This document shows positions 1-64,000 of a DNA stretch of 64,000 bases, piece after piece. Origin of the DNA: Haplodiscus bocki. Lineage: Eukaryota. The position numbers were made by a program, and so were the translations under genes. The stretch lies in contig OZ296648.1 of the NCBI GenBank assembly GCA_965655095.1, positions 142,910,001 to 142,974,000 on the forward strand, written 5' to 3'. Within the stretch, counting starts at the first letter, position 1; each line of letters begins with the position of its first letter. The notes beneath the pieces were generated by a model, which saw nothing but the letters and a program-made list of their open reading frames with translations, did no database searches and had not been told where the DNA came from.

Positions 1-329
1 TGAACGCCAGATTCTACAGCTACTAGTCGTCTAACTCCAGAAAGATCTTATGTTCGTACAAAACATACTTATGAAGCAGAAAACTGGGACCTCTCCAAAG
101 CAGTTCTCCATCGACCCACCGAGTGCAGGTACAGTAACAAACTCCTCAGTGCCCAAGACCCATGAGCTGCCACGAGCATCCGCTTCCCAAACTATCCTGT
201 TGGGCGACTCCAAAATTCTTAAATTTTCTGCTTTGGCTTCTGCTCGTATCCCTTGCTAATCCTCTTCAAGTTTTCAGACGCTTCATCCAGCAGTATCGCC
301 GGACACAATTTCCACATTCAACGCCCTGG

Positions 330-973
330 AGAAACAAACAAAAGATGACCTCTCACGTTAGAAGTCACTACTCTCAAGCATACAAAGTGATTACTCCTTT
401 CTGTATGACAAGATTCGCCAACTGGAAGCTGGCTCCAACAATACAATCCTTTGGCGGCTACCATCGGTACGATTCATCTTCGTTTCAGCAAAATCAGCAC
501 ATCGCCAGTCTAAACCTATTGATGATGAGACTACCGGTTACTGGAGTCCTGTTTTCCGAACTCATCCCTATGGCTACAAAATCATCATCCAACTTCACCC
601 TTATGGAATTGGTACTACAGCCGGACAATTTGCAACACTCATCTTCGACTTTTTTTCCTGGGGACTACGATGGTCTTTTACGCTGGCCATTCCGTAAAGT
701 TATTCATCTTAGCCTCAGGGACCAGCTGGACTCACTCAATGCGTGGACGCAAACAATTCAACCGACAAAAGAACCCTTTTTCAGACGACGAACCTCTTCT
801 CCCAAGAACGAAGCTTTCGCTGTTACCTTTACAAATACATCCCACATTCTCAAGTTTTCAGCAAAACTGACGGATACATTGTAAATGACACTTGTTATAT
901 TGAAATATCGTTTTCTGACACAAGTGTGCCCAAATCATCTAATCAAAAACTTCCATTTCCTCCCTTTTCCTAG
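330..973 (+). pseudogene. TRAF-family coiled-coil + MATH (TRAF-C) domain gene, intronless, frameshifted
   Basis: Joining frames across ~650 and ~830 gives LYDKIRQLEAGSNNTILWRLPSV...YWSPVFRTHPYGYKIIIQLHPYGIG...FFPGDYDGLLRWPFRKVIHLSLRDQ...YKYIPHSQVFSKTDGYIVNDTCYIEISF*. The motifs SPxFxT-xxGYK, G(D/E)YDxLLxWPF and YxxxDTxYI are typical of TRAF MATH domains. Confidence 0.88.
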
Positions 974-1930
974 AACCCTCTAATCAATCTTCATCTTCTT
1001 TAATTAGGGTGAGTTATCGCGTTATGACTACCGCTCAAACCTAATGAAAAATCGCAGTTTTATAGTTTTACAATATTGAAAAATTGAAACTAACCTCGAG
1101 GGATTTCAGCCCACAATTCGGAGCTCGAGGTTGCTCAGTTTTTAGATAAACACCGAATATTATCAGTGCAGTTTGTATATTTGTTCATTATACAGGAAAT
1201 ACGAGCTAATTAAAACTACGAAGGAAATGAAGTTGACTTACCCAGCAGGAGTTCCTGAGCTGTTGCAAAGAAATTTTTGGGTACAAACACAACACCCTGG
1301 TGACCCAGGAAATACGAGAGATAATAAGTTGAATATACCGACTATATGGCAGCAAAACTAGAGATTGCGTTTGCGAATAAATATTTGCCGACATTATGGC
1401 GTCAGACGGGAGATTACGAGATTACTCGGGTGGAAGTGCACAATTTGATTATGAAAATTAAGAAAAATTAAATTTTCGAGTTTGCCCAATTTCTACTATC
1501 AGCCCATTGGCCAGTAGGTTTGACATGTAGAACATGCGCCGTTTTCTTATTGGTGGCATGAAAAAAACAGCATGATGCCATTTTAAAGTTTTTTGGCACA
1601 ACTGAAGAACTCTTTTATTCACTCACTCGCTTACCGTCAACAACTTGCTCTTTTCTTTTCTCCTCTTTCTTACTCTTAAAACTTCGAAATTTCTTCTCGC
1701 CTTGCTTTTCTCGATCTTCGAAATTATTCCTAGTCAAATTCTGACTTGGCCGCAAAACGCTCATCAGCGAAAATATTCTAAATCGAATTTTGACTTAGCC
1801 GCAAAACCACAATAATTCTGAAATATCGCCATTCCCCACCTCTTCACGCCGATCAAATGATGCTAAAGCAAACACTGCTATCTGCAGGCGCTCTTTTATT
1901 GGACGATAGTTCGATTGCGCCATAACTGGT

Positions 1931-2335
1931 TATAAATACCCCGGACACTCTCGTTTCGTTCTTTCGCTCTCTACAGTCAACTAGCCTACTTCCCCGAGGC
2001 GAAACTCTCTTCCACTTCAACTTCATCATGAATTGAAACCCAAATCCTCATCATTGAATTCAATCTAAGACAACTTCAAAACTTGTCTTTGCCAAATTCC
2101 CTAAACTCTTCTTCGAAATTATTCCAAGAGAACTTAAAAACTTGTCGTAGCCGCAAATTCTGTTACACAGAGCCAACTTACTTGCTCCCAACTTGCTCGC
2201 CGAATAATTCTACGGGCTGTCGCCCAAATCAGCAACGACACATGACCATCCGGTTTTAAATACCCAGCGCACTTCCATAACATTCTTTCGCTCGCAACAA
2301 TTTACCAGCTCAATTCTACGAGGCGAAACTCTTCT
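1931..2335 (+). repeat. Diverged duplicated TATA module
   Basis: TATAAATACCC...TTCTTTCGCTC...CGAGGCGAAACTCT at ~1931-2010 recurs as TTTAAATACCC...TTCTTTCGCTC...CGAGGCGAAACTCT at ~2256-2335. Confidence 0.75.
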
Positions 2336-2831
2336 CGACCTCCTCCTCAATTCCTAACTTTTCTTAGTCGAATCTTCTTATCACTTCTCAGTGAGCGGAA
2401 CTGAACATCCACGATCGACCAACACCTACGTAAAGAACACGAACTTCAACACGATTCTGCAACTTCATTGATGGTATCAGTGAGTCTCTCATTTCAATTA
2501 CTAGCAGAGTAACTCTCGCTGGCAATTCTTGGCAGATTTTTGCTTTTCAAATCCAGTAAGTTGTATTTCTACTGGTTATTCGAAAATTGTAAGAGTAAAA
2601 GATAAACCCTCTCAACAAATTCCGCATTTGAGATAAAGGGATATAGGAGAAATAGCTCAGTAACCGTGAAAACGGGTGACACTGAGTCTTGGAGAAAAAT
2701 TGAAAAACCAAAAAAATTCAAACCCCTCCAATAAATTCGAGGACTATGTCACGGTTTGTGACAAAAGGGGAACTAAGATCTCTCGACCAGTTACTATGCT
2801 AAGCGAGTACTGAGTCGTTAAATAAAAAGCT

Positions 2832-3072
2832 AAAATACATGAAAGCGCCTCGTCAGTGGATTAAAACTTGACTAAGAGAAGACACTGAGAGAATTGACTT
2901 GGTTAATTGCTTTCATGCATGTTACGACAGTTGTTGACAAAAAACTAAAACGGACAACTTACTGACGTAAAAGTAAAATACATGAAAGCGCCTCGTCAGT
3001 GGATTAACACTTGACTAAAGGAGGACTCTAAGAGACTTGACTTAGTCGACTGCTTATGCATAATACCACAGT
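2832..3072 (+). repeat. Direct repeat with ~140 bp period
   Basis: AAAATACATGAAAGCGCCTCGTCAGTGGATTAA(A/C)ACTTGACTAA occurs at ~2833 and ~2975. Confidence 0.9.
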
Positions 3073-3502
3073 CTAGAGATAAAAGGTGATATCCCGTTCA
3101 ATAACACCGTTTGACTTATGTCACGGCCTGAAGAAACGGGATTTAAGGAAATTGACCCGGTTGACTGCTTTTTGATTTGTTACCGAAGTGTTAGCTAAAC
3201 TGATTACATATAACATAAGAGTAAAACTAAAACGAAACGAAAGGCAAAAACGCTGAGTTAGAAACAACGGATGTAACCATTTGTCCTGGCTCCAAAAGTG
3301 AAAAAGCCAAAAACTTACCTCAACTTAATTATGACAAACATTTTCAGTAAGTTTTGGAAAGATTTGTAAATTTACTGTTATCAATTGCTGTATTCTCATT
3401 TATTCAAATAATAAAAATATCAGCTGAGCTTAATATCTAATTTGATGTATTTCGCTTTATCAAAAACTCCTATGCCTTAAATTTCGAATTTATCATATAA
3501 CT

Positions 3503-3542
3503 TCAAATACTTTGGATATTTGTCAAATACTTTGGATATTTG
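3503..3542. repeat. Perfect 20-bp tandem duplication
   Basis: TCAAATACTTTGGATATTTG x2. Confidence 0.95.
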
Positions 3543-4364
3543 GATGTATACTTTGAAAATTGTAATGCTGGAGGATACTTTTTGCCTGGTGATACTGATT
3601 TTCTGTTAATCGTGGAAGTCTGTTTGAGGAGGATAAATATACAGTAGATAGAAGCCTAATTCTTTGGATTTCGGGGATAGATTTGCTTGTTCCATAGTAC
3701 AGTTGAATGATACAAAATTAATATACTACAGTCGATCTGTGGTTGATATTAGATTCAATTTATAACATTTGGAAGATAGCTGCTGAATTTCAATAATTTG
3801 GATTTCTCAAATCTCAGCCCTAATAATCTAACTCATTCGAAATATCATTTTATCTAGTACACATTGGCATTGTACAAGTTGATTGCCTTTTCCGTATATT
3901 CACCAAATATTTCGCCTCTTATTTCATACTCTTTCTTTGCTTACCAAGTCCTTGCTAGTAGAACTTACGCAACTTTGTTTGCGCGGTTTCGCAAGGCAAA
4001 TTTACGAAGCTAATAACAGTGTAAGCTTTTGAGACTTTCTTATACGATAACGCAGACATATGGCTGCACACGCCGCTCAGCAATATTAGCGAGAACAATA
4101 GCAAATGTTTAATAATAACTTAGTGCACCCGCGACAGAGTATTTCTTTGATGTCAAGTTAGAAAAAGATTTAGACCGATCGAGACTTAGAAATCTCGAGT
4201 GCTGTAACGTTTCTCTCAAAAATTGGTGTTTTTGGATAAGAAGATCAAGGGAAATATTTGATTGTGCGGTTTTTTAATAAGCGGAAGTATTGTTCAAATG
4301 AGCGAAAGATGTCGTTCAAAGAAACTGCTGCGTTAATGAGTGATTTCGAAGTCAAAATTTCTCG

Positions 4365-4630
4365 GAATTACGCCGCTATTTTTGGTATGGTGGCGTAAAC
4401 GCCACTAATACCGCTAAATTTTCAGCAAAATACCGACAACTCCCAGATACTAACAAAGATTGCCGTTAGCGCCCTTAAGGTTCCGGTTGAGTGCCGTCAA
4501 TGCCGCTGTTTTTATGGTTAAACGCCGCGAACGCCGTTATTTTTCCAGTTTTTAGTGGCTTCTGTGGCTGATTTTGACCACCGTTACCGCCCTTTTACCG
4601 GAAAAATCTCAACCAATATTTTAACCCGCG
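4365..4630. repeat. (A/G)CCG(C/T)-rich low-complexity repeat family, also at ~16250-16330, 58040-58200 and 58610-58730
   Basis: Recurrent ACGCCGCT/TACCGCC/GCCGTTA motifs at all four sites. Probably remnants of a non-autonomous DNA transposon. Confidence 0.5.
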
Positions 4631-4739
4631 TTGAACAGTCTTAGTTACGTAATCATTGTCCCACTCTAACATAGCCAAAATGTTTAGCAAGACGAAATTA
4701 ACTAAATGAACGTTAGAGATTCAGATCAACTTAAACAAC

Positions 4740-7700
4740 TTTTATCGTCTTTGATTGATACTATGGAAGAGCAAAAAAATTATATCCCTGGAAAATGAGA
4801 TTGACAAATGAACTAGTGGATGTGCAAAGATTGGAAGAAAAAACAAACCATTTGGAGCAATTTTCCTGGAAAAATTTCCTGATTTTATTTGGATTATCAA
4901 AACCAAACCATCTGGATGCAAGTATGAAACTGGTGCGCATCAGACTGGAGTTGTCATTGTAACCATTGGACTTTGAAGCCTGCAGTTTCTACTCATGCAA
5001 AGTTATTTACAGCCTCTATACCTTAAATTTTCGTATGATAATTAGCAAGAAAATGTCCGACTCAAAGAAGAACCAACAAATGGGCCAACTTAATGGATGA
5101 CCGCCTATTTGAGACAGACATAAACTTTAACATGAGCGTAAGAAAAACAAAAATTTTTTGATGTTCAGCACGGAGGGACAAATGATTGGCAAGTTGAATG
5201 AACGTGAGGCAAAATGGACGTCTTCCACAACAAGCATTTGTCACCAATTTGTAGCAACGTCTAATGTTGCACCTTTATTTCATGGAGCTTGTTGAAACCA
5301 ATAACCCCAATTTATGACAATAAGGTTGATACCCAAAAAGTTCAAAAACGAAAGACTTTAATGGAAAAATTTTTAAACAAGGATTCTAAACAAGCTTACA
5401 AACCATTTGTACTAATTCGTTTGATGGAAAACTTTGTAGGCTATAAATAAAGTACCCAACATATGTAGTGACTATACTAGTGTGGCCACTATATTGATGG
5501 ATGACTTTGACGTATCGTAACATCCAACTAACATCGAAATTTTTTGTCTTTTGTTTCAATCGAAGCATCAGTATGTTATCTCTTTGATAAACTATAAGTA
5601 GCAGGCAACAAATGAGTGAATTGAAAAGATTTATATTTTTTAAAGGAAAAAACATCTCGAATATTCTAACATGAGGTGCTCCTTTCAGAGCTAGAGGAAA
5701 TAAAAAAACAAACCAAAAGTAGTCACATGTTCTGAGACTTGGCTGATAGCAATACCAATCACAAAATTTTGGGCATACACAGCCACCAGCCCAAAGAAAC
5801 GAAATCTTGCAAACGAAAGAACAAAGAGTTAATGTGGTTTCTTAATACTCAGAAGATCTTGAATGTGGTTCAATCGAGATGAGAGAAACATTGATAGAGC
5901 AATAGTTCAAGTAATGTTTTGATGAGAAACCTCCGTAGCTTTTCGCGTGATATATCGGTTGCAATCTCATTCTTTTAACAACATTTTACACAATTTAGAA
6001 AGACGGAATTTTGTTAAGCAAACCAAAAAAGTGGTCTAATTGACATTTGGAAACTTCAATAGTGACTCAACCTTTGAAAGCAAAAAAAGACATACGGTGG
6101 ATATTGAGCATTTAATGGACTCCTTTGATTTCCAGAAACAGAATGGTTTAACTCGAACATTAACAAATTGTCAGCAAAAAGCCATCACCATGTAATTTTG
6201 ATTGAGGAAAGCCAACTGAAACAAAAAAAACTTTTAAAAAGTTTCTTTCTCAAGTTCATAGTTAAATTTCGGTCCAAATGAGTGCTCCAGATGCGGCACT
6301 AGTATCAAACAAAACGTTCAAGGAACTGAAAAGTAAAAGGCCTTGAAGCTTTTGAGTGTATTGGACCAAAAACTTAAATTTATCATGAAGGACAATGCTC
6401 TTGGATTCAAATTACATTCAAATTGATGAACACAAAGGAAAACTATATAACTTTTAACTGGAGAAAACCTGTGTCTCAAACATTCCAGCTTGAGCTGTTG
6501 ATTGCAGAGCTAGGAGAGTAAAAAATCAAAAAAGTACTGGCATCAACCTATAGTTCTTCAGTTCAAATACCATTCTCAAAACCTTGCGCAAAACGGCTAC
6601 CACTCCATAGAATCGAATTCTGGGAAAACATACAAGAAGGACCTATGGCTGCTTTTTGTATTTCAGAAGATCTTCAAAATGAGTCGATCGCGTAAACGAC
6701 AAATATTGAGAGACCAATCGTTCAATGAAAGATCGGACTTGAAACTTCTGTAAAATTTTGCGAGATATTTTGGTGGGAATCTCATAAAACGAAACTGCTT
6801 CTACCCGTTTCACAAAAACGAAACTATTGAATTAAACCGAAATTTGCTTAAATGATATTTGGCAACTTCAGTAATCAATCAATCTCTGAAAGTGAAAACA
6901 GTGTTGAATAAAAGCATTTATTGGCTGCTTTTGATTTCGGAACACAAAATTTTTTAACTTCAATAGTCACACCACATCAACAACTACCTGAACCATGTAA
7001 ATAAAACAGTTAAAACAACGAAAAGTGATCTCCATTCAGTTATTGGAGAATTTGCGGTCCAAATGACAGCTCCAGATGTAGCATTCGGACCAAACAAAAA
7101 GTTTCAAAAAAATGAAAAACTTTGGGCCCTGAGTAGATTTCTATTGGACTTAAAAGTCATCAAGTCTGAAGAAGCGGTGCTCTTGGATTCAACTCAATTC
7201 CCCCTGGCCACCTTTGAGGTCGTTGACAGATTTGCACCAGAAATAAAAACAGATAATTAATCCAAGAGTAAAGCATTCGTTCGGAACAAAAACAGTAGAT
7301 TAATATTCAAAAAATGAACGCTTTTACGATTAAGTAAAGATTCCAACTGGAGAGAACAAATTGAGTTACAAAACACACAAGCTAATGCGACAGCAAAAAT
7401 CCTGAACGCTATGAGAGAGAACAACTATCAAAGATTGGGAGAGAATATTTCAATTGAAGCAGTTTTCACGACACTGAAATCATTTCGGAAACGAACTAAC
7501 AAAGTACTCTCACCATGAAGCATTCTATAATTACTACATTTTGATATTAGCACTTCTTTCGGCAAAAATTCCAATTTATCTGGAAAAACTTCAGCAAAAA
7601 GCTTGTGAAAGAGTGATGGTTTCAATGATGACCAAATTGAAGTAAGTTTAAAGCTCATCTTTTTGATGAAAAGTAAAAAAAGTGGCGGTCAAGATAGTAT

Positions 7701-8900
7701 TGAAAAGTTTCATTTCAAAAATTTGATTGCCAAATTTCAACCTTTCTTTTGCGGAAATTTTCAAATATTTTTTCCGACATGGAGTAGTTTTGAAGAGTCC
7801 GAAGGTTGCAAACGAGATTGCTCTGCATTAAAAGGTGATAAAACTAACCTCAAAAACTAAGGATCCTCAAAAAACTTTTGGTTTCGAAAAAATTTCTCTG
7901 AAGAGTTCGACTAGTTTTTGCCACAGATTCACTCTTCTCTCATCAACGCAGTTAGATTCTGACAGGAACGTTCCTAGGTGCATGCTATTGGCCCACTCAG
8001 TGACTTCATGTGGAAAAAATTTTAGAAAATGTCTAATGGTCAGTCATCATTTCTTGATCTGAAGACAAATCTTTCAACTCCTTCGATCAATCAATACTCC
8101 TACAAATATCCACAATCTCTGTTCTAGACGGCTCAGTTGAAACTTCTGACACTTTTTGCTGTTGAAGATGGCAATTCGTTTAAACCAATGAAAATTTTCC
8201 TAACGCTCTGGCGTAAAAACAGTAATTCCGCCAGGCTCAATAATGGCACCTTTCTTCTCCACCTTCATGTAAATAATTCACAAAAATACTGCAGCAAAAA
8301 GTTCAAGTTGCAAAATTTGCTGATAAGACATCCATAATAAAAACAGGCAAGCGGAATTTAACAAACATGAACCCAGAGTAGCAGCGAAGGTTCAATTTGT
8401 TTTGCTGGAACATCCTCACTTTTAATACTTCCAGAAGTTGAAGAATGAAATATGCCAATGGACAATCAGTTGATTTGGAAGAATCTCCGATAAAATTACT
8501 CCCATCGGATTCATTTCGAAAAAAATACAGGTTCGTATATAAACAATAAATTCAATTTAGGTAATCACATTTCTCATGTAACTGAAAATTGAACAATTTC
8601 TGCCGATCAATGTACAACATTAGACATCTTTAACCTATACCATATGTTCTGATGTTCTACCATGCGTAAGCACAATCAAATATTGTTTATGGATTGCTTA
8701 TATACCGCTTGGCATACAAAAAAGCTGTAATTGTTTGAAAACTGTCAAAGGAGAATTGTCGGATTCATTTCCAACAAGCGAATTTCGTACTTTAAGAGAC
8801 ATAATGGAAAAAAATGCCTTTTTTTAATCTGATTGACGTGTATGTTCTGGAAGTGTTTAATGTGCGTTCCAAGCCATTAAAATTTTTGTCACCCCTTCAC
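4740..8900 (+). mobile_element. Highly decayed L2/CR1-like LINE (ORF1, endonuclease and RT remnants)
   Basis: LEQFSWKNFLILFGL at ~4852 resembles the ORF1 LEQYSRxNNL motif. KSKKSGGQDSI at ~7670 resembles KSPGPDGI. KGDKTNLKN at ~7830. DLxKxFDSI-like at ~8057 and PQxS-like at ~8373. Many stops. Confidence 0.65.
5780..7200 (+). repeat. Diverged tandem duplication (~790-810 bp period) within the LINE relic
   Basis: CAGAAGATCTT at ~5850 and ~6664; CGGTCCAAATGA..GCTCCAGATG at ~6270 and ~7055; TGCTCTTGGATTCAA at ~6396 and ~7178. Confidence 0.8.
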
Positions 8901-10661
8901 TTTTTGCAGCAATTTTGTTAAAATACGAGATTTGCAACCAAAATTAATCAAAAAAAGGTTATTACTAATTTCTTTTTGCAGAAACGTCACGAATTGCAAA
9001 CAGCTTGAAATACTTGGAGAACAGGCTGCAATCGGTAAAGAATCTTGAATTATGAAAAATCTGACAGGAAACCAAATGTTTTTATATTTCATGAAAGAAT
9101 CGAAAAATTGTATGTCATTGACGGCTTGGATTTGGAACACTTCTTCTTTCAAAAAAAACAATTCTTTGAGTATCAAGCTCGAACAATAAAAGGAATCTTC
9201 GTAAGGAACAAAACTATCAACGAACATTATTTTTGCCTTTAATTCGACATTTTCGCTTTATTTTTGATTATACTTAGGACGTTCTGTCTTTGTTAGGGCT
9301 AATAAAACCATTTTCTACCCCAATTGAGTAAGTGACAAGCACTTTTACTTTGTTTAAACTGACATTGTTATTTCCCGCCCAACTTTGCATTTTTCATTAC
9401 GCCAAAATCGAAAGTTCTTATACCGTGCATGCTTTTGAAAATGTCCGGTGTGTGGAAAAATTCGACGTTAGACGGTTTTGATCGTGAATATTTTGAATTA
9501 CCAAATTATCTGAAATTTGCCGTAGATTGCGACTAAAATTGAAAGATTCTAAATATGTACAATTAATAGGTTTTTTGATTTTAAAAAAAATGCAGGGTTT
9601 TTTGAGAAAAAAATTGAATTCTTTCGAAATCGCGAAAATCATTTGCTGTAGAACACGTATCAAATGTTTTTCTTTTCTAAAAGTGAGTTTTTCCGCATGA
9701 AGTGAGGGTTTTTTGCAGAAATCAGAAAAATTTTAGTTTAGAAAAAATCGTCAAAATTTCCTGTCAAGGTTATTTTTCCGAGAAAACGCTTTCATTGTCT
9801 TAAAAGGTATCTTTAGCAAAGTTAGAAGACGGAAGATATGCCAGTGGTGGTCGGCCGTTTTGTTATATCATTCAGTTACATTATATTGATTGATAAATTC
9901 CAAATTCTAACAACCCGAAGATAGTTGGGAACAAGTTTTATGATAGGTCTTGCGGTTTTGCAGCAATAGAACGCATTCGTGATTTTTGAAACACAGTAAA
10001 TAAAACCGCGGATACCAAAGAAGCAACCATGAATCAAGTCCTATAAATTCATTTAGTTTCTGTTTCTGTAAGGTTCTTTGGAAAATCTATTTCGAAGGAG
10101 ATTTCATCTTCAAGAGTTGCTGCCAATTTTCATTTTAAAAGTTTCTGCATTGCTTTCCAAAAAAGGCGTTGATACTCTATTTTTTTCCGAATGCATCATA
10201 GATGTTTAATGAGCAGCAAATTTTTCTCATAAGTCAAGAGTTGCCTGTTTCGGCTGATTTCGAAAGACACTAACACCTGGTGTTAAATGTTGAATTTTTT
10301 TGCAAAAGACTGCAGTTTATTCTGACCGTCATCAATTTCAATATTAATCTTTCAAGTTCGAACCAAAGTTGTTACTCGTTCACAGAAGTTTATTCAAGTA
10401 AGGAAAACTTAAGTATTAATCTGCAATTATTCAACGGATAGCTGAAACCTTTAAATATTGCATTAGTTTAATCGAAATGTTATTTGCCGCCTATATTTCA
10501 GCTAGGAAGGAATAATTTTTTTCGCGGGCTGCTGCCGAAGCTCACCCGCGAAACCTACGGTTAACTCTAACCAGCAAAAAAGACACCCCAAGACTCAGAA
10601 AAAACTCAGACTTTCTAATTTAGTTTGGCAAACTTGCACGTGCATTTCCATTTATAATAGA

Positions 10662-12134
10662 TGTATACTGATCCGTATCATATACGGATCACTTTAATGA
10701 CTGATCCAGATTGGGACAGAACCATTACAGAACAAACGAATAGTCACAAAGTTTTTCCAAACACGAAGTGCTAGTAATAAACTTCTATAAATTATTCAGA
10801 TTAAATCTACCTTTTTGACGGATAAAAATGATTAACTGGAATGAGTGCCATGCTAGTCGAAAATAGTGATGTTTAATAATTGAGCTAAATTAGCAGCGTG
10901 ACTTAATACAGCGTGAAAGACTGCAAGAAGGAATATTTAGTCCGTGTGTGCTCTATCGCTACTAGTCTGGTGACGTCACAAATATTCCAAATACTCAACT
11001 ACGCCGCGGTGTTGTACTGAATACGGAGTGACTCCGTATTCACTCCTAATTCGCCTAATATGAACACTGCTTGAATGACTTTGGCTGACGCTACTACAAG
11101 CTTCGAAAATTCTCTGGAGATTACTAGTTGTGCTACTAGTTTCTCCTCCTCCATGACAATCAAATACTGCCGCACAAATGAAATACTGTAAATGAGATGT
11201 CATAATCACTTTTTACTAATAATAAAATATGAAATTCTTTTTTAATACTAAAGCCATACATTTTTTATTTTTTATTTTTATTCCTCCTGAATAAGGAAAT
11301 CTTTAACTTTTCCCAGTTATGGAATATTTATTATTTCGCTTGTAAATAAAAGACGGTGCGGGATTGAAATTCTTGATGTCCATCCCAGACGGATTAGGTC
11401 CGTCCTCTTTCTCTGGAAAGATAGAAGAGACGCGTCCTATGGGGAAAGAGATGGTGGAAAGGTTGATTATTTCCCACCAGAGTCGAATTTCCGCTTTAAC
11501 TTTTAATAATGTAAGTATTTTTCCCTGTTTGTACCTTGCCTTGGCGTGTGAACAATTATGTTTCCCGCCAAGGAAAAGGTATAAATAAGATAAATGAAAG
11601 TACAGCGGACCACATTATCTGTACTAATGCTGTAATGCTGGCGTATTTCTTGAAAATTTGACTCTCGAATTTTTCCAATTATTTGAAAATATGAATTGTT
11701 AATTCAGTCTTAAAACACTGCTAATTACTTTTCCTTTCTTCAAAAATGGCAACTCTGAGAAAAAAAGAAAGTTAGCAGCCATCAACAGGGATAATCATGA
11801 CGATCATCCTAGGAGTAACCAGGCTAGAAACACAAATTCTCCTGGAATCCACGAAGATTTTATTACTCATGTGTCAGACGAAAATGAGGGCAGAGTGACA
11901 AAGAAACTGTCCCAGGAGTTCAGTGAGACGTAAAGTTGCACTTTGGGTGCCTTATCACAACTAGATGAATTTCTTTTAAACTCACAAGCCTGGGCTCACT
12001 CCGGACCCGTTCCGGAGACATCTCGGAATTTAAGTAGCGAAAACCAGGGAGCGAATGAGGACCGCTCCCAGAATGGTGGGGAGTCTCTTTAAGCCAATCT
12101 TGGCATGATTTAAGCCCAGAAGATACCTCTTACA
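10662..12134 (+). mobile_element. Solo LTR (copy 1) of the Gypsy family at 27.8-41.5 kb
   Basis: TGTA...TACA termini. Collinear with 40048-41531: CTGATCC..ATTGGGAC, GGTGACGTCACAA (10969), CCCGCCAAGGAAA..GGTATAAATA (TATA 11580), then a decayed MATLR..KRKLAA ORF from 11746. No matching TSD seen. Confidence 0.85.
11746..12134 (+). pseudogene. Decayed LTR-encoded ORF (putative Gag N-terminus)
   Basis: MATLR.KRKLAAINRDN...EGRVTKKLSQEFSET*SCTLGALSQLDEFLLN, homologous to ORF 41126. Confidence 0.8.
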
Positions 12135-14535
12135 GTCGCTTTTTTTGTTCACTTGTCAATTGCACAATTCCGAGGTTTTGGTGGAGAAATTGCCCGTTCA
12201 ACATTTCTCAACTGGCTCCTTGAGTTGGTCTTTTGCGACAAACGCTGAAATTTTTCCCAGATCTCGCTGACAACGCTGGTATCACTGGTCGACGGAAATT
12301 TGAACATTGGTTATGAATTGCTATAAACATCGACCATTTCGTTGATAGCTCCGCAAACACAAAATTAAAATCAATATAACTTAGTATTGGCATATCTTAG
12401 TCTGGATAAATCTTTCATTGCATAAACTAAGGAGATGCTACGAATTTTCGCAAACAATAAAGAAGCTAATTTAACGGAGTCCTTGATCTACTCCGATACA
12501 AAAAACCTTAGGAGCACATTTTTGTCCAAAAACTGGAAAAAACATTTGATTGTTAAAAATTATGGTGTTTTTTATAGAAGCGTTAAAACATTATAAGTTG
12601 AATTGTATGAAGTGTTTAATACGTAACTAATTCTCGTGGTCGTTCGGAGAATTATCTTCTTTCTTTTATCAAACTCTCGTGGAATGTACTATTACTTCTT
12701 CTAGGCTGTAGACGTTCAAAATACGCTTCGAATGAAACGATAATGTCTTTTTGTTTGCGTTTTGTTCTCTTTTCCGCAGACATTTTTTTGTTATCCACAA
12801 TTCCGAGACTAGTGAACATAGAACATAGTTACTACACCGAAACTTCAACTTTCAACCAAACTACATTTTCACAAACACATTCCAAAATTCTCTTCGTCTT
12901 CGCCTTCGCAGTTATTTTGCGGAAAAAATTATAAACCCCAAACGTTACCAAATTTCATAAAACTTTTCAAAATAAATGTACTTCTGAACCACGCCTGGCG
13001 CCTATTGGAACATTGAAATGTCTCTACTAGGTAGGGAGTACTCAGATGAAAGGTAGTTTTGTGGCTTTCATTGCCAATCTTTCCGACAATAAACCGTCTT
13101 CTTTCACAAAAAATTTCTGTTTTGCTCAAACCCCCTGGGTTGGACTGACAAAACAGTACTATTGGACGAAGAGACTCTTCGAAGAACGTTTGGGGCGTAA
13201 CATTTGGGGACAAAAATTTTCACGTAACTTTCCGCCAAAGGAGAATTGAAATTTCTGGTGTTTTTTCCAACTCTGCTATTTTTGGCACGTATCGATGATG
13301 TACTTAGTTGAGACTATGCTTTTCCACAGAGCTTTTTAGCAAGAAAAAATTCTGAAACTCCGGGCCCATTCAAAATTGTGGACGCCCGGAAGACAAGTGT
13401 TTGCTTGAAAATCTGACAGTCGCTTTTTTCGCATCTTTTCCAATAGTTACTTAACTAGCCTTTCCGTGATGGAATAGCTACGATAACATATAGTCAATGA
13501 TTCGGTTAAACTCAGTTCTTTTTCCACCAAATTTTCCAAGCCTATGGGCATCGCTCGATACGTTAATGTCTTTGATCGAGAAGCGAGAGCCGTAAATTAT
13601 TGTTATGAACAAAATTGTCCCAAAAAAAACAATTTTAATTTTCCAAGGTCTGCTTTATTTTAGGCGTTCTCGCCTTTATTTTAAGAAGTTACAGGTAAAA
13701 CCATAACTGCTAACACATATAACGCTTTTGTTAAAGTATGCGTTGAGCTTTCGAAACGGATTGAACCACACATGAAATGGAATACTTGCAAAATCAAAAC
13801 ATTTTAAAAAGCCTCGTTGCATTTACCGAACCGTTTTAGCATCAGATGTCAAAAAATTAAGTTTCAAAAATCAACTATAAAGACTTTGAGAAGTTTGAAA
13901 TTAGCTGCTTCCTTCATTTTGACAGGATTTTAGTTATATTTGGGTGGTGGAAACTATCTTGATGTTAGGGAGGCGTCTTGTTATGGAAATGATCAGAATT
14001 GAATCATGTGTATACACATTCTTTGAATCTTTAATTTCGGGAGTTTAAAATTGATATCAGAACCGTAATTTTTCACGTTAACGAAAGAATTTCCAATGAA
14101 TTTGCGTTAGGAACGCATCAAACATCAAATGGAGCATGCAGGCTGAAACGTTCGTAACAGCTGAAAACCATTTTCACTCAACGACTCATTAGCACAGAAC
14201 TAACGAGTTATGAGCTACTCAAAATCATGAAATCTTGATGATGGAAACGGAAAACAAGTGGTTGAAATTCAAGCGTTCTGTTTATAGTAGTGTTTGATAC
14301 AGTATCTGAGGGGAATAATCTTTGGAAAGCAACAAAACTCTGAGAAGGTTTTTCAAACTTCTTCAAACGTATTTTGTCAAAAGAAACGCCTATCCGAGAC
14401 GAACCTTATAGAGTTTGAAAAAATTCAGAACACTTTAACACAACACATTTTTGTCCAGTTTGGCCACACTTATGACTAACTGCAACAAATTATGACCTGA
14501 AAAACATCTTGAAAAATGAAAAACTTGCAACTTAC

Positions 14536-14748
14536 CGAGAGTCCCGCCCAATAGGGTGAGGTGTTGTGAATGGCGGGAGGAAAGTTGGATAAGAAGAAAG
14601 CGCTGAAGGACGAAGCGACCACCAGAACTCCGACCACCATCTGAATCACTCCAAGCAACAACATGTTGTCACGTGACACACCACGTGACCACGTGAATCG
14701 TCTCCGGCCACCGTTACTCACTCGTTGTATGTTACTCATGGTTACCAT
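14536..14748 (-). CDS. Coding exon of an ENTREP/FAM189-like (CD20/MS4A superfamily) membrane protein
   Basis: MVTMSNIQ...LLLGVIQMVVGVLVVASSFSAFFLSNFPPAIHNTSPYWAGLS ends at a canonical phase-0 donor TCG|GTAAGT (GT at 14535-14534). LG..Q..LG...PxWAGxS is the N-terminal signature of FAM189/ENTREP and CD20-like proteins. A possible upstream acceptor TTTTCAG lies near 14845. Downstream exons were not found. Confidence 0.75.
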
Positions 14749-17700
14749 CTCAGCCCCAGACACAGAACGCTGGTTTCCTGAATTCGTTACCCAAATATCT
14801 ATCGGGTTTCTGTCAGACGGAACTGTGGGATTCCAAAAGGTTTCTGAAAACCGCTTCGGTTTGTGGGAACCTGGAACACCTGGGTCGCAATGAAATTAAG
14901 CCTCGCAGATGAGTGTTAGTTTAAACTTCATTGAAGGTGGGGAAAACAGTCAGTTTTCTGTGTTTTTGCTCAAAAGGTTGACAAAATGTAGTTTTGTAGT
15001 TTTCTGTCAGTCTTCTGGATAGGAATTATTGCTTTTTGAAGTTTTTGATATAAAGCCATGACTAATTTGTCAAATTGACACAACAGTAAAAATATCAGGG
15101 AAGGCGTAATCAAAGGAAGAGTTAGAAAGCGCGATAGATGTAATTTAAATGATATTTGTCCTGTCAGATTGTCAGTCTCAGCTTTTAATGAGAGAGGAAA
15201 TTTGGGAAAAGCGGAAAAAATGAAATTGAAGAAATAGTGGACGAAGACAGGTTGCTTAGTTAGAAAGAGACAATACACCCCGAGAGAATATAAGACGGCA
15301 GTGTTTGGTGGCGACGGTGGACTACGCGGCTGCTGCAGTTTAGATTTTTAGTCTGTTTCGTCTCTAATTTGTCATCCCAGACGCAACTTGTTATTCTGTT
15401 TTTCTCAACTCTCCAAAAAAATGGCATTTTTCTCAAATCTGTCAAATTTCTCATTGTTGCTCTCTTTTTTCTCTTTTTGTTCTAACCTCTCTTCTTATTG
15501 GCTCCTGTAAAAAGCTGAAAAATTTAAACGCTCATTAGATACAAGCGTCGAGGGACCTTTGCAAAAACGGATTCGATGTTCCTTAGGACTACTCAATGTG
15601 ATAGAGCCCTTAAAGCAACCAACCAACCAAGCAAGTAAGCAAGCAAGCAGAGCTGGGATGAGCTGAGTTGAGCAGTTATTTTTCTACCGTCATAGCAGCA
15701 TCAGCCTCCTCTTCACATCTTGCGACTTCGTTCTTGCTAAAATTCTGTTCGTTTTCATTCGCCCTTGTTTTGGCGTTGGTGGTTTTTTGGTCTATGTGAG
15801 CTCTAACACATTAAAGGTGGACAACTGAAAAACAGGATTAGGATTGTATGTCCTTCGGTGTTAGATAGGAAAGAGGGCTGCGGCTGCCTCGATGACTGCT
15901 TTCGTGATCACGTGGATTGAGATAGCTCCAAGGAGCAGCGGTGGTGCGGCTGTGTTGCTGAGAAAGAAGGAAAGGGAGGAAAATTAAGAAGAGCAGGGAC
16001 GGGAGAATTGTGTTCGCGGGAAAGGGAAAAACGAAAGGATGAGGAGGCATGTTACCACAACTTTTACCAGCAACTTACCACGACACGTAGCATGGTACCA
16101 TAGACGGATGGTTGATTGTAGATTTTTCACCATCTATATACCTATGTAACATCTTATACCTTAGTGTTCTGCCACCTCCAAGAACGACAGCTTCTATAGC
16201 GCCTAAATACGAATATTTTTCATGTTACTCCAGCAGCTCCAACAAATATACCATCGCTGTACCATGCAAACTACCAAGGCGATTTGTTATAGCGTCTAAT
16301 ACCGCCGTGAAATGCCTGTTAACCACATTTAATGCTCACTAAATGCTGTTTGCCAGTAATGTACAACATTCACACACGTTACATCCCATGCCAAGTTATT
16401 GTCACAGCACTTTGCTGCTTTTTTTCACATTTTCCCGCGCGAACGAAATTAAATTTTACCTTGTTTTGTGGGAACGAGGAATGTTACACTCAGGTTACGC
16501 CGAACGGATTTTCTATTCCATGCTATTTAAAAATTTATTCGATACCCCTGCGCTGCTAAGCATGCGGCCGTGTGCGCTAGTCAAAGGGATAGAAAAAAAT
16601 ACAGACGAATATAGAGGCGAAAAAAATGAAAAAATGGGAAAAGAGCATATGTTAGTACCTGAATCTACCAGGTCTGCCTCCCTTTTAAAGTGCCTTGATA
16701 TAGCAAAAAAATTACAGCAAAAAAAGAGAGTAAAAATGACGTCACATTTCACACCATCTAAACTGAAAGGCCAGTGGTCAAAATTTTTAAATCGATGTTC
16801 TGTAGAGCAACTCATATATCTTTCCATTTTCAAATAATCTGCCGTGCTCTCAATATAAGGTGCATTTACGTTTGCTTGAACATGTTCATATTTTCATACC
16901 TCTTGTGTTCATTGTTTACATGAATTCTTCCGCGCCCCAATTTCTTTTTTCATCGTGAACGCAGAAATGTATTGAAAAAAGTAGGCATGAGAGGGGGGTT
17001 AGTTTGAACTGTATGGCGTCTATGTATGATTTTTTAGGGATATATGCTCTTGCATGGAAGCATAAGCAAACAGTACAAGAGAGAATAGGGAGAGAAGGGA
17101 GACTAATTTTCCTAATTTTTTATATTCAGCGTGTATTGTAACAAAAAAAACCCGCAAGAGCAGAAAAAATTCAGAAAAAGCAAAAGATAAAAATATAAAA
17201 TTATAGGCTTGTCCAGGTACGTTCCAAGACTGCAGATAATGGATACCCCACTAGAAGTAGGGGTAAAAAAACATTAATCTCATTTTTTCCATAAGCATCT
17301 CTGTAATTTCGACAAAGAAAAAATCTATCGCTAAAAGCTGCTTCTAGGCGTAGAGGACATTTTCAAGAGATTTTATTTCAGAGGAATGCACTCGTTTCTG
17401 TCTCTTTTTGTGGCTCGTTTGTTGAGAGATGTTTTTTGTTTCTTGCTTTTCTCAGTTTTCTTTTTTCTTCTTTTAGAAAAATTAAAAATGTTTATGTAGT
17501 GCCATAGTGTTTACTCTTTGTATATTTTAAAAGCTTTTGCTGTATTTTTTTTTCGTACAAAAACTCGTTTATGATACTAGCCGACAAAAACAACCACCAA
17601 AGTGCAAGTTAAATGAAATTTTTGTATGACTTTGTATATTACCAAACATTTTTTGAATGAGTTAAATGATTCATACAAAATTTTGCATCTCTAAAAATTG

Positions 17701-17974
17701 TCTGTTGCGTTGATATTTTCCAAATTTCTTTGATGAAATTTGCTAGATTTGGCGCGGCCCAGTAGGTTACTTTAAAAATGAGACAGACAACAATTATTGA
17801 ATTTTTTCAAATTTTAAGATGCAATTGAAGTTATTTCACATGTAGCAGACATCTTTCCAATTTTACCGCAAAGTTCGGCTAAAATAAATCAAGTTGTGTT
17901 GACATTCAGCCATCCAGCGTCACTTCTAAACAAGTGTTAGATTAAAATTCAATGCGTCAATGATCTAATTGGTA

Positions 17975-18470
17975 CTAATAGCAGCGATGGCGATATAAGA
18001 CTTAAGTAGTAAGTGAGTGACTTGATCAGACAAGGGCTGGAGGCCCTCCATAAAATAAGAAAGGCTATAGCGGCCATAGCGGCCCGATATCCAAAAAGAG
18101 CCCAACACACTGTTTCGGGCTGGAGACCCCTTTGTCGACTCCTGTGTCAATACGTGAGCTCAATGTATTAAGATGGGGTTTGGGTAAAGCTTTTGGTTTT
18201 CGGCACTGTTTTTTTCGTGTTGTAATCTGATTGCTTTCCGACAATATTCCGCACAAATCAACGGCAATGTTTTAGGATAGGGAATGGTACTAGACGATAA
18301 ATTAGTATCGACTTTTGCAATGAATAAAGATACGGAGCCGGGTTTAGTGACTCAATTTCGGAACCGTGACGTCAGTCGGGTTACACCGAGTTAAGGTAGT
18401 GAGATACGCGATGCATGTGAAAGGATAAGCGATGCATGTATTAAGATAGGCAATCACGTTGTTTTTTCGT
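17975..18470 (+). mobile_element. LTR-like repeat of a second family, copy A
   Basis: Collinear with ~19532-20040 (GTGAGTGA, AGGCTATA, AGCCCA.CAC, AATCTGATT...GACAAT.TTCC, TTTAGTGACTCA, CATGCATGTA). The LTR identity is inferred. Confidence 0.5.
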
Positions 18471-19531
18471 TTTTTGTTTTATAAATTCAATTGTCTTTAC
18501 TGTCCAAAGAAATCTTCCAACTCTTGTTTTTGTTAAAGATTGAAATCGGTCCGCTTCCGTTCAAACGACTGCTACTGCAGCCTGATGACATCAAGCTGTG
18601 ATTACGTAATTAGTTCTCACTTCATTTTTTGATAAAAGCAAGGCCATCACTTTTTGTTGATTCGAAAATAATGCTATAGCCTGCAAATTAACTGCTTTGC
18701 AAGTTCGTGTTTAGCAGGAAAATTATATTTAGGTTCACAGACGGTTTCTCATTCTACAGAGAAGGTGTAGAAACAAAGTAGCCTAGAAATTAAAGTATCT
18801 TTGAAGACGTATTCGGGAAGTTATGATACACCCTTTCAAGCTTTCGACAAATTTTTTGAAGTTTTGGCTGAAAATGGTTCTATACAAAAAAAAGATAGAA
18901 GACAGAAAACTTGAGGATATTTCTCAGTAGCCAAGGATCTCCATAACATTCAAATAGGAATTTTTGAGAAACAATTCCCTACGTTGCCGAAGAAGAAGCA
19001 CTAAAAGTTTTCTCTGTAGCTTGTCTCAAAACATGCACACTGATGTTCAGTTTGCGATCCCCACCAACTCAGTTTTTTCTCAAAGAGTTGAAAATGAAAG
19101 TTTTAGAAGACATCCTTGCTTACAGAAAGGCAACCCAAAAATTCTCGATCTTCCTTCCGTTTAAAAAAAAATTTTTAGCTAAAACTTCAAAAAATGATCG
19201 AAAAGCGTGAAAGTCAGGATATCATAAATTTTCAAATACTGGTCCAAGTTTCATAGAAAACGCCACCACAAAAAACCACTTCATATTCTAATATTATTTT
19301 GCATCTGCCACTTTTTTTTATAAACTGAGTAGTTTCCAACGGATTTTTTCGATATTGACCGTTACTGAAAATGAACTAGCAACCAAGTTAAACATGGAAG
19401 AGCTTCTAGTATACTGAAACGATATGTACACGGACATAAATTATGGAACATAAAAAAGTCCTACAGTCAGCAAAAACGTTTTTTGAGAGTTTTCACTGCT
19501 ACATTGGCGTATTGACCAGGTTTCCGAGGCC

Positions 19532-20190
19532 TGTTAAAGCAATATCAAGTAGTTAGTATGCTTATAGTACGTGAGTGAGTCATAGGGGATGGACGCCCCT
19601 TGCCTTGAAATAGGCTATAACGACCCTGAGCCGAAAGTAGCCCACACAGTTATTTTGGCCCTTATCGCCTACTATGTTATAACATGGGTTCAAATTATTA
19701 AGATAAGATTCAAGTGAACTGTTTGGTTTTTAGCACTTTTATTCATGCAGGAATCTGATTGGCTGACGACAATTTTCCTCAAAATCCGACGTCATGGTAT
19801 TAAGTTACCAATTGGTCTTCAGCAATGTTTTAGTATAAGGTTTCGCAAAGTTTAAAGTAACGGAGTTGATTTTAGTGACTCATTTTTGGCACTGTGAGAC
19901 AGGTCAGGTTACATTGACTTGTTGTGGTGAGATATACCATGCATGTATAACGATCTATATTGCTGGATGGGAGTCATTTTCTGCGATAGTCCGGATTACC
20001 ATTGTATAAGTAATGTATTAGGGTAGCCAATGTTGTTTCTGTTTTAATTTCAGTTCAGTAGTGTAGTAGTAAACTGGGAGCAGAAAAGGAGTGTGAAGAT
20101 GGCTCTGACGGGGATTTGAACATGCGGGACCAGACCCATGAAATTATGGGCACACTGGGTGGATATTTCTTTACACCTGTGGACAGTTCT
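19532..20190 (+). mobile_element. LTR-like repeat of a second family, copy B
   Basis: Begins TGTT. Diverged homology to 17975-18470. Confidence 0.5.
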
Positions 20191-20729
20191 TACGTTTCGC
20201 GTTTTTTACGAATGCTGGTACTTCTTTGTATTGATCCATTGTGAATCGAATGATATAAATCTTCAAAAAAAAACAAAATGAAAAAAAAACGAACAAATAT
20301 CTCGTATGTATAGATTACAAGCTTGCCAGTGAAGAGTCCGGATTCCATCTGCTTCAACTGTTCGTTTTGGATGAAAATATGAAAAACTTTTTCTGTCTTA
20401 TGACTTTGAAAAACTTTTTTTGCCTGCACGTGAGTTGCAACACTACGATGTTCAGTGAAAAATCCACAATTGAACGGTATTGAAAGTTTTCCTCAAGTTT
20501 TCTGTTTCCATACAAAAGCAGAGCGAGAGGTCTGAAGAGACATAAGTTGTAATTGTGTTGTTTTCTGGTTCCTTTTGATAGTAATTTAGATAGTTGACGG
20601 CGCCGTTAATCCTCAGTGGCATCTATTCACCCCATAGAAAATGCTCTGAGTATAGCAGCAGAGACAGTGACAGTAGTTAGTTTTCAAAATTTCTACTTCG
20701 TTTTTGCTTTTCTTTTGTGCACGCTTCGA

Positions 20730-21100
20730 AAACATCAATGTTACACAGTACTTTCTTGATTCAACTAAATTCTATGTCGTCGTTGCAACTTTTGATAGTT
20801 CCACCAGAATTTGAAGAACTGAAATGCTGCATAACTTGTGTAGAAACTGCAAACGCTCGGATGGGACAATAATGGTGTTTGTGTCTTTTCCTTATGATGC
20901 TGTTTGAAAAACCAGTGCTTTTTATGTTCTAGAAAGTTTACAAAACAGATGAAATGAAAAAACTCTGCAATCAAGTTCCAACGTTCGCCTGCATTTTGCT
21001 GGATTGCGTAGTCATAATAGCAAAACTCTCATTTGGAAGAGTTTGAACATATTCTAAAGCCATGAACAAAGGTACCGATGCCCGAGTCAAAGAATAAGAA
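20730..21100 (-). pseudogene. Polinton adenain-like cysteine protease remnant
   Basis: FAIMTTQSSKMQ(GE-W)LIA followed by PLLSHPSVCSFYTSYAAF. These match the GxHW and QxxxSxxCGxY catalytic regions. Confidence 0.7.
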
Positions 21101-21139
21101 TGATTATTTCCTGCAGAGTAACGTTATCCATTTGAGATG

Positions 21140-22410
21140 TTTTGGCATCAACCCCAAACACATTAACTGCAAACCAACATTAAAATATGAGGTCAAGAAA
21201 ACATTCCAGAGGAAAGAAAAGTTTAAGTCCAATCTCAGTGGTTCTCAAACTAGTTCTGAGGAAAAACTAATTTCCTTAGCATCTAGAAATAAAGTCAAAT
21301 GAAACACTATTGTCTCGTTGTTTTTGATTTTATCAATATGAATTGAGAGAATTTAACCTTGAAAGTTCATTGATTCACTTTTCGTTTCATATAGTCAGCA
21401 ATTGTCAGAAGAATCCATTTTTTCGATCGGCTGACCTCCGGGTACTCTATTTTAGGTGAGATTGAACTGCTGATAAGAACGGATTGTCTGTCAAGATCCA
21501 TTGATTGCAGAATTTTTGTTCAGCTCAATGGCTATTTCAGGAAAGGGAGCTGTGTTAAAAGTGTTCTTTGCGTTTATCTAGCAGAAAAGTTGAAAGTTGA
21601 AAGTCTTTGATAGAACCCTCAAAAAACTTGTACTACTCGGAGACATATGCAAGAACGTTCATTCATTTCTCAAGAAAATTGACTTTCGAAGTAATACAAC
21701 GAGTGTAAAACGAATAATCAACACATCCAAAACCAACGTTGGTGTCGTTGGTAGCCGTGTAAAAATTAGGTCTGTCCCTATTAGTCATAACCACAAAGTT
21801 TCATCTTTGGATGTCGCGGTTCAGAAGTCGAGAAAAAGTTTGAGCCTGATTTACTTTACAAAATGAAGCCTACTCTTTCTAAAAAGGGTTCAGACAACGA
21901 TGAGTGCGTAATCTCGTCAGACTATTCTTCGTAGTCATACTCTTTGATGTGCTAAACTCCCTTGTAATGAGATGGCTCCATTGAAGTTGATTGAGATGTA
22001 AGACTTGTTTGCATAGAGTTCATTTGGATTGCAATTTGGTGATTGTTGATTAACTTTCCATTTTTGGAAAAAAAACTGCAAAATTTTGATGAAAGGGGTA
22101 ACAAGAGAAACTGTAGTATCTTCCTCCATTTCATTGTCCGCTGCATCCAATATTGTTTCTTCCTAGTGCCTTTCTCCATTTCTGCTTCAATTTTTGGAGC
22201 CATATATTTGGACCAATTTCATTTTTGAAGAAAAACATTCAAATCAACGTAAAACTTCATATCCGTTTGAGACTCAAGTACAGAGCAGTGTTATTCGAAC
22301 GAAGTAGCAGGGCATATTTCATGTTCGTGGGATGACAAGACATCGTCAACTACTAAAAATTTCCCTTGAAGATTTTCACATACTGTCGAAAAGTTGGTAC
22401 TGCAAATGAA
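21140..22410 (-). pseudogene. Polinton major capsid protein (double jelly-roll) remnant
   Basis: N-terminal VVDDVLSSHEHEICPA...ESQTDMKFYVDL; VTPFIKIL...NPNELYANKSYISINF, resembling the NxLHSxFS..N.Y.Y..YI block; C-terminal ELV*EPLRLDLNFSFPLE. Frameshifted. Confidence 0.7.
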
Positions 22411-22429
22411 ATTGAAAGCGAATAATTAG

Positions 22430-22760
22430 CCAGAAAAATTTGTAAAAATGCCTCCACGTGGCCGACTGGTTGGCTTGTTAGGCTTGGCTGGAATGACGTT
22501 CTTCTGTTTACAACCACTAGTCCGTTGCTTCCTCATCGTTTGCCGTACCACATTTTTTCCAGCTGTCTAGATATTTTTTGCTTCTGTGAGTCCTAGTGAC
22601 CTCTTCAGTTTTTGGCGCAGCAAATTCTCACATTTCAGCACCGGTACGTTTCGCAGCTGGGTCAACCTATCCACGCAAACATAGAATCGCTCTTCTCCCA
22701 AAAACTTTGGCAAGTGCACCGAATCCCCATCTTCCACTTTTTCCATCATTTCTACTATAG
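22430..22760 (-). pseudogene. Polinton small basic core-like protein remnant
   Basis: GRWGFGALAKVFGR...PAAKRTG..EFAAP...VRQTMRKQ...KQKNVIPAKPNKPTSRPRGGIF. A GxGF(G) motif plus basic tail, located between penton and MCP. Confidence 0.55.
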
Positions 22761-22789
22761 TATGGAATTTCTATTTGTCTTGATGCTAC

Positions 22790-23605
22790 CACCTTGGAAC
22801 GTCTTTCTTGTTAGGAATGAATGTTGGAGGCTTTTTCTAATTGTCATTTTCAGTCGAATGATACCCGGGGTTGCAAAAGGTATTGCTTTACCACTCCAAT
22901 CTATCCAGTCAAGCTGAACACCAAGACACCTTGAGCAGTGGTGTAAGTTATAGGTTCCTATATGCTGGAAGTTTATTTACAGTCCAGGAATGATTTTTTC
23001 CTCAAATTTTAGCTTTGTGATAAAGGGACAGCAGCAGAAATAAAGAGCCGTTCTAGCGTCAACAATTTTTCACTGAATCTGGTCTGTGTATATCATGAGG
23101 GAGTATATTAGGAGACGTCGTAAGCAGATTCTGGTTTCTGAATTCGGTTTCTCCCCAACCTCAGTCCAAAATCCTTGCCAACATTACTACCAAAAATAAA
23201 TCCTAAGTCAGAACTGAAAAACTCAAGTTCAGACATTAAATTTGCGAGGTACTCATCAAATTTTGCGTTCTTCGAGAAAAATTGACGCCAAAAACACTTC
23301 TCGGTGTGATTGTGTCTCTCTTGAACGCACTTTTTTATGTTTTCCAGATTATCCGTAATGGAAGGATAGAGGTTGGGTTTCAAGTAGTAGCATTCTCAGT
23401 TAGGAAGTTTAGTGTCAATAAACAAAAGTGTCTGCCGTCCAGCATTTCAGTAATTAAATATGTAGCGTGTTTCCTACTTTGCAACCTCCCAAAGCTTCTC
23501 ATGATTTAGTTGCTACCGCAAAATTGTGAAAAAGCCGAGTGTACTTTCAGAGAAAGTTTGCGCAGGTGCAGTAGGGACCAACTCGATAATGAACGATTTC
23601 ATTAT
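22790..23605 (-). pseudogene. Polinton minor capsid (penton) remnant
   Basis: SFIIELVPTA..TF.ESTLGFFT.L..QLN..KLWEVA matches the FxxxLxSN...FPxNT..F..L..LxL.G.WEVAL motif; also PNLYPSITD, DLGFIFG and SLMIYTD.I..IV. Confidence 0.75.
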
Positions 23606-23629
23606 TAATTGACTTTTATCTTTTCTTTT

Positions 23630-24500
23630 TCATAAACTTTACTACTTATTACTTTGCCTTGATCGTTTTTATAGTGAAAATTGGCGGTTTTGTGATAGCG
23701 GTCGCAACAATTCACAATTTTGCTTAAATGGTAACTTGTGAATTTTTCGAGATGGTGAAGCATACTCGTTGATCAGAATTATCTATCTCCAAATTTAGAC
23801 TTTGTTTTTCTATGATCTCGTAGAGGTTTCCATTGAAGATTAGACACAAAGCAAGAAGTCATGACATCTTTTGCTCTCAAATCACCAAGCATTAATTTAT
23901 AGAATTCGAGGTCGTAACAAACTGCGTCAACTTGTGAATCTGTTTGTATCCATAGTATTCCATCTACTGAGAGAAAGTGTTTTCTACTTATTGTACTTTA
24001 TGTTAGGCAAAATCGGCCTAGTTTTCAATCATGGTAGAAGAAAATCGTTTTCCTTGAGCATAACAAGAAATTTTGAACTCTTCTAGAAACTCTGTCTTCT
24101 TGTCAACCCAGACTGAGGGTTTCTGTCTCTCTTTTGAGGCGATTCTTTTCGCAATCTTGACTGACAACGCTCCAAAAGTCACTTAGAAATCTTTTCTTTT
24201 CAATTTTTTGCATCCACTTTTCAATGAACAAGTCATGACGAACTGGCATTTTTTTCACCAAAATTTTTGTTTCTCATTTAATCGGAAAAAGATATTTTTT
24301 AACTCCAAAATTCGTTTTTATATCTCCCGAAATCTTGCATTCTCCCGAACTTTTGTGTTTCCCTAGTGAATTTTGTGTTCAGAGTCCTTGATTGTAAAAA
24401 CAGTCTCACCCTTGAACCTTTGAAACTAGCAGTTTGCCAGCTTCTGAAGAGTTGTGGGCAAAAATCCATAAGCAGGGACAGTTTGACTGAAAAATCTTTG
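23630..24500 (-). pseudogene. Polinton retroviral-like (rve) integrase remnant
   Basis: VRLFLQS...TKFTR...YKNEFW; WVDKKTEF (the WxDxGxEF core); STM..ADFA; YGYK; C-terminal KSKFGD...KPPIFTIK. Confidence 0.75.
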
Positions 24501-26449
24501 CAACTTCTGTAGTTTAAGTTCAAATTTTGAAAGCGACCTAGCCTCATCTGTATTTGGCCAACGCACTCTGATTGAAAAAAGGGGACAGAGTTGTCCAAGC
24601 GGCGTCAAGTGAAGTAAAGTAAATTTCGGGAACGTGTGCGGTTTATAGACGCAGTTGCTGAGCAACATCCGACAGCAACACTGCACTTCCTGTACTTTCA
24701 AAAAGTATAGTTTGCGAATTTGACAGCTTGACACGTAAACAACACAAAATTTTCCTATTAAATGATCTGTTTTCTTGAAAACCTTCTCGTTGATTTCGAT
24801 TTTTCTTCTAATTTGGAAACCAGAATTCTGTTATCTGTTATCTCAATTGTTTTGACTAATTTTGACTCAAAGAAAATTTTTTTGATAGAGAAATGGTAGA
24901 TGCCTTTTCTTTACAAAAGACCTTACGAAAGAACTCAATAATAATAAAAAGATGAAGTAGAGATTTCAATACCTCCAGCAATTAGAGAAAATCTTGAAAT
25001 TTATAAAAGACAACAACAGTTTGTTGAAACATTTTCTCTTCTTTTTGACTTGCAAATAGTTGGAAAAGGGCATAGTAAATCTCTCACTTGTCCATATTGT
25101 ATCTCAGTAGACTAACACTAACTTTAGCATTTCATCGGACCGTAACGTCAAATACTTTGCAGAAAAGTTTAAGCTTTTCCTCCATAACCTTGGATATTGT
25201 CGTAACCTGAAAAAGAAACAGGTTTCAGGTGTCTGTCAAAGTGTTCTGGTCCAACAGTCAACTGATTCATCAATCGCATAGATTGAGTGGAACCTGATTC
25301 TCCAAATGTAATGTTTTGGACCAAAGAAAAACGGCTATTGTTGTCTCTTTTGAACACTTTAGTATTACATCCGAGTGAAAGGAGTCGTCCTTCGACCAAA
25401 AAATTTTCCAAATCTGCCTGGACGTTTGTCAGAGTCCAAACAAACGGTACAACTGTGTTTGTACACGGAAACACGGAAGCAATAGGATCGTAAGCAATGG
25501 GCTCTTCTTGTTGAACTTGAAGGCTGGTAGCTAAGAGAATCAATAACTTTTTGGTTTTTGAAGCATGATTTTGCGGCTGCAAACAGCTGCAAGTATAAGC
25601 TTTTGTATACTTTGTTTGATCATTGCCAGGTGATGAATTTATATAAAAAGATTCTTTCCTTTTTGGTCATGGACTCGTACTTTCTTAAGAGGAACAACCT
25701 CCATTTTTTGGCGTGCTTGTTCAAAACTTAGTACTAATTCCTTTTACAGACTCATTAGTTGGACAGAACCTGCTTGACAACCAGATGGTTGCTGTTATGT
25801 TGCAAGTATTTCCCAGATTTTTTTGCAAAAATTCCAAAAAAGTGTGTTTAAATATGCAAATGCCTGTGAAAGAAAGGCTGTCAATGATGAGTACTGCATT
25901 ATACAGCCTAAGAACAAATAGTGCTTTCTGCTAATAGGATACGAAGAAGAATTGCTAGAAATTGGACAATTTCTGTTCTAGCTTCCAAAACTTGGACTCT
26001 GTACTGTCCACATACAGTATTCAAGTAATGGTACAATTGCGTAGTTTTTGCAAAGAGTGGGCTATTTTTCCATAACGTGCAGAGGGAAGTCTTTTTTAAG
26101 TAAACTAAAACAGGAGAGTGGAGAAAATTTGCAGCTTTGCAAGAAGAGACTCCTGATGATAAAGAACAATAAACCAATTTTTGCGCTCCTTCCAGTGGAC
26201 AAAATAAACGCAACTAGTGGATCAGCGTCTAGAGAAAGAGTTGAACAAATTTGAAAGGATAAGATTGAACTGGAACTTACAAAATTTTCAGATTGTTCGT
26301 TAAACGTTCATGGTAGGCTTGATTTTTCATCATTTTTCAACTCTTAGAACAAATTTCTTACAGACTAATCTTCTTTTGAATCCCAAAGAGGACTGTAAAC
26401 GTTAGTTTTTAGGGGAAATAAACTAACCATCATAACCAGCAACAGTCCC

Positions 26450-27770
26450 ACTTTGAAAAAGAATATAACAGAAAACATACTCTGCTGACTATCAGGGAAA
26501 TAAAAATTGAAAATTTTTCGCATTCTTTTTCTTCTAGTTTCGGCATTTTTATAATATTTGTTATGTACCAAGTTTACAACGAGTACCTTTTTGTACCTGG
26601 CAAAAATTTTCGATTAGCCAAGTTTTTTCTTGTTGCTTTTCGAGACTGATAAGGATAATTGACGAAATATCTTGAAAAAATGAACGCTTTGTAAACTTGG
26701 GATTGTCGTTTTTTGAAAAACACCGGTGATTTTCTTGAACCTATGCTGCACGGGTTGGTCCTAGGGCGCTTGTGAAATATTCTTTTCCGTGGAAAATTAG
26801 TTTTATCTATATTGCCAAGGGTATAGATATCTTTCGAACAGTGAGAATTCGGTTTTTTACTTCAAAAGAAACATAGTCCTTGGTTTCTTTAATGTACAGG
26901 CAGCTGTTTCTGAAGTTCAAAACAGCAATAGGATTCCAAGCAAAAATGTGCAGAGAACTTAAAATTTAAATTTTTCTTGAAAAAAGTAGCAACGGAAATG
27001 TTTTGAAGCAATTTCTTTGGAACGTGGTTTTGAATCAACATTTTACATGGTGTCAGATTGAGAATCAACTGTTTTTTGTCGTTTCAGGCTTTTAAGGAAC
27101 AATTTGGCTGAAAACTCAGATTTTAAAAAAGAGGTTTGTTGACGAAAGGTCAGGTTCTGATTCGTTTACTCCGTTGAAAAGTTAATTTTTGTAACTCTTC
27201 ACTTTTGAACTCCAATAATCTGACGAATGTTTTTGTATAAATTAGTTTTGGAACCGAAGAGTCAGATTCTTCTTCTGTTCTTCATGTTTTTCACAAAGAA
27301 CCAAAATTTTTCACAAAGAACTTTTTTAAAACTCATTAGACCTTCAAAACATGATTTTCGTCATTTTAGAGGAACCTCTAAACTGAAAAGACAACAAAAC
27401 AAATTTTTTCATCATTTGCCCCATGAAGCGGAGAAATGTTTCAGCTTACAATATCTTTATCCGACAGATAATAGCACTAGATGCTGAAACATTTGTCTTC
27501 CTACAACTGTAGAAGGATGTTGAATTTTGTTCCTCCGCTGCTGTTCCATTTTTCTTTCTGCATGAACACGATATATGCAAAACCTGTTTGCTACTAATGT
27601 GCTACAAGAACGAGTTATCTTTCCTCCAAACATGTCTGAATAGTTTGAGAAAAAAATTTGGATTAGATGGAAATAAATGATATATTTGTCAGTAAAATTA
27701 CTCAACAGCATACTATAGAATGTTGCATACAATTTCCTAAAAACAGACTCCGACATTTTTTCAATCCGTC
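26450..27770 (-). pseudogene. Protein-primed DNA polymerase B (pPolB), C-terminal half, very decayed
   Basis: Weak motif traces in the expected order: IEKMSESVFRKLY (EMWEC-like), QII..VTK..VNKPLF, KKSPVF.K (KxxPGLFK-like), KIFNFYFP. Confidence 0.5.
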
Positions 27771-27774
27771 TTCC

Positions 27775-28900
27775 AAAAGAAGGCGCGCTCCACAAGTCAA
27801 CCACAATTTCGCAGTGAGAATACTCATGAGACAATTGAAGCAGACCAGGTTTTGTTGGCCTTTCAACAATTGGCGACGAACAGTAATTCAGCCAAATTCA
27901 ACAAAGAACATCAGTAGAATCTCGCAATTGCCTAAATCCCTCACAACAACAATGGCCACTTTTGATGTGAAATCAGAAAAATTCGGACTGTTTGAAGATC
28001 TATTGCAAACAAGTTTGGAAATCCCCAATCAGCTGACAGAAAAAGATAAAATAAACTACTTCCACTCTCTCATGCAAGGTGACGCACTGCAAACCTTCAA
28101 AAACATCGCCAGCCCCAACACAGAGAATTTGGGAGAAACCCTGACTGTGTTCCGTAGAAAGTACGTAAAACCTCAGTCAGTGGCTACGGCAAAACACAAA
28201 TTTCAACAACTGGTCTTCTTTCCCGCAAACCAGAAGTTAATTGATTTTCTCGATGAACTCCAGAAATTGGCAGAAGACGCATTCGGAGTTGCCGCTCAAG
28301 CGATCATCGAGCAATTCATCCATGCCAAAATGCCTGGTCACCTGAAGAAATCAATTAACCAGGCACATTTGGAAATTGGCACATATGAACAGATTGTGTC
28401 GCATCTTGAAAGAGAGTTGGAACTAAATGGTTTGGAAGCCCGAGGTGAAATGCCAATAAACACTGTGACGCAACAAGCCCCTCAGCAAAACTCCGAAAAG
28501 CCCAAAGCAACGCGCCACCATTGCACAAAACCAGGACAATAGCAAAATCAGTGCCCACAACTCAAACGAGAAAAAGTCCAAACCCGAAATAATCTTAATA
28601 GTGCCAACAATAACAATGGTAGTGCCCAAACAAACTCCAACCCCAATAATAAAGTTTCAAACAATACCAAAGCAAACAATACAATTAATCAAGGAGACAG
28701 AAGCTCTAGACCTGTCTTCCCACCCTGTGAGACCTGTGGTAGCACTAACCACTCCACAGAGAAAAATTACCTTGGAGCAAACGCAGCAAACAGACCGCTT
28801 CCCCGGAATAGAATACCGGAAGGACAAAACCAAGTCCAACAGAGAAATGTTCAAAGCAACTCAGATGGGAATGTCCAAGCTGCAGCCCAAACTTTAAACT
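27775..28900 (+). pseudogene. gag: gag (5'-truncated) with two decayed zinc knuckles
   Basis: MATFDVKSEKFGLFEDL...KINYFHSLMQGDAL capsid-like region; RHHCTKPGQ*QNQC (~28512) and CETCGSTNHSTEK (~28726) knuckles. Confidence 0.85.
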
Positions 28901-29369
28901 AGCCACGCCACGTCTTCACTCCGGAGCCGCATGTGACAGACCGGAGACAAATGAAATATCAAAACTCCCAACAATTCCCGAGGTTGTCTGGCAGCAACCT
29001 ACGGAAACAGTTACAGAAAACCATAACTTACATAATAATAATAATAACTCGACTTTAAAGACAAATGTCGCAAACCAAACGTCGCCACTCGAGAGAACCC
29101 AACCACAGAACCACGTAGCCGCCACGGAACAACCTTCACGAAATCAAACAGGGAATGAGCCAGTATCGTTCCTTAACTGCTCCTTAATTCCTCTACCGAT
29201 ATCCAAAATACAGAACAACGTGTAGTGACTACCCCTAACGGAGATACAAAAAGTCCACCTCTCACCACTGCAACCCCACTAATTTAGGAAGGGTTGGTAA
29301 GAGACGAACAGACAATCTAGGTATATCTCCCATTAACCTCTACAGTAGTCCTGAAACGAAAGCAAGAAA

Positions 29370-32300
29370 TGCTCTATGTGCCTCTGGATTTTGAGAATAT
29401 TCTTACGGTAGATGCTCTGGTGGATTCAGTAGCCTTTGTCAATGCACTTGCCCAGGATGACTTGGACACAATAAAACAGAAATCCCGAATAATATTCTCA
29501 AAATAGACGACACTCCCGATTTTCAAATACAAGTAGCCAAAGGCTAATTAGAAAAACCATTATCAACAGCCACACTAAAATTTGAAATTGGAGATAATAT
29601 CTTCGTTGAACACTTCGTCCTAATGAAGAAAAATGACAGGGCCAATCTTTGGGTTGCATTTTATGGGGAACAACAGTGTAGTCGTTGACACGACACACGG
29701 CCTCATACATTTTCCACACTTGACAATGCAAATTAAAACAGCCTCAAGTGAGACCACAACAAAACCACAGCCAGTCATCACTGACGATGCCCTGGCCCTT
29801 GTCGACGACAAGAACAATCATAGCCTTTGTTGACCATCCGTCAAAATGGAACAAAAGGGGGACTGTGACACCGTTGGAGAAGTTTACGGAAAAAGCAAGT
29901 TTGCTGATTTCTCATTCAATGTCAACAATATTGACAAAAGAAAAGCAGTCAGAGTAACCAATGCAACGGAATCACCATATCTAGTCAAAAAGCACACACA
30001 CATTGCAGAGTTCTCCGTGGTTACTCCGGAACAATCCAAGCACATCAAACCAGTAGATATGGCAATCCCTAGTATGATTCCACAAGGTGATCCCGACCTG
30101 ACTGCCTACCTAAAAAACTTCTCAGAACGAATAACCCCGAGCAACAACACAACACATTCTGGTTCCCAACACCTGAAAATTCTGGAAAGCCTGAGGATCA
30201 CACCCCAATACAGACAAGAGACCTCAAGGAATTGAATGAACTCAAGGACAAGGAAAAACTCAATCCACAAGAGAGCACAGAATCTCGAAACAAAATTTCT
30301 CAAACAATTTGATTGGACTGACACACTCTTTACAGAAACGGCGAAACAAGCAATTGAAGATATTCTGGTTGATTATCATGACATCTTCGCCAGACAGAGA
30401 TAGGATATTGGGATGAATACGGAGTTCAAGGTAAAATTAACTCCCAAAGACGACAAAGCTGTATATAGCCAAAGTCTACCAATGCCGAGCCACCTGAAAG
30501 AAAACCTAATTGTCGAATTAGCCCTAATGCACAAATATGGAATCATCACAGTACTGCCTTTCTCCAAGTACGCGAGCCCCATATTCGTACAAAGGAAGCC
30601 CAACGGAAAATTACGTTTCATTGTGGATCTCCGGAAAATCAACAGTCTGATTGCGGATGACTACACTAACAACAATCATCCAGTTATCACTCTATCGGCG
30701 CAGCACAACATTTGACTGGGAAGTCCCTGTTCTGCAAACTAGATTGCTCCCAAGCTTATCACTGTTTGCAGATGGCGGACCAACGGTCAGTGGAAATGCT
30801 TACATTCAATTTTGCTAGCGGAACTTTTGCCTATAAAAGACTTGCACAAGGTCTTAGCAGATCTGTGTCTGCTTTTTCAAGTTTGATGCGTGAGTACTTG
30901 GACCCAGTCGTCCAAGCTGACCAATGTGCTCAATACGTAGACGACATTGGAATTGCAGCCATTAATGCTACGGACCTTACCCGGAACATTCGGGCAGTCT
31001 TCAAGTGCATTTGCCAAGCAGGATTGAAGCTGAAAAAAGAAAAATGCCATTTTGGAGTCAGACAAGTTGGATTCTTAGGAGGAACATTTTCACCAGAAAG
31101 ACTATCACCGCCAGCTCGGAAAATTCAAAATTTCCTTGACAAACTTAGATTCCCCAAATCAAAAAAGGCATTACAGCGATATCTGTGTTTCGTTAACTAT
31201 TACAGAAAATATAATCCCATACTGGCTGAAAGACCTAATCCGTTCTACAGATTGCTTAAAACGGAAGTGCCAATCATTATTACGTCGGAAATGAAAGAAA
31301 CATTGCCTTCACAGATTCAGTCAATAAGGCTTTCAGTGACGCTTGCCAATTAGCACTTAAATAACCCATTACAGGAAAGCAGCTTGTCTTTATGACGGAA
31401 GCCAGCTTCAGAAGTGATGGATATGCCTCCATGATCGAAGACAATCCCGATCAGAAAATACAATCAAAGCGGAAAACGTACGCCCCAGCAGCGTTTGGCT
31501 CAAAAATTTTCTCCCCTGCACAACTCCAGATGTCCACATACTCAAAGGAGTTTTTGGCAGAATACATGGCATTTCTAGAGTTTGCACACATTCTGTGGGA
31601 AGCAACAAAGCCAACATTTCTCCTAACAGACAACAAGTCAGTCACACGTTTTTTCCAAACAAAGCCACTTCTGCCAGAACTCTGGAATGCATGTGATTAT
31701 GTGTAGCAGCATAACTTCGAATTAGCACACATTGCTGGCCCAGTCAACACTGCAGTTGACTTTCTCTTCAGACTTGAACTTAAAGTCACGGAGAAGATAC
31801 GTCTCAAAATCCGGGAAGATATACAAACAACACCTATCGAGGTGACCACCTCTTCCTCGGATGTCGCTGATGAAGAACAATTATTCTTCAAGCAAGCAGA
31901 CAACAACGTTGACTCAGAAGACCAAACCCTTGAAGGAAAAGAGCAACCTAAACAAAATGCGAAGCAATGGGCATTGAATGAAGAATCACTCGTCTTGCAA
32001 ACGAGTGTGAATGAATTCACAAAGACCGACGGAAACACTACGTCGTATTCCATGAACGGAATTAAAGCAAATGCGAGAATACGAGGAGAGCAAGACGTCG
32101 ATCTTGTGCTGAAGAACATGGAATTGAAAATCTTAGGCCGACTTTAAGATGAAGTATTAATAATGACAGACTCACGATACCAAAATTACAAAGCAAATGA
32201 AGACCATATCTTTCTTAAAGATGGTCTATTGTTCAGGAAATATTTTGGAGAAACAGGTAGCATCAAATACTACCAAACTCTCATCCCAAAGTAATTAGTT

Positions 32301-33754
32301 AATGAAGTTCTGAGCAGCCTACATGGAGAATTCGGAAAACACTCCAAAACAACAACTGCTTACAGGGAAAAATATTTTTTTCCAAAAATGGCGCAATTAA
32401 TCAAGGAGTGGGTCATGTCATGTGAGCAATGCATTAGAGAATCACGAACTAACCGTAGCTTTTTCCGCCCTCCCCTGCAAAACTCAAATGAGCACATTAC
32501 TGCGCCCGAAGATGCCATGCAAATTGATTTGGTTCCGGAATTACTGCCATCTGGTGGCTATGAAAACATTGTGACAGCCATGGATGAGGTTCATTTGCAT
32601 ACCCGACATCAAATCAACACGCTAAAACAATTGCTGAAGTCTTATTTAACATAATGACAAATCACGCGTACATACCAACGACGCTCATCTCAGATAAAAG
32701 TACAGCCTTTATGTCTCATGTAATTAAAGAAGTGGCCGACGTCCTTGGTATTACTCCAAAGCACGCCACTACAAAGCACGTTCAAACAGTTGGGTTACTT
32801 CAGCGATCTCACGCGTCAATCAAGCAAGCATTGAAGATAAAGACAGGCGAGCGGAGATCACTGTGGCACAAGTACGTCAACATTACAATACTTCCTCAAT
32901 TACAATACTTCTTACCACACAAATATTGGTCGTGAGCCAAGTTGAGCCTTTCACGACCGTATTCTTTACAACAGTTTGGACTTAAAATTGGGAATTCGCC
33001 CACAGCAACAGCCCATTCCTACTTCGCAATTATCCAAGATGCTTTTGATCAAACAGAGATGATCCATCAAGATATTCGCAAGAATTCCATCCAAGCATAC
33101 ATTAAATACAAGGCCCATTATGACAAAAAAGCCAACGCTTCAAAACTTAAAGAAACAGATTTTGTATACATCTTGCAACCGAAAGCGGATCATCAAGGCA
33201 GCAAAATTCCATTCACAGAATTTCGATGGATTGGCCCATATATTATCGAAAATGTATTACCCAACAATAATTATTTGGTACGCAAAATTGGCACCAACAA
33301 GACGCAAGTACTTCATCGGATGAGAATGCGTCAGTTCACACCCCGCCAACCACCAGCTGACATAAAAGTCAAGCCTCCAGAATATAAATCCGATCCCGAA
33401 GTGAGTATTCATCAGGACGATTTATATGGAAGGGTGTGGGAGTATGACTTTGAGCAGCCAATTTTCGACGCGGAGAACGATAAAGCGGCACCACCCAATC
33501 TTGAAGAGATTCCACTACAGTCTGATTATTCAACAGAGGAAATGAGGAACACACCAGGAAATCCATATGTCTGTTCCCCGGAGATTTTACCATGCACAGA
33601 CGAGGTCACTGACGTAACAGATACGTGTCCACATATGGAACCTGATGTGGAGACAAGCTCGGAACAACAGGAAAATAGTCCAACTAACCCCCGCAGTTCC
33701 AAATACAACTTGCGTCATAACCCGAAGCCTAACTGCAATGACGACTACCGATAG
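29370..33754 (+). pseudogene. pol: pol: protease, reverse transcriptase, RNase H, integrase (multiple stops and frameshifts)
   Basis: ALVDS(V)A protease; SPIFVQRKPNGKLRFIVDLRKIN, LDCSQAYH, LAQGL and YVDDI (RT); TEAS...EFLA...TDNKS (RNase H); H..H..CEQC, MQIDL, ISDK and WIGPY (integrase). Confidence 0.95.
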
Positions 33755-34785
33755 TAGTTTGTCCGCTCAACAAGTGTGTTCCACGTAACGCGCACCTAGC
33801 CGTTCCAAATTCAAGGAGCGCGCTACGTGGCACATACGTGCCAGTCCAAATTTCTCACACATTCTATTCTGGATATTCCCTGGTGACTAACTCACTTGCT
33901 ACTCAGTCTGGAATACTTCAAAACACGGCCACTGTGTCTCTACAGCTTACATCAAATATAAAGCTTACTACGACAAAAAATCCCAACGCTTCAAATCTCA
34001 AAGAAGCCGATTATGTATACGTATTACAGCTGAAAGCGGATCATCAAGGGCAAAAATTTCCCTTTGCAGAATTTCGCTGAATTGGCCCGTACAATATTCA
34101 AAAGATGTTACCTAACAACAATTATCTGGTAAGCAAAACTGGCACCAACAAGACGCAAGTGCTTCACTGTATGCGGATGCGTCAGTTCACACCCCGCCAA
34201 CCACCAGCTGACACACAAATCAAGCCACAAGAAGATAAACCCGATCCGGAGGTGATCCTTAAACACGGTGATTTGTATGCCAGAGCGTGGGAGTATGATT
34301 AAGAGCAGCCAATTTTTGAAGCCAAAAAGAATAATGCAATGCCACCCAACTCAAACGAAATTGCAGTGCAGTCTGATTTTTCAACGCAGGAAATAAGGAA
34401 CACACCAGGAACCACACACGCGTGTTCTTCAGAAATTTTTCCTCAAACGGACGAAGTCAGTGACGTAACAGATACGTATCCACACATGGAACCCGATGTG
34501 GAGGAAAAATCGAAACAACCAAAAAGCAGTCCGACCAACCACGCAGTTCCAAATACAACTTGCGTCAAAACCCGAAACCTAATTGCAATGACGACTACAG
34601 ATATTAGCTTGTCCGCTGAACTAGTGTGTTCCACGGAACGCGCACGTAAACGTTCCAGAAATTCAAGGAACGCACTACGTGGCACATACGTGGCAGTTCA
34701 AATATTCCGCATATTCTATTCCGGATATTCCCTGGGGACTAACTCAATTACTCTTCAGTCTGGATTACTTCAAAACACGGCCACT
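33092..34785 (+). repeat. Diverged tandem duplication (~850 bp) of the integrase C-terminus and 3' flank
   Basis: AYIKYKA.YDKK..ASxLKE..WIGPY...CNDDYR* plus CAAAACACGGCCACT occurs twice (33092-33932 and 33943-34785). Confidence 0.92.
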
Positions 34786-35000
34786 AATACTAAATTCATC
34801 AATATTCTCGTTTTCTCTACACAGGCCGCATTCACTTTATCCATTATTCCTTTTCTCTTTTTTTCTCTGAACTTTTGAACTAACGAAAACAATATATACA
34901 ATGAACATAATGAAGACAAAACAATTTCATGCAGTAGAGAGGCAGAATGGCAATAAGCAACGAGTGCAGCAGTTATCAATGACCGGACAGACAATAGCAG

Positions 35001-38000
35001 TCATGGCATTCCTCGTTGAAAGGCTGGCGTAGCTTTTCTATCTCGCCCACTTTTCCGTGTTTTTCCTTGGGGACGTTCAGATGCCAAGGCAGAAGCAAAA
35101 CTGGGATCATCGACAACAGTGCGTTTTCGGGAATTGAAAGAATGACTTGAAACCTCAAACTGGCGCGGCAACTTAACTGGAATCCGAACCACTCTCTTTT
35201 TTCCCTTTCCTGGAGAAGAAGGATGACGACTATGTCCAGCAATCTCACGGGACGGAGCAGCACCGGGCACATAATCAACTTGCCCCCCTTCCACGACTAT
35301 TGAAAGGCGGACACCATATCGAGAAGACGATAGATGGCGGCCGCACAGCACTCAGAGCATACCATTGTTCGCTGGTACCCTTAACCGCACGACGACGATC
35401 AAGTGCCTTCTAGAAGCATGTCCTCAGATCTGCAATGATCTGGGCCGATGACCCGCTTTCCACCTCTGACCACGAGGCACAAAGGGAACTGCTAGTGATG
35501 CTGTCAGAAATTGCAGTAGCCTCAGAAAGCATTGCGACAGCCGTCTCTGAGAAGAAGCTGCGCTGCGTGAGAACAGGATCTCTCACAAAATCCTGAACAC
35601 ACAACAGGACACCGCGCACTTTTTCCTCCCTGATAACCACCCGATCCAAGTTTACCGTAAACCTCTATCCAGATGTTACTGGTCCACGAATGGCAAGTGC
35701 TGTTAATTGAAAGACCAAAAACAAACATGATTGAGCTAGAAGTTGCAACAAGATTGAAACCGCACTTTTGGAGACAATACATAGTTTATACAAATGGCGC
35801 CGCACACGAAAGCCAACCTGTGAAGAGCAGAAAGTCAGGACGTTCCCTACGTCAGGGCGGCTCTTTGTTGAAGTCCGCTCCAGCTGCCTCTGCGCCTGCA
35901 CGAACGACTGGTACTCTGACTTGCAGGCTTCCATCTCTGCCCCCTCACCCATATTTTCTCCAACAGTCCAACAAGCAACATGTGAAAGAGTTGCATAGGA
36001 GCATGATCGTCTCCACCAACCAGAATGGGGGGCCAAAACAACTGAACACTTGGCCTATTGCGGACCTTGCGGCAACAGTCGACAGCACACAGTTAACGAA
36101 GTCCTCCAGGAACTTCCTGCAATCTCGCCCGAACTCTCTCTTTAGGTGGGAACTTCCCTCTTTTTCAAGAGCTGATGACACCCGAGTACCAGCAAGGAAA
36201 CGATCTTCTTCGATGGCAGCAAATTTTGAGTGATTAGGAGCAATGTACTCCTCCCACTGCTCAACTGACGGCAAGACGCTGCTGTTTGATTTCCTGAAGA
36301 AGACAATAAACGAAATGGGCGACTTCACCGAAGGCGTAGTACCCATAATCGGCAGCGGACTGAGAATGTACAAAAATGTTGGCAACTGAAACAGAACATA
36401 CGTCACAGACATGGTAATGACGTCAAACCCACCGGCAATGTGCCAGTGCCACGATTCTCCAAATGCAACGAAAGAAAAAATGTGGAACCAACAGGGAGCC
36501 ACACTAAAGCGTGCCTAGAAATTTTGAACAGATCATCCGGAACGCCACGTTACCGCTGACTCGAAAAATGAAAAGTGCCTATGTACTGACATATTTCAAG
36601 CAGAATGTGGAAGACACGGAACTTCAAACGAGCGAGTTGGTCCAGATAAAAGTAACCATCCATTCCCTTTTTCTGAACATCACAATTTCAATTTAAATGG
36701 GTACGACACAGTGGCAATAAAATCAAAGAGGGAGATCTTACCACAAAACAATTGCCGTCATCTTTCCGCCCAGCCTCCTTCAGGTACGAAACAATCAAAG
36801 TCCACGCTCCCACAATATTGGCCACGACGTCGACGAGCTCGGGCATCACAAGGCTGCTGCTGATGATGGCTTTCTTCAAAGCTGGTCGAGAAGCCATCCC
36901 GTCACGACTCTCCACCCCCTTCAGCTTGTTCACAATGAACTCAATCATAGAGTACGGGTCCAGAGTTCCGAAATCTCTTGACGCACTCTGTCACAAAGAA
37001 CGTTTGAAAAGGCGCAAGTCAAACAAGCGATACTCGATCAGTTTTTGCTAATATTCACTGCCCAAGAAGTTTACGTAAGCTTCCACAAGTGCATGTTGAC
37101 CGCCCTGCATTGACAACACACGATCATCTGAACCAATTGCGTCAAAAATGCGTCCCAACATAACCACCTCCTCAATTACATTGCTGCTGAGCCGATCAAG
37201 AATTGCCACACACAACCGACGAAACTGGTTGTTATCCCAGCATCGAATGAACACCCAGATGTGCTCGCCCTGCTCCGCAAACTCTATTCCGCAATAGCCA
37301 TGTGCCTTTGTTCAAGGAACACCTTGCTCAAAATGCGGGGGTACATGCCATTGAGGATGATTGACTGAAAGCAAAACAACAATGTACAACGGGGATGAGT
37401 ACGTACAATACGGCAGACGAAAAAAAAATATTGTCAGTTGTCTCAAATGTGTGAGGTACAATACGCGGCTAGCTCTGTTCCATGCGTTCCACACGGCCCA
37501 AAACGTCATCTAATCCTGTGAACAAAGAAGCAAATGATTAACACACGCCAAGGAACGTACATGGATGGTACGGCAACAAAACTTACTGCTCATTATTGGC
37601 TGCAGAATTTGTGCCCTCTCCTCGGCGCAGATCGACCCCCAGAAAGTCACAAGTTGATGCCCTGTTTCCTCAATTGGAGTCACTACAGGGTCGTTACTGA
37701 AATGATCTACAACAACAAAGACAAAAAGGAGGAGCAATCATGGAACGCCACAAAAATATCCCCATCTGAAGTGATACATACCATTGTCAAAAGCCTCTTC
37801 CAACAACTCTCGACTGCGTTCGTGGCTGCTCACTGGCAAAAGGCACTGGAGCAATACCAGCCAAGGGGACCAAGCGCCGTGTCAAAACAGCACGTCGTCG
37901 TCGAACCTGGCTTTGTGTCTCAGCTTCAGTCAGGATGTCATCACAATCAGACGAAATCATACCAGCTTCACTGATGCTTATAACATACAAAGAAGATTCA

Positions 38001-38732
38001 ACTGTCCCGAACATGGCCAAAACAATATGAGATATTGTTAAAAACTTGATGCACAACCCATGGGAGATCTTTTTTCAAGACTGGGTACGTCTTCATCACA
38101 AGATGTTGCACGTCCCACCTCAAACTCACTTCCGGAATCACCCGGAACATCAGCAAAAGCATCGTCAGGAAGAGCAGCAGGCTCCCTGGCAGAATCATAT
38201 ACTAAAACACAAAAGCCCCATGATGCCATCTTCATGTTTGGGCGCGCGCTGGTCACTAGCTGATGGAAAACATAGATGGCCTCTGTGTTATTCCTATATA
38301 AAAACTAACGAGAATGAAGAATGCAGACTCACACAATGGCAGTTCGGATGAACCGACATCACCCTCCAAAACAGTTTCTGAATGCAGATTCGCACGCATG
38401 AGAACATCATTGAAAATGAAACCCTCAGATTCTGCGCCCTCATCTCTTTGATCGCCGCCAACCACGTCCAAAAATGAATCCTCGGCGTCATCGTCTGCAC
38501 CAGACACAGGCTCAGTACCACAAATGGTATTGTTGCTGAACAGCTCTAAAGCTCTCCGAACGCACTCCTCTCCTTCTCTTTCTGCAACATCGAAACTGGG
38601 GACAAATGGGAGAGCAAGGGACAAACTCTTCTCTACTGCTCCTTCATCAATCTCCAATGCCCCTTCTTCATTAACCTCGTCCGCAAACGGGGATGTCCTC
38701 CTCACTTCTCCTTCTTCTTCGATCGAACTCAT
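35001..38732 (-). pseudogene. Antisense, intron-containing accessory gene(s) of unknown function inside the Gypsy element
   Basis: Chain of minus-strand ORFs from an acidic N-terminus (MSSIEEEGEV, 38732) to a basic C-terminus (KGKKRVVR...FQRGMP*, 35001). A GT-AG intron at 36741-36673 (GTAAGA...TTCAG) removes an in-frame stop. A second at 36432-36386 (GTGGGT...TTTCAG) joins frames. Confidence 0.7.
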
Positions 38733-39157
38733 TATTACGAATAATGAATGACCTGGATATTGAGCTATTACATGGTGGATTTACATATTTTTTCAAAAAC
38801 TCCTAAATATTTTATTAAAAATCTGATTAATTTGTCTGCCAGCAATTATGTCAGCAGGCTTTCTCAAAGACACCTTGAGGAACGATACTCAAGTGTTCCT
38901 TAAATTTAGAGACTCCATTTTTAAGATTTGTTTACATCTCATCAACTCGAACTTCACTTCCTACATCCTACCTTCACCGATGCAGAGCAGCGGCGCGGGA
39001 ACATCAAAGCAAATCCCGCTTCATGAAAGTGGATTATCATTACCCGCAACCCTGATCATTCTCTCATTTTTCACTTGTCCAATTCAGTTGCCCGATCAAG
39101 AAATTATCTAAATTTCTTCTTAAATTTAACCTTTCCTCTAATATTTCGATCGATTCG

Positions 39158-39854
39158 GTGGATTCTGATGTGTTCTTTGTGGAACAAATCTCCAATGAGC
39201 CCAGTCCACAACGATACAACTCCCCGAACATCCTTAACTCGACTGAACTATCGCAGAATCATACAGCAGGAACGCCCTCAGATTCCTCGATCGCATTCAC
39301 AGAACCCCAAATTTTGACCATCAATAACATCTCCAATGAGCCCACAATGCCATACGGATTTGGACGGCAGTTCCCAATCGTTCCACCGAGCTTGAATGAC
39401 CTGAACTTGCCGCCCAATCCATTCAACATCCTGGCAATAATGGTGGTGGTAAACCGTATAGAGGATGGAAAAAACGACAATTACAGCCCCCAGTCACCAG
39501 AGCCATCTGATCCATCGCCCATATCAACACCACCCATGAATGTCAGTACATTTAACAGTTGGGGAACACCGCACAGCACAACTGACGACAACCCCCTTCG
39601 ATTCGGAGGACGAGCCACGACGTGTATACTGGACTTCTTCCCTAGATGAAACCTTTTATTCGGAAGGCGAACCCAGACAAATATACCTATTGTCCAGTCT
39701 ATCACCGCCGTCACCCCCTCGCAAGATGAAGAGGAAGTTAGAGATAGGAATGTCCTTTCCAAAAAGAGGGGGAGTGTCGCAACACGTCTGCGAAGCCTGC
39801 GTTCAGACGATCCCCTCAACAAAGGACGTCCCAGGTCCATCAAACAAGGATTAG
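39158..39854 (+). pseudogene. Sense accessory ORF: S/P-rich, probably disordered protein with NLS-like and CxxC motifs; one frameshift near 39595
   Basis: MDSDVFFVEQISNEPSP...TTDDN joins FDSEDEPRR...PPSPPRKMKRKLE...HVCEACVQ...NKD*. The first codon in this copy is GTG. Confidence 0.65.
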
Positions 39855-39951
39855 AACTTTGAAGACATTCAAACTTACTTATGAACTATTAAACTTATGA
39901 ATTCATCCACTCAATTATTTATCGCATCATGTAATCAGTAATTTATATTTA

Positions 39952-40073
39952 GGATACGTAGTAGGTACGTATCCACCTACTATTCATACATGTACTTCAT
40001 GTAGACGATACGTAGTAGTTACGTATAGTCCCATAATGTTTTTTCCATGTAGAAAGCACGTATCCGATACGTG
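39952..40073. other. Cluster of four short perfect hairpins at the 3' LTR boundary
   Basis: GGATACGTA-gtagg-TACGTATCC (39952-39974); TACATG-tactt-CATGTA (39987-40003); ATACGTA-gtagt-TACGTAT (40008-40026); CACGTATC-c-GATACGTG (40057-40073). Confidence 0.9.
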
Positions 40074-40328
40074 TAATCCTGGTGAACTGATCCTTATTGG
40101 GACGGAATAGATACGGAGCAAACGAATATTCACTGTATTTTTATATTATTTTCAGGTGCTCTTTATATAATTAAGGTAACTAATTAATATATAAATCCAC
40201 CTTTAATTGTGCAGTAAGTTATTTATATTGACGGTTTTAACAAGTTTTCAATATTTCGGCTATTAGAACAGAGCTTGACTTTAAAAGTGGATATCTGTTC
40301 CGTATGTGTTCCGTCGTAAATAATCTGG

Positions 40329-40336
40329 TGACGTCA
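40329..40336. promoter_or_regulatory. CRE-like palindrome TGACGTCA in U3
   Basis: Perfect in copies 1 (10971) and 2; TCACGTCA in copy 3. Confidence 0.55.
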
Positions 40337-40933
40337 CAAGAATTTCAGCCAATCCGCTGTGCTTCTACGCTGTTTCACTTTGGACGGACACGGAACGTCT
40401 ACGTAGCTAGCAGAATCATTCTCCTCAGTAGCACTGCGGAAAGCAGTGCTACAAGCGGCTACGTAGTCGCCACGGAACGCTCCGGCCAAAGTGAGGCGTG
40501 AGCTTGTAGAAACGTGGAAAGAGCTAGCAAAAAGCCTATTTTTGTTCCCTACAGTGGTTTAATTGATGCAGCGTTTAAACATGGACCTTTTTAGCATCAT
40601 AAACTTTACTTTTTCATACATTAAACTGTTTTTTCCACTGTACTTTAGTATTTTCCCTGTATGGAAATTTATTTGATCTTTTGTTTATGTTTTTTTTATT
40701 GTGTCGGCGCGGGAATAACCACTTTGATGTCCATTTCCGACGGATCGGACCCGTACTTTTTCCGTCGAAATATGGAAAAGACGCGGTCCGTGAAGGAAGA
40801 AATGGGCGGAAGGGTGTTTATTTCCCGCCAGAGTCGGCATCTTTTCCTTTATAAATATTATGATTTTAGTACTTTTCCCTATTTGTGCCTTTTTTTTGGC
40901 GTGTAAACAATTATGTTTCCCGCCAAGGAAAGG

Positions 40934-40941
40934 TATAAATA
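40934..40941 (+). promoter_or_regulatory. LTR TATA box
   Basis: TATAAATA conserved in all three LTRs (11580, 40934, 47190), 165-190 nt upstream of the LTR ORF start. Confidence 0.75.
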
Positions 40942-41125
40942 GGAGAAATTAAAGTACTATTATTATTATATAAATTGTAGCTTTTCGGTGTTGTACCATT
41001 TATAAAATGACTTGACTAATTGTATTCATCGAAACTCTTTTCCCTCATAATGAGAGGAGATCAACACTATTAATCAAAGATAAAGATCATAATTCAGTCT
41101 TCATCGCTGACAAAACTTTTCCCTG

Positions 41126-41531
41126 ATGGCAACGTTAAGAAATAAGAGGAAACTAGCAGCAATTTTGAGAGAAACACATGAAGGCACTAGAAGCAGTAGA
41201 GCGCAGAACGTACTTGACCGTGAATTAACTCAAGATTACATCTCCCAGGTCTCTGAGGAGATCGAAGGCAGAGTAACTAAGAAACTCTCAAAAGAATTTA
41301 GCAGAACGGAGTCACGTATCTTGGGTGCCTTGTCAAAGCTTGACGAGTTTCTTCTGAACCCACAAGTTCGAACTTGTTCCGCAGCTGTTCCGGGAACATC
41401 CAGGAACAATAATTCAGAAAACCGGGAGACCACTGGGGATCGTTCCTCAGGCGATCCCTACCCCGAAGTGGGGTACTTTTCTCACCACTCTGGTCATCTT
41501 AACAGCCCAGAGGCAGAAATCTACCCTCACA
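41126..41531 (+). CDS. LTR-encoded ORF, putative Gag N-terminus (about 135 codons, open through the LTR end)
   Basis: MATLRNKRKLAAI...YISQVSEEIEGRVTKKLSKEFSRTESRILGALSKLDEFLLNPQVR...YPH. No stop before the terminal CA. Homologous in all three LTRs. Confidence 0.75.
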
Positions 41532-44000
41532 CTTCCCTTTCGATACAAGTCATCGGACACTGTACTAATTTGGTGTAACTTCTATGGTGTCAAGCTGGGG
41601 GATCAGATTCATCCTGTGAAATGTTAGTTTTTTATATTTAGTCAAAATACAGTCTATTTTACAGGGTTCGTTGATGACTTCACTTTAAATTTAGTTATTA
41701 GATATGGCAAAAGAATTCCATCGCTCATCTTATAAAACAAAGATGCAATCCCAGAATGCCTAATTTTGTAACTAGGTTTGTTTTTTTTCCAAAATGGTTT
41801 CAATAAAACTAGCAATTTTCCTGGAAAACGTTGCAATTTCAGGTATACTATACAAGTTTGAAGTATGGCATAGCTGGCTCAAAGTTGAAACTGTTCACTA
41901 GTCAAGTTATAGGAGCCTTTTTCATATGCGGTAAATTAGAAACACTTGTTTTATTCAGGCGGAGAATGGAGTGTTTTCGTGTTTTTGTTTTTTCAAAGTG
42001 AGCCACACAAAATTGCAAAATTGCGCTGTGTCTTCAAAACCATTTGTGAGTTTTCGTTAGCTTTGCAATCAATATGACATGGCCGTGTTGCTTACTTTGC
42101 AGTTCAAGATGCAATTTCCCCAAGAGGAAATATTGTTCTCAAAAAATTTAGACTGGAGGATTAAGAAGATAAAGCCAAATAACCGGCTTTACTTTGGTAA
42201 CTTATTCCAAATGTTGAATTTTATGAAGTCACAAACAAGGTATTAGAAGTGCCAAAAAACGGAAATGAAAATTTTTGATCTCTAAAACGGCTAATATTAG
42301 CAAACAAAGCATTGAATTACTTCAAGTCAACACAGACCGACTGTCCATCATCAAAAAAAACATTTCCACTGAATCTTAAAGTGCGGAACCGATTATGTTG
42401 GGCTCAGATCATGAAATTTGTGTAGCTTATTTGACCGAAAATGGTCAATTTCCACTTTGATGTATCAACTAAAATGCTCAGGATTGAAAAGCGAGATATT
42501 AAATTGCTGAGCCTGTTTTCACGTCTTATATAACAATAGCAGCTATTCTGAAACCTGGAAACTTTTAAAAACCGAAAGTTTAACTATTTAGATCAACTAC
42601 GGCAACACTATCGATGTGAAAGGACATCAACAACTGTTGAAGCCACATTGTGCGGAGGAAGTGTGATTTCAGAATGGAACCTTTATTTATTAATGAACAT
42701 TGGAACAAGACATTTGATTCCGTTACACTCAATAGCAACTGAAAGTCCCAAGGTTTGTTAGAAACAAAAGTTTCTCAAAAATCTTATCTGATTTCTAATG
42801 GTGTTTGTATGATACTTCTGGGATAATTATTGCAGTACTTTGGAGTTTTTGTATCTGCATGTATGAAAATAGGGTTTGGTTTTGCATCACATTTTCCGAT
42901 GTTTTTAATGTCTTAAGTGTCAGGATTCCCCTCACCATCCACTGGCTGCAGTCAAAAATTGGCAGCCCCCAGTGTTTACATTTTAATCGAACATCAACAC
43001 TTTTTGAGAAATTCAACGTATTAACCTTGAGAAAGAAATAAATCTCAAAGATTGTCAATCACCTTGAAAGTGTAAATACTGATGGTTGGGGTCTGCCAGC
43101 TGTTGAGTGTAATCAATAGATCAAGGGCAACTTCAATGTATATAAAATGTAGACAAAAATCGAATTTACGGCATGTAAATGTCGAAACTTGTAATGCAAC
43201 ACCAAAATCCTATTTTACATATAGACGAAAGATATCTCGAGTTCTTTAGAATTGATCCCAAAAGTTTCCAAACACCATTGTAAGCTATAACAAAATTTTC
43301 AGAAATTTTTGTTCCGAACATAACTTGTATTTTTCAATAGCCTTGGAAAAGTATGCAACCAAACGCATCGTTCCGATGTTTATTGTCGAATAGAAGTTCC
43401 GTTCTTCATCACACTACCGTACCGATACACTTTTCGATGAAGATCCCAAATTTTTTGACGCGTCAAGAAAATGTTTCTCTGACTAGACAACAAGGCGCCC
43501 GGCTAATACCGAGATGATTTCTGCAAATCCGAAGAGGGAAGAAACGTTGAAAAGCAGTTAGTCGATCAAAAAAATGTCTGAAAAACTGAAAACTTGAACA
43601 AAAACTCAAAATTTTTCGGTTTTTCTTCAAATTTTTCAGAAATGTAAATTTCCATTAGGACGAGTTTCTTTGGGAAAAACAAACACGGTAAAACAATTTC
43701 ACGTCATCTTTGAGAAAGATTGACGAAAGAAAAATTTTCAAACAGGATTTTTGCTTTATCGTGCCGTTGGCAAATTTCGTGTGAGGAAAACTTGAAGGGT
43801 GAGCTATTGATTTTCAAACCTTGTACAATATATGACCGGAACAATAAAAAACTATGAGCATATGGAAAGTTGCGCTGGGACTTCAAGTTTATCACCCAAT
43901 AGATCAGAAGTACTCCAAAAGACTCACAAAAAAGGCCAGCTCCACCAGCTGTTGAACTCTAGCTGAAATAGGTTATGCTGGGAATGTTGTCATTTTGAAA
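41532..44000 (-). pseudogene. pPolB N-terminal and middle remnants continuing beyond the Gypsy insertion
   Basis: Faint traces: SFGVLL...NFPYAHSFLLFRS (~43.85-43.93 kb), LLFDNKH (~43.39 kb), GIASLFYKMSDGILLPY (~41.7 kb), D..QL...DLYRK at the junction. Interrupted at ~42.4-43.3 kb. Confidence 0.4.
42797..43280. mobile_element. Foldback/MITE-like element with long imperfect inverted arms
   Basis: AATGGTGTTTG...TGGGAT.AATT pairs with AATTGATCCCA...CAAACACCATT. ATGTATGAAAATAGGGTTTGGTTTTGCATCACA pairs with TGTAATGCAACACCAAAATCCTATTTTACATAT. Confidence 0.75.
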
Positions 44001-46285
44001 TTTTCTTGAAAAGCAAACCTAATGGATGGATAGATGGGCGAAGAACGCAATTTCATACGAGTTGAATCAGGATCCAGAAATGGGCAGAAGTAAATTCTGG
44101 AGAGATGAGGATATTCAATGAACATCGGCTTCAGGTATACTCAATATAATTTGAGTACAAAAACCATACTTTTTGCAGTCTGAACTTTTTTCACAATTTT
44201 CGCAACTTCGGAAAAAGCCCAAAAGCTGTAGTAAATCACTGGACCTCATCCATGCAGTTTTTAGGAATACGCAGCAGTGAAGGGAAGTACTGGAGTTGCC
44301 AAATTGCCCAATTAGTACCGAAAGTTTCCAATTTTTCATCCTGTTTCGGCGGAGACAAATCAAAACAATGAAAAACCTTCGGAAAGATTCTCCACTGAAA
44401 ATGTATCTTATGGACTTTTGAAATTGAATTACCCCACTTTTTCATTAGTGCTTTGAGACATAAGCGCATTGCATAACAAAACTGTTGAGGTCACATTGTC
44501 TGCGCAACAAAGAGAGATGAAGAAAAGGCGCCTCAAGCTTTGCGCTTGAACTTGGAGTAAATGCATCCAATACATCTAAAGGTTTCACATAAAAAACTAA
44601 CTCCTCTAGACGTTGCACTCTAACCGAGAGCAGTTACACTCAAAAACAGCCACTTGGGAATACCATTTCATGGGAAATTTTTCCTGAAAATCAAGCCTAT
44701 TCGATAAATATGGGCCCAACACCCAAGTTCGTGCAATTTTAATCAAAACTCAGACACAAATTAACGAATGAAAGTAAGTTCTGGCGCAATGATGTTTGAG
44801 ATACATCGACGTTTTGTGAGCAGAAATAAATCTCAGTAAGAAACCTGTTCCTTCTCTGAAACTTTCTGCTGTTGGAAAGTTTTTCGCCCTACATTAAAAT
44901 CTACGCAAAAAACAGTTCTTTACTAACATGCTCATTCACTTTTGTTGGGACTGTCGTATTGTGCAAGTGAGTGCTAGATGAAAGAACACCTGCCTTTCAA
45001 ACGAAATGCTCTTTCGACCAATTTCGGCAGAAATATTTTCATTTCCTCCGGAATTCAACAGATACTAAACTTCGACTCTAAAGTTATAGATTGTTGATAA
45101 AGAGCCACCAAAAAACCCAATGCTTTGAACTAAGCGGGCAACGAATCAAAGTTTAGCGTAAAGAAAATCGATTAGCTGACTACGAGCTCGACAATATGAC
45201 ACGTTAACAGCTGTCCTATTTTTTTTTGCACAGTCCCTCGGAGGCAGTGGGAAATCGAAATCTTTTGACCTGATTATTGCAGTGTAAAAGGAGCTGAAGT
45301 AATGCTTCCCAGTACCAAAGTTGCAAGAATACCAGTTAGGTAGTACATCATTTCAACTTTGAACGCTTCGCATAAAACGCTTGATCTCTAAGCTGCCTAA
45401 TGAGAGCTGAAAAAAATTGTTCAATGGAAGTTGTCAATCTGGACTAGCTATTTGTAGCCGTTTTTTCTTGAACAGCAAAGACATTTGACAGACCAGCACA
45501 AAATGCAATTTGTTACAAATGGAATCAAGACTCAGATAGGCGCATAAAAATTTTCTGACTAAGCTATGGTACTTCAAAAAAACTGTCGGCTTTTTGTAAA
45601 TACACAATCAAACAGACAAAACGTATTTCTTTCATTTCTTGGCTATCGCAAATTTTTTAAAACTTCCGGAAGTCCTCCGGAACCACTTTATTTCCCTTAT
45701 ACCTCATTAATGCAATTCATATAACTCGCAGGAATTGCTCAGAGGTGATCGTTGTGCAAAGTTGCCAACGTAGAAGTAAAATCTTCCACTTTAACACCAT
45801 GTTTCTGAGGACAGAAAGAAAAACTCGGGAACGTTTATTGCCAATATATCAGCACAAGGTTTAACCGAGTTGCAGAGACAAACTTTAATTCATTCAGCTC
45901 TTTTAACGCTGAGAAAAATTCGCTTTTTGTAATAATTTCTATCGTTTTGACAAACTCTTAAAAACAGAAATAAAAGAGAAAAATAGTAACAAAGTGAACT
46001 TTGTTAGGCTCGCGAAATACGGTAGTCAGATCAAAGATGATTGCCTTGAAAGGCCGCTTCAAGCGTAGTGCATACTTCGTTAAAATCTGTTGTCCCAGAA
46101 TTGAAAAAACACTTGGTGAAAGTTTACACATTTTTGGTTTTTTTTTCAGTCTTTCGCCAAAACCAGAAATGCTGACTTCGCAAAACATCTGCGAAGCGTG
46201 CGGACAACTCTTATCTGAAAAGAGACTTCCCGAGAAACAAAATAAACTCAAAACTTGTCAATTTTTTAGAAGCACTCAGTCAATT

Positions 46286-47784
46286 ATATAATTAACTTAC
46301 AGATCACCCCCGTGCACTGATTCAGATTGGGACGGAACCGTTACCAAAAATAAAACGAATACTCTTTTAGTAAATCTTTCTGATTTTAAGATCTGCTCTT
46401 TTCAAAATTGTTTGTTTTCTTTTAGCATAAATCCACCTTTTAAAAAGAGCTAACGTGGTGTATTATACTTAAATTGACGCAGTTAATGAGTTTGATCAAT
46501 AGCATCTACAGCTAGACGGAAATAACTGTAAGAATGAAAATTTGTTCCGTAAGTGTTCCATCGCCACTAATCTGGTCACGTCACACTAGAAATCAATAAA
46601 ACTGCTGTGCTACTACGCTGTGTTAAAATGACCAAATAGGATAGAGTTCGTATTCTTTCTTTTCACTCATTCAGCATCACTGCTACTAGCAGTGCTGCAA
46701 GTTAAAACGGAGCTGATCTAGAACGGGCCAGTTGAAACGAGGAACTTACTAGTACGAATGAGGAACAGACTAGGTACTCTACTAGTTTCAGCCTAGTTTG
46801 TACCTCAAATTTTGCGCAGTAAGTTGGCAAATAATTTTTCATACTCAAACATGAAATACTGAACTTTTTATTGTAATACTTTTATTTTCACTCATGGAAA
46901 ATTTAATACTTTCTAATTTAAAAAAATCTTATGATGTATTTTTTTTATTAATAGTCATTGGGTCGGCATTGGAATGAACATTTTGATGTCTTTTTTTGAC
47001 GATTTAAGCCCGCATATTTTTTGTCGGACGATGGAAAAGACGCGGCCTATGAGAAGGAAAAAAGATGGAAAGGTGTATGCTTCCTGTCGGAAATGACATT
47101 TTCCTTTTTTGGATCAAAAACAAGTACTGTTCCCTACTTTGTTTCCTGACTTCGTGTGTAAGCAATTGTGTTACGCGCCAAGGAAAAGTTATAAATAGGA
47201 GAAACTAAAAACTACTATTCGGGATCAAGAATTTTAACTTTATTATCAGTTGACTGTTCAGATTGCGAACAGTTGTTCATTTTAAAAGAATCACAATTTT
47301 GTTTTGATGTCGAGTTGAAATAAAAATAACAAAAATTTCAGTATTTACCACTGCTGGGCATTTTCCCTTCAAAAGATAGCAACATTGAGAAACAAGAGAA
47401 TGTTAGCAGCTATTGCTGGAGAAACCTAAGAGTAACATCCCAGAAACGCCAAAAAACGAAACATATCCAATCCTAGAATCAAGGAATACTACATACCCCA
47501 GGTCTCTGAGGAAATAGAAGGCATGGTCACTAAAAAACTGTCCCAGAAGTTCAATAGGCCAGAGTCCCGCATTTCGGCCGGTCTTTCTAACCTAGACGAA
47601 TTTCTGCTGCACCCGCAGGTACGGAAACAATACGGAACCATTCCGGGAACATCCCGGAACAACGAAATGAAAAACCAGGAATCAAACGAGGATCGTTCCC
47701 AGAAAGCTCCTCGTCCTGAAGTGGGGTCCTCCAACTATCTGTCCCATCATTCAGTCGATTCAGACCCACACCAGGCTCCTCACA
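46286..47784 (+). mobile_element. Solo LTR (copy 3), 5' end eroded
   Basis: Same landmarks as the other copies; TATA at 47190; ORF start mutated to ATA (47376); YIPQVSEEIEGMVTKKLSQKF...LDEFLLHPQVR; ends CCTCACA. Confidence 0.85.
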
Positions 47785-49886
47785 GCAGATTCCCAAAAAA
47801 ACAAATCGTGTAGCATTGCTTGTCCTTTGGCTTCACGTTAGACTGTTATACGGACCTGTAAAAACAATAGGAGGACCAATCGAAAGAATGGAGGATTTAA
47901 CAGAGTTTCAAAAGCTTCCCACACTTTTTTGTCGAACTTTCCAAAAAAAAACATTTACACACCCCAAAAAATGCATTCAAGCTGCACGATATTTTTGGAC
48001 AGCCTCTTACAGACAGAGTTAATGCTGCACTCCTTCCAGCCATATGATAACCAGTCAAGTTAAACAAAATCTCCACAAAAAGGAAATGGAAGCCGACTTC
48101 CATGATCTTTTGCGCCCAAAAAAGCGGAATGTTTCCGCAACTAGCTATATCCTCCGGTAATATCACGAAAATCACACAACCTATCAAAATACAATCAAGC
48201 CATATTCAAGCATTCGCCGTGGGAAAAAAATCGAAAAACTTGAAATTTCCGGCTTTTTCTGAAAAGTTTCAGCTAATTCACAGCCAAAGGAAAACATTTT
48301 AGATACTCCTGACGCACGATAAGGTCTACTGTGTTGTTTGCAATTAATCAGGGAGTGATTCAAATGAACAAAGGTACTCCCACGCTTTGCAGGTACTGAC
48401 AATGCCGGAAAACTTGAATTTTTTTGCCATATTTCGAAAAGAGATACTTCCACTAGAACTCCAAACTAGACTTCGAAGATTTGCTTTTAAACTTCACGGT
48501 GTTTTCAGTTTATTTCGCTGATAACTTCTATGCGAAATTTTTCTCGGAAGCCAAAAATTTGGAACATTGTCAATTGTAAGCTTACCGTAGGTGTTTTCAA
48601 AAACCTGGAACTGGAACGCTCCAACCAATACGCTTTGAGATTTAGCGGTTCAAAGTCAAGAAACGCAGATGGCATGTCACAAAACTGGGAGAAAGAAATA
48701 GAAGTTAGAATGAAGTCTAAATTGGCAAAATGTGTGTGGAAAAAGGAGAACAAAAACGACACTATTCACTGAATATTTCTCTTTCCCATAAAAAATATGG
48801 AAGAAGAAAATAAGGAAGAATTGTTAATTTTTGTAAAATTGAAAGATCGGCATTTTTTCCATCATTTCTGGACTATCAAAAATGCCATTCGATTTCGAGA
48901 CTACAGTTTATACAACCAATGTATTCTGGTCATTTTCAGTAGTTTCACTAGAGCTGCATTCCTCTTCATAATTTAACTTCGAGAAGAGTTCAATTTGTAG
49001 AGAACTTTTTGCAAGAAAACATTTTTTTAAATTTTTTAATTGTTGATCCAAGGAAAAGAGAAATTGAACACAACCGGGGTTGACCAGCATACAAAAAACA
49101 GGAAATAAGTACTAAGTGATATATTGTGATATATGGTTGCATGAATGTCATAAACTGTGCATACAAGAGCATGGCATACATGAATATCATAAACTGGCCA
49201 TAATATGGACCAGCGTATGGTTTGCATGTTTTTTCTCAAATCTTGTATGATTCCAGACAAACCATATAATATTGGAACATAGTATGGTGCAGACTATGGA
49301 AAACCTGGAGACCAATTTTTTACTTTTGCATTTCCATACATCGAAAGAGATTCACCAGGATCCATCCCTTCAACTATTTAAACCATAGAGCCCCGTTTTT
49401 TAGACAACTGACAAACCTATTAGAAAACAGAGAAATTTTGAGCATGTGGGAAAAAGCTGGTATATCGACGAAATCAAGAACCCTGAATGACTGCATGAAG
49501 TCCAAAAATAAGGAATTTCTTGGATTTAGGAAAAACATGTACCCACGACATATAGTGTAAAATTGAGAATAAGCATGAGTTCCATATAATGCCTTAATGC
49601 AAAAACAAGAATAATATAGAATGCCACAAGGGAAAACGGTGAAAAGCCTTAGATGACCATAAAGTTAACATTAAATAACATTGAAATCATTAAGTGATCA
49701 TACACGTTTATGGCTGACAGACTTTCTATACTATGACCATTGAAAAAAAAACAGGAATATTATCAAAGGCTGTTTCTTTTGTATGGCCGGTTATGGTGCA
49801 TAGTATGATTTTCATGTCAAGTTAATCCGGGAAAAGAAAGGAATTTTTTTCAACCAGGCTGTTTGTAATTTTCGTTCAAAGTTATT

Positions 49887-49924
49887 AGTATATGATAAAA
49901 TTTTATTGAATTTTATCATATACT
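49887..49924. mobile_element. 38-bp hairpin micro-element with AG...CT ends and a 6-bp TSD
   Basis: GTTATT | AGTATATGATAAAATT-ttattg-AATTTTATCATATACT | GTTATT. Confidence 0.7.
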
Positions 49925-50071
49925 GTTATTAATACATCTATTGGTTTTGAGATTTTCCACTGCAATGCTTCTTTTTAATGCAATGCGTATCGCAACCCAA
50001 GTGGTTATGAAGTTTATAGTGTGACTATTGGAATTTCACCGAAACGGTAAGAGAGTTGATCAACAAACATA

Positions 50072-52829
50072 CTCTTTAAAACTGGCGCGTGCAAAATTGC
50101 CTGCAAACGCAGGTAACTTTACCTGTAATTCGCAGTTAAAAAGGTCCCACACGCAGTTTACCTGCGTTACATGCAGTTTACCTGTAAAACCAGGTAAATT
50201 TACCTGCGTCGAGGCGGCAAGCACCTCGCGCAGAATACACGCGAATTGCCTGCAGGAGCATGTACCTGAATACCACAGGCATTTTACAGGTAGCTTTACA
50301 TGCGCAACTCATGCAAATTTGCCCGCGACTAGCATGCAAAATTGCCTGCTTTTGCAGGCAAAAATACATGCACTTACAGGCAAAAACACTAGAATCGCAG
50401 GTAAAAATACCCGCCAAACGCAAGCAAAATTAACTGCAACCGCAAGAAAAAATACCGGCACATTCGCAGGCAAAAAAACCTGCAATTCCACGCAGAATTA
50501 CCTGCAATTGCAGGCAATCTGCTACGACACCGCGGGTAAATTCACCTGCAAATTGCAGATAAGTTAGCCTGCATCATGCTGGTGAAGTTAGCTGCAACTT
50601 GCGTGCTTTATTTAGTGCTATAGCGTGTATTCTGCGTGGGGTGCTTGCCGCGTAGAAGCAGGTATAATTACCTGTTTTTACAGGTAAACTGCATGTGGGG
50701 CCTTTTTACCTGCGAACTGCAGGTACAGTTACCTGCGTTCGGAGATAATGCAATCTTGTCGAAAATCTATCGTTACTTGCGGCAAAACTAGAAGAGAAGA
50801 CGCACAAACAAAGGACGTAAAGTTGCAATGCATTGCTAAAGCTCATCAATCGATATTACAAAATCCTCTGGCTAAAAGTTACAGGCACATTTAAAGAACA
50901 GACGAGAAAACCCCTCAGACTAAACATCAAAAAAACTTGATGTCGTCAGAAAAGAATAACAATTGAGCAATTCTTGCATATTTCAGTCCATACAGATACA
51001 GATATGAAGTCAACGAAAGAAGCCATTTTCCAACAAAAAACTCCAAAATCAATCCATTCGTGGTCAAATCACTTTTGAAATCCAGTTGCAAACGTTTCCG
51101 TAAAAGTGCAATACAAGAAAACTTCAATCTAGAACCTGAAACACAGCCGAAAAAAATTACTCCAAGAACCGAGGCAGCTATATTCATTAATACAAAGAGA
51201 TGAAAGAGAACTTGTATCCCATTTCCTTCCTTTATATCTGAACAAATTTTGAGCACTAGGTCCAAGACGTGAATGCAACTCAAAATGTTCAAGTTCTTTC
51301 TAGTTTCCGCCAACCAAAAAACATTTCCGGCAACATCGGGGCCACCAACGAGCAGTTGCAGTAAAAGGCTCGATTATTATTTTTGAAAAAAAAACTATTG
51401 CAGTAAACGGAGTAGAACATCAACAGACAGTTAACATAAAAAAATGAGAAAACGGTTCATATGGTTTTCAAAAGTATTAATTGTTATTTCACCAATAATT
51501 GTGACAAAAGGCACACTGGAAGACACCCTGACATAGGGAGTAAAGTTGAATTGCATTGTTAAAGCTCATCAGTCGATATTAGAAATTTCTATAGCTGAGG
51601 AGAATGGGCACATTTATAGAAGAGACCAGAATACCCCTCAAACTAATCATCGAAAAGATTTGATGTCGTCAAAAGAAAAGCACACTTGAGCAATTTATGC
51701 AAATTTCAATCCATGCAGATATGAAGTCAACAAAAAAGCCATATTCCAACGAAAAACCCCAAAATCAATCCATTCATGGTTAAATCACTTTTGGAGTCCA
51801 ATTGCAAACGTTTCCGTAAAAGTGCAATACGAGAAAACTTCTACCTAAAACCTGAAACAGAGATGAAAAAAACTCATTCGAACAAACGATGCAACTTTTT
51901 CCACCAACACAGCGGAAATGAAAGGAAACTGTATTCAATTTCCTTCATTTACCTTTTAACAACTTTTGAGCACCAGGTCCCAGAGATGTATGTATCTCGA
52001 AAAAGTCAAGTTTTTTCTAGTTTTTGCAGGCCAGTAACACATTTCCCTCTTAGGCAGGGCCACCATTGACAGGTTATTTAATTGTGTCCGCTAACATGTA
52101 TCAGAACAAAAACATTACAGTAAATAGAGTGGAGCAACAGAAGCCTCAGAAATTTGAAAATTGGAAAACGGACTAATTGGTTTCCAGAAGTAATCAAAGA
52201 GTTGTATCATCACTACTCGCGAGAAAACTAGATCATAAGACGCCTAATTATAGGAAAAAAAGTTGCTTCGGAGTGATAAGTCTACTAGTTTTGCATCGGA
52301 TAAAAGTTGTCATTGTGATTTTACTTCACCATTTTTAGTTTCAAATTGCTTTAAGTTACATTTTTATGTAGTCCTATAAGATCCTTTTTTACGTTGTTTC
52401 CTCTTTAGATTTAAGTGACAACAGCCAGTTCCCGATCATTTTGATGGCAGTGAAGACTTTTTCAGCGAGCTGTTTTTTTGGATAACGGTTTGAAGAGCCA
52501 GCAAGGAACACTTCAACGTTTTTGGAACAAAATCAAATTTGAATGGTTCACCATTGACTTCAAAGGCAACAAATGGGTACTTTGGTCAAGGTGTTTGGAA
52601 CTGGATAAAAGGAAACGTCCCGAGGTTTGAAAAAATCCGCCCGGAGGCGAACAATAAAAACTTCATGTGAATTACCTGCGGGCGCAGGTAAATTTCCGCC
52701 AGTTACGCGCGGAAACCGCAGGCAACCGTTACCTGCGGAGATTTTGCCTGCATCCGCAGGTATTTTTACCTGCGGATCAGTTTACCTGTGGCCTTCGCAG
52801 GTAATTTTGCACGCGCCAGTTTTACAGTG
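50072..52829. mobile_element. CACTG-type (CMC/EnSpm-like) non-autonomous element ends with TACCTGC subterminal repeats
   Basis: Left end TA|CTCTTTAAAACTGGCGCGTGCAAAATTGCCTGC; right end GCAGGTAATTTTGCACGCGCCAGTTTTACAGTG|TA (33-bp TIR, 3 mismatches). Dense ACCTGC/GCAGGT repeats at 50072-50740 and 52670-52829. Confidence 0.75.
50765..52270. repeat. Diverged tandem duplication (~720 bp period, two copies plus the start of a third)
   Basis: AAAGTTG..TGCATTG.TAAAGCTCATCA at ~50819 and ~51542; TTGCAAACGTTTCCGTAAAAGTGCAATAC at ~51086 and ~51802. Confidence 0.9.
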
Positions 52830-53399
52830 TAGTAAAGTGCTCGAAGCCACTTGACACTGAATTCAGAAACAAATAAAAAATCGCCTCCATACGTAAAAGG
52901 AAACTTTTGCAAGGAAACAATCAATAAACTAATGAGCTGCATCAAAAGATATCGATGCTCTTCTCAATTTTCGAACAGTTCCAGTTAAACTGACCTTGAA
53001 GCGTCTTAGGCCTCAATCTTGAACCAACAAAGTTGAACCATTGAAAAGCAAATTTTTGTAATTTTGCGTGGATAGTTTCTTATTTTCAAAATAAATAGTG
53101 CACGATAAGAATACAGTGAAAACAAATGTGGTTGAGAAACTATTCCTGATGAGGAGAACGAACACGAAACATAAACATCTAATTAAAGCGAAAATTCGAG
53201 ACTTTTCCTCAAACAATTTATCTAGGACTATACTTTCTGCTATACAAACTTCCAGCCTCGTTCGATTTTTATACGATGATCGAAGAATTCTGAGTAAACT
53301 TCGTCCAAAAAATTGACAACTGTAGCAATTCAGGAGGCTAATTAACTCTTAAAAGAGTTACAATAACAATAGGCACAGTCGCACTGCGATATTTTCCGT

Positions 53400-55400
53400 C
53401 AAACGGGTGTAGAAATGATTGATCGAAAATATAACAAGTGGTTTACACAAAATTGTTGATAAAACAGGAAGTTGTCCATTGAGATCTTGTCGGAAGTATT
53501 CAAGTCTCTATTTTGTTCTTGGTTTCTTCAATTTTTAATTTATTTATTTGGTATAAATTGTGATAAAAATTTATTACCTTTGCTCGAGCAGTGTTTTATC
53601 TCAAGAGAATTATAGAAAACTTTGAATTTGAAAATCGACAAATAGACGAAAACAGTTGCACTTTTCGGCATTTTCAGTCTAGCATGAAAAGTCTGTTGAT
53701 CGGGCAACAAACATAGAAATTCAATTACCAGATCCTTCTGCTGATAAAGAACAGTCAATTCATGCCTTGATGCAAGAAATCCAACCAACAGTTATGGAGA
53801 GATAAGAAATTGAATACACGGACATGTCAAAAAAATTATAATTATTCGGCCTTTTTGAACATTCAAGGAAGCCGACACAAGGATCAAGATTCCTCAATCT
53901 TCTAATCATTAGTTCTCCTCCAGAAAGAAAGTGTTACTTGAGCCCTTGATTAGAGATATTGGGCTCGTGGTCGTGGAGAAACAAAAATTTGACAGCTTAG
54001 ATGGAATTTCAACAAATTCGGTATGTTATGAATCAGAAGCAAAGAAAAAACATACGCACTGACGGCTCAGTGCTAGTAGGCTGGCGCCAAGTGTTTCCCC
54101 AAAATCAAGAAAATCGAGCCATCAGATTTTGAATGAAGCCTCGTTGTTTCACAAGTTTCAAAAGACTCTCAGTTGTTGGAAAATTTCAAAGAAGGTCGAT
54201 TTTAATTTTTTGGAGAAAGCATTTTTTCTGTCTACATTTAAAACACATAAAACACAGTGTGTGATACATTGGAAAGTCCTTGTAATTGCAAAGCTTAATC
54301 GGTTTCTATTTCAATCTTCGTTTCCAGGATATAGGACCGCATGTTCACAATTTTTCAAATGGCCATTAAATTTCGATCTCGAAGTTGGTTTGATTGAAAA
54401 TTTTTCGAAATAAAATTTTGATCGCGACCAAAAAAAATAGGTAAAAAAATAGATAGCCCTTGTTACACTGAATTCTCCCAAGATGTTGCATTTTGACAAA
54501 AAAAGCTCTTTTAAAAAAAGTCAATTAACAATTTCTCTCACCAAAAAACCTACCAAAAGAACTTTGACTTCCTCTACAAGTTAGTAAAAAAACTGGAGCC
54601 TCCTTGTTTTAGGAACAGACAGTGCGCGCCAACAACAGTTTTATTTTTGAAGACAGAGCCTTAAAGTTGACAAAAAAAAGAGTTCAAAGTAGCCGAAACT
54701 AGCTCAATTATCAAGTACTTCTCGATGAAAACCTTCCGGAAAATTCTGCAAACCGTAACGGGAGTCGAACAGTAAGATACAATCAACCAATGAATTGTTT
54801 CATAACTAATCAATGGATGGATTTTTTTCGAAACACCTCTAGTATTTTGGACTTCACATGGTCAAAAAAATAATTGGAAAGTCTCGATTATCAGGATTTT
54901 CCCGCAGAAAATATATCGAGAAGCATTCACAACAAAACGCAAAGCTACTCTTTCAAAAATAGTGGTTTCTGAATGAAGTTTTTCAAAATTAAGTTATGTT
55001 GGACACCCAGGTGATATAAAAAAATATTTCAACTGTAAAAGACGTATCGCAACACCAAACTGCGTTCAGTTGTCAGGACTCTTTGCAAAAAAGCCCAATG
55101 AGAACTAAAAACTTTCTGTCGGTAACCAAAACGTAACAGATCACCTGATTTGTGACTTTTTCCTATGTTATTAAAAACATTGGGTTTTTCTTGGACTTGC
55201 TCCCAGTGCAAAATTTGGGGAAAAAATTAAAGGGAGCTCGGTTTTCAAAATTTGTCCGCAAAAGAAAAGATATAGAAAAAAACTTTGTCAACGCGATAAA
55301 AACAAATGACTAAAATATTTGACTTTTCCTGTGATGGTTAATTAAAATTAGAATGAATTGAGGAGTTTTGTGCCAAAATAAAGCAAGTGGAACTCATAGA
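53400..55400 (+). mobile_element. Very decayed LINE (endonuclease/RT) relic
   Basis: Traces resembling K.SPG.D (~54445-54475), KVAK..PI.K (~54686) and ENYRP (~54740). No intact ORF. Confidence 0.35.
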
Positions 55401-58400
55401 AATTTTCGAAGTGACCAAAAAGATTGGGATTGTCGAGTTTTCTTTAGCAGAAAAACAGATCAAAAATTGTCGAGCCGCAACTGAAGGTTAGTGTGTGATA
55501 GGAAACATCTTTTCGTTGAACGTGTGAAAATTTCGGTCAGTTTGAAGCCCCACAAAAAGAAATAAACGACCCGCAATATGACATTTATGGTGGAAGATTC
55601 AAAATTTTGCACCATTTCCAAAATTCGATGCTTCTTTTTGTCGATGAACCAAAAAACAAAAAAATCGATAATTGTTTTTGTCATAGTCCTCCACAAGTAG
55701 AAAGCTGATGACCGAGATTTTGATGGATGAAGTGAAGCCAATAAATGTTGAGAAATTTGAAATGAACACCGAGACGTCTCTAAACTAATATCATCTGTTT
55801 TTGCAGTTTTGAACCATCAAGAAGTTACAAAATTGAACTTTTTTCTATTGAATAGCCTTCGTCAAGTAAATAGCTGTGGGTTGAACTTTTGATGCAACAA
55901 TTCAAGGTGGTAGTTTTGAATTATCATGAGTTTGAGAAGTTAGATCTGTATTTACTAATAGCCCTTTTGGCATTTTCGGCCTATCAGGATTCGGACGGAA
56001 AGAAAAAATTGATCGAAATTTATCGGTAATAGTAATTTCACCATACGCACTCAGAACTGCTGATATTAAAGTTTCCTTTCCCATCCCGAGGGTTCATTTT
56101 TGGAAGCAAGGAGCTGCGAGTGCAAAAGAAATCAAGGCACACACAGTTTGGAACTAAGGTGAAAAATTCAACCTAACCACAGGAAACAAGCAGGAGACGG
56201 AGCGTTTTAATGGTGTTAACGAAAACCTTCAACCAAGAAATCTAATTTCGTCAGTCTCATATTGGAGAGCACTATGGGAACTGAAGTAGAAAAATGTTGT
56301 TCTCATAGGAACTCTGGGTTGTCCGTCATACGAAACTTATGTATGGATGATCCACCATTCATCTTGTTCTAAAAGGCAAGCATGAACAACTTACCGTTAG
56401 TGAAGATTCTTGGTCTCAAAATGTCGTATTCGGCAGGTATTTTGTTAACGATTGGTCACGGAAGAGGTGGAAAAATTAAGAATCTTCAAACAAATCGATG
56501 CGAGTACCATCACTAATGTTAACAGTCGCTTGTAATTGTAACGTCTGACAAATAAAAAGTTCCGCATTGGGTCATTTGTGTTCTTGCAAGATATCGGCAT
56601 ATTCCTTTTCCCTGACAATTTGGTGAATAACAACGGAAAAGTCAAAAGATCAGTCATTCAATGCCCTCAGCTATCTCAAAAACTTGGCAAACGTTCTAGG
56701 TTTGGGACATTTCCTGGTCAAATTAATTGTGAAGAAAGGTTTCCAAACTTGGGACACGTCATGAAGAACCCAAGGCGGTGCAGCCCTTAGTGCTCAGTGT
56801 ACTGTAAAAGGGAGCATTGCTGCTTTAATTATTCGGGTTATCTTTTCAGGAAAAATCGGAATACGAAATGTGGGCGCTCACTATTCTCTGGTCGAAAAAG
56901 TTTTGTTTCGGCCTGCCGACAAACTTCATGGGGAATCTTTGATGTTCTTGTAAATTTTAGTTTCTGATCTCTTTTGATATAGCCAAAAGGAGAGCGGCAT
57001 CATCATTTTTGTCGGAATGTGTCTGTCTGGTAGGAGAGAAGCTTGAATTGAGAATCCTTTGGTGAACTCAAAAATTTATGTCTTCGAGTATTATTTGAAT
57101 TTTTATACTGTGTGTAGTACATGGTTGTCTGTAAAGGTTTTTATTCTTTTGGGAGTGCACGGACTATCAACCGTTCATTTTCGTCAACTACACGGTGAAA
57201 AAAGCAAGCCAGTCACTGCAATAGTGTGATACTTTACTGAAAGTATAAAAAACCGCTCAAAAACAAACCCAGACCCTGCTTCCTAATGATCATTTTCAGG
57301 CAAAAATGGAAAAGTTTGTATTTGCACACTTAGATGATCACATTCAAGTTTGAAATCATTATTATTGAGCTTAGAGAAGGTTTCAAAATACATTTACGGC
57401 CCTACTAGATATATTCAATAATTTTTGCACAAGAGCTTCAATTAAGAAAACCTGCCCACTCCTTCTCGAAGTTTGGGTCTCCAAATCCCCTATTTTCCCT
57501 AGTTAGACTTGCAGATACCACATGCAAAATGCATGCATGCATGCAGCCAATTTTTTTTTTTACAAAACATGGAAAATTCAAACATTTAGCTTACATGTAT
57601 TTTGCATGTTTTCGCTGCAGCAGCAAAAGTTTGTTCTAGATGTCAAGGTAATTAAGAAAACGTAAAAGTTCTCGCACTTCTATTGGCTCAATCACTACTA
57701 CTTCAGAAGTGCTCATATTTTTTGTTTTCCTGACGCTCTGCATTAACTATTATTTGCTGACAAGTGACTGGGCGTGTGTAGATATAAACTTAATCAGCGT
57801 TATTTCTATTGTAATGCGCGACCAAATTGTTAGTTTGTCTGTCACTTGTAATATTAATTAGGCTGCATCCAAAAACATGCAAAAATTTTTTTTCTGCCAA
57901 AAATTTGGAAGCAAGTTACAAAACCCAGCCTAATTTTATGAAATTTTTTGAAGAAACTTGAAATACATCACAGCAGCAGACAAAAATTAGGCATAGAAAA
58001 CTCGGGTCGAAATTTTTTTGAGATTCGCAGCTTTTTTCAAAGACCACCGGTAATTCCGCTGTTACCGCCGTTAATGCGCTAAGAACCGCCGATGCGCTGT
58101 TATCGTAGCACATTTCTGGAAGAAATTGAAGATCGGCGGTTTTTTGCCAAGAAATGCCGGGAAAGTCGCTTATATCTTAGAAAAAGAACGCCACTAAATT
58201 ATGATAACGTAGTCCGAATGTCAATTTTGAAGATATTCTCTCGAAAGAACCCCATAGATGTCCCCGAGTTTTTGAGATGAAGCATCAATTGACTTGATGT
58301 ACTTTCAAATATCTGATAACACAATTTTGTGGATGTTTTTTATCTCAAAAGAAGCAAAAACAATTTTTGCTGGAAAAACTGATCATTATGTTGTGTACAT

Positions 58401-60270
58401 CCCATCGTTTTGTGAAATGAACAGAGGATTTTTGATAGAAAATTGAATCTCGGAATTTTTTCTAGAATCAACTTCTCTTTTTTTTCAACCTCTGGAAAGA
58501 GGTATAGTTTTTGGGTTCGGCCCAGAAACATAACAAACATCACGGAAAAACATTTTCTACAATATTTAAATCCACAAAAAAGTCTGTTAACGTCGTAATT
58601 ATGCTTGGAAAGGCCGGTAACCGCTGCTATTTTTCCAAGAAACGCCGGTAACCTCTGTTATTTTCCTACAAAATACTGGCGGTTTCGCATTATTTTTTTC
58701 GCCGATCCGCCGTTATCGTAGAAAAATTTCAGCTGAAATTTCGATCCAGTAATTTAATATGAATCATCCAAAATCATTCAAAAAATGTTTGGTAACCTAT
58801 AAAACTTTACAAAACTTTCCTGCTTTTCAACCAGGGTTAATAACAAAGTATTGTTGCCTAAAATAAAATCCCTCCACAATCAAAGTCTGTTGTATCTGCG
58901 CTTCAAACATTAAATCCCACCGGCTCAAACTCGACTACGCTATATGAACTTGCATACATATTTTTTTCCTTCAGTTCATTCAAATAAATAAATAAGATGG
59001 AACTACAATGGCAAATTCAGTTCTTTCCCATTGTCAATAGGTTTCGAGAAAGAAGTGAAGTATCCGTAAAATCAAAATGTCGATTATAAAATACTCAAGC
59101 ATTTCCAATACACAGGAATGGTACAATACCATCCGTGTTCTAACAAAATTCACTCTTTACATTTCTGACACGTATCCAAACCGCTTCTGAGTGCCTGCAG
59201 GCAAACTTTTGCAAGAATAAATCGAAATTTTATGGTTCACAGTTTTTTGAACAGAAACAAAGTTTTCGGCCAAAAATTTCCGGATGGAAAACCATCAGAG
59301 CTACTTGGCAAGCAAGAACTGGGTCAGCGAAGGTACTGATTCTAGTAAGCGAACCATTTTATAACACTTGTAATTTTTTTAATGATGAAAGTACGAAGAA
59401 AGTACATGACAATCCAGGTGCTTTCGAATTGCTTTTGCTGAAAAAATCACTTGAACAAAAAGTTTTGCGATTTTTCTTGACAAAAATGTAACCGAGAACA
59501 TTCTATACCTTACACCGGGAAAAGTTTCCATAGTTGCAGTAATTTCGTGAATTTAGGCCAAAGTTTTCTTGTTGTCACTAAATTTGCGAACAAGAAAAAT
59601 GGAACAAAAAACGAACGTCCGTGTAGGGCATTCTCGTTTCACTCGAAGTCCTAAATTTTTAATTTTGATAAATTTCACTGTAAAGCACTGTATCATAGAT
59701 GACTATCAGTGTCGGGGTTGTTGCCAAAACAGCTGCCATGCTCTTTCCCAAAGGAACTATTGCCAACTTACAATCGGACAAATACGGAAAAATCAAGTAG
59801 CGACCATCAACCATGCAGTCACAAATAATCATCATAACAGAGATGGAAACCAAATAATGCGACCCATCGAGGTCGCAAACGAAATGGCGAATTGGTTGTC
59901 CCCGTTGAAAAGCTGCCAACTTGTAGTTTTGAAGTCTGCGTGCTTGAGCTCAGGAGCTGACAAAGAAAAAAAAGTTACAATCAGCAGGACAAGCAGAAGC
60001 TTTATTGGTAGACAGCTTCTTAGAGCGCAACGTTCTGGAAATATGAAATTCATAATTTGTCCGGCTGACACATCAAGCAGACCAGTAGAAGACCCAAAAA
60101 TTTATAGTGATGACGATTATAAAAGTAAAAAATGAAAACCAACTTTGAAGTGAGCCAATAAATCGAAATCAGATATATCCAGAAAAGATGCTACTGATTT
60201 GCTCCAGTGTGTACAATCAAATAGATCGATTGGAAATCACTTCGAGATTCCGCAATTAACACAAGTGAGT

Positions 60271-60358
60271 CAAATTCAGTACTTTTGAACAGAAATTACG
60301 TCAAATTCAATACTTTTGAACAGAAACCACTTCAAATTCAGTACTTTTGAACATAAAC
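60271..60358. repeat. 31-bp minisatellite, about 3 copies
   Basis: CAAATTCA(G/A)TACTTTTGAACA(G/T)AAA... x3. Confidence 0.92.
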
Positions 60359-61414
60359 GTTTTGGCATGGCTGAGTGCGAGGCTGTTTCTCAAATGTTCT
60401 TATTATAGCTCCTTTTGCAACTAAAAGAAAGTCATAGATTAATTTTGACATTGAGTATGATAAACTGCTGAAATATTATTGTTTGTGGGTATTTTGTAAC
60501 AGCTCATCTCGCGGAATTTCTAGGCGACGCAAAACCCTTTTCTTTTCATGTATTTTACACACATAAAAAGTGATTCATTTAAAAGCTCGATTCAGTCGAA
60601 ATCTGTCTTTTAGATGAGATCTCAACTTTTCGCAAGTTTTATTAACCAACATTTTTATGATCTTTGATTGAGGAAACAAGGGCTTCAAAGGTCGAACGGT
60701 TTTCCTACTGCATTTTTTTCCGAAAACACTCAAGCTGCTTTGTTTTAAGTCGCAGTTTCTAAAAGACCTTCAATTCTTTCCCCGAATATCTCGCTCGGTG
60801 TTCCTGAAGTCTTCAGAGATTTTTCTTTGAATTCGACACAACTTGAACTTCAGACTTGAAACCGATCGAATGTTTTTGGAAAACAGATTGCATGTCATCA
60901 TTTTATTGGAAAATCAAATTATTATAACAAAAAAGTGAATAAAAGATGGGAAGGAAGAGCAGAAGCAGCAGCCATGAGAATTCTCAACAGCAAGATTACT
61001 GAGTTACATCTCCTGGGTCTGTCACTGATCTCAGGAGTTTTTGTGGCAACCACGTCGCAAAAAGGGTCATTCCAGATTTGTAAATATACACTTCAGTAGA
61101 AGGATCCTCGTATCCCGGAGGTATTTGTAATCTGTAAGAAAACGGTTGGGTTCATTCGCATATTGTCCGTTTTAGAGGGTTTTCATTGCTCAATGTTGTC
61201 TTTGTCCGCTCGTGAAATGTTATTTCAAGTGGGGGAACCTTTTCATATCTTTAGAATCGTGCAATTGTTTAATTTTCGAACTGTCGAATTGTTTGACAGC
61301 GAATGCATTTCTACAATTCCGAAATGTTCATTTGTTGAACTGAGAATGTCAAATCATTAACAAACAGGTGAAATGTCTAAATGAATGATCGAAATAAGAA
61401 GACCAGATACAGAT

Positions 61415-61642
61415 TTAGAAAGAATGTCCAAGAACGTAACAAAAGATGAAGATATCTTTTAAAAAAAGCCACAATACCACAGTTACAATCACCGTGACTG
61501 TAAACAGTTTAAACACCAGCAACTTGATCTTCAACATCCATTTTTGTGAAACGAAAGCTCTGATTATTACTGAACGCGTCATGGTACATGTAACTTCCAA
61601 AATTTGAGAAAACTTTCGTGCCATAGAACCCAGTCCAGACAT
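61415..61642 (-). CDS. 75-aa ORF with one transmembrane segment, overlapping the upstream stop (TAATG)
   Basis: LLVFKLFTVTVIVTVVLWLFL hydrophobic stretch; the ATG shares a base with the TAA of the 168-aa ORF. Confidence 0.35.
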   Translation of the reverse strand: MSGLGSMARKFSQILEVTCTMTRSVIIRAFVSQKWMLKIKLLVFKLFTVTVIVTVVLWLFLKDIFIFCYVLGHSF

Positions 61643-62148
61643 TATTCTGATTTGTTTCTCAGTGCCGAAAGTTTCGATACTTCGATTCGTTCACAGATAC
61701 TTCTTCTCAACAAACAAAAATTCAATTTCGGACATCCTGACTTATAAGGAAGGCACTGTTTCTTTGGCAACCCCCCTTTGTTATTCTGCTCGGAAAAATC
61801 TTGATGAGCGTCCAAAGCTGCCTTCAGAATGATCCGATCTTCTTCCAAAAGATCTTCGCACTTCAAGATCATCCCCCAGTGCTCACAAAGATCGTAATCT
61901 TGCAGCGCTCTGATAAGTTCTATCTCGTAATGAGTCCAATTTTTTCGGCAATCATATTTGTTGGAACAAAGTTGTTCAACTCGCGATTTTTCTTTGTTTA
62001 GAAACGTCAAGTCTCGAGAAACAATTTCACCGATTGGGTCGATAGTGGTGTAGTCGGTAGCTGGCATCGCAATAACTGAGTGTCCGATAACTCCGATGAA
62101 CAAAGCAACGGAAACGATTCGGATAACGAAAAATTGTGTAATCAGCAT
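61642..62148 (-). CDS. Intronless 168-aa putative secreted Cys-rich protein of unknown family
   Basis: ATG in CAAAATG context; hydrophobic N-terminus ending SVIA-MP; 8 Cys; sequons NWT and NKS; uninterrupted ORF. Confidence 0.55.
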   Translation of the reverse strand: MLITQFFVIRIVSVALFIGVIGHSVIAMPATDYTTIDPIGEIVSRDLTFLNKEKSRVEQLCSNKYDCRKNWTHYEIELIRALQDYDLCEHWGMILKCEDLLEEDRIILKAALDAHQDFSEQNNKGGLPKKQCLPYKSGCPKLNFCLLRRSICERIEVSKLSALRNKSE

Positions 62149-64000
62149 TTTGAGGTTTGATTTTTAGTTTATTCATTTTTCGCATTTTGCTGGACATTCT
62201 TATAGACAAAATTTGTGGAACTGGAGTTGCCGTTCTAGTTGAAAATTCAGTTTTTGTTTGAACCGAAGTTGTTGTTCTTTTTTCGGAGCGCAACTACGTG
62301 ACTGTGGTAAACCACTCCAAGAAAGAGATTTATGTATTCATCAAAATTTAATATTATGACACGCATGCATACAATATGATCAAAGTAATTGAAAACTTTT
62401 ATCGAAAAGTCCAACTATATGACATCTTAATTTTAATATTTGCAACTCTCAAAGCACCTACACAATGAATCAGATGACAGCAATTTTAAACATGCATTCA
62501 AAAATTTTGAAATTTTGGATTTTAGTTTTCTGTTTCTTGGGCAGCACCTCGAAGACCCAAAAAGTCAAATTTACGTAATCGCTGATTTTTGAATAACTGT
62601 GACTCCACATAGAATTTTCTTGCTATTGTACATGTACCATATTTAGTTAATTTGTTTTTTTTTAATTCAATACTTTACCCAAAAGTGACCGGTGCTTTGC
62701 CTGCTATTACAGTGACGTAAGATAATGGACTTACTTCGAACTGACTCACTTTTTACTGAGCTGCATTTTTTCAGCTGTTCCCACGCACAGTGTTAGTTGT
62801 CGAGCGTACAAAATGCTCGTAATGCCCCCTACCCTCCCCTTACGTATTTACATATATCGGAAAATAATCGTGAAGCAAACAAAGAAAGTTTCCGTGACAA
62901 TCATTATCATTTTCCTCAAAAAAATATTAAAATTTCTCCTGTTATCCCCGAGAGCAATGAAAATTCTACTTGATTTAGTTTGAAGTCTTCTGTTTTGTTT
63001 TTAGATTGAAATTCTCGTTTTTGAAGATGTTTATATTTTTATGCGGTGGTTCACTGAAGATGGGACTCGACTGTTGTAGTGACTTTTCTTCGTCAGACTG
63101 CTGCAGACTATCTTCTTTCGTCAGACAACAGACCTCAATTGAAATCGAAGTCGACCTACTTTGTACCTTTGATGAAGTTGCTCAATTTGCTCGGGTTGAG
63201 GCATGCCATCTAAACTTTATAAAACTGAAAAAAAGTTTGCGATAACCCTTTTGCAGGCTCCGTGAAACTTAGGGAAATGCAAACACCATTTTTTCCTATT
63301 AACCCTTCGCATTTCCCAGTTTTCATTCCGAAACCACAAATACGCAAAAAATTTTCCCAGTTTTATATACCGGAAAAAAAAGCTTTTGGAAGAGCATACA
63401 ATGAAAACTATTGCATACACCTTCACATAAATGAAAGCTTCTCCAGAAAGCAAAGGCCAAAATAAATTAAACTAATATTTTTACCTGGCAGCTTTTAATG
63501 TTCCAAAGAGTAACTCAGTGACAGAAGAGATCACCAAAACTTTCAGAAAGAAAAAAGACTCCTGTGGTTATCTTGAACATTACGGGCTCCACTGACTCTA
63601 GATACTTATGTTACCAAAACCAGTTTTAAATTCAAACAAGAGTCTTAAGCTCCTCTATTTTGCTCGACATTGATAGAATTTGGACGCCCGTATTTTACGA
63701 AAATTGCCGGAGAAAAAAGAAATAGCCCTTCTTTGCTGTAAACCGCTGTTATTGTCACTATCTTTCCAGTTATTAATGCATCCTAGCACTAATTTGGACC
63801 AGCTAGTTTTTATTCTTGGGTCTTACGCGACATCTTTAGATCATAAGTGCAATCTCAACTATTGGTTGAGCTGCTATTGAGCACCCCTTGTCTTCTTTCT
63901 CTTACCAACGTTTCCTCAACCAAATATTATCTCTGCTTGAGAAAACTGGCAGCAGATTCAAATATTGTAGGCGTCTTTTGATTTGCTTCAATCGAAATTG

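Follow-up and report, generated by a model that had tools for sequence, protein, structure and literature searches.

Related elements and proteins

Burro/GYPSM1 of planarians is a giant Ty3/gypsy element with a mononegavirus-fusion-like env and a MATH_TRAF_C domain (PMC6431247, section 7), and interference with the apoptosis and ubiquitin systems of its host has been proposed for it (Arkhipova & Yushenova 2019, PMC6431247). As described in that section, its MATH domain lies within a polyprotein of ~4,900 amino acids together with BIR, BCL2, and ankyrin domains, its env is located between gag and pol, and in Dugesia tigrina MATH is found in an upstream accessory ORF. The element reported here, from Haplodiscus bocki, which we take to be an acoel from the orthology of its host TRAFs to a Convolutriloba gene, resembles Burro in its large size, Ty3/gypsy type, env, and MATH domain. 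By contrast, its TRAF gene stands alone as the last ORF, following env and a frame named ORF-Y, its ORFs are separate, env follows pol, and no Pfam matches to BIR, BCL2, or ankyrin were found in it. The element is a variant of the combination already known from Burro. In the cited section, the Burro precedent is a domain listing without a donor or a selection test; for the H. bocki element, a host relative, a lost intron, and purifying selection were found. Burro was the only such case found in our search of the openly accessible literature, which returned no description of an acoel element with TRAF or MATH.

The ancient errantiviruses (Chary & Hayashi, PMC13524379) share with the element the gag-pol-env organization, LTRs, a tRNA primer site, and a fusogen placed in class III by a feature search. 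Unlike them, the H. bocki element carries additional ORFs (X, Y, and TRAF), its pol contains a macro domain, and its LTRs measure 3.1 kb. TRAF, MATH, macro, and acoel go unmentioned in the main text of that article, and acoel names are absent from seven supplement files.

At the protein level, vertebrate TRAF1 (PMC6125299) is similar to the cargo of the element in having no RING and in combining a coiled-coil stalk with TRAF-C in a trimer, which for the cargo is predicted by a model. The TRAF2-type hot spots are kept in TRAF1 but are retained neither in the host clade nor in the element proteins; these two sets together have an extra coiled coil and form a separate group. Convolutriloba macropyga XP_075250303.1 has two coiled coils and a MATH domain like the cargo, and gene calls that read through the intron indicate the same intron position as in the host genes of H. 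bocki. Splicing, a single copy, and one degenerate zinc finger characterize the host form, whereas the element form has no intron, no finger, and a PAM2-like start.

Anatomy of the element and of its copy in the window

The window comprises 64,000 nucleotides of H. bocki contig OZ296648.1 (positions 142,910,001 to 142,974,000), and its 5′ end belongs to an inactivated copy of a ~23-kb Ty3/gypsy element that carries env and has TRAF as the last gene. The order of the element is LTR, tRNA-Met primer site, gag, pol, ORF-X, env, ORF-Y, TRAF, and LTR; gag is followed by protease, macro, RT, RNase H, and integrase, and then by the four remaining genes. The pol order protease-RT-RNase H-integrase, obtained by Pfam on frames of a sister family (family B; the window copy belongs to family A) and mapped onto the window copy, is that of Ty3/gypsy. 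The window copy contains a 2-kb internal duplication in the gag-to-integrase part.

The 3′ three-quarters of the broken cargo gene occupy 1..973 on the plus strand of the window. The gene starts 342 bp upstream (L031:9659; L031 and L032 denote DNA upstream of the window), and the full gene has ~440 codons in sister copies. The coiled coil and MATH are read in three frames across 1-973, with frame changes just upstream of the window, at ~620-660, and at ~790-830, and with in-frame stops near 8-50, 240-280, and 359-361. The second coiled coil (TRAF-N stalk) lies at approximately 302..425 (plus strand), as mapped from helix 248-288 of a sister-copy model, and belongs to the interface of the modeled trimer. 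It is followed by the MATH/TRAF-C domain at approximately 443..919 (plus strand), which includes two of the frame changes and is without the intron found in host genes near the domain end. One fragment of the window copy matched Pfam TRAF-mep_MATH at 2.3e-7, and the first-pass annotation, which had described a coiled-coil and MATH pseudogene from the letters alone, was correct on this point. Its interval of 330..1180 was right in placing an LTR after the gene, but the TRAF stop codon is at 971-973 (plus strand) and position 1180 is inside the LTR. Similarly, an LTR does adjoin the MATH gene as described, but at a distance of 41 bp instead of 200 bp and with TA (TATCGCG) instead of TG at its start.

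A short purine-rich tract at 1006..1014 (plus strand), likely the polypurine tract, abuts the LTR, and the same junction recurs at all 30 fetched loci as well as in families B and C. The 3′ LTR spans 1015..4136 on the plus strand (3122 bp, TATCGCG...CGCGACA), and a repeat scan detected direct repeats within it (1928-2025/2252-2349 and 2826-2912/2969-3055; span 1928..3055, plus strand). An LTR start with AG at 1012 had been considered and was dropped in favor of TA at 1015 after comparison with the ends of family B, and a 5-bp target-site duplication was dropped along with it. The termini of family B are TGTCGCG...TGCGACA; LTRs of families A and C begin with TA and end with CA (window 1015; L132-L137), and those of family B run TG...CA. 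The 5′ partner of the window LTR is located ~20 kb upstream (L032:1198-4328). Integrase is likewise present upstream and no spliced host TRAF gene is found there, in agreement with the retrotransposon initially proposed. The two LTRs show 238 differences over 3076 aligned bases (7.7% substitutions), a divergence that dates the window copy only loosely because the flanks are unmatched and no rate is at hand. The right flank, 4137..4140, reads GAGT and the left flank CAGA, so that a 4-bp target-site duplication is unmatched in the window copy. One family-B copy has the 4-bp target-site duplication AGCT and LTRs that are 99.7% identical, and we therefore conclude that the lineage moved recently.

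Directly after the 5′ LTR lies an 18-nt primer site that can pair with tRNA-Met(CAU) halves at their 3′ end (nine pattern matches versus two for the control). The nine matches are tRNA-Met 3′ halves with a genomic CCA (L122-L125) and look like retroposed primer fragments; a whole tRNA-Met gene was not found by ARAGORN in the four loci scanned.

The env of the element matched Monjiviricetes_fusion (PF24664) with an E-value of 2.6e-31, and fragments in the window copy matched at 1.3e-13. In an Atlas feature search, the top matches (0.96) were to PF24664, rhabdovirus G, and gB clusters, by which env appears to group with class III fusogens (gB/rhabdovirus G-like). The TRAF gene had been thought to take the env position; this is incorrect, as a separate env and ORF-Y stand upstream of it.

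Several further features were observed in the coding region. Within pol, a macro domain (E-value 5.7e-5) separates protease from RT (L100:3-2573; L032:6544-7137). ORF-Y (L099:1405-2085 and, immediately ahead of the window, L031:9040-9660) is a Pro/Ser-rich frame present in all four families, and its C-terminal ~60 residues are conserved (...W.I.FWD..RQE.T......QR..VP). ORF-X, between integrase and env (L031:3800-6370), is ~42% identical between families A and B. Neither ORF-Y nor ORF-X had a Pfam match, and the ORF-Y C-terminus had no Atlas match. An acidic antisense frame in the integrase-env interval (L031:3800-6370), also without a Pfam match, is kept in eight of eight family-A copies checked.

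Copies, families, and LTR linkage

A search of the 1.5-Gb H. bocki genome with window DNA 300-1000 gave 330 candidates, 40 of which were scored, and the 39 scored copies other than the window copy were 84-89% identical to it. A Pfam MATH search of the same genome gave 2967 candidates, 150 of which were scored. Neither 330 nor 2967 can be taken as a copy number, but both figures reveal a large repeat family. Among the fetched loci, 30 of 30 had the LTR junction directly behind the TRAF gene, and for further family-A copies fetched with their upstream 9 kb, env was present in eight of eight and integrase in seven of eight. Because 39 similar copies exist and every fetched locus has the junction, the association of MATH with the LTR is not due to chance, and the linkage suspected in the first-pass annotation is not restricted to the window.

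The copies fall into four divergent families, A (that of the window), B, C, and D, which are ~30-40% identical and have the same order of env, ORF-Y, and TRAF; the LTR junction behind TRAF was observed in families A, B, and C. Two arrangements of neighboring copies were also seen. Two family-B elements in tandem share an LTR (C3:37412594 and 37431283); this ~18-kb TRAF pair had been considered as a TRAF inside an LTR, a candidate that was rejected since the pair consists of two tandem elements with one LTR in common. In a ~7.7-kb pair (C5:12999381 and 13007094), the env-TRAF part is duplicated in tandem, and the two units are nearly identical.

The cargo protein

Pfam TRAF-mep_MATH matched all four of the uninterrupted sister copies scanned, with E-values from 3e-18 to 5.5e-13. 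The cargo protein of ~440 residues consists of an LNPxAxxFxP start, a first coiled coil, a Pro/Ser linker, a second coiled coil, and MATH; family D is shorter, lacking the start motif and the first coiled coil while retaining TRAF. No RING or zinc finger was found in the element TRAF proteins of uninterrupted sister copies. The absence of introns, first noted for the visible part, holds over the whole length of the gene.

At nearly all A and B loci found by a start-motif search, the stop codon of ORF-Y overlaps the start codon of TRAF in the sequence ATGA. This arrangement suggests that translation of TRAF is coupled to that of ORF-Y; termination-reinitiation is a route of such coupled translation.

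The AlphaFold prediction of the full-length cargo protein was poor (mean pLDDT 51). A homotrimer model of the sister-copy stalk and MATH scored 0.75 compared with 0.31 for the best control, a score that possibly reflects memory of solved TRAF trimers, and the model runs had at least 84% of contacts in common with pLDDT values of at least 82. The model passes the score mark, which 7 of 16 animal homo-oligomers and none of 30 eukaryote single chains attained. By this model, the cargo protein is predicted to trimerize.

Selection on the cargo

To estimate dN/dS, we used uninterrupted copies only, namely, 7 of family A and 21 of family B, with one misassigned B copy (L086) excluded. The codon-model omega was 0.138 for A and 0.148 for B, with 2ΔlnL values of 119 and 171, respectively, against omega = 1; dN/dS of MATH is about 0.14 in the two families. 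Pairwise omega for MATH was 0.11 and 0.13 in families A and B, and the coiled coils (0.07-0.13) had lower values than the linkers (0.19-0.59). Changes by codon position, 218/112/706 in A and 2059/1263/6231 in B, show a third-position excess. The two closest family-A pairs had an omega of 1.18 from very few changes, as expected of decay after insertion. The cargo TRAF is under purifying selection in both families measured, A and B.

Host relatives and origin of the TRAF gene

The closest relatives of the cargo are two spliced, single-copy H. bocki genes (L104 and L105), which have a GT-AG intron near the MATH end; the element sequence reads straight through this site. A private coiled-coil motif, FPLxxxKxxQYxHxxQxxV, is common to both genes and to families A and B. 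The only named host-type relative among 10 look-ups was C. macropyga XP_075250303.1, which is 46-48% identical to the two H. bocki host exons. Its longest RefSeq isoform contains one degenerate finger, and no RING was found in this isoform. Over ~16 kb upstream of each host exon, a RING profile had no match, although split exons could have been missed; a finger profile matched a control zinc-finger exon at 2.5e-11 and a remnant at L105 weakly. An intronless relative from another source (P0134) was not found in the H. bocki genome, where its best matches were 42-44%.

In a tree of the stalk and MATH with 35 rows, the element and host-type proteins were separated from canonical TRAFs with a support of 100/98, so that the element groups with the RING-less host genes in the comparison with host TRAFs that had been proposed. 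Families A, B, and C formed a starred clade on long branches, sister to and outside the host paralogues, whereas the placement of D was weak; a single capture was not rejected (p-AU 0.33). As A, B, and C are sister to the host paralogues, the donor was likely an old RING-less lineage and neither of the present paralogues. From this topology and the lost intron, the TRAF was likely captured through spliced RNA from that lineage. The paired LTRs, host relatives, and lost intron bear out the original idea of a captured host TRAF carried by an LTR retrotransposon. Because no RING was found near the host genes or in the Convolutriloba orthologue, loss of RING on capture is unsupported.

A second, decayed repeat family (L112-L119; L141-L145) contains TRAF pieces that are nearer to the host genes (34-51%). 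Some of these pieces form head-to-head pairs in multi-kb inverted arms that are 96-98% identical (for example, C3:129361213 and 129363724; C6:7796259 and 7798595). L113 and L114 align through the host intron site, at which L112 appears split, and no gag, pol, or env match was found in this family. Here, a foldback-type element may have acquired TRAF in a separate capture.

Possible function of the cargo

The serine finger and polar pocket of TRAF1/2/3/5 bind Px(Q/E)E motifs (PMC6125299). In an alignment with TRAF1 (SAS before FQRP), a serine finger of this type was absent in both host and element proteins. At β7, the glycine that the host keeps (NMSVG) has given way to other residues in families A, B, and C, and none of the four element families retains the R-x-Y pair unaltered; TRAF2 residue numbers were placed on the aligned motifs as we presume them to correspond. 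Since the groove residues are unlike those of the host, the element protein may not bind the ligands of the host protein.

On balance, we lean slightly toward the cargo being a selected accessory protein that competes with the RING-less TRAFs of the host or for their partners. An intron-free TRAF would have been acquired from the old RING-less host lineage via spliced mRNA, and its translation from a 3′ message would be coupled to that of ORF-Y. The protein would form homotrimers, as modeled, that could compete with, or mix into, host TRAF trimers, and this competition would damp a stress, defense, or cell-death response during replication of the element, to its presumed benefit. Against this reading, the altered groove and the PAM2-like N-terminus may point to another role. 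Accessory genes against host signaling characterize complex viruses but seldom occur in Ty3/gypsy elements. In the present case, a single genome reveals the closest host genes, the missing intron, persistence of the cargo in four families, and purifying selection. Being under selection and carried by the element, this version of a lineage-specific TRAF would offer a handle on acoel immune signaling via the binding partners of the host and element MATH domains.

A bolder form of this reading, which we consider doubtful, is that the stolen TRAF, kept through the whole radiation of a very abundant element lineage, antagonizes an undescribed defense or cell-death pathway of RING-less TRAFs in an animal group that lost Toll/NF-kB signaling. 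If so, the cargo with its PAM2-like tether would be a ready-made bait for that pathway. PMC12849515 reports that acoels are without the usual immune signaling and suggests an unknown response; TRAF and TNF go unmentioned in it.

It is also conceivable, if rather unlikely, that the TRAF was rewired as an adaptor for the life cycle of the element itself: LNPxAxxFxP would bind poly(A)-binding protein at its MLLE domain, and the MATH trimer would bind Gag, the Env tail, or ORF-Y. Such an adaptor would aid RNA stability, translation, or particle assembly. The proteins of families A, B, and C begin with the motif, which the host genes lack, and the groove changes relative to the host and the coupling to ORF-Y would suit this role. 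Constraint over the first 14 codons (omega of 0.10 in A and 0.03 in B) is in keeping with it, but these codons overlap the end of ORF-Y and provide few sites. The PAM2 Pfam match in B (E 0.005) is, at 16.8 bits, under the curated cut-off of 20 bits, and the family-A N-terminal peptide had no PAM2 match in Pfam. Family D, moreover, keeps TRAF without the motif or the first coiled coil. A literature search for PAM2, retrotransposons, and MLLE gave nothing relevant.

We regard as improbable the decoy favored in the first-pass annotation, in which a RING-bearing canonical TRAF truncated on capture would act as a dominant negative of signaling from TNFR or TLR to NF-kB. RING-less TRAF domains do act as dominant negatives, and the element protein has neither RING nor zinc finger. 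The H. bocki genome contains one TNFR-type cysteine-rich exon among 36 candidates (L140, C1:50853914-50854033) as well as a zinc-finger TRAF exon. However, no RING was found in the closest host clade, so that the lack of RING in the element gene stands while its loss on capture is without support, and the serine finger is absent in host and element. Two TIR frames were found among 24 candidates (L138 and L139), neither with a demonstrated TLR context and one preceded by ankyrin-like repeats. In section 6 of PMC12849515, acoels are reported to be without TLRs, MyD88, IRAK, NF-kB, and Toll pathway components. A TLR decoy is unlikely because the serine finger is missing and acoels are reported without Toll/NF-kB signaling; with H. 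bocki taken as an acoel, the proposed TLR target is not supported.

A neutral passenger, acquired a single time and simply carried along, whose low dN/dS would arise from an overlapping signal or from the choice of open copies, is already disfavored, and we give it very little credence. The window copy is a pseudogene, dN/dS was obtained from uninterrupted frames, and the closest A pairs reach an omega of 1.18 on very few changes, all of which fit a passenger; by contrast, the third-position excess occurs in both A and B, constraint tracks the domains, and the frame is retained across families only ~30-40% identical. An ordinary host TRAF gene with a neighboring LTR insertion, a reading with a negligible chance of being right and with nothing more in its favor than similarity to TRAFs, is refuted by the position of TRAF between paired LTRs, behind pol with its integrase and behind env, with the LTR junction and the same order at many loci, and by the spliced true host genes elsewhere.

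Other elements in the window

The TRAF element had been likened to a cassette at 35-40 kb of the window, a parallel that did not hold. Window 27667-40960 is a separate gypsy element with gag, RT, and an integrase containing a ~850-bp tandem duplication, and no MATH, env, ORF-X, or ORF-Y match was found in it. Because MATH and env matches are missing there, the parallel reduces to extra DNA behind integrase in both elements. The cassette behind that integrase (35-38.8 kb) is GC-richer and broken, with mostly minus-strand frames; eight frames of the 35-40 kb region had no Pfam match. A ~650-bp repeat at 40277-40957 occurs again at 10919 and 46524. Finally, an element that has nothing to do with the TRAF element occupies window 50070-52831; it has inverted arms of 41 bp at its termini, further inverted arms inside, and short repeats.

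Follow-up and report, generated by a model that had tools for sequence, protein, structure and literature searches.

An abundant Gypsy retrotransposon family of Haplodiscus bocki carries, between pol and the 3' LTR, a two-gene cassette whose spliced antisense gene encodes what is very probably a descendant of a hAT DNA transposase. We tentatively propose, at somewhat short of an even chance, that a class I retrotransposon domesticated a hAT gene, introns included, as a sequence-specific trans-activator or anti-silencer, that ancient and interchangeable versions of it recombine onto one pol, and that this may explain the flooding of the genome. The window analyzed here is a 64,000-nucleotide stretch (assembly GCA_965655095.1, contig OZ296648.1, 142,910,001 to 142,974,000, forward strand), and coordinates are positions within it.

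The Gypsy family and its cassette

A full copy of the element is ~15.4 kb long, and the cassette is a constant component. Pol of a natural intact copy runs PR-RT-RH-IN by Pfam positions, as it does in the window copy, and the best PDB match of the intact RT/RH is Ty3-G Gag-Pol (E 1.7e-39). In 13 full-length copies, LTR pairs are 95.8-99.7% identical and end in TG...CA, a TGG-start PBS-like site and a polypurine tract are present, and the 5-bp target duplication is perfect in 10 copies and has one mismatch in the remaining 3. Together these features identify a Ty3/Gypsy LTR retrotransposon. A first-look genome search with one exon returned 4,653 candidates, a count of candidates and not of copies.

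The first-pass annotation had taken the region as an accessory module, and it is real: exon 5 of the antisense gene occurs in all 20 copies chosen by RT, exons 5, 6, 8 and 9 occur together in 18 of them, and the sense ORF in 19. Conversely, the integrase end and LTR adjoin the cassette at 25/25 loci chosen by cassette. Absence from other copies and terminal inverted repeats of its own, which that annotation had named as counter-indications, were not found (20/20 RT-picked copies carry the cassette, and its ends show no inverted match >10 bp in 5 copies). A sister family has an antisense-gene homologue of ~26% identity in 13/13 copies (reversed controls, 0 matches); in a distant Gypsy clade, 0/20 copies have one.

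The window copy is decayed. Its gag-pol (27774-34785, + strand; gag, protease, RT, RNase H and integrase by Pfam matches) is 5'-truncated and 83-85% identical to young full-length copies. The integrase 3' end is tandemly duplicated over 850 bp (33094-34785, +); the halves are 81% identical to each other, and match the closest fetched copy at 91% (first) and 81% (second), likely a recombination scar. A polypurine tract (39761-39774, +) precedes the TG...CA 3' LTR (39775-41531, +), whose first 350 bp hold a cluster of ACGT-core repeats and which contains the 5' end of gag (ATG at 41126). The cassette itself is 73-77% identical to young copies.

The antisense gene (35001-38732, - strand, 3.7 kb) divides into nine exons when aligned with a natural young copy. 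Intact copies encode ~1,190 aa and have eight likely introns, which bears out the earlier description of a spliced minus-strand gene with GT-AG introns. All on the minus strand, exon 1 (38333-38732; dN/dS 0.31) supplies the start codon and an acidic N-terminus, and is followed by exon 2 (38046-38201), exon 3 (37782-37977) and the 120-nt exon 4 (37587-37706), all three placed by alignment to the young copy. Exon 5 survives as a remnant (37418-37515), in which 98 of 659 nt align; a deletion (gap at 37407/37429 against young copies) has removed ~560-600 nt, the BED-type finger included. Exon 6 (36742-37364; dN/dS 0.12) encodes a predicted RNase H-like core that lacks catalytic aspartates, exon 7 (36591-36672, 82 nt) joins the frames of exons 6 and 8, and exon 8 (35785-36385; dN/dS 0.08) is predicted helical and carries a frameshift here. 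Exon 9 (35001-35715; dN/dS 0.19) lies where a hAT C-terminal/dimerisation domain would be expected and continues into a basic Ser/Pro tail. Three splice sites are broken in the window copy, the acceptors of exons 3 and 9 and the donor of exon 8.

Elsewhere the gene structure is preserved. GT-AG introns sit at identical positions in five subfamily types, and exon 7 is kept with AG/GT edges in 8/8 aligned copies of five types. The last intron, 61-79 nt long, has GT in 26/27 copies and AG in 27/27, and its length is not a multiple of three in 15 of the 27. The sister family shares the position of the intron after the finger exon (5/13 copies read cleanly). On a young copy, four unlabelled contig sets, which look like DNA and do not bear on expression, gave no joint that skips an intron among 15 inspected, with 1,156 more beyond these. 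The dN/dS check proposed for the spliced ORF revealed purifying selection, with exon values of 0.08-0.31 versus 1.0-2.5 in shifted frames; synonymous sites are close to saturation and the protein is conserved. Chance ORFs were rejected as an account of the cassette.

Four versions of the antisense gene exist, far apart in sequence (55-67% DNA identity) and reshuffled on a pol/RT backbone that is 90-99% identical. Sense-ORF versions assort independently of antisense-gene versions, and the integrase end is 85-98% identical across copies regardless of cassette type.

The sense ORF (39131-39854, +; dN/dS 0.16, indicating selection) is Ser/Pro-rich and predicted to be disordered, with a basic patch, a terminal C-x2-C and no Pfam match. 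Its reported size of ~230 aa stands (the young copy has 229 aa, counted from Met), but the ORF extends into the LTR: it spans the polypurine tract and stops 80 nt inside. In the window copy it has lost its start codon and acquired a frameshift. The earlier judgement that neither gene is env stands; a scan of five exons and the sense ORF, six stretches in all, found no R-x-K/R-R site. The accompanying claim of no transmembrane anchor fits the sense ORF, whose hydropathy reaches at most 0.5, but not entirely the antisense gene, in which one 19-mer of exon 6 is hydrophobic (Kyte-Doolittle 2.2). Env was rejected, as the sense ORF lacks membrane-level hydropathy and R-x-K/R-R and the antisense gene is wrongly oriented.

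The two genes are head to head, as first described, across a conserved spacer of ~400 bp (38733-39130). Compared between cassette types, it reaches 83-95% identity where the exons have medians of 50-66%; one 9-mer occurs in 18/18 copies and a CRE-like palindrome in 16/18. The fixed words are CRE-like and E2F-like. The spacer would likely serve as a bidirectional promoter.

Descent of the antisense protein

No family had been recognized at first sight, partly because the window copy has lost the ~600 bp encoding the BED-type finger. We read the protein as a probable hAT transposase that has lost catalysis. In intact copies a helix and a predicted RNase H-like core come after the finger, and then a predicted helical C-terminal region. 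The C-x2-C and His positions of the finger are kept in 18/18 copies, and the Cys/His pattern recurs in the sister family, whose fingers match the Spin-doc finger (E 0.0055). Against Pfam, the finger gives zf-C2H2_12 at E 0.0055 and zf-BED at E 0.28, neither reaching cut-off.

Embedding neighbors (Atlas) point the same way. Two separate parts of the protein fall near FAM200/GTF2IRD2/Dimer_Tnp_hAT/zf-BED clusters at scores of 0.88-0.94, although scores near 0.9 also arise for 4-10 per 100 shuffled proteins, and we count both queries as a single source. Neighbors of the finger part are zf-BED/zf-C2H2_12 clusters, and those of exons 8-9 are FAM200C/GTF2IRD2-like; for the C-terminal region the score is 0.90 with a cluster in which 34% of members carry PF05699.

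Structure prediction followed by Foldseek, also suggested as a check, was informative for the core. AlphaFold2 gives segment 210-310 an RNase H topology at pLDDT ~70 within a weak overall model (mean pLDDT 47.6), and with this predicted core all of Foldseek ranks 1-10 are Hermes transposase (best E 5.8e-4). The C-terminal model (pLDDT 37) has no fold match.

Catalysis appears to have been lost. On the predicted model and known hAT motifs, from which the catalytic strands were assigned, Asp is absent from predicted strands 1 and 4 in 22/22 copies, the third catalytic position is variable (18 copies), and predicted strand 1 has two invariant Glu. With no DDE triad, CxxH or terminal inverted repeats found, the cassette does not appear to be an active hAT transposon. 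The predicted protein resembles Hermes, Buster/SPIN hATs and ZBED, FAM200 and GTF2IRD2 in its N-terminal BED-type finger and predicted RNase H-like core, and perhaps in a helical C-terminal part, and differs from hAT transposases in having no catalytic aspartates, CxxH or TIRs and in its long acidic N-terminus and basic tail.

Possible roles and competing explanations

We give about an even chance to the antisense protein being a domesticated hAT transposase that acts as a nuclear DNA-binding regulator, binding the repeats of its own LTR and keeping copies transcribed. A hAT gene would have been captured as DNA in reverse orientation, its introns surviving because reversed introns go unseen in plus-strand genomic RNA. 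Both genes would be transcribed from the spacer, and the antisense protein would bind ACGT-core clusters, including the short repeats in the LTR. With about even confidence, it may activate transcription or counter silencing through its acidic N-terminus, possibly aided by the disordered sense protein. There are precedents for parts of this: the BED domain of Hermes recognizes short subterminal repeats (PMC10368747), and TnpA and plant transposases act as activators of their own copies, with DDE lost in domesticated ones (10.64898/2026.08.24.746577).

Candidate binding sites occur on both sides of the cassette, at the LTR start and just past the pol stop, where a cluster of ACGT-core short repeats (34607-34856) has 6 overlapping matches in the window copy and 6-16 across 13 family copies, against a background of 0.45 per 250 bp with palindromes counted twice. 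The sister family has no ACGT cluster after pol. Alternatively, it could be host factors that bind the ACGT words, which counts against the regulator model. The ~650 aa past the finger are under strong selection, beyond what a simple activator would need.

That whole transposase-like body under strong selection would suit an oligomeric, DNA-bridging role, and it is conceivable, if unlikely, that the finger binds chromosomal DNA and steers the integrase complex to tolerated sites. Other Gypsy elements are tethered by chromodomains or host factors, and several fetched copies lie next to or inside other LTRs and repeats. However, the integrase end stays similar across cassette types, so the two partners show no sign of having co-evolved, and 13 flank pairs, too few for a test, reveal no obvious target motif.

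Persistence of four such divergent versions on a nearly identical RT backbone, with sense-ORF versions assorting independently, might instead record an arms race, in which the protein serves as a decoy or antagonist of a host defense or chromatin protein through protein contact and not by binding element DNA. Many host contacts are predicted for accessory TE proteins (PMC13547354). We find this decoy reading quite unlikely, as dN/dS is far under 1 in every exon tested and few parts are as well conserved as the finger.

Profile tests outside the finger all failed, as would be expected had the element captured some other host or transposon gene that encodes a C2H2-like finger together with a generic RNase H-like fold. 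Pfam found nothing significant on exons and alignments, HMMs against host hAT ORFs did no better than reversed controls, and hhalign to hAT gave no significant match outside the finger, which reached E 0.0012. PDB profile searches with the antisense protein and a viral fold library (at E 0.001) gave no matches. In a search of 1.84 billion representatives, the best 150 of 1,447 matches all belong to this family (39-94% to fetched loci), which would hide any remote relatives. Long homologues were also sought, with none found, which is weak evidence; a cluster look-up gave no names, and no donor turned up in the host hAT loci retrieved with four Pfam families. VIA does not single out Hermes for the predicted core: Hermes scores Z 6.0 (rmsd 4.1, 116 aligned), level with or under kinases and other RNase H-like folds, and the IS256-family transposase ISCth4 scores Z 6.8, while the longest alignments (103-116 residues) go to Hermes. 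We nevertheless give a non-hAT source little credence, since the finger, helix plus RNase H core and helical region stand in hAT order, the Foldseek top ten are all Hermes, and both Atlas queries lead to hAT-derived families.

Nested insertions occur often and the gene has the look of a transposase descendant, yet an ordinary hAT insertion hitch-hiking with no function for the retrotransposon is scarcely credible for a cassette fixed in 20/20 and 13/13 copies of two families, with no terminal inverted repeat >10 bp (5 copies), synonymous sites near saturation under a conserved protein, and splice sites kept. Independent insertion is refuted by the selection signal, barring an autonomous source element that feeds all copies.

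Relation to known systems

A close parallel is with plant Retand/Tat Gypsy elements (e.g., maize Grande), in which, according to PMC11963269, the region from pol to the 3' LTR spans 2.9-6.6 kb and a family-wide antisense gene, TRP28 (PF04195), encodes a predicted DNA-binding protein of unknown function. That text describes no similarity of TRP28 outside Retand/Tat elements, restricts it to flowering plants, and never uses the word 'intron' in its main text. The H. bocki element shares the long region (~5 kb) and an antisense gene across the family. Its gene differs from TRP28 in having eight likely introns, a ~1,190-aa product, a likely hAT origin and a divergent sense ORF as partner, and PF04195 has no match in it at E up to 10.

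The proposed sequence-specific activation of an element's own copies by an element-borne protein would be analogous to Spm TnpA, VANDAL VANC and the AtMu1 transposase; the DNA-binding domain of TnpA itself derives from a transposase (10.64898/2026.08.24.746577). Those three, unlike the present case, are encoded by DNA transposons and target elements of their own class. The antisense gene also differs from single-copy host-domesticated genes in being kept by a retrotransposon at thousands of candidate places. HBZ of HTLV-1, a small bZIP protein, is expressed from the 3' LTR. Both are antisense accessory genes near the 3' LTR, but here the protein is large and transposase-like and its gene is likely driven by the internal spacer; HBZ is mentioned as a retroviral antisense gene in PMC11963269.

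Our literature search, with most subscription papers and Repbase outside it, found no LTR element described as carrying a hAT-derived gene. Transposases tamed by hosts are well known, among them ZBED and FAM200. Here, another transposon appears to have tamed a transposase and spread it to thousands of candidate sites, and the reversed orientation suggests how an intron-rich gene can travel in a retroelement. The antisense accessory gene of an LTR element would thereby gain a traceable origin; that of TRP28 is unknown (PMC11963269). The four diverged versions on one backbone constitute a natural experiment on the role of an accessory gene.

The cassette within its Gypsy family

The window copy (27774–41531) is a decayed element, truncated at its 5' end, in the 1.5-Gb assembly G000, whose segment C1:142910001–142974000 is the window; the pol order and a best PDB match to Ty3 identify it as Gypsy. 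Young copies are mostly 15.3–15.7 kb long (one is 14.8 kb), with LTRs of 1.75–1.85 kb that are 95.8–99.7% identical within one element, and of 13 full-length copies 10 have a perfect 5-bp target duplication and the other 3 one with a single mismatch. The gag frame starts within the LTR and continues across the primer-binding site. Its first ~135 codons lie inside the LTR (41126–41531, and all family LTRs), so every solo LTR carries a 5' piece of gag; this start is presumably comparable to acoel-worm repeats. The integrase end of the window copy contains an 850-bp duplication with 81% identical halves, which looks like a crossover scar.

The ~5 kb cassette between integrase and 3' LTR is a real, fixed and selected component of this abundant lineage. 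The first-pass annotation had assigned it to the retrotransposon, naming absence from other copies and TIRs of its own as signs of independent insertion, and its assignment holds. We sampled 20 copies in roughly even steps through 150 listed RT matches, all 87–91% identical to the window RT (13,620 first-look candidates). Exon 5 of the antisense gene occurs in all 20, the sense ORF in 19, and exons 5, 6, 8 and 9 together in 18; the other two are a copy with an internal deletion and a copy that extends beyond the fetched stretch. Integrase end and LTR adjoin the cassette at 25 of 25 loci selected through a cassette exon, and no TIRs were found around it in five copies.

A sister family (13 LTR pairs), with pol 63–72% identical in DNA where alignable, encodes an antisense homologue in 13 of 13 copies. 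Identity is ~26% in the finger exon, and profiles match the core and C-terminus, with no matches in reversed controls. The two sister copies inspected for it also have a Ser/Pro-rich sense ORF that extends into the LTR. No part of the cassette occurs in 20 copies of a distant Gypsy clade (L169–L188). That clade has different sense extras after pol (e.g. L173:1790–4228 and 4573–5673, L178:4473–5435): first an ~800-aa ORF with no clear match in Pfam, followed in many copies by one of 320–460 aa (two of four tested have a DnaJ domain scoring above the Pfam cut-off) and sometimes by a third.

The same lineage has left two older LTR relics in the window (10700–12070 and 46525–47780), 65–79% identical to a young LTR, and three family copies lie in tandem at G000:C11:28656079–28684138, spaced 13.8 kb apart with apparently shared LTRs. 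The window also holds an element with 41-bp terminal inverted repeats, ~22-bp subrepeat arrays and an internal 720-bp duplication (50070–52831; 69–72% alike to DNA in locus L096), an apparently frame-broken TRAF/meprin MATH domain match (138–884; E 2e-7) and a 98-bp direct repeat at 1928 and 2252.

Selection on the antisense gene and its predicted splicing

Conservation suggests that the antisense gene (minus strand, 35001–38732) is spliced, as the first reading of its GT-AG introns had proposed. When natural copies are aligned, the gene resolves into nine exons separated by eight introns; copy L011 has ~1,187 codons, and its splice phases chain correctly except for one frameshift in exon 8. 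The last intron (61–79 nt) starts with GT in 26 of 27 copies and ends with AG in 27 of 27, and in 15 of them its length cannot be divided by three; all 8 aligned copies have an 82-nt exon that joins the reading frames of exons 6 and 8. Introns are fewer in the sister family, but the intron following the finger exon is common to both; it read cleanly in 5 of 13 copies, the search pattern having mis-picked or missed most others. Because the spliceosome does not see antisense-gene introns within plus-strand genomic RNA, these can persist through reverse transcription; on this known biology, the gene would have been captured as DNA, in reverse. A ~70-nt non-coding block in intron 1 (38202–38332) has been kept in all five cassette types, while third positions of the neighbouring exons have diverged; it is possibly a cis element or RNA structure.

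Every antisense exon measured is under purifying selection. Pairwise Nei-Gojobori dN/dS among copies chosen for open frames (pairs with pS > 0.25; those saturated at synonymous sites dropped) is 0.31 for exon 1 (26/26 pairs usable), 0.10 for exon 5 (11/41), 0.12 for exon 6 (20/44), 0.08 for exon 8 (12/43) and 0.19 for exon 9 (20/43), these five of the nine exons being covered. The sense ORF gives 0.16 (70/70) and the integrase tail 0.24 (11/11), against 1.0–2.5 in shifted-frame controls. Sister-family medians are 0.17–0.18, with one pair at 1.08.

Identity of the two proteins

The antisense protein probably represents a hAT transposase that has lost its catalytic activity. Most of exon 5 is missing from the window copy; the C-x2-C...H-x5-H finger that this exon encodes in intact copies is kept in 18 of 18. 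Atlas embedding neighbours of exon 5 include zf-BED, Spin-doc finger, FAM200B and GTF2IRD2 clusters (0.89–0.94; the top three are unnamed), and those of exons 8–9 are FAM200C and GTF2IRD2-like (0.88–0.90). AlphaFold2 predicts for exons 5–6 a helix, three strands, helix, strand and helix at pLDDT ~70 (mean 47.6), and with this model Foldseek ranks 1–10 are all Hermes (best E 5.8e-4). The longest VIA structure alignments are also to Hermes, but at Z ~6, level with unrelated RNase H-like folds. Pfam, HMM, hhalign and PDB profile searches gave no hAT support outside the finger, and C-terminal fold prediction was unsuccessful, which we counted against hAT origin. We consider that origin highly probable and a non-hAT one improbable. 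Aspartate is absent from the predicted catalytic strands in 22 of 22 copies, the CxxH motif is absent and the third catalytic position varies; two glutamates are invariant in strand 1, so residual metal binding is still conceivable. Separately, a host hAT family (L091:1339–3623) has an open frame of 624 aa and 24-bp TIRs; many of its copies score equally, so it was probably active recently.

The first-pass annotation recognised no family for either protein, which now probably stands for the sense protein alone. This protein (plus strand, 39131–39854) is low in complexity, and no homologue was identified in searches outside the large protein collections. Copy alignment shows an invariant N-x-L-N-L-P-P at ~39420–39450, which may resemble Sin3-binding motifs, followed by a short hydrophobic helix.

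Shuffled versions and proposed function

Among 19 copies, RT identity is 90–99% irrespective of cassette type, whereas exon 6 separates at 55–67% into four groups: C, D, E, and one made up of types A and B. Which sense-ORF version a copy carries (65–84% identity between groups) does not depend on its antisense version: between copies L115 and L104, for instance, identity is 99% for RT and 95% for the sense ORF but 62% for exon 6. The version in the window copy is A-like and diverged (78%). It was RT similarity that led to types C and E, so copies with distant RT would have escaped notice. Balancing selection is one reading of these diverged versions; repeated pol sweeps with recombination are another.

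The spacer (38733–39130) is 83–99% identical across all types, with one 9-mer in 18 of 18 copies and one palindrome in 16 of 18, presumably resembling E2F and CRE sites. ACGT-core words cluster right after the pol stop (6–16 per 250 bp; 13 copies) and within 350 bp of the LTR start (12–19; 12 copies), compared with 0.45 per 250 bp in the rest of the window. They flank the cassette on both sides, like subterminal repeats around a hAT gene. The sister family has no such cluster after pol; its LTR was partly covered.

In the parts of the sources available to us, Retand elements carry antisense TRP28 ORFs of unknown origin (PMC11963269), Hermes BED binds subterminal repeats (PMC10368747), transposases act as self-activators and lose DDE on domestication (10.64898/2026.08.24.746577), accessory TE proteins are treated (PMC13547354), and an acoel genome is LTR-rich, with no mention of extra ORFs encountered (PMC9911081). 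Antisense accessory genes and transposase-derived regulators are already known separately; we found no literature report of the two joined with introns in one LTR element.

In integrated copies the spacer would most likely drive both genes, and the spliced antisense mRNA would yield a nuclear protein running from an acidic N-terminus through a BED finger and a dead transposase body to a basic tail. Such a protein might serve as an integration tether, which we think unlikely, or as a decoy at the protein level, which seems slightly less likely again; that the gene, with its purifying selection, is a hitch-hiker is scarcely credible. We infer that the antisense protein is a DNA-binding regulator of its element, and give about even chances that it binds the element's repeats, where it would promote or protect transcription in trans.

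Follow-up and report, generated by a model that had tools for sequence, protein, structure and literature searches.

A predicted nine-exon antisense gene, probably of hAT origin, in an animal Ty3/gypsy retrotransposon

An antisense open reading frame between pol and the 3′ LTR (aORF-3R) has been described as gene23 of maize Grande and in rice RIRE2, Silene Retand, and PvRetro13 (PMC7264820, PMC11963269). The cited sections of these papers state that aORF-3Rs lack similarity to other transposons and that the origin and role of the antisense genes of LTR elements are open; the word intron does not occur in the main texts (PMC7264820, PMC11963269). An antisense extra gene, brtn, has also been described for Boty/BcGypsy1 of Botrytis cinerea (cited in PMC7264820, PMC8365987, PMC4227169). 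According to the sections cited, the extra ORFs of Ogre and Retand elements encode a plant mobile domain (PMD) or Transposase_28, and PMD proteins act in gene regulation and silencing (PMC6317226, PMC9289625).

The cited parts of two papers on extra ORFs of animal elements (PMC6431247, PMC5408684) do not include such an antisense gene among those described. Full-text searches of the openly readable literature listed no paper on an animal gypsy element with an antisense, transposase-like gene of several introns. Here, we describe a Ty3/gypsy element that carries a predicted antisense gene of nine exons. Its introns were likely kept by their orientation, and its product is probably a catalytically dead hAT-type transposase that would now serve as a nuclear DNA-binding regulator.

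The host element and its antisense cassette

The analyzed stretch of 64,000 nucleotides (the window) comes from the largest contig in an animal-type genome of 1.5 Gb. It contains a decayed copy of an LTR retrotransposon on the plus strand (27774–41531), which is assigned to Ty3/gypsy by the order of gag followed by pol (RT, RNase H, and integrase). The 5′ LTR and the start of gag are absent. A gag remnant (27950–28542) matches Retrotrans_gag and DUF1759, both below the curated cut-off, and pol (28812–33754), whose domains are in gypsy order, is broken by stops and frameshifts. A tandem duplicate of the integrase 3′ end (about 850 nt; 33944–34785) is present only in the window copy among those compared. 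The element ends with a polypurine tract (39760–39774) and a 3′ LTR of about 1,760 bp (39775–41531; TG..CA). The window copy is dead; in addition to the lost 5′ LTR, the broken gag and pol, and the duplicated integrase end, it carries several frameshifts and lacks about 580 nt at 37421–37429.

The comparison set comprised 29 close copies (subfamily A), 10 copies each of subfamilies B and C, 20 of subfamily D, 13 of subfamily E, and one metagenome locus. Among ten subfamily-A copies fetched with flanks, five have both LTRs at full length (89.8–98.2% identical) and span 14.0–15.5 kb. Four of these five are framed by 5-bp target-site duplications, and the fifth matches in four of five letters. 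A TGG-starting stretch (primer-binding site) follows the 5′ LTR in four of the five copies, and a purine tract precedes the 3′ LTR in all of them. In subfamily E, two of six copies combine 99.3% identical LTRs with 5-bp target-site duplications. One metagenome contained four related loci, one of them with the full layout, and no relatives were found among viral contigs.

The start of gag lies about 400 nt inside the LTR (window 41126–41531), and its frame crosses the LTR end and the primer-binding site. Elsewhere in the window are solo or partial LTRs of related families (10919–12077 and 46524–47784), which are 65–80% like the 3′ LTR, and an element (50070–52831) that is bounded by 41-nt terminal inverted repeats, contains repeats with a period of 22 nt, and has a MATH-domain frame at 138–884.

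The region between integrase and the 3′ LTR, which measures about 6 kb in the window copy and lies inside the LTRs, contains on the minus strand a predicted gene of nine exons and eight introns that encodes about 1,170 amino acids. In the cross-subfamily alignment, it extends from an ATG at 38732 to a stop codon at 35003–35001. Exon 1 (38333–38732), which begins with the ATG and encodes an acidic, Ser-rich sequence, is separated from exon 2 (38046–38201) by intron 1 (38202–38332; 131 nt, phase 1), whose interior is unusually conserved. Intron 2 (37978–38045; 68 nt, phase 1) has one splice site degenerate in the window copy and precedes exon 3 (37782–37977), which is frameshifted there; intron 3 (37707–37781; 75 nt, phase 1), exon 4 (37587–37706), and intron 4 (37516–37586; 71 nt, phase 1) follow. 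Exon 5 (37430–37515) is a remnant in the window copy, which lacks about 580 nt including the zinc finger and the intron-5 donor; intron 5 (37365–37429; phase 0) is likewise a remnant, with its acceptor.

Exon 6 (36742–37364) is predicted to encode an RNase H-like core followed by the beginning of a helical insertion, and its best fold match is Hermes. It is followed by intron 6 (36673–36741; 69 nt, phase 0), exon 7 (36591–36672; 82 nt, KKGMDG..LLEI), and intron 7 (36386–36590; 205 nt, phase 1). Exon 8 (35785–36385) is frameshifted and intron 8 (35716–35784; 69 nt, phase 0) has degenerate splice sites in the window copy, whereas exon 9 (35001–35715) runs to the stop codon and encodes a basic C-terminal tail. 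The exons measure 379, 153, 195, 120, 650, 624, 82, 605, and 714 alignment columns, which amount to 3,522 nt or 1,174 codons, and the intron phases (1, 1, 1, 1, 0, 0, 1, and 0) close a single reading frame. The ORF products found for cassette copies are all fragments that read through introns, and such cassettes escape ORF-based annotation.

Head-to-head with the antisense gene lies a sense ORF3 (39056–39862, plus strand), whose Ser/Pro-rich product has a basic patch and a C-terminal CxxC. It is broken in the window copy and uninterrupted in other copies, where it comprises about 250 amino acids. ORF3 is a conserved orphan without a match in Pfam and reads through the polypurine tract into the 3′ LTR. 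The conserved spacer between the two divergent genes (38733–39120), which carries the motif TGACGTCA in most subfamilies, is likely an internal promoter region. The spacer is also the best-kept part, the contig depth there is 30-fold above the surroundings, and the TGACGTCA motif recurs in the LTR.

Splice sites and coding constraint

An earlier note on the locus had proposed two antisense introns, at 36741–36673 (69 nt, GTAAGA..TTCAG) and 36432–36386 (47 nt, GTGGGT..TTTCAG). Both stretches are present as written, and they fall within two of eight predicted introns, of which the note had missed the other six. The first of them, intron 6, is borne out by the other copies of subfamilies A–D, in which its GT is kept in 67 of 69 and its AG in 62 of 69; it keeps phase 0, and both it and intron 7 have GT..AG ends in 14 of 14 more distant loci. 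Its length varies from 66 to 76 nt and its interiors are unlike between subfamilies, while the flanking peptides DGDSLV and KKGxDGY are kept. The expectation that GT/AG ends are conserved and interiors diverge across copies was confirmed in the five subfamilies. For all eight introns, GT or AG is kept in 7–10 of 10 and 18–20 of 20 copies of subfamilies B, C, and D. As a control for chance, 2 of 48 GT and 2 of 18 AG dinucleotides inside the window introns are kept at 90% or more in 40 distant copies. The donor and acceptor words of the antisense gene resemble those of a host ValRS gene.

The second proposed intron retains its acceptor at 36386 (AG in 66 of 69 copies of subfamilies A–D) but not its donor; the conserved donor is located at 36590 (GT in 66 of 69), after LLEI and at phase 1 in every subfamily. 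With these ends, intron 7 has phase 1 on both sides and joins LLEI to ANNF via one F codon. It is 205 nt long in the window, 174–217 nt in subfamilies A–D, and 147–443 nt in subfamily E, and it encloses both the 47-nt stretch and the supposed exon. GESWHWHIA lies in the interior of intron 7, and the joined peptide that the note proposed is wrong. A 47-nt intron behind a coding exon GESWHWHIA is hardly credible: the GT at 36432 is kept in 50 of 69 copies (24/29, 10/10, 10/10, and 6/20 in subfamilies A, B, C, and D) and reads GTGAGT in 12 of 29 subfamily-A copies, yet the presumed exon (36514–36433) has no coding signal (pN/pS 0.75–1.13 in all six frames), differs between copies by lengths that are not multiples of three, and gives way to tandem repeats in subfamily E; a stop-free cassette exon ending at this donor is found in only 3 of the 51 copies with the GT (70 examined), each time at a different place, and the window copy lacks one. 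The GT at 36432, which belongs to a well-kept intron end, may be a non-coding alternative donor, as judged from its conservation.

The same note had called the introns very short, which is true of six (mostly 66–79 nt) but not of intron 1 (about 131 nt) or intron 7 (up to 443 nt). In four tRNA-synthetase genes of the host, by contrast, 9 of 11 gaps between exon matches measure 0.95–15 kb, although these gaps may hide unmatched exons. Two other intron boundaries, an intron 7 ending at a later TTCTCAG and an 87-nt intron preceding an LWLPVGST exon, were dropped after comparison of distant subfamilies.

Some intron sequences are conserved above the level of the exons (about 60–65% identity), namely intron 1, with 72–78% between subfamilies, and the final 47 nt of intron 7 (36386–36432), with 91% among subfamilies B, C, and D. 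In subfamily E (L121–L140), intron 7 has expanded from 147 to 443 nt via tandem units of about 59–65 nt (e.g., L129:7567–7891), each with a CTAGGAG..CTCCTAG inverted repeat that is a candidate signal in the genomic-strand RNA or a candidate binding site. A search against Rfam gave no match near the gathering score. Intron 1 folds no better than shuffled sequences, and for intron 7 only a subset of the copies (z down to −4.9) folds better than these.

The antisense exons are under purifying selection in all five subfamilies. Alignment gaps between subfamilies C and D occupy 0–4% of the columns in exons 2–9 versus 3–46% in introns. In the frame predicted by the intron phases, pN/pS is 0.23–0.41 in exons 4–9 and 0.53–0.69 in exons 1–3, at a pS of 0.52–0.81 between subfamilies, and stops account for at most 0.6% of the codons. 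The predicted frame has the lowest pN/pS of all six in nine of nine exons between subfamilies B and C and in eight of nine between C and D. The exception is exon 2, in which a sense frame has the lower ratio between C and D (0.59 versus 0.69), yet contains stops. Amino acid identity between the five subfamilies is 52–81% in exons 5–8 and 37–72% in exon 9.

Four sequencing runs covered introns and exons alike, as expected of DNA, and contained no clean splice joint. A contig of run X3 that skips 66 letters at intron 6, with unclear letters in between, was set aside because no such joined junction is present in the assembly.

Fold and probable origin of the protein

The product of exons 1–4 is acidic and of low complexity. 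Exon 5, in copies that have it in full, encodes a basic patch and a BED-like C-x2-C-x16-H-x5-H finger, which is kept in the five subfamilies. Searches with the antisense protein against Pfam returned no match, including to hAT, BED (zf-BED), and the C-terminal dimerization domain (PF05699). The structural model of exon 6 (pLDDT 59, pTM 0.40) consists of a helix, three strands, a helix, a strand, and a helix, followed by further helices. The ten best rows of a Foldseek search with this model are all Hermes (hAT) transposase (best E 1.7e-3, probability 0.97), and none reaches an E value of 0.001. In a wider structural search over 48,161 chains, the top rank also goes to Hermes, with 152 residues aligned at a Z of 5.4 and an rmsd of 13.7. 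The alignment places model positions 6–208 on Hermes 156–353, a register in which exon 6 would hold the catalytic core together with the first part of the insertion; the core alone superimposes on Hermes with an rmsd of 4.3 over 92 residues. The model of exons 8–9, which reads through intron 8, has a pLDDT of 35, and its likeness to the dimerization domain is by eye only.

The spacing of landmarks is also similar to that of hAT proteins. With landmarks set by eye from the predicted strands, which makes the comparison partly circular, the spacings are 170, 57, 26, 62, and 279 residues versus 167–175, 65–66, 28–29, 65, and 245–275 in four hAT proteins. By the first spacing, 170 residues separate the zinc finger from the first putative catalytic position. 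Together, the weak fold match and the spacing suggest that the protein is probably of hAT origin. A young-looking hAT family occurs elsewhere in the genome; it has an open frame of 624 codons, with equal scores at G000:C1:51727663–51727860 and more than 15 other places.

All subfamilies share an acidic residue at position 28 of exon 6, in the first strand. In a register set by eye from the predicted strands and the Hermes ranges, the second putative catalytic position is occupied by Q, Q, S, H, and S/V and the third by E, E, E, G/V, and P in the five subfamilies, and the CxxH and RW motifs are absent. With neither CxxH nor the second and third acidic positions conserved in this register, the gene is not classified as a hAT transposase. 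The protein would work like a disarmed hAT transposase that has lost its catalytic residues. The finger, the basic patches, and the strong constraint point by analogy to a nuclear DNA-binding role.

The explanation we favor, with moderate confidence, is that of a nine-exon antisense gene whose introns were kept by their orientation and whose product, a catalytically dead hAT-type transposase, would serve as a DNA-binding regulator in the nucleus. The gene probably goes back to the insertion of a hAT DNA transposon with introns into the retroelement, which would account for the presence of introns inside such an element. The protein, in turn, could bind the DNA of the element via its zinc finger and act on transcription or silencing, for which, by analogy, the chances appear close to even. 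A more specific version of this explanation is tentative: a whole DNA-transposon gene would have been domesticated backwards, introns included, and the disarmed hAT protein would bind the internal promoter, the LTR, or the intron-7 hairpin repeats of the element as a transactivator or anti-silencing factor, as part of a divergent accessory module of two genes, which subfamilies would exchange as a unit by recombination.

It is possible, if rather unlikely, that the same architecture and the same reason for intron survival apply to a protein that is not of the hAT type, i.e., a captured host gene, a member of another DDE family (Mutator/IS256-like), or an orphan with an RNase H-like fold. A link to hAT at the sequence level is absent from the Pfam results and from all further comparisons: none of five hhalign comparisons with hAT profiles scored above shuffles (the family alignments are shallow, Neff 1.5–2.5), nor did any of 40 local comparisons and an HMM search against 18 hAT proteins, and a sequence search of the PDB gave no match below E 0.47. 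Moreover, a Z score of 5.4 is within the range of common arrangements; in the search with the core alone, a ribosomal protein ties with Hermes (Z 5.6 versus 5.4) and the transposase of ISCth4 (IS256 family) also aligns (Z 4.6). However, no chain other than Hermes aligns along all 208 residues, the first ten ranks of Foldseek are all taken by Hermes, and the distance from finger to core fits hAT.

An active, albeit diverged, nuclease or transposase that aids integration or recombination of the element is improbable. Such an activity would agree with the strong constraint across the whole core and the invariably acidic position 28 of exon 6, but not with the variable second and third positions or the lack of CxxH and RW; moreover, the element has its own integrase and makes 5-bp duplications. 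Even less probable is a nested DNA transposon that was passively amplified and has no function for the retroelement; most copies, among them that of the window, are broken, and the trees of cassette and integrase disagree, yet the amino acids and all eight pairs of splice sites are kept while synonymous sites are near saturation between subfamilies, and none of 54 loci selected by the cassette has it apart from integrase.

Intron survival and comparison with known systems

In 40 of 40 loci of subfamilies B–D and 14 of 14 loci of subfamily E, the cassette is enclosed by the LTRs and runs tail-to-tail with integrase; these loci were picked by the antisense gene alone, so that copies without the cassette do not enter the count. 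The gene thus has the position and orientation of an aORF-3R. Young copies retain introns: the subfamily-E copies with 99.3% identical LTRs and 5-bp target-site duplications keep introns 4–8, the five checked there. The donor junction of intron 6 is found unspliced at 1,044 genomic sites versus none joined, and no joined junction of intron 7 was found genome-wide (the unspliced control count refers to intron 6 only).

The loss of sense introns during retrotransposition is, according to the section cited, the basis of retrotransposition reporters (PMC12786077). The eight predicted introns were likely kept because of their orientation opposite to the genomic RNA, the template of reverse transcription. 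By this known mechanism, the plus-strand genomic RNA would show the spliceosome only the complement of the splice sites, so that the cDNA keeps the introns; a separate minus-strand transcript would start in the conserved spacer beside ORF3 and be spliced and translated. The backward orientation would also keep the polyadenylation signal of the gene out of the genomic RNA.

The earlier suggestion that introns opposite to the genomic RNA survive fits all the tests, but its corollary that the introns explain the orientation is not established. Orientation accounts for intron survival. Antisense extra ORFs are also the rule in Retand elements, in an account whose main text makes no mention of introns (PMC11963269).

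Integrase, exon 8, and intron 7 yield conflicting trees, a pattern expected from template switching (mosaics L108–L113, L094, and L176), and the B–D identity is 0.90 for integrase and 0.66 for exon 8.

Retroelements are expected to lose introns; this family points to a route by which an element can acquire a gene with many introns at the DNA level and retain it indefinitely in reverse orientation. The family provides a concrete donor (likely hAT), at least 1,000 copies for evolutionary analysis, and a testable protein.

As far as the aORF-3R elements are described in the sources cited above, they share with this family the position and orientation of the gene, its presence in most copies, and a long pol-to-LTR region with tandem repeats, as well as a proposed nuclear or DNA-binding role and an own internal promoter (shown for Grande and putative in this family). 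The family differs from them in its animal host, the eight predicted introns, the size of the product (about 1,170 amino acids), the head-to-head sense ORF3, and the fold link to a known family of DNA transposons. The brtn gene, as described in the cited passages, is likewise an antisense extra gene in a non-plant Ty3/gypsy element, but a fungal one; brtn of Zhao et al. 2011 reportedly bears introns. The hbz gene of HTLV-1 is a spliced retroviral antisense gene, which is short and starts in the LTR.

Hermes (PDB 4d1q, 8edg, and 2bw3) and ZNF862-like hAT proteins (P0311–P0321) have the succession that is predicted here, of a finger and an RNase H-like core that leads into a helical insertion, with similar landmark spacing. 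The protein described here, by contrast, is only 10–15% identical, does not conserve the catalytic and CxxH residues, has an acidic N-terminal extension of about 280 amino acids and a basic tail, and is carried by a retroelement. The extra ORFs of Ogre and Retand, according to the sections cited, are similar in that domains linked to DNA transposons occur as extra ORFs of gypsy elements, but the domains are others, plant-specific, and not a whole transposase body. Intron-based reporters, as outlined in the section cited (PMC12786077), follow the same rule, whereby intron loss is confined to introns that share the sense of the genomic RNA; in the present family, the arrangement is natural and eight-fold.
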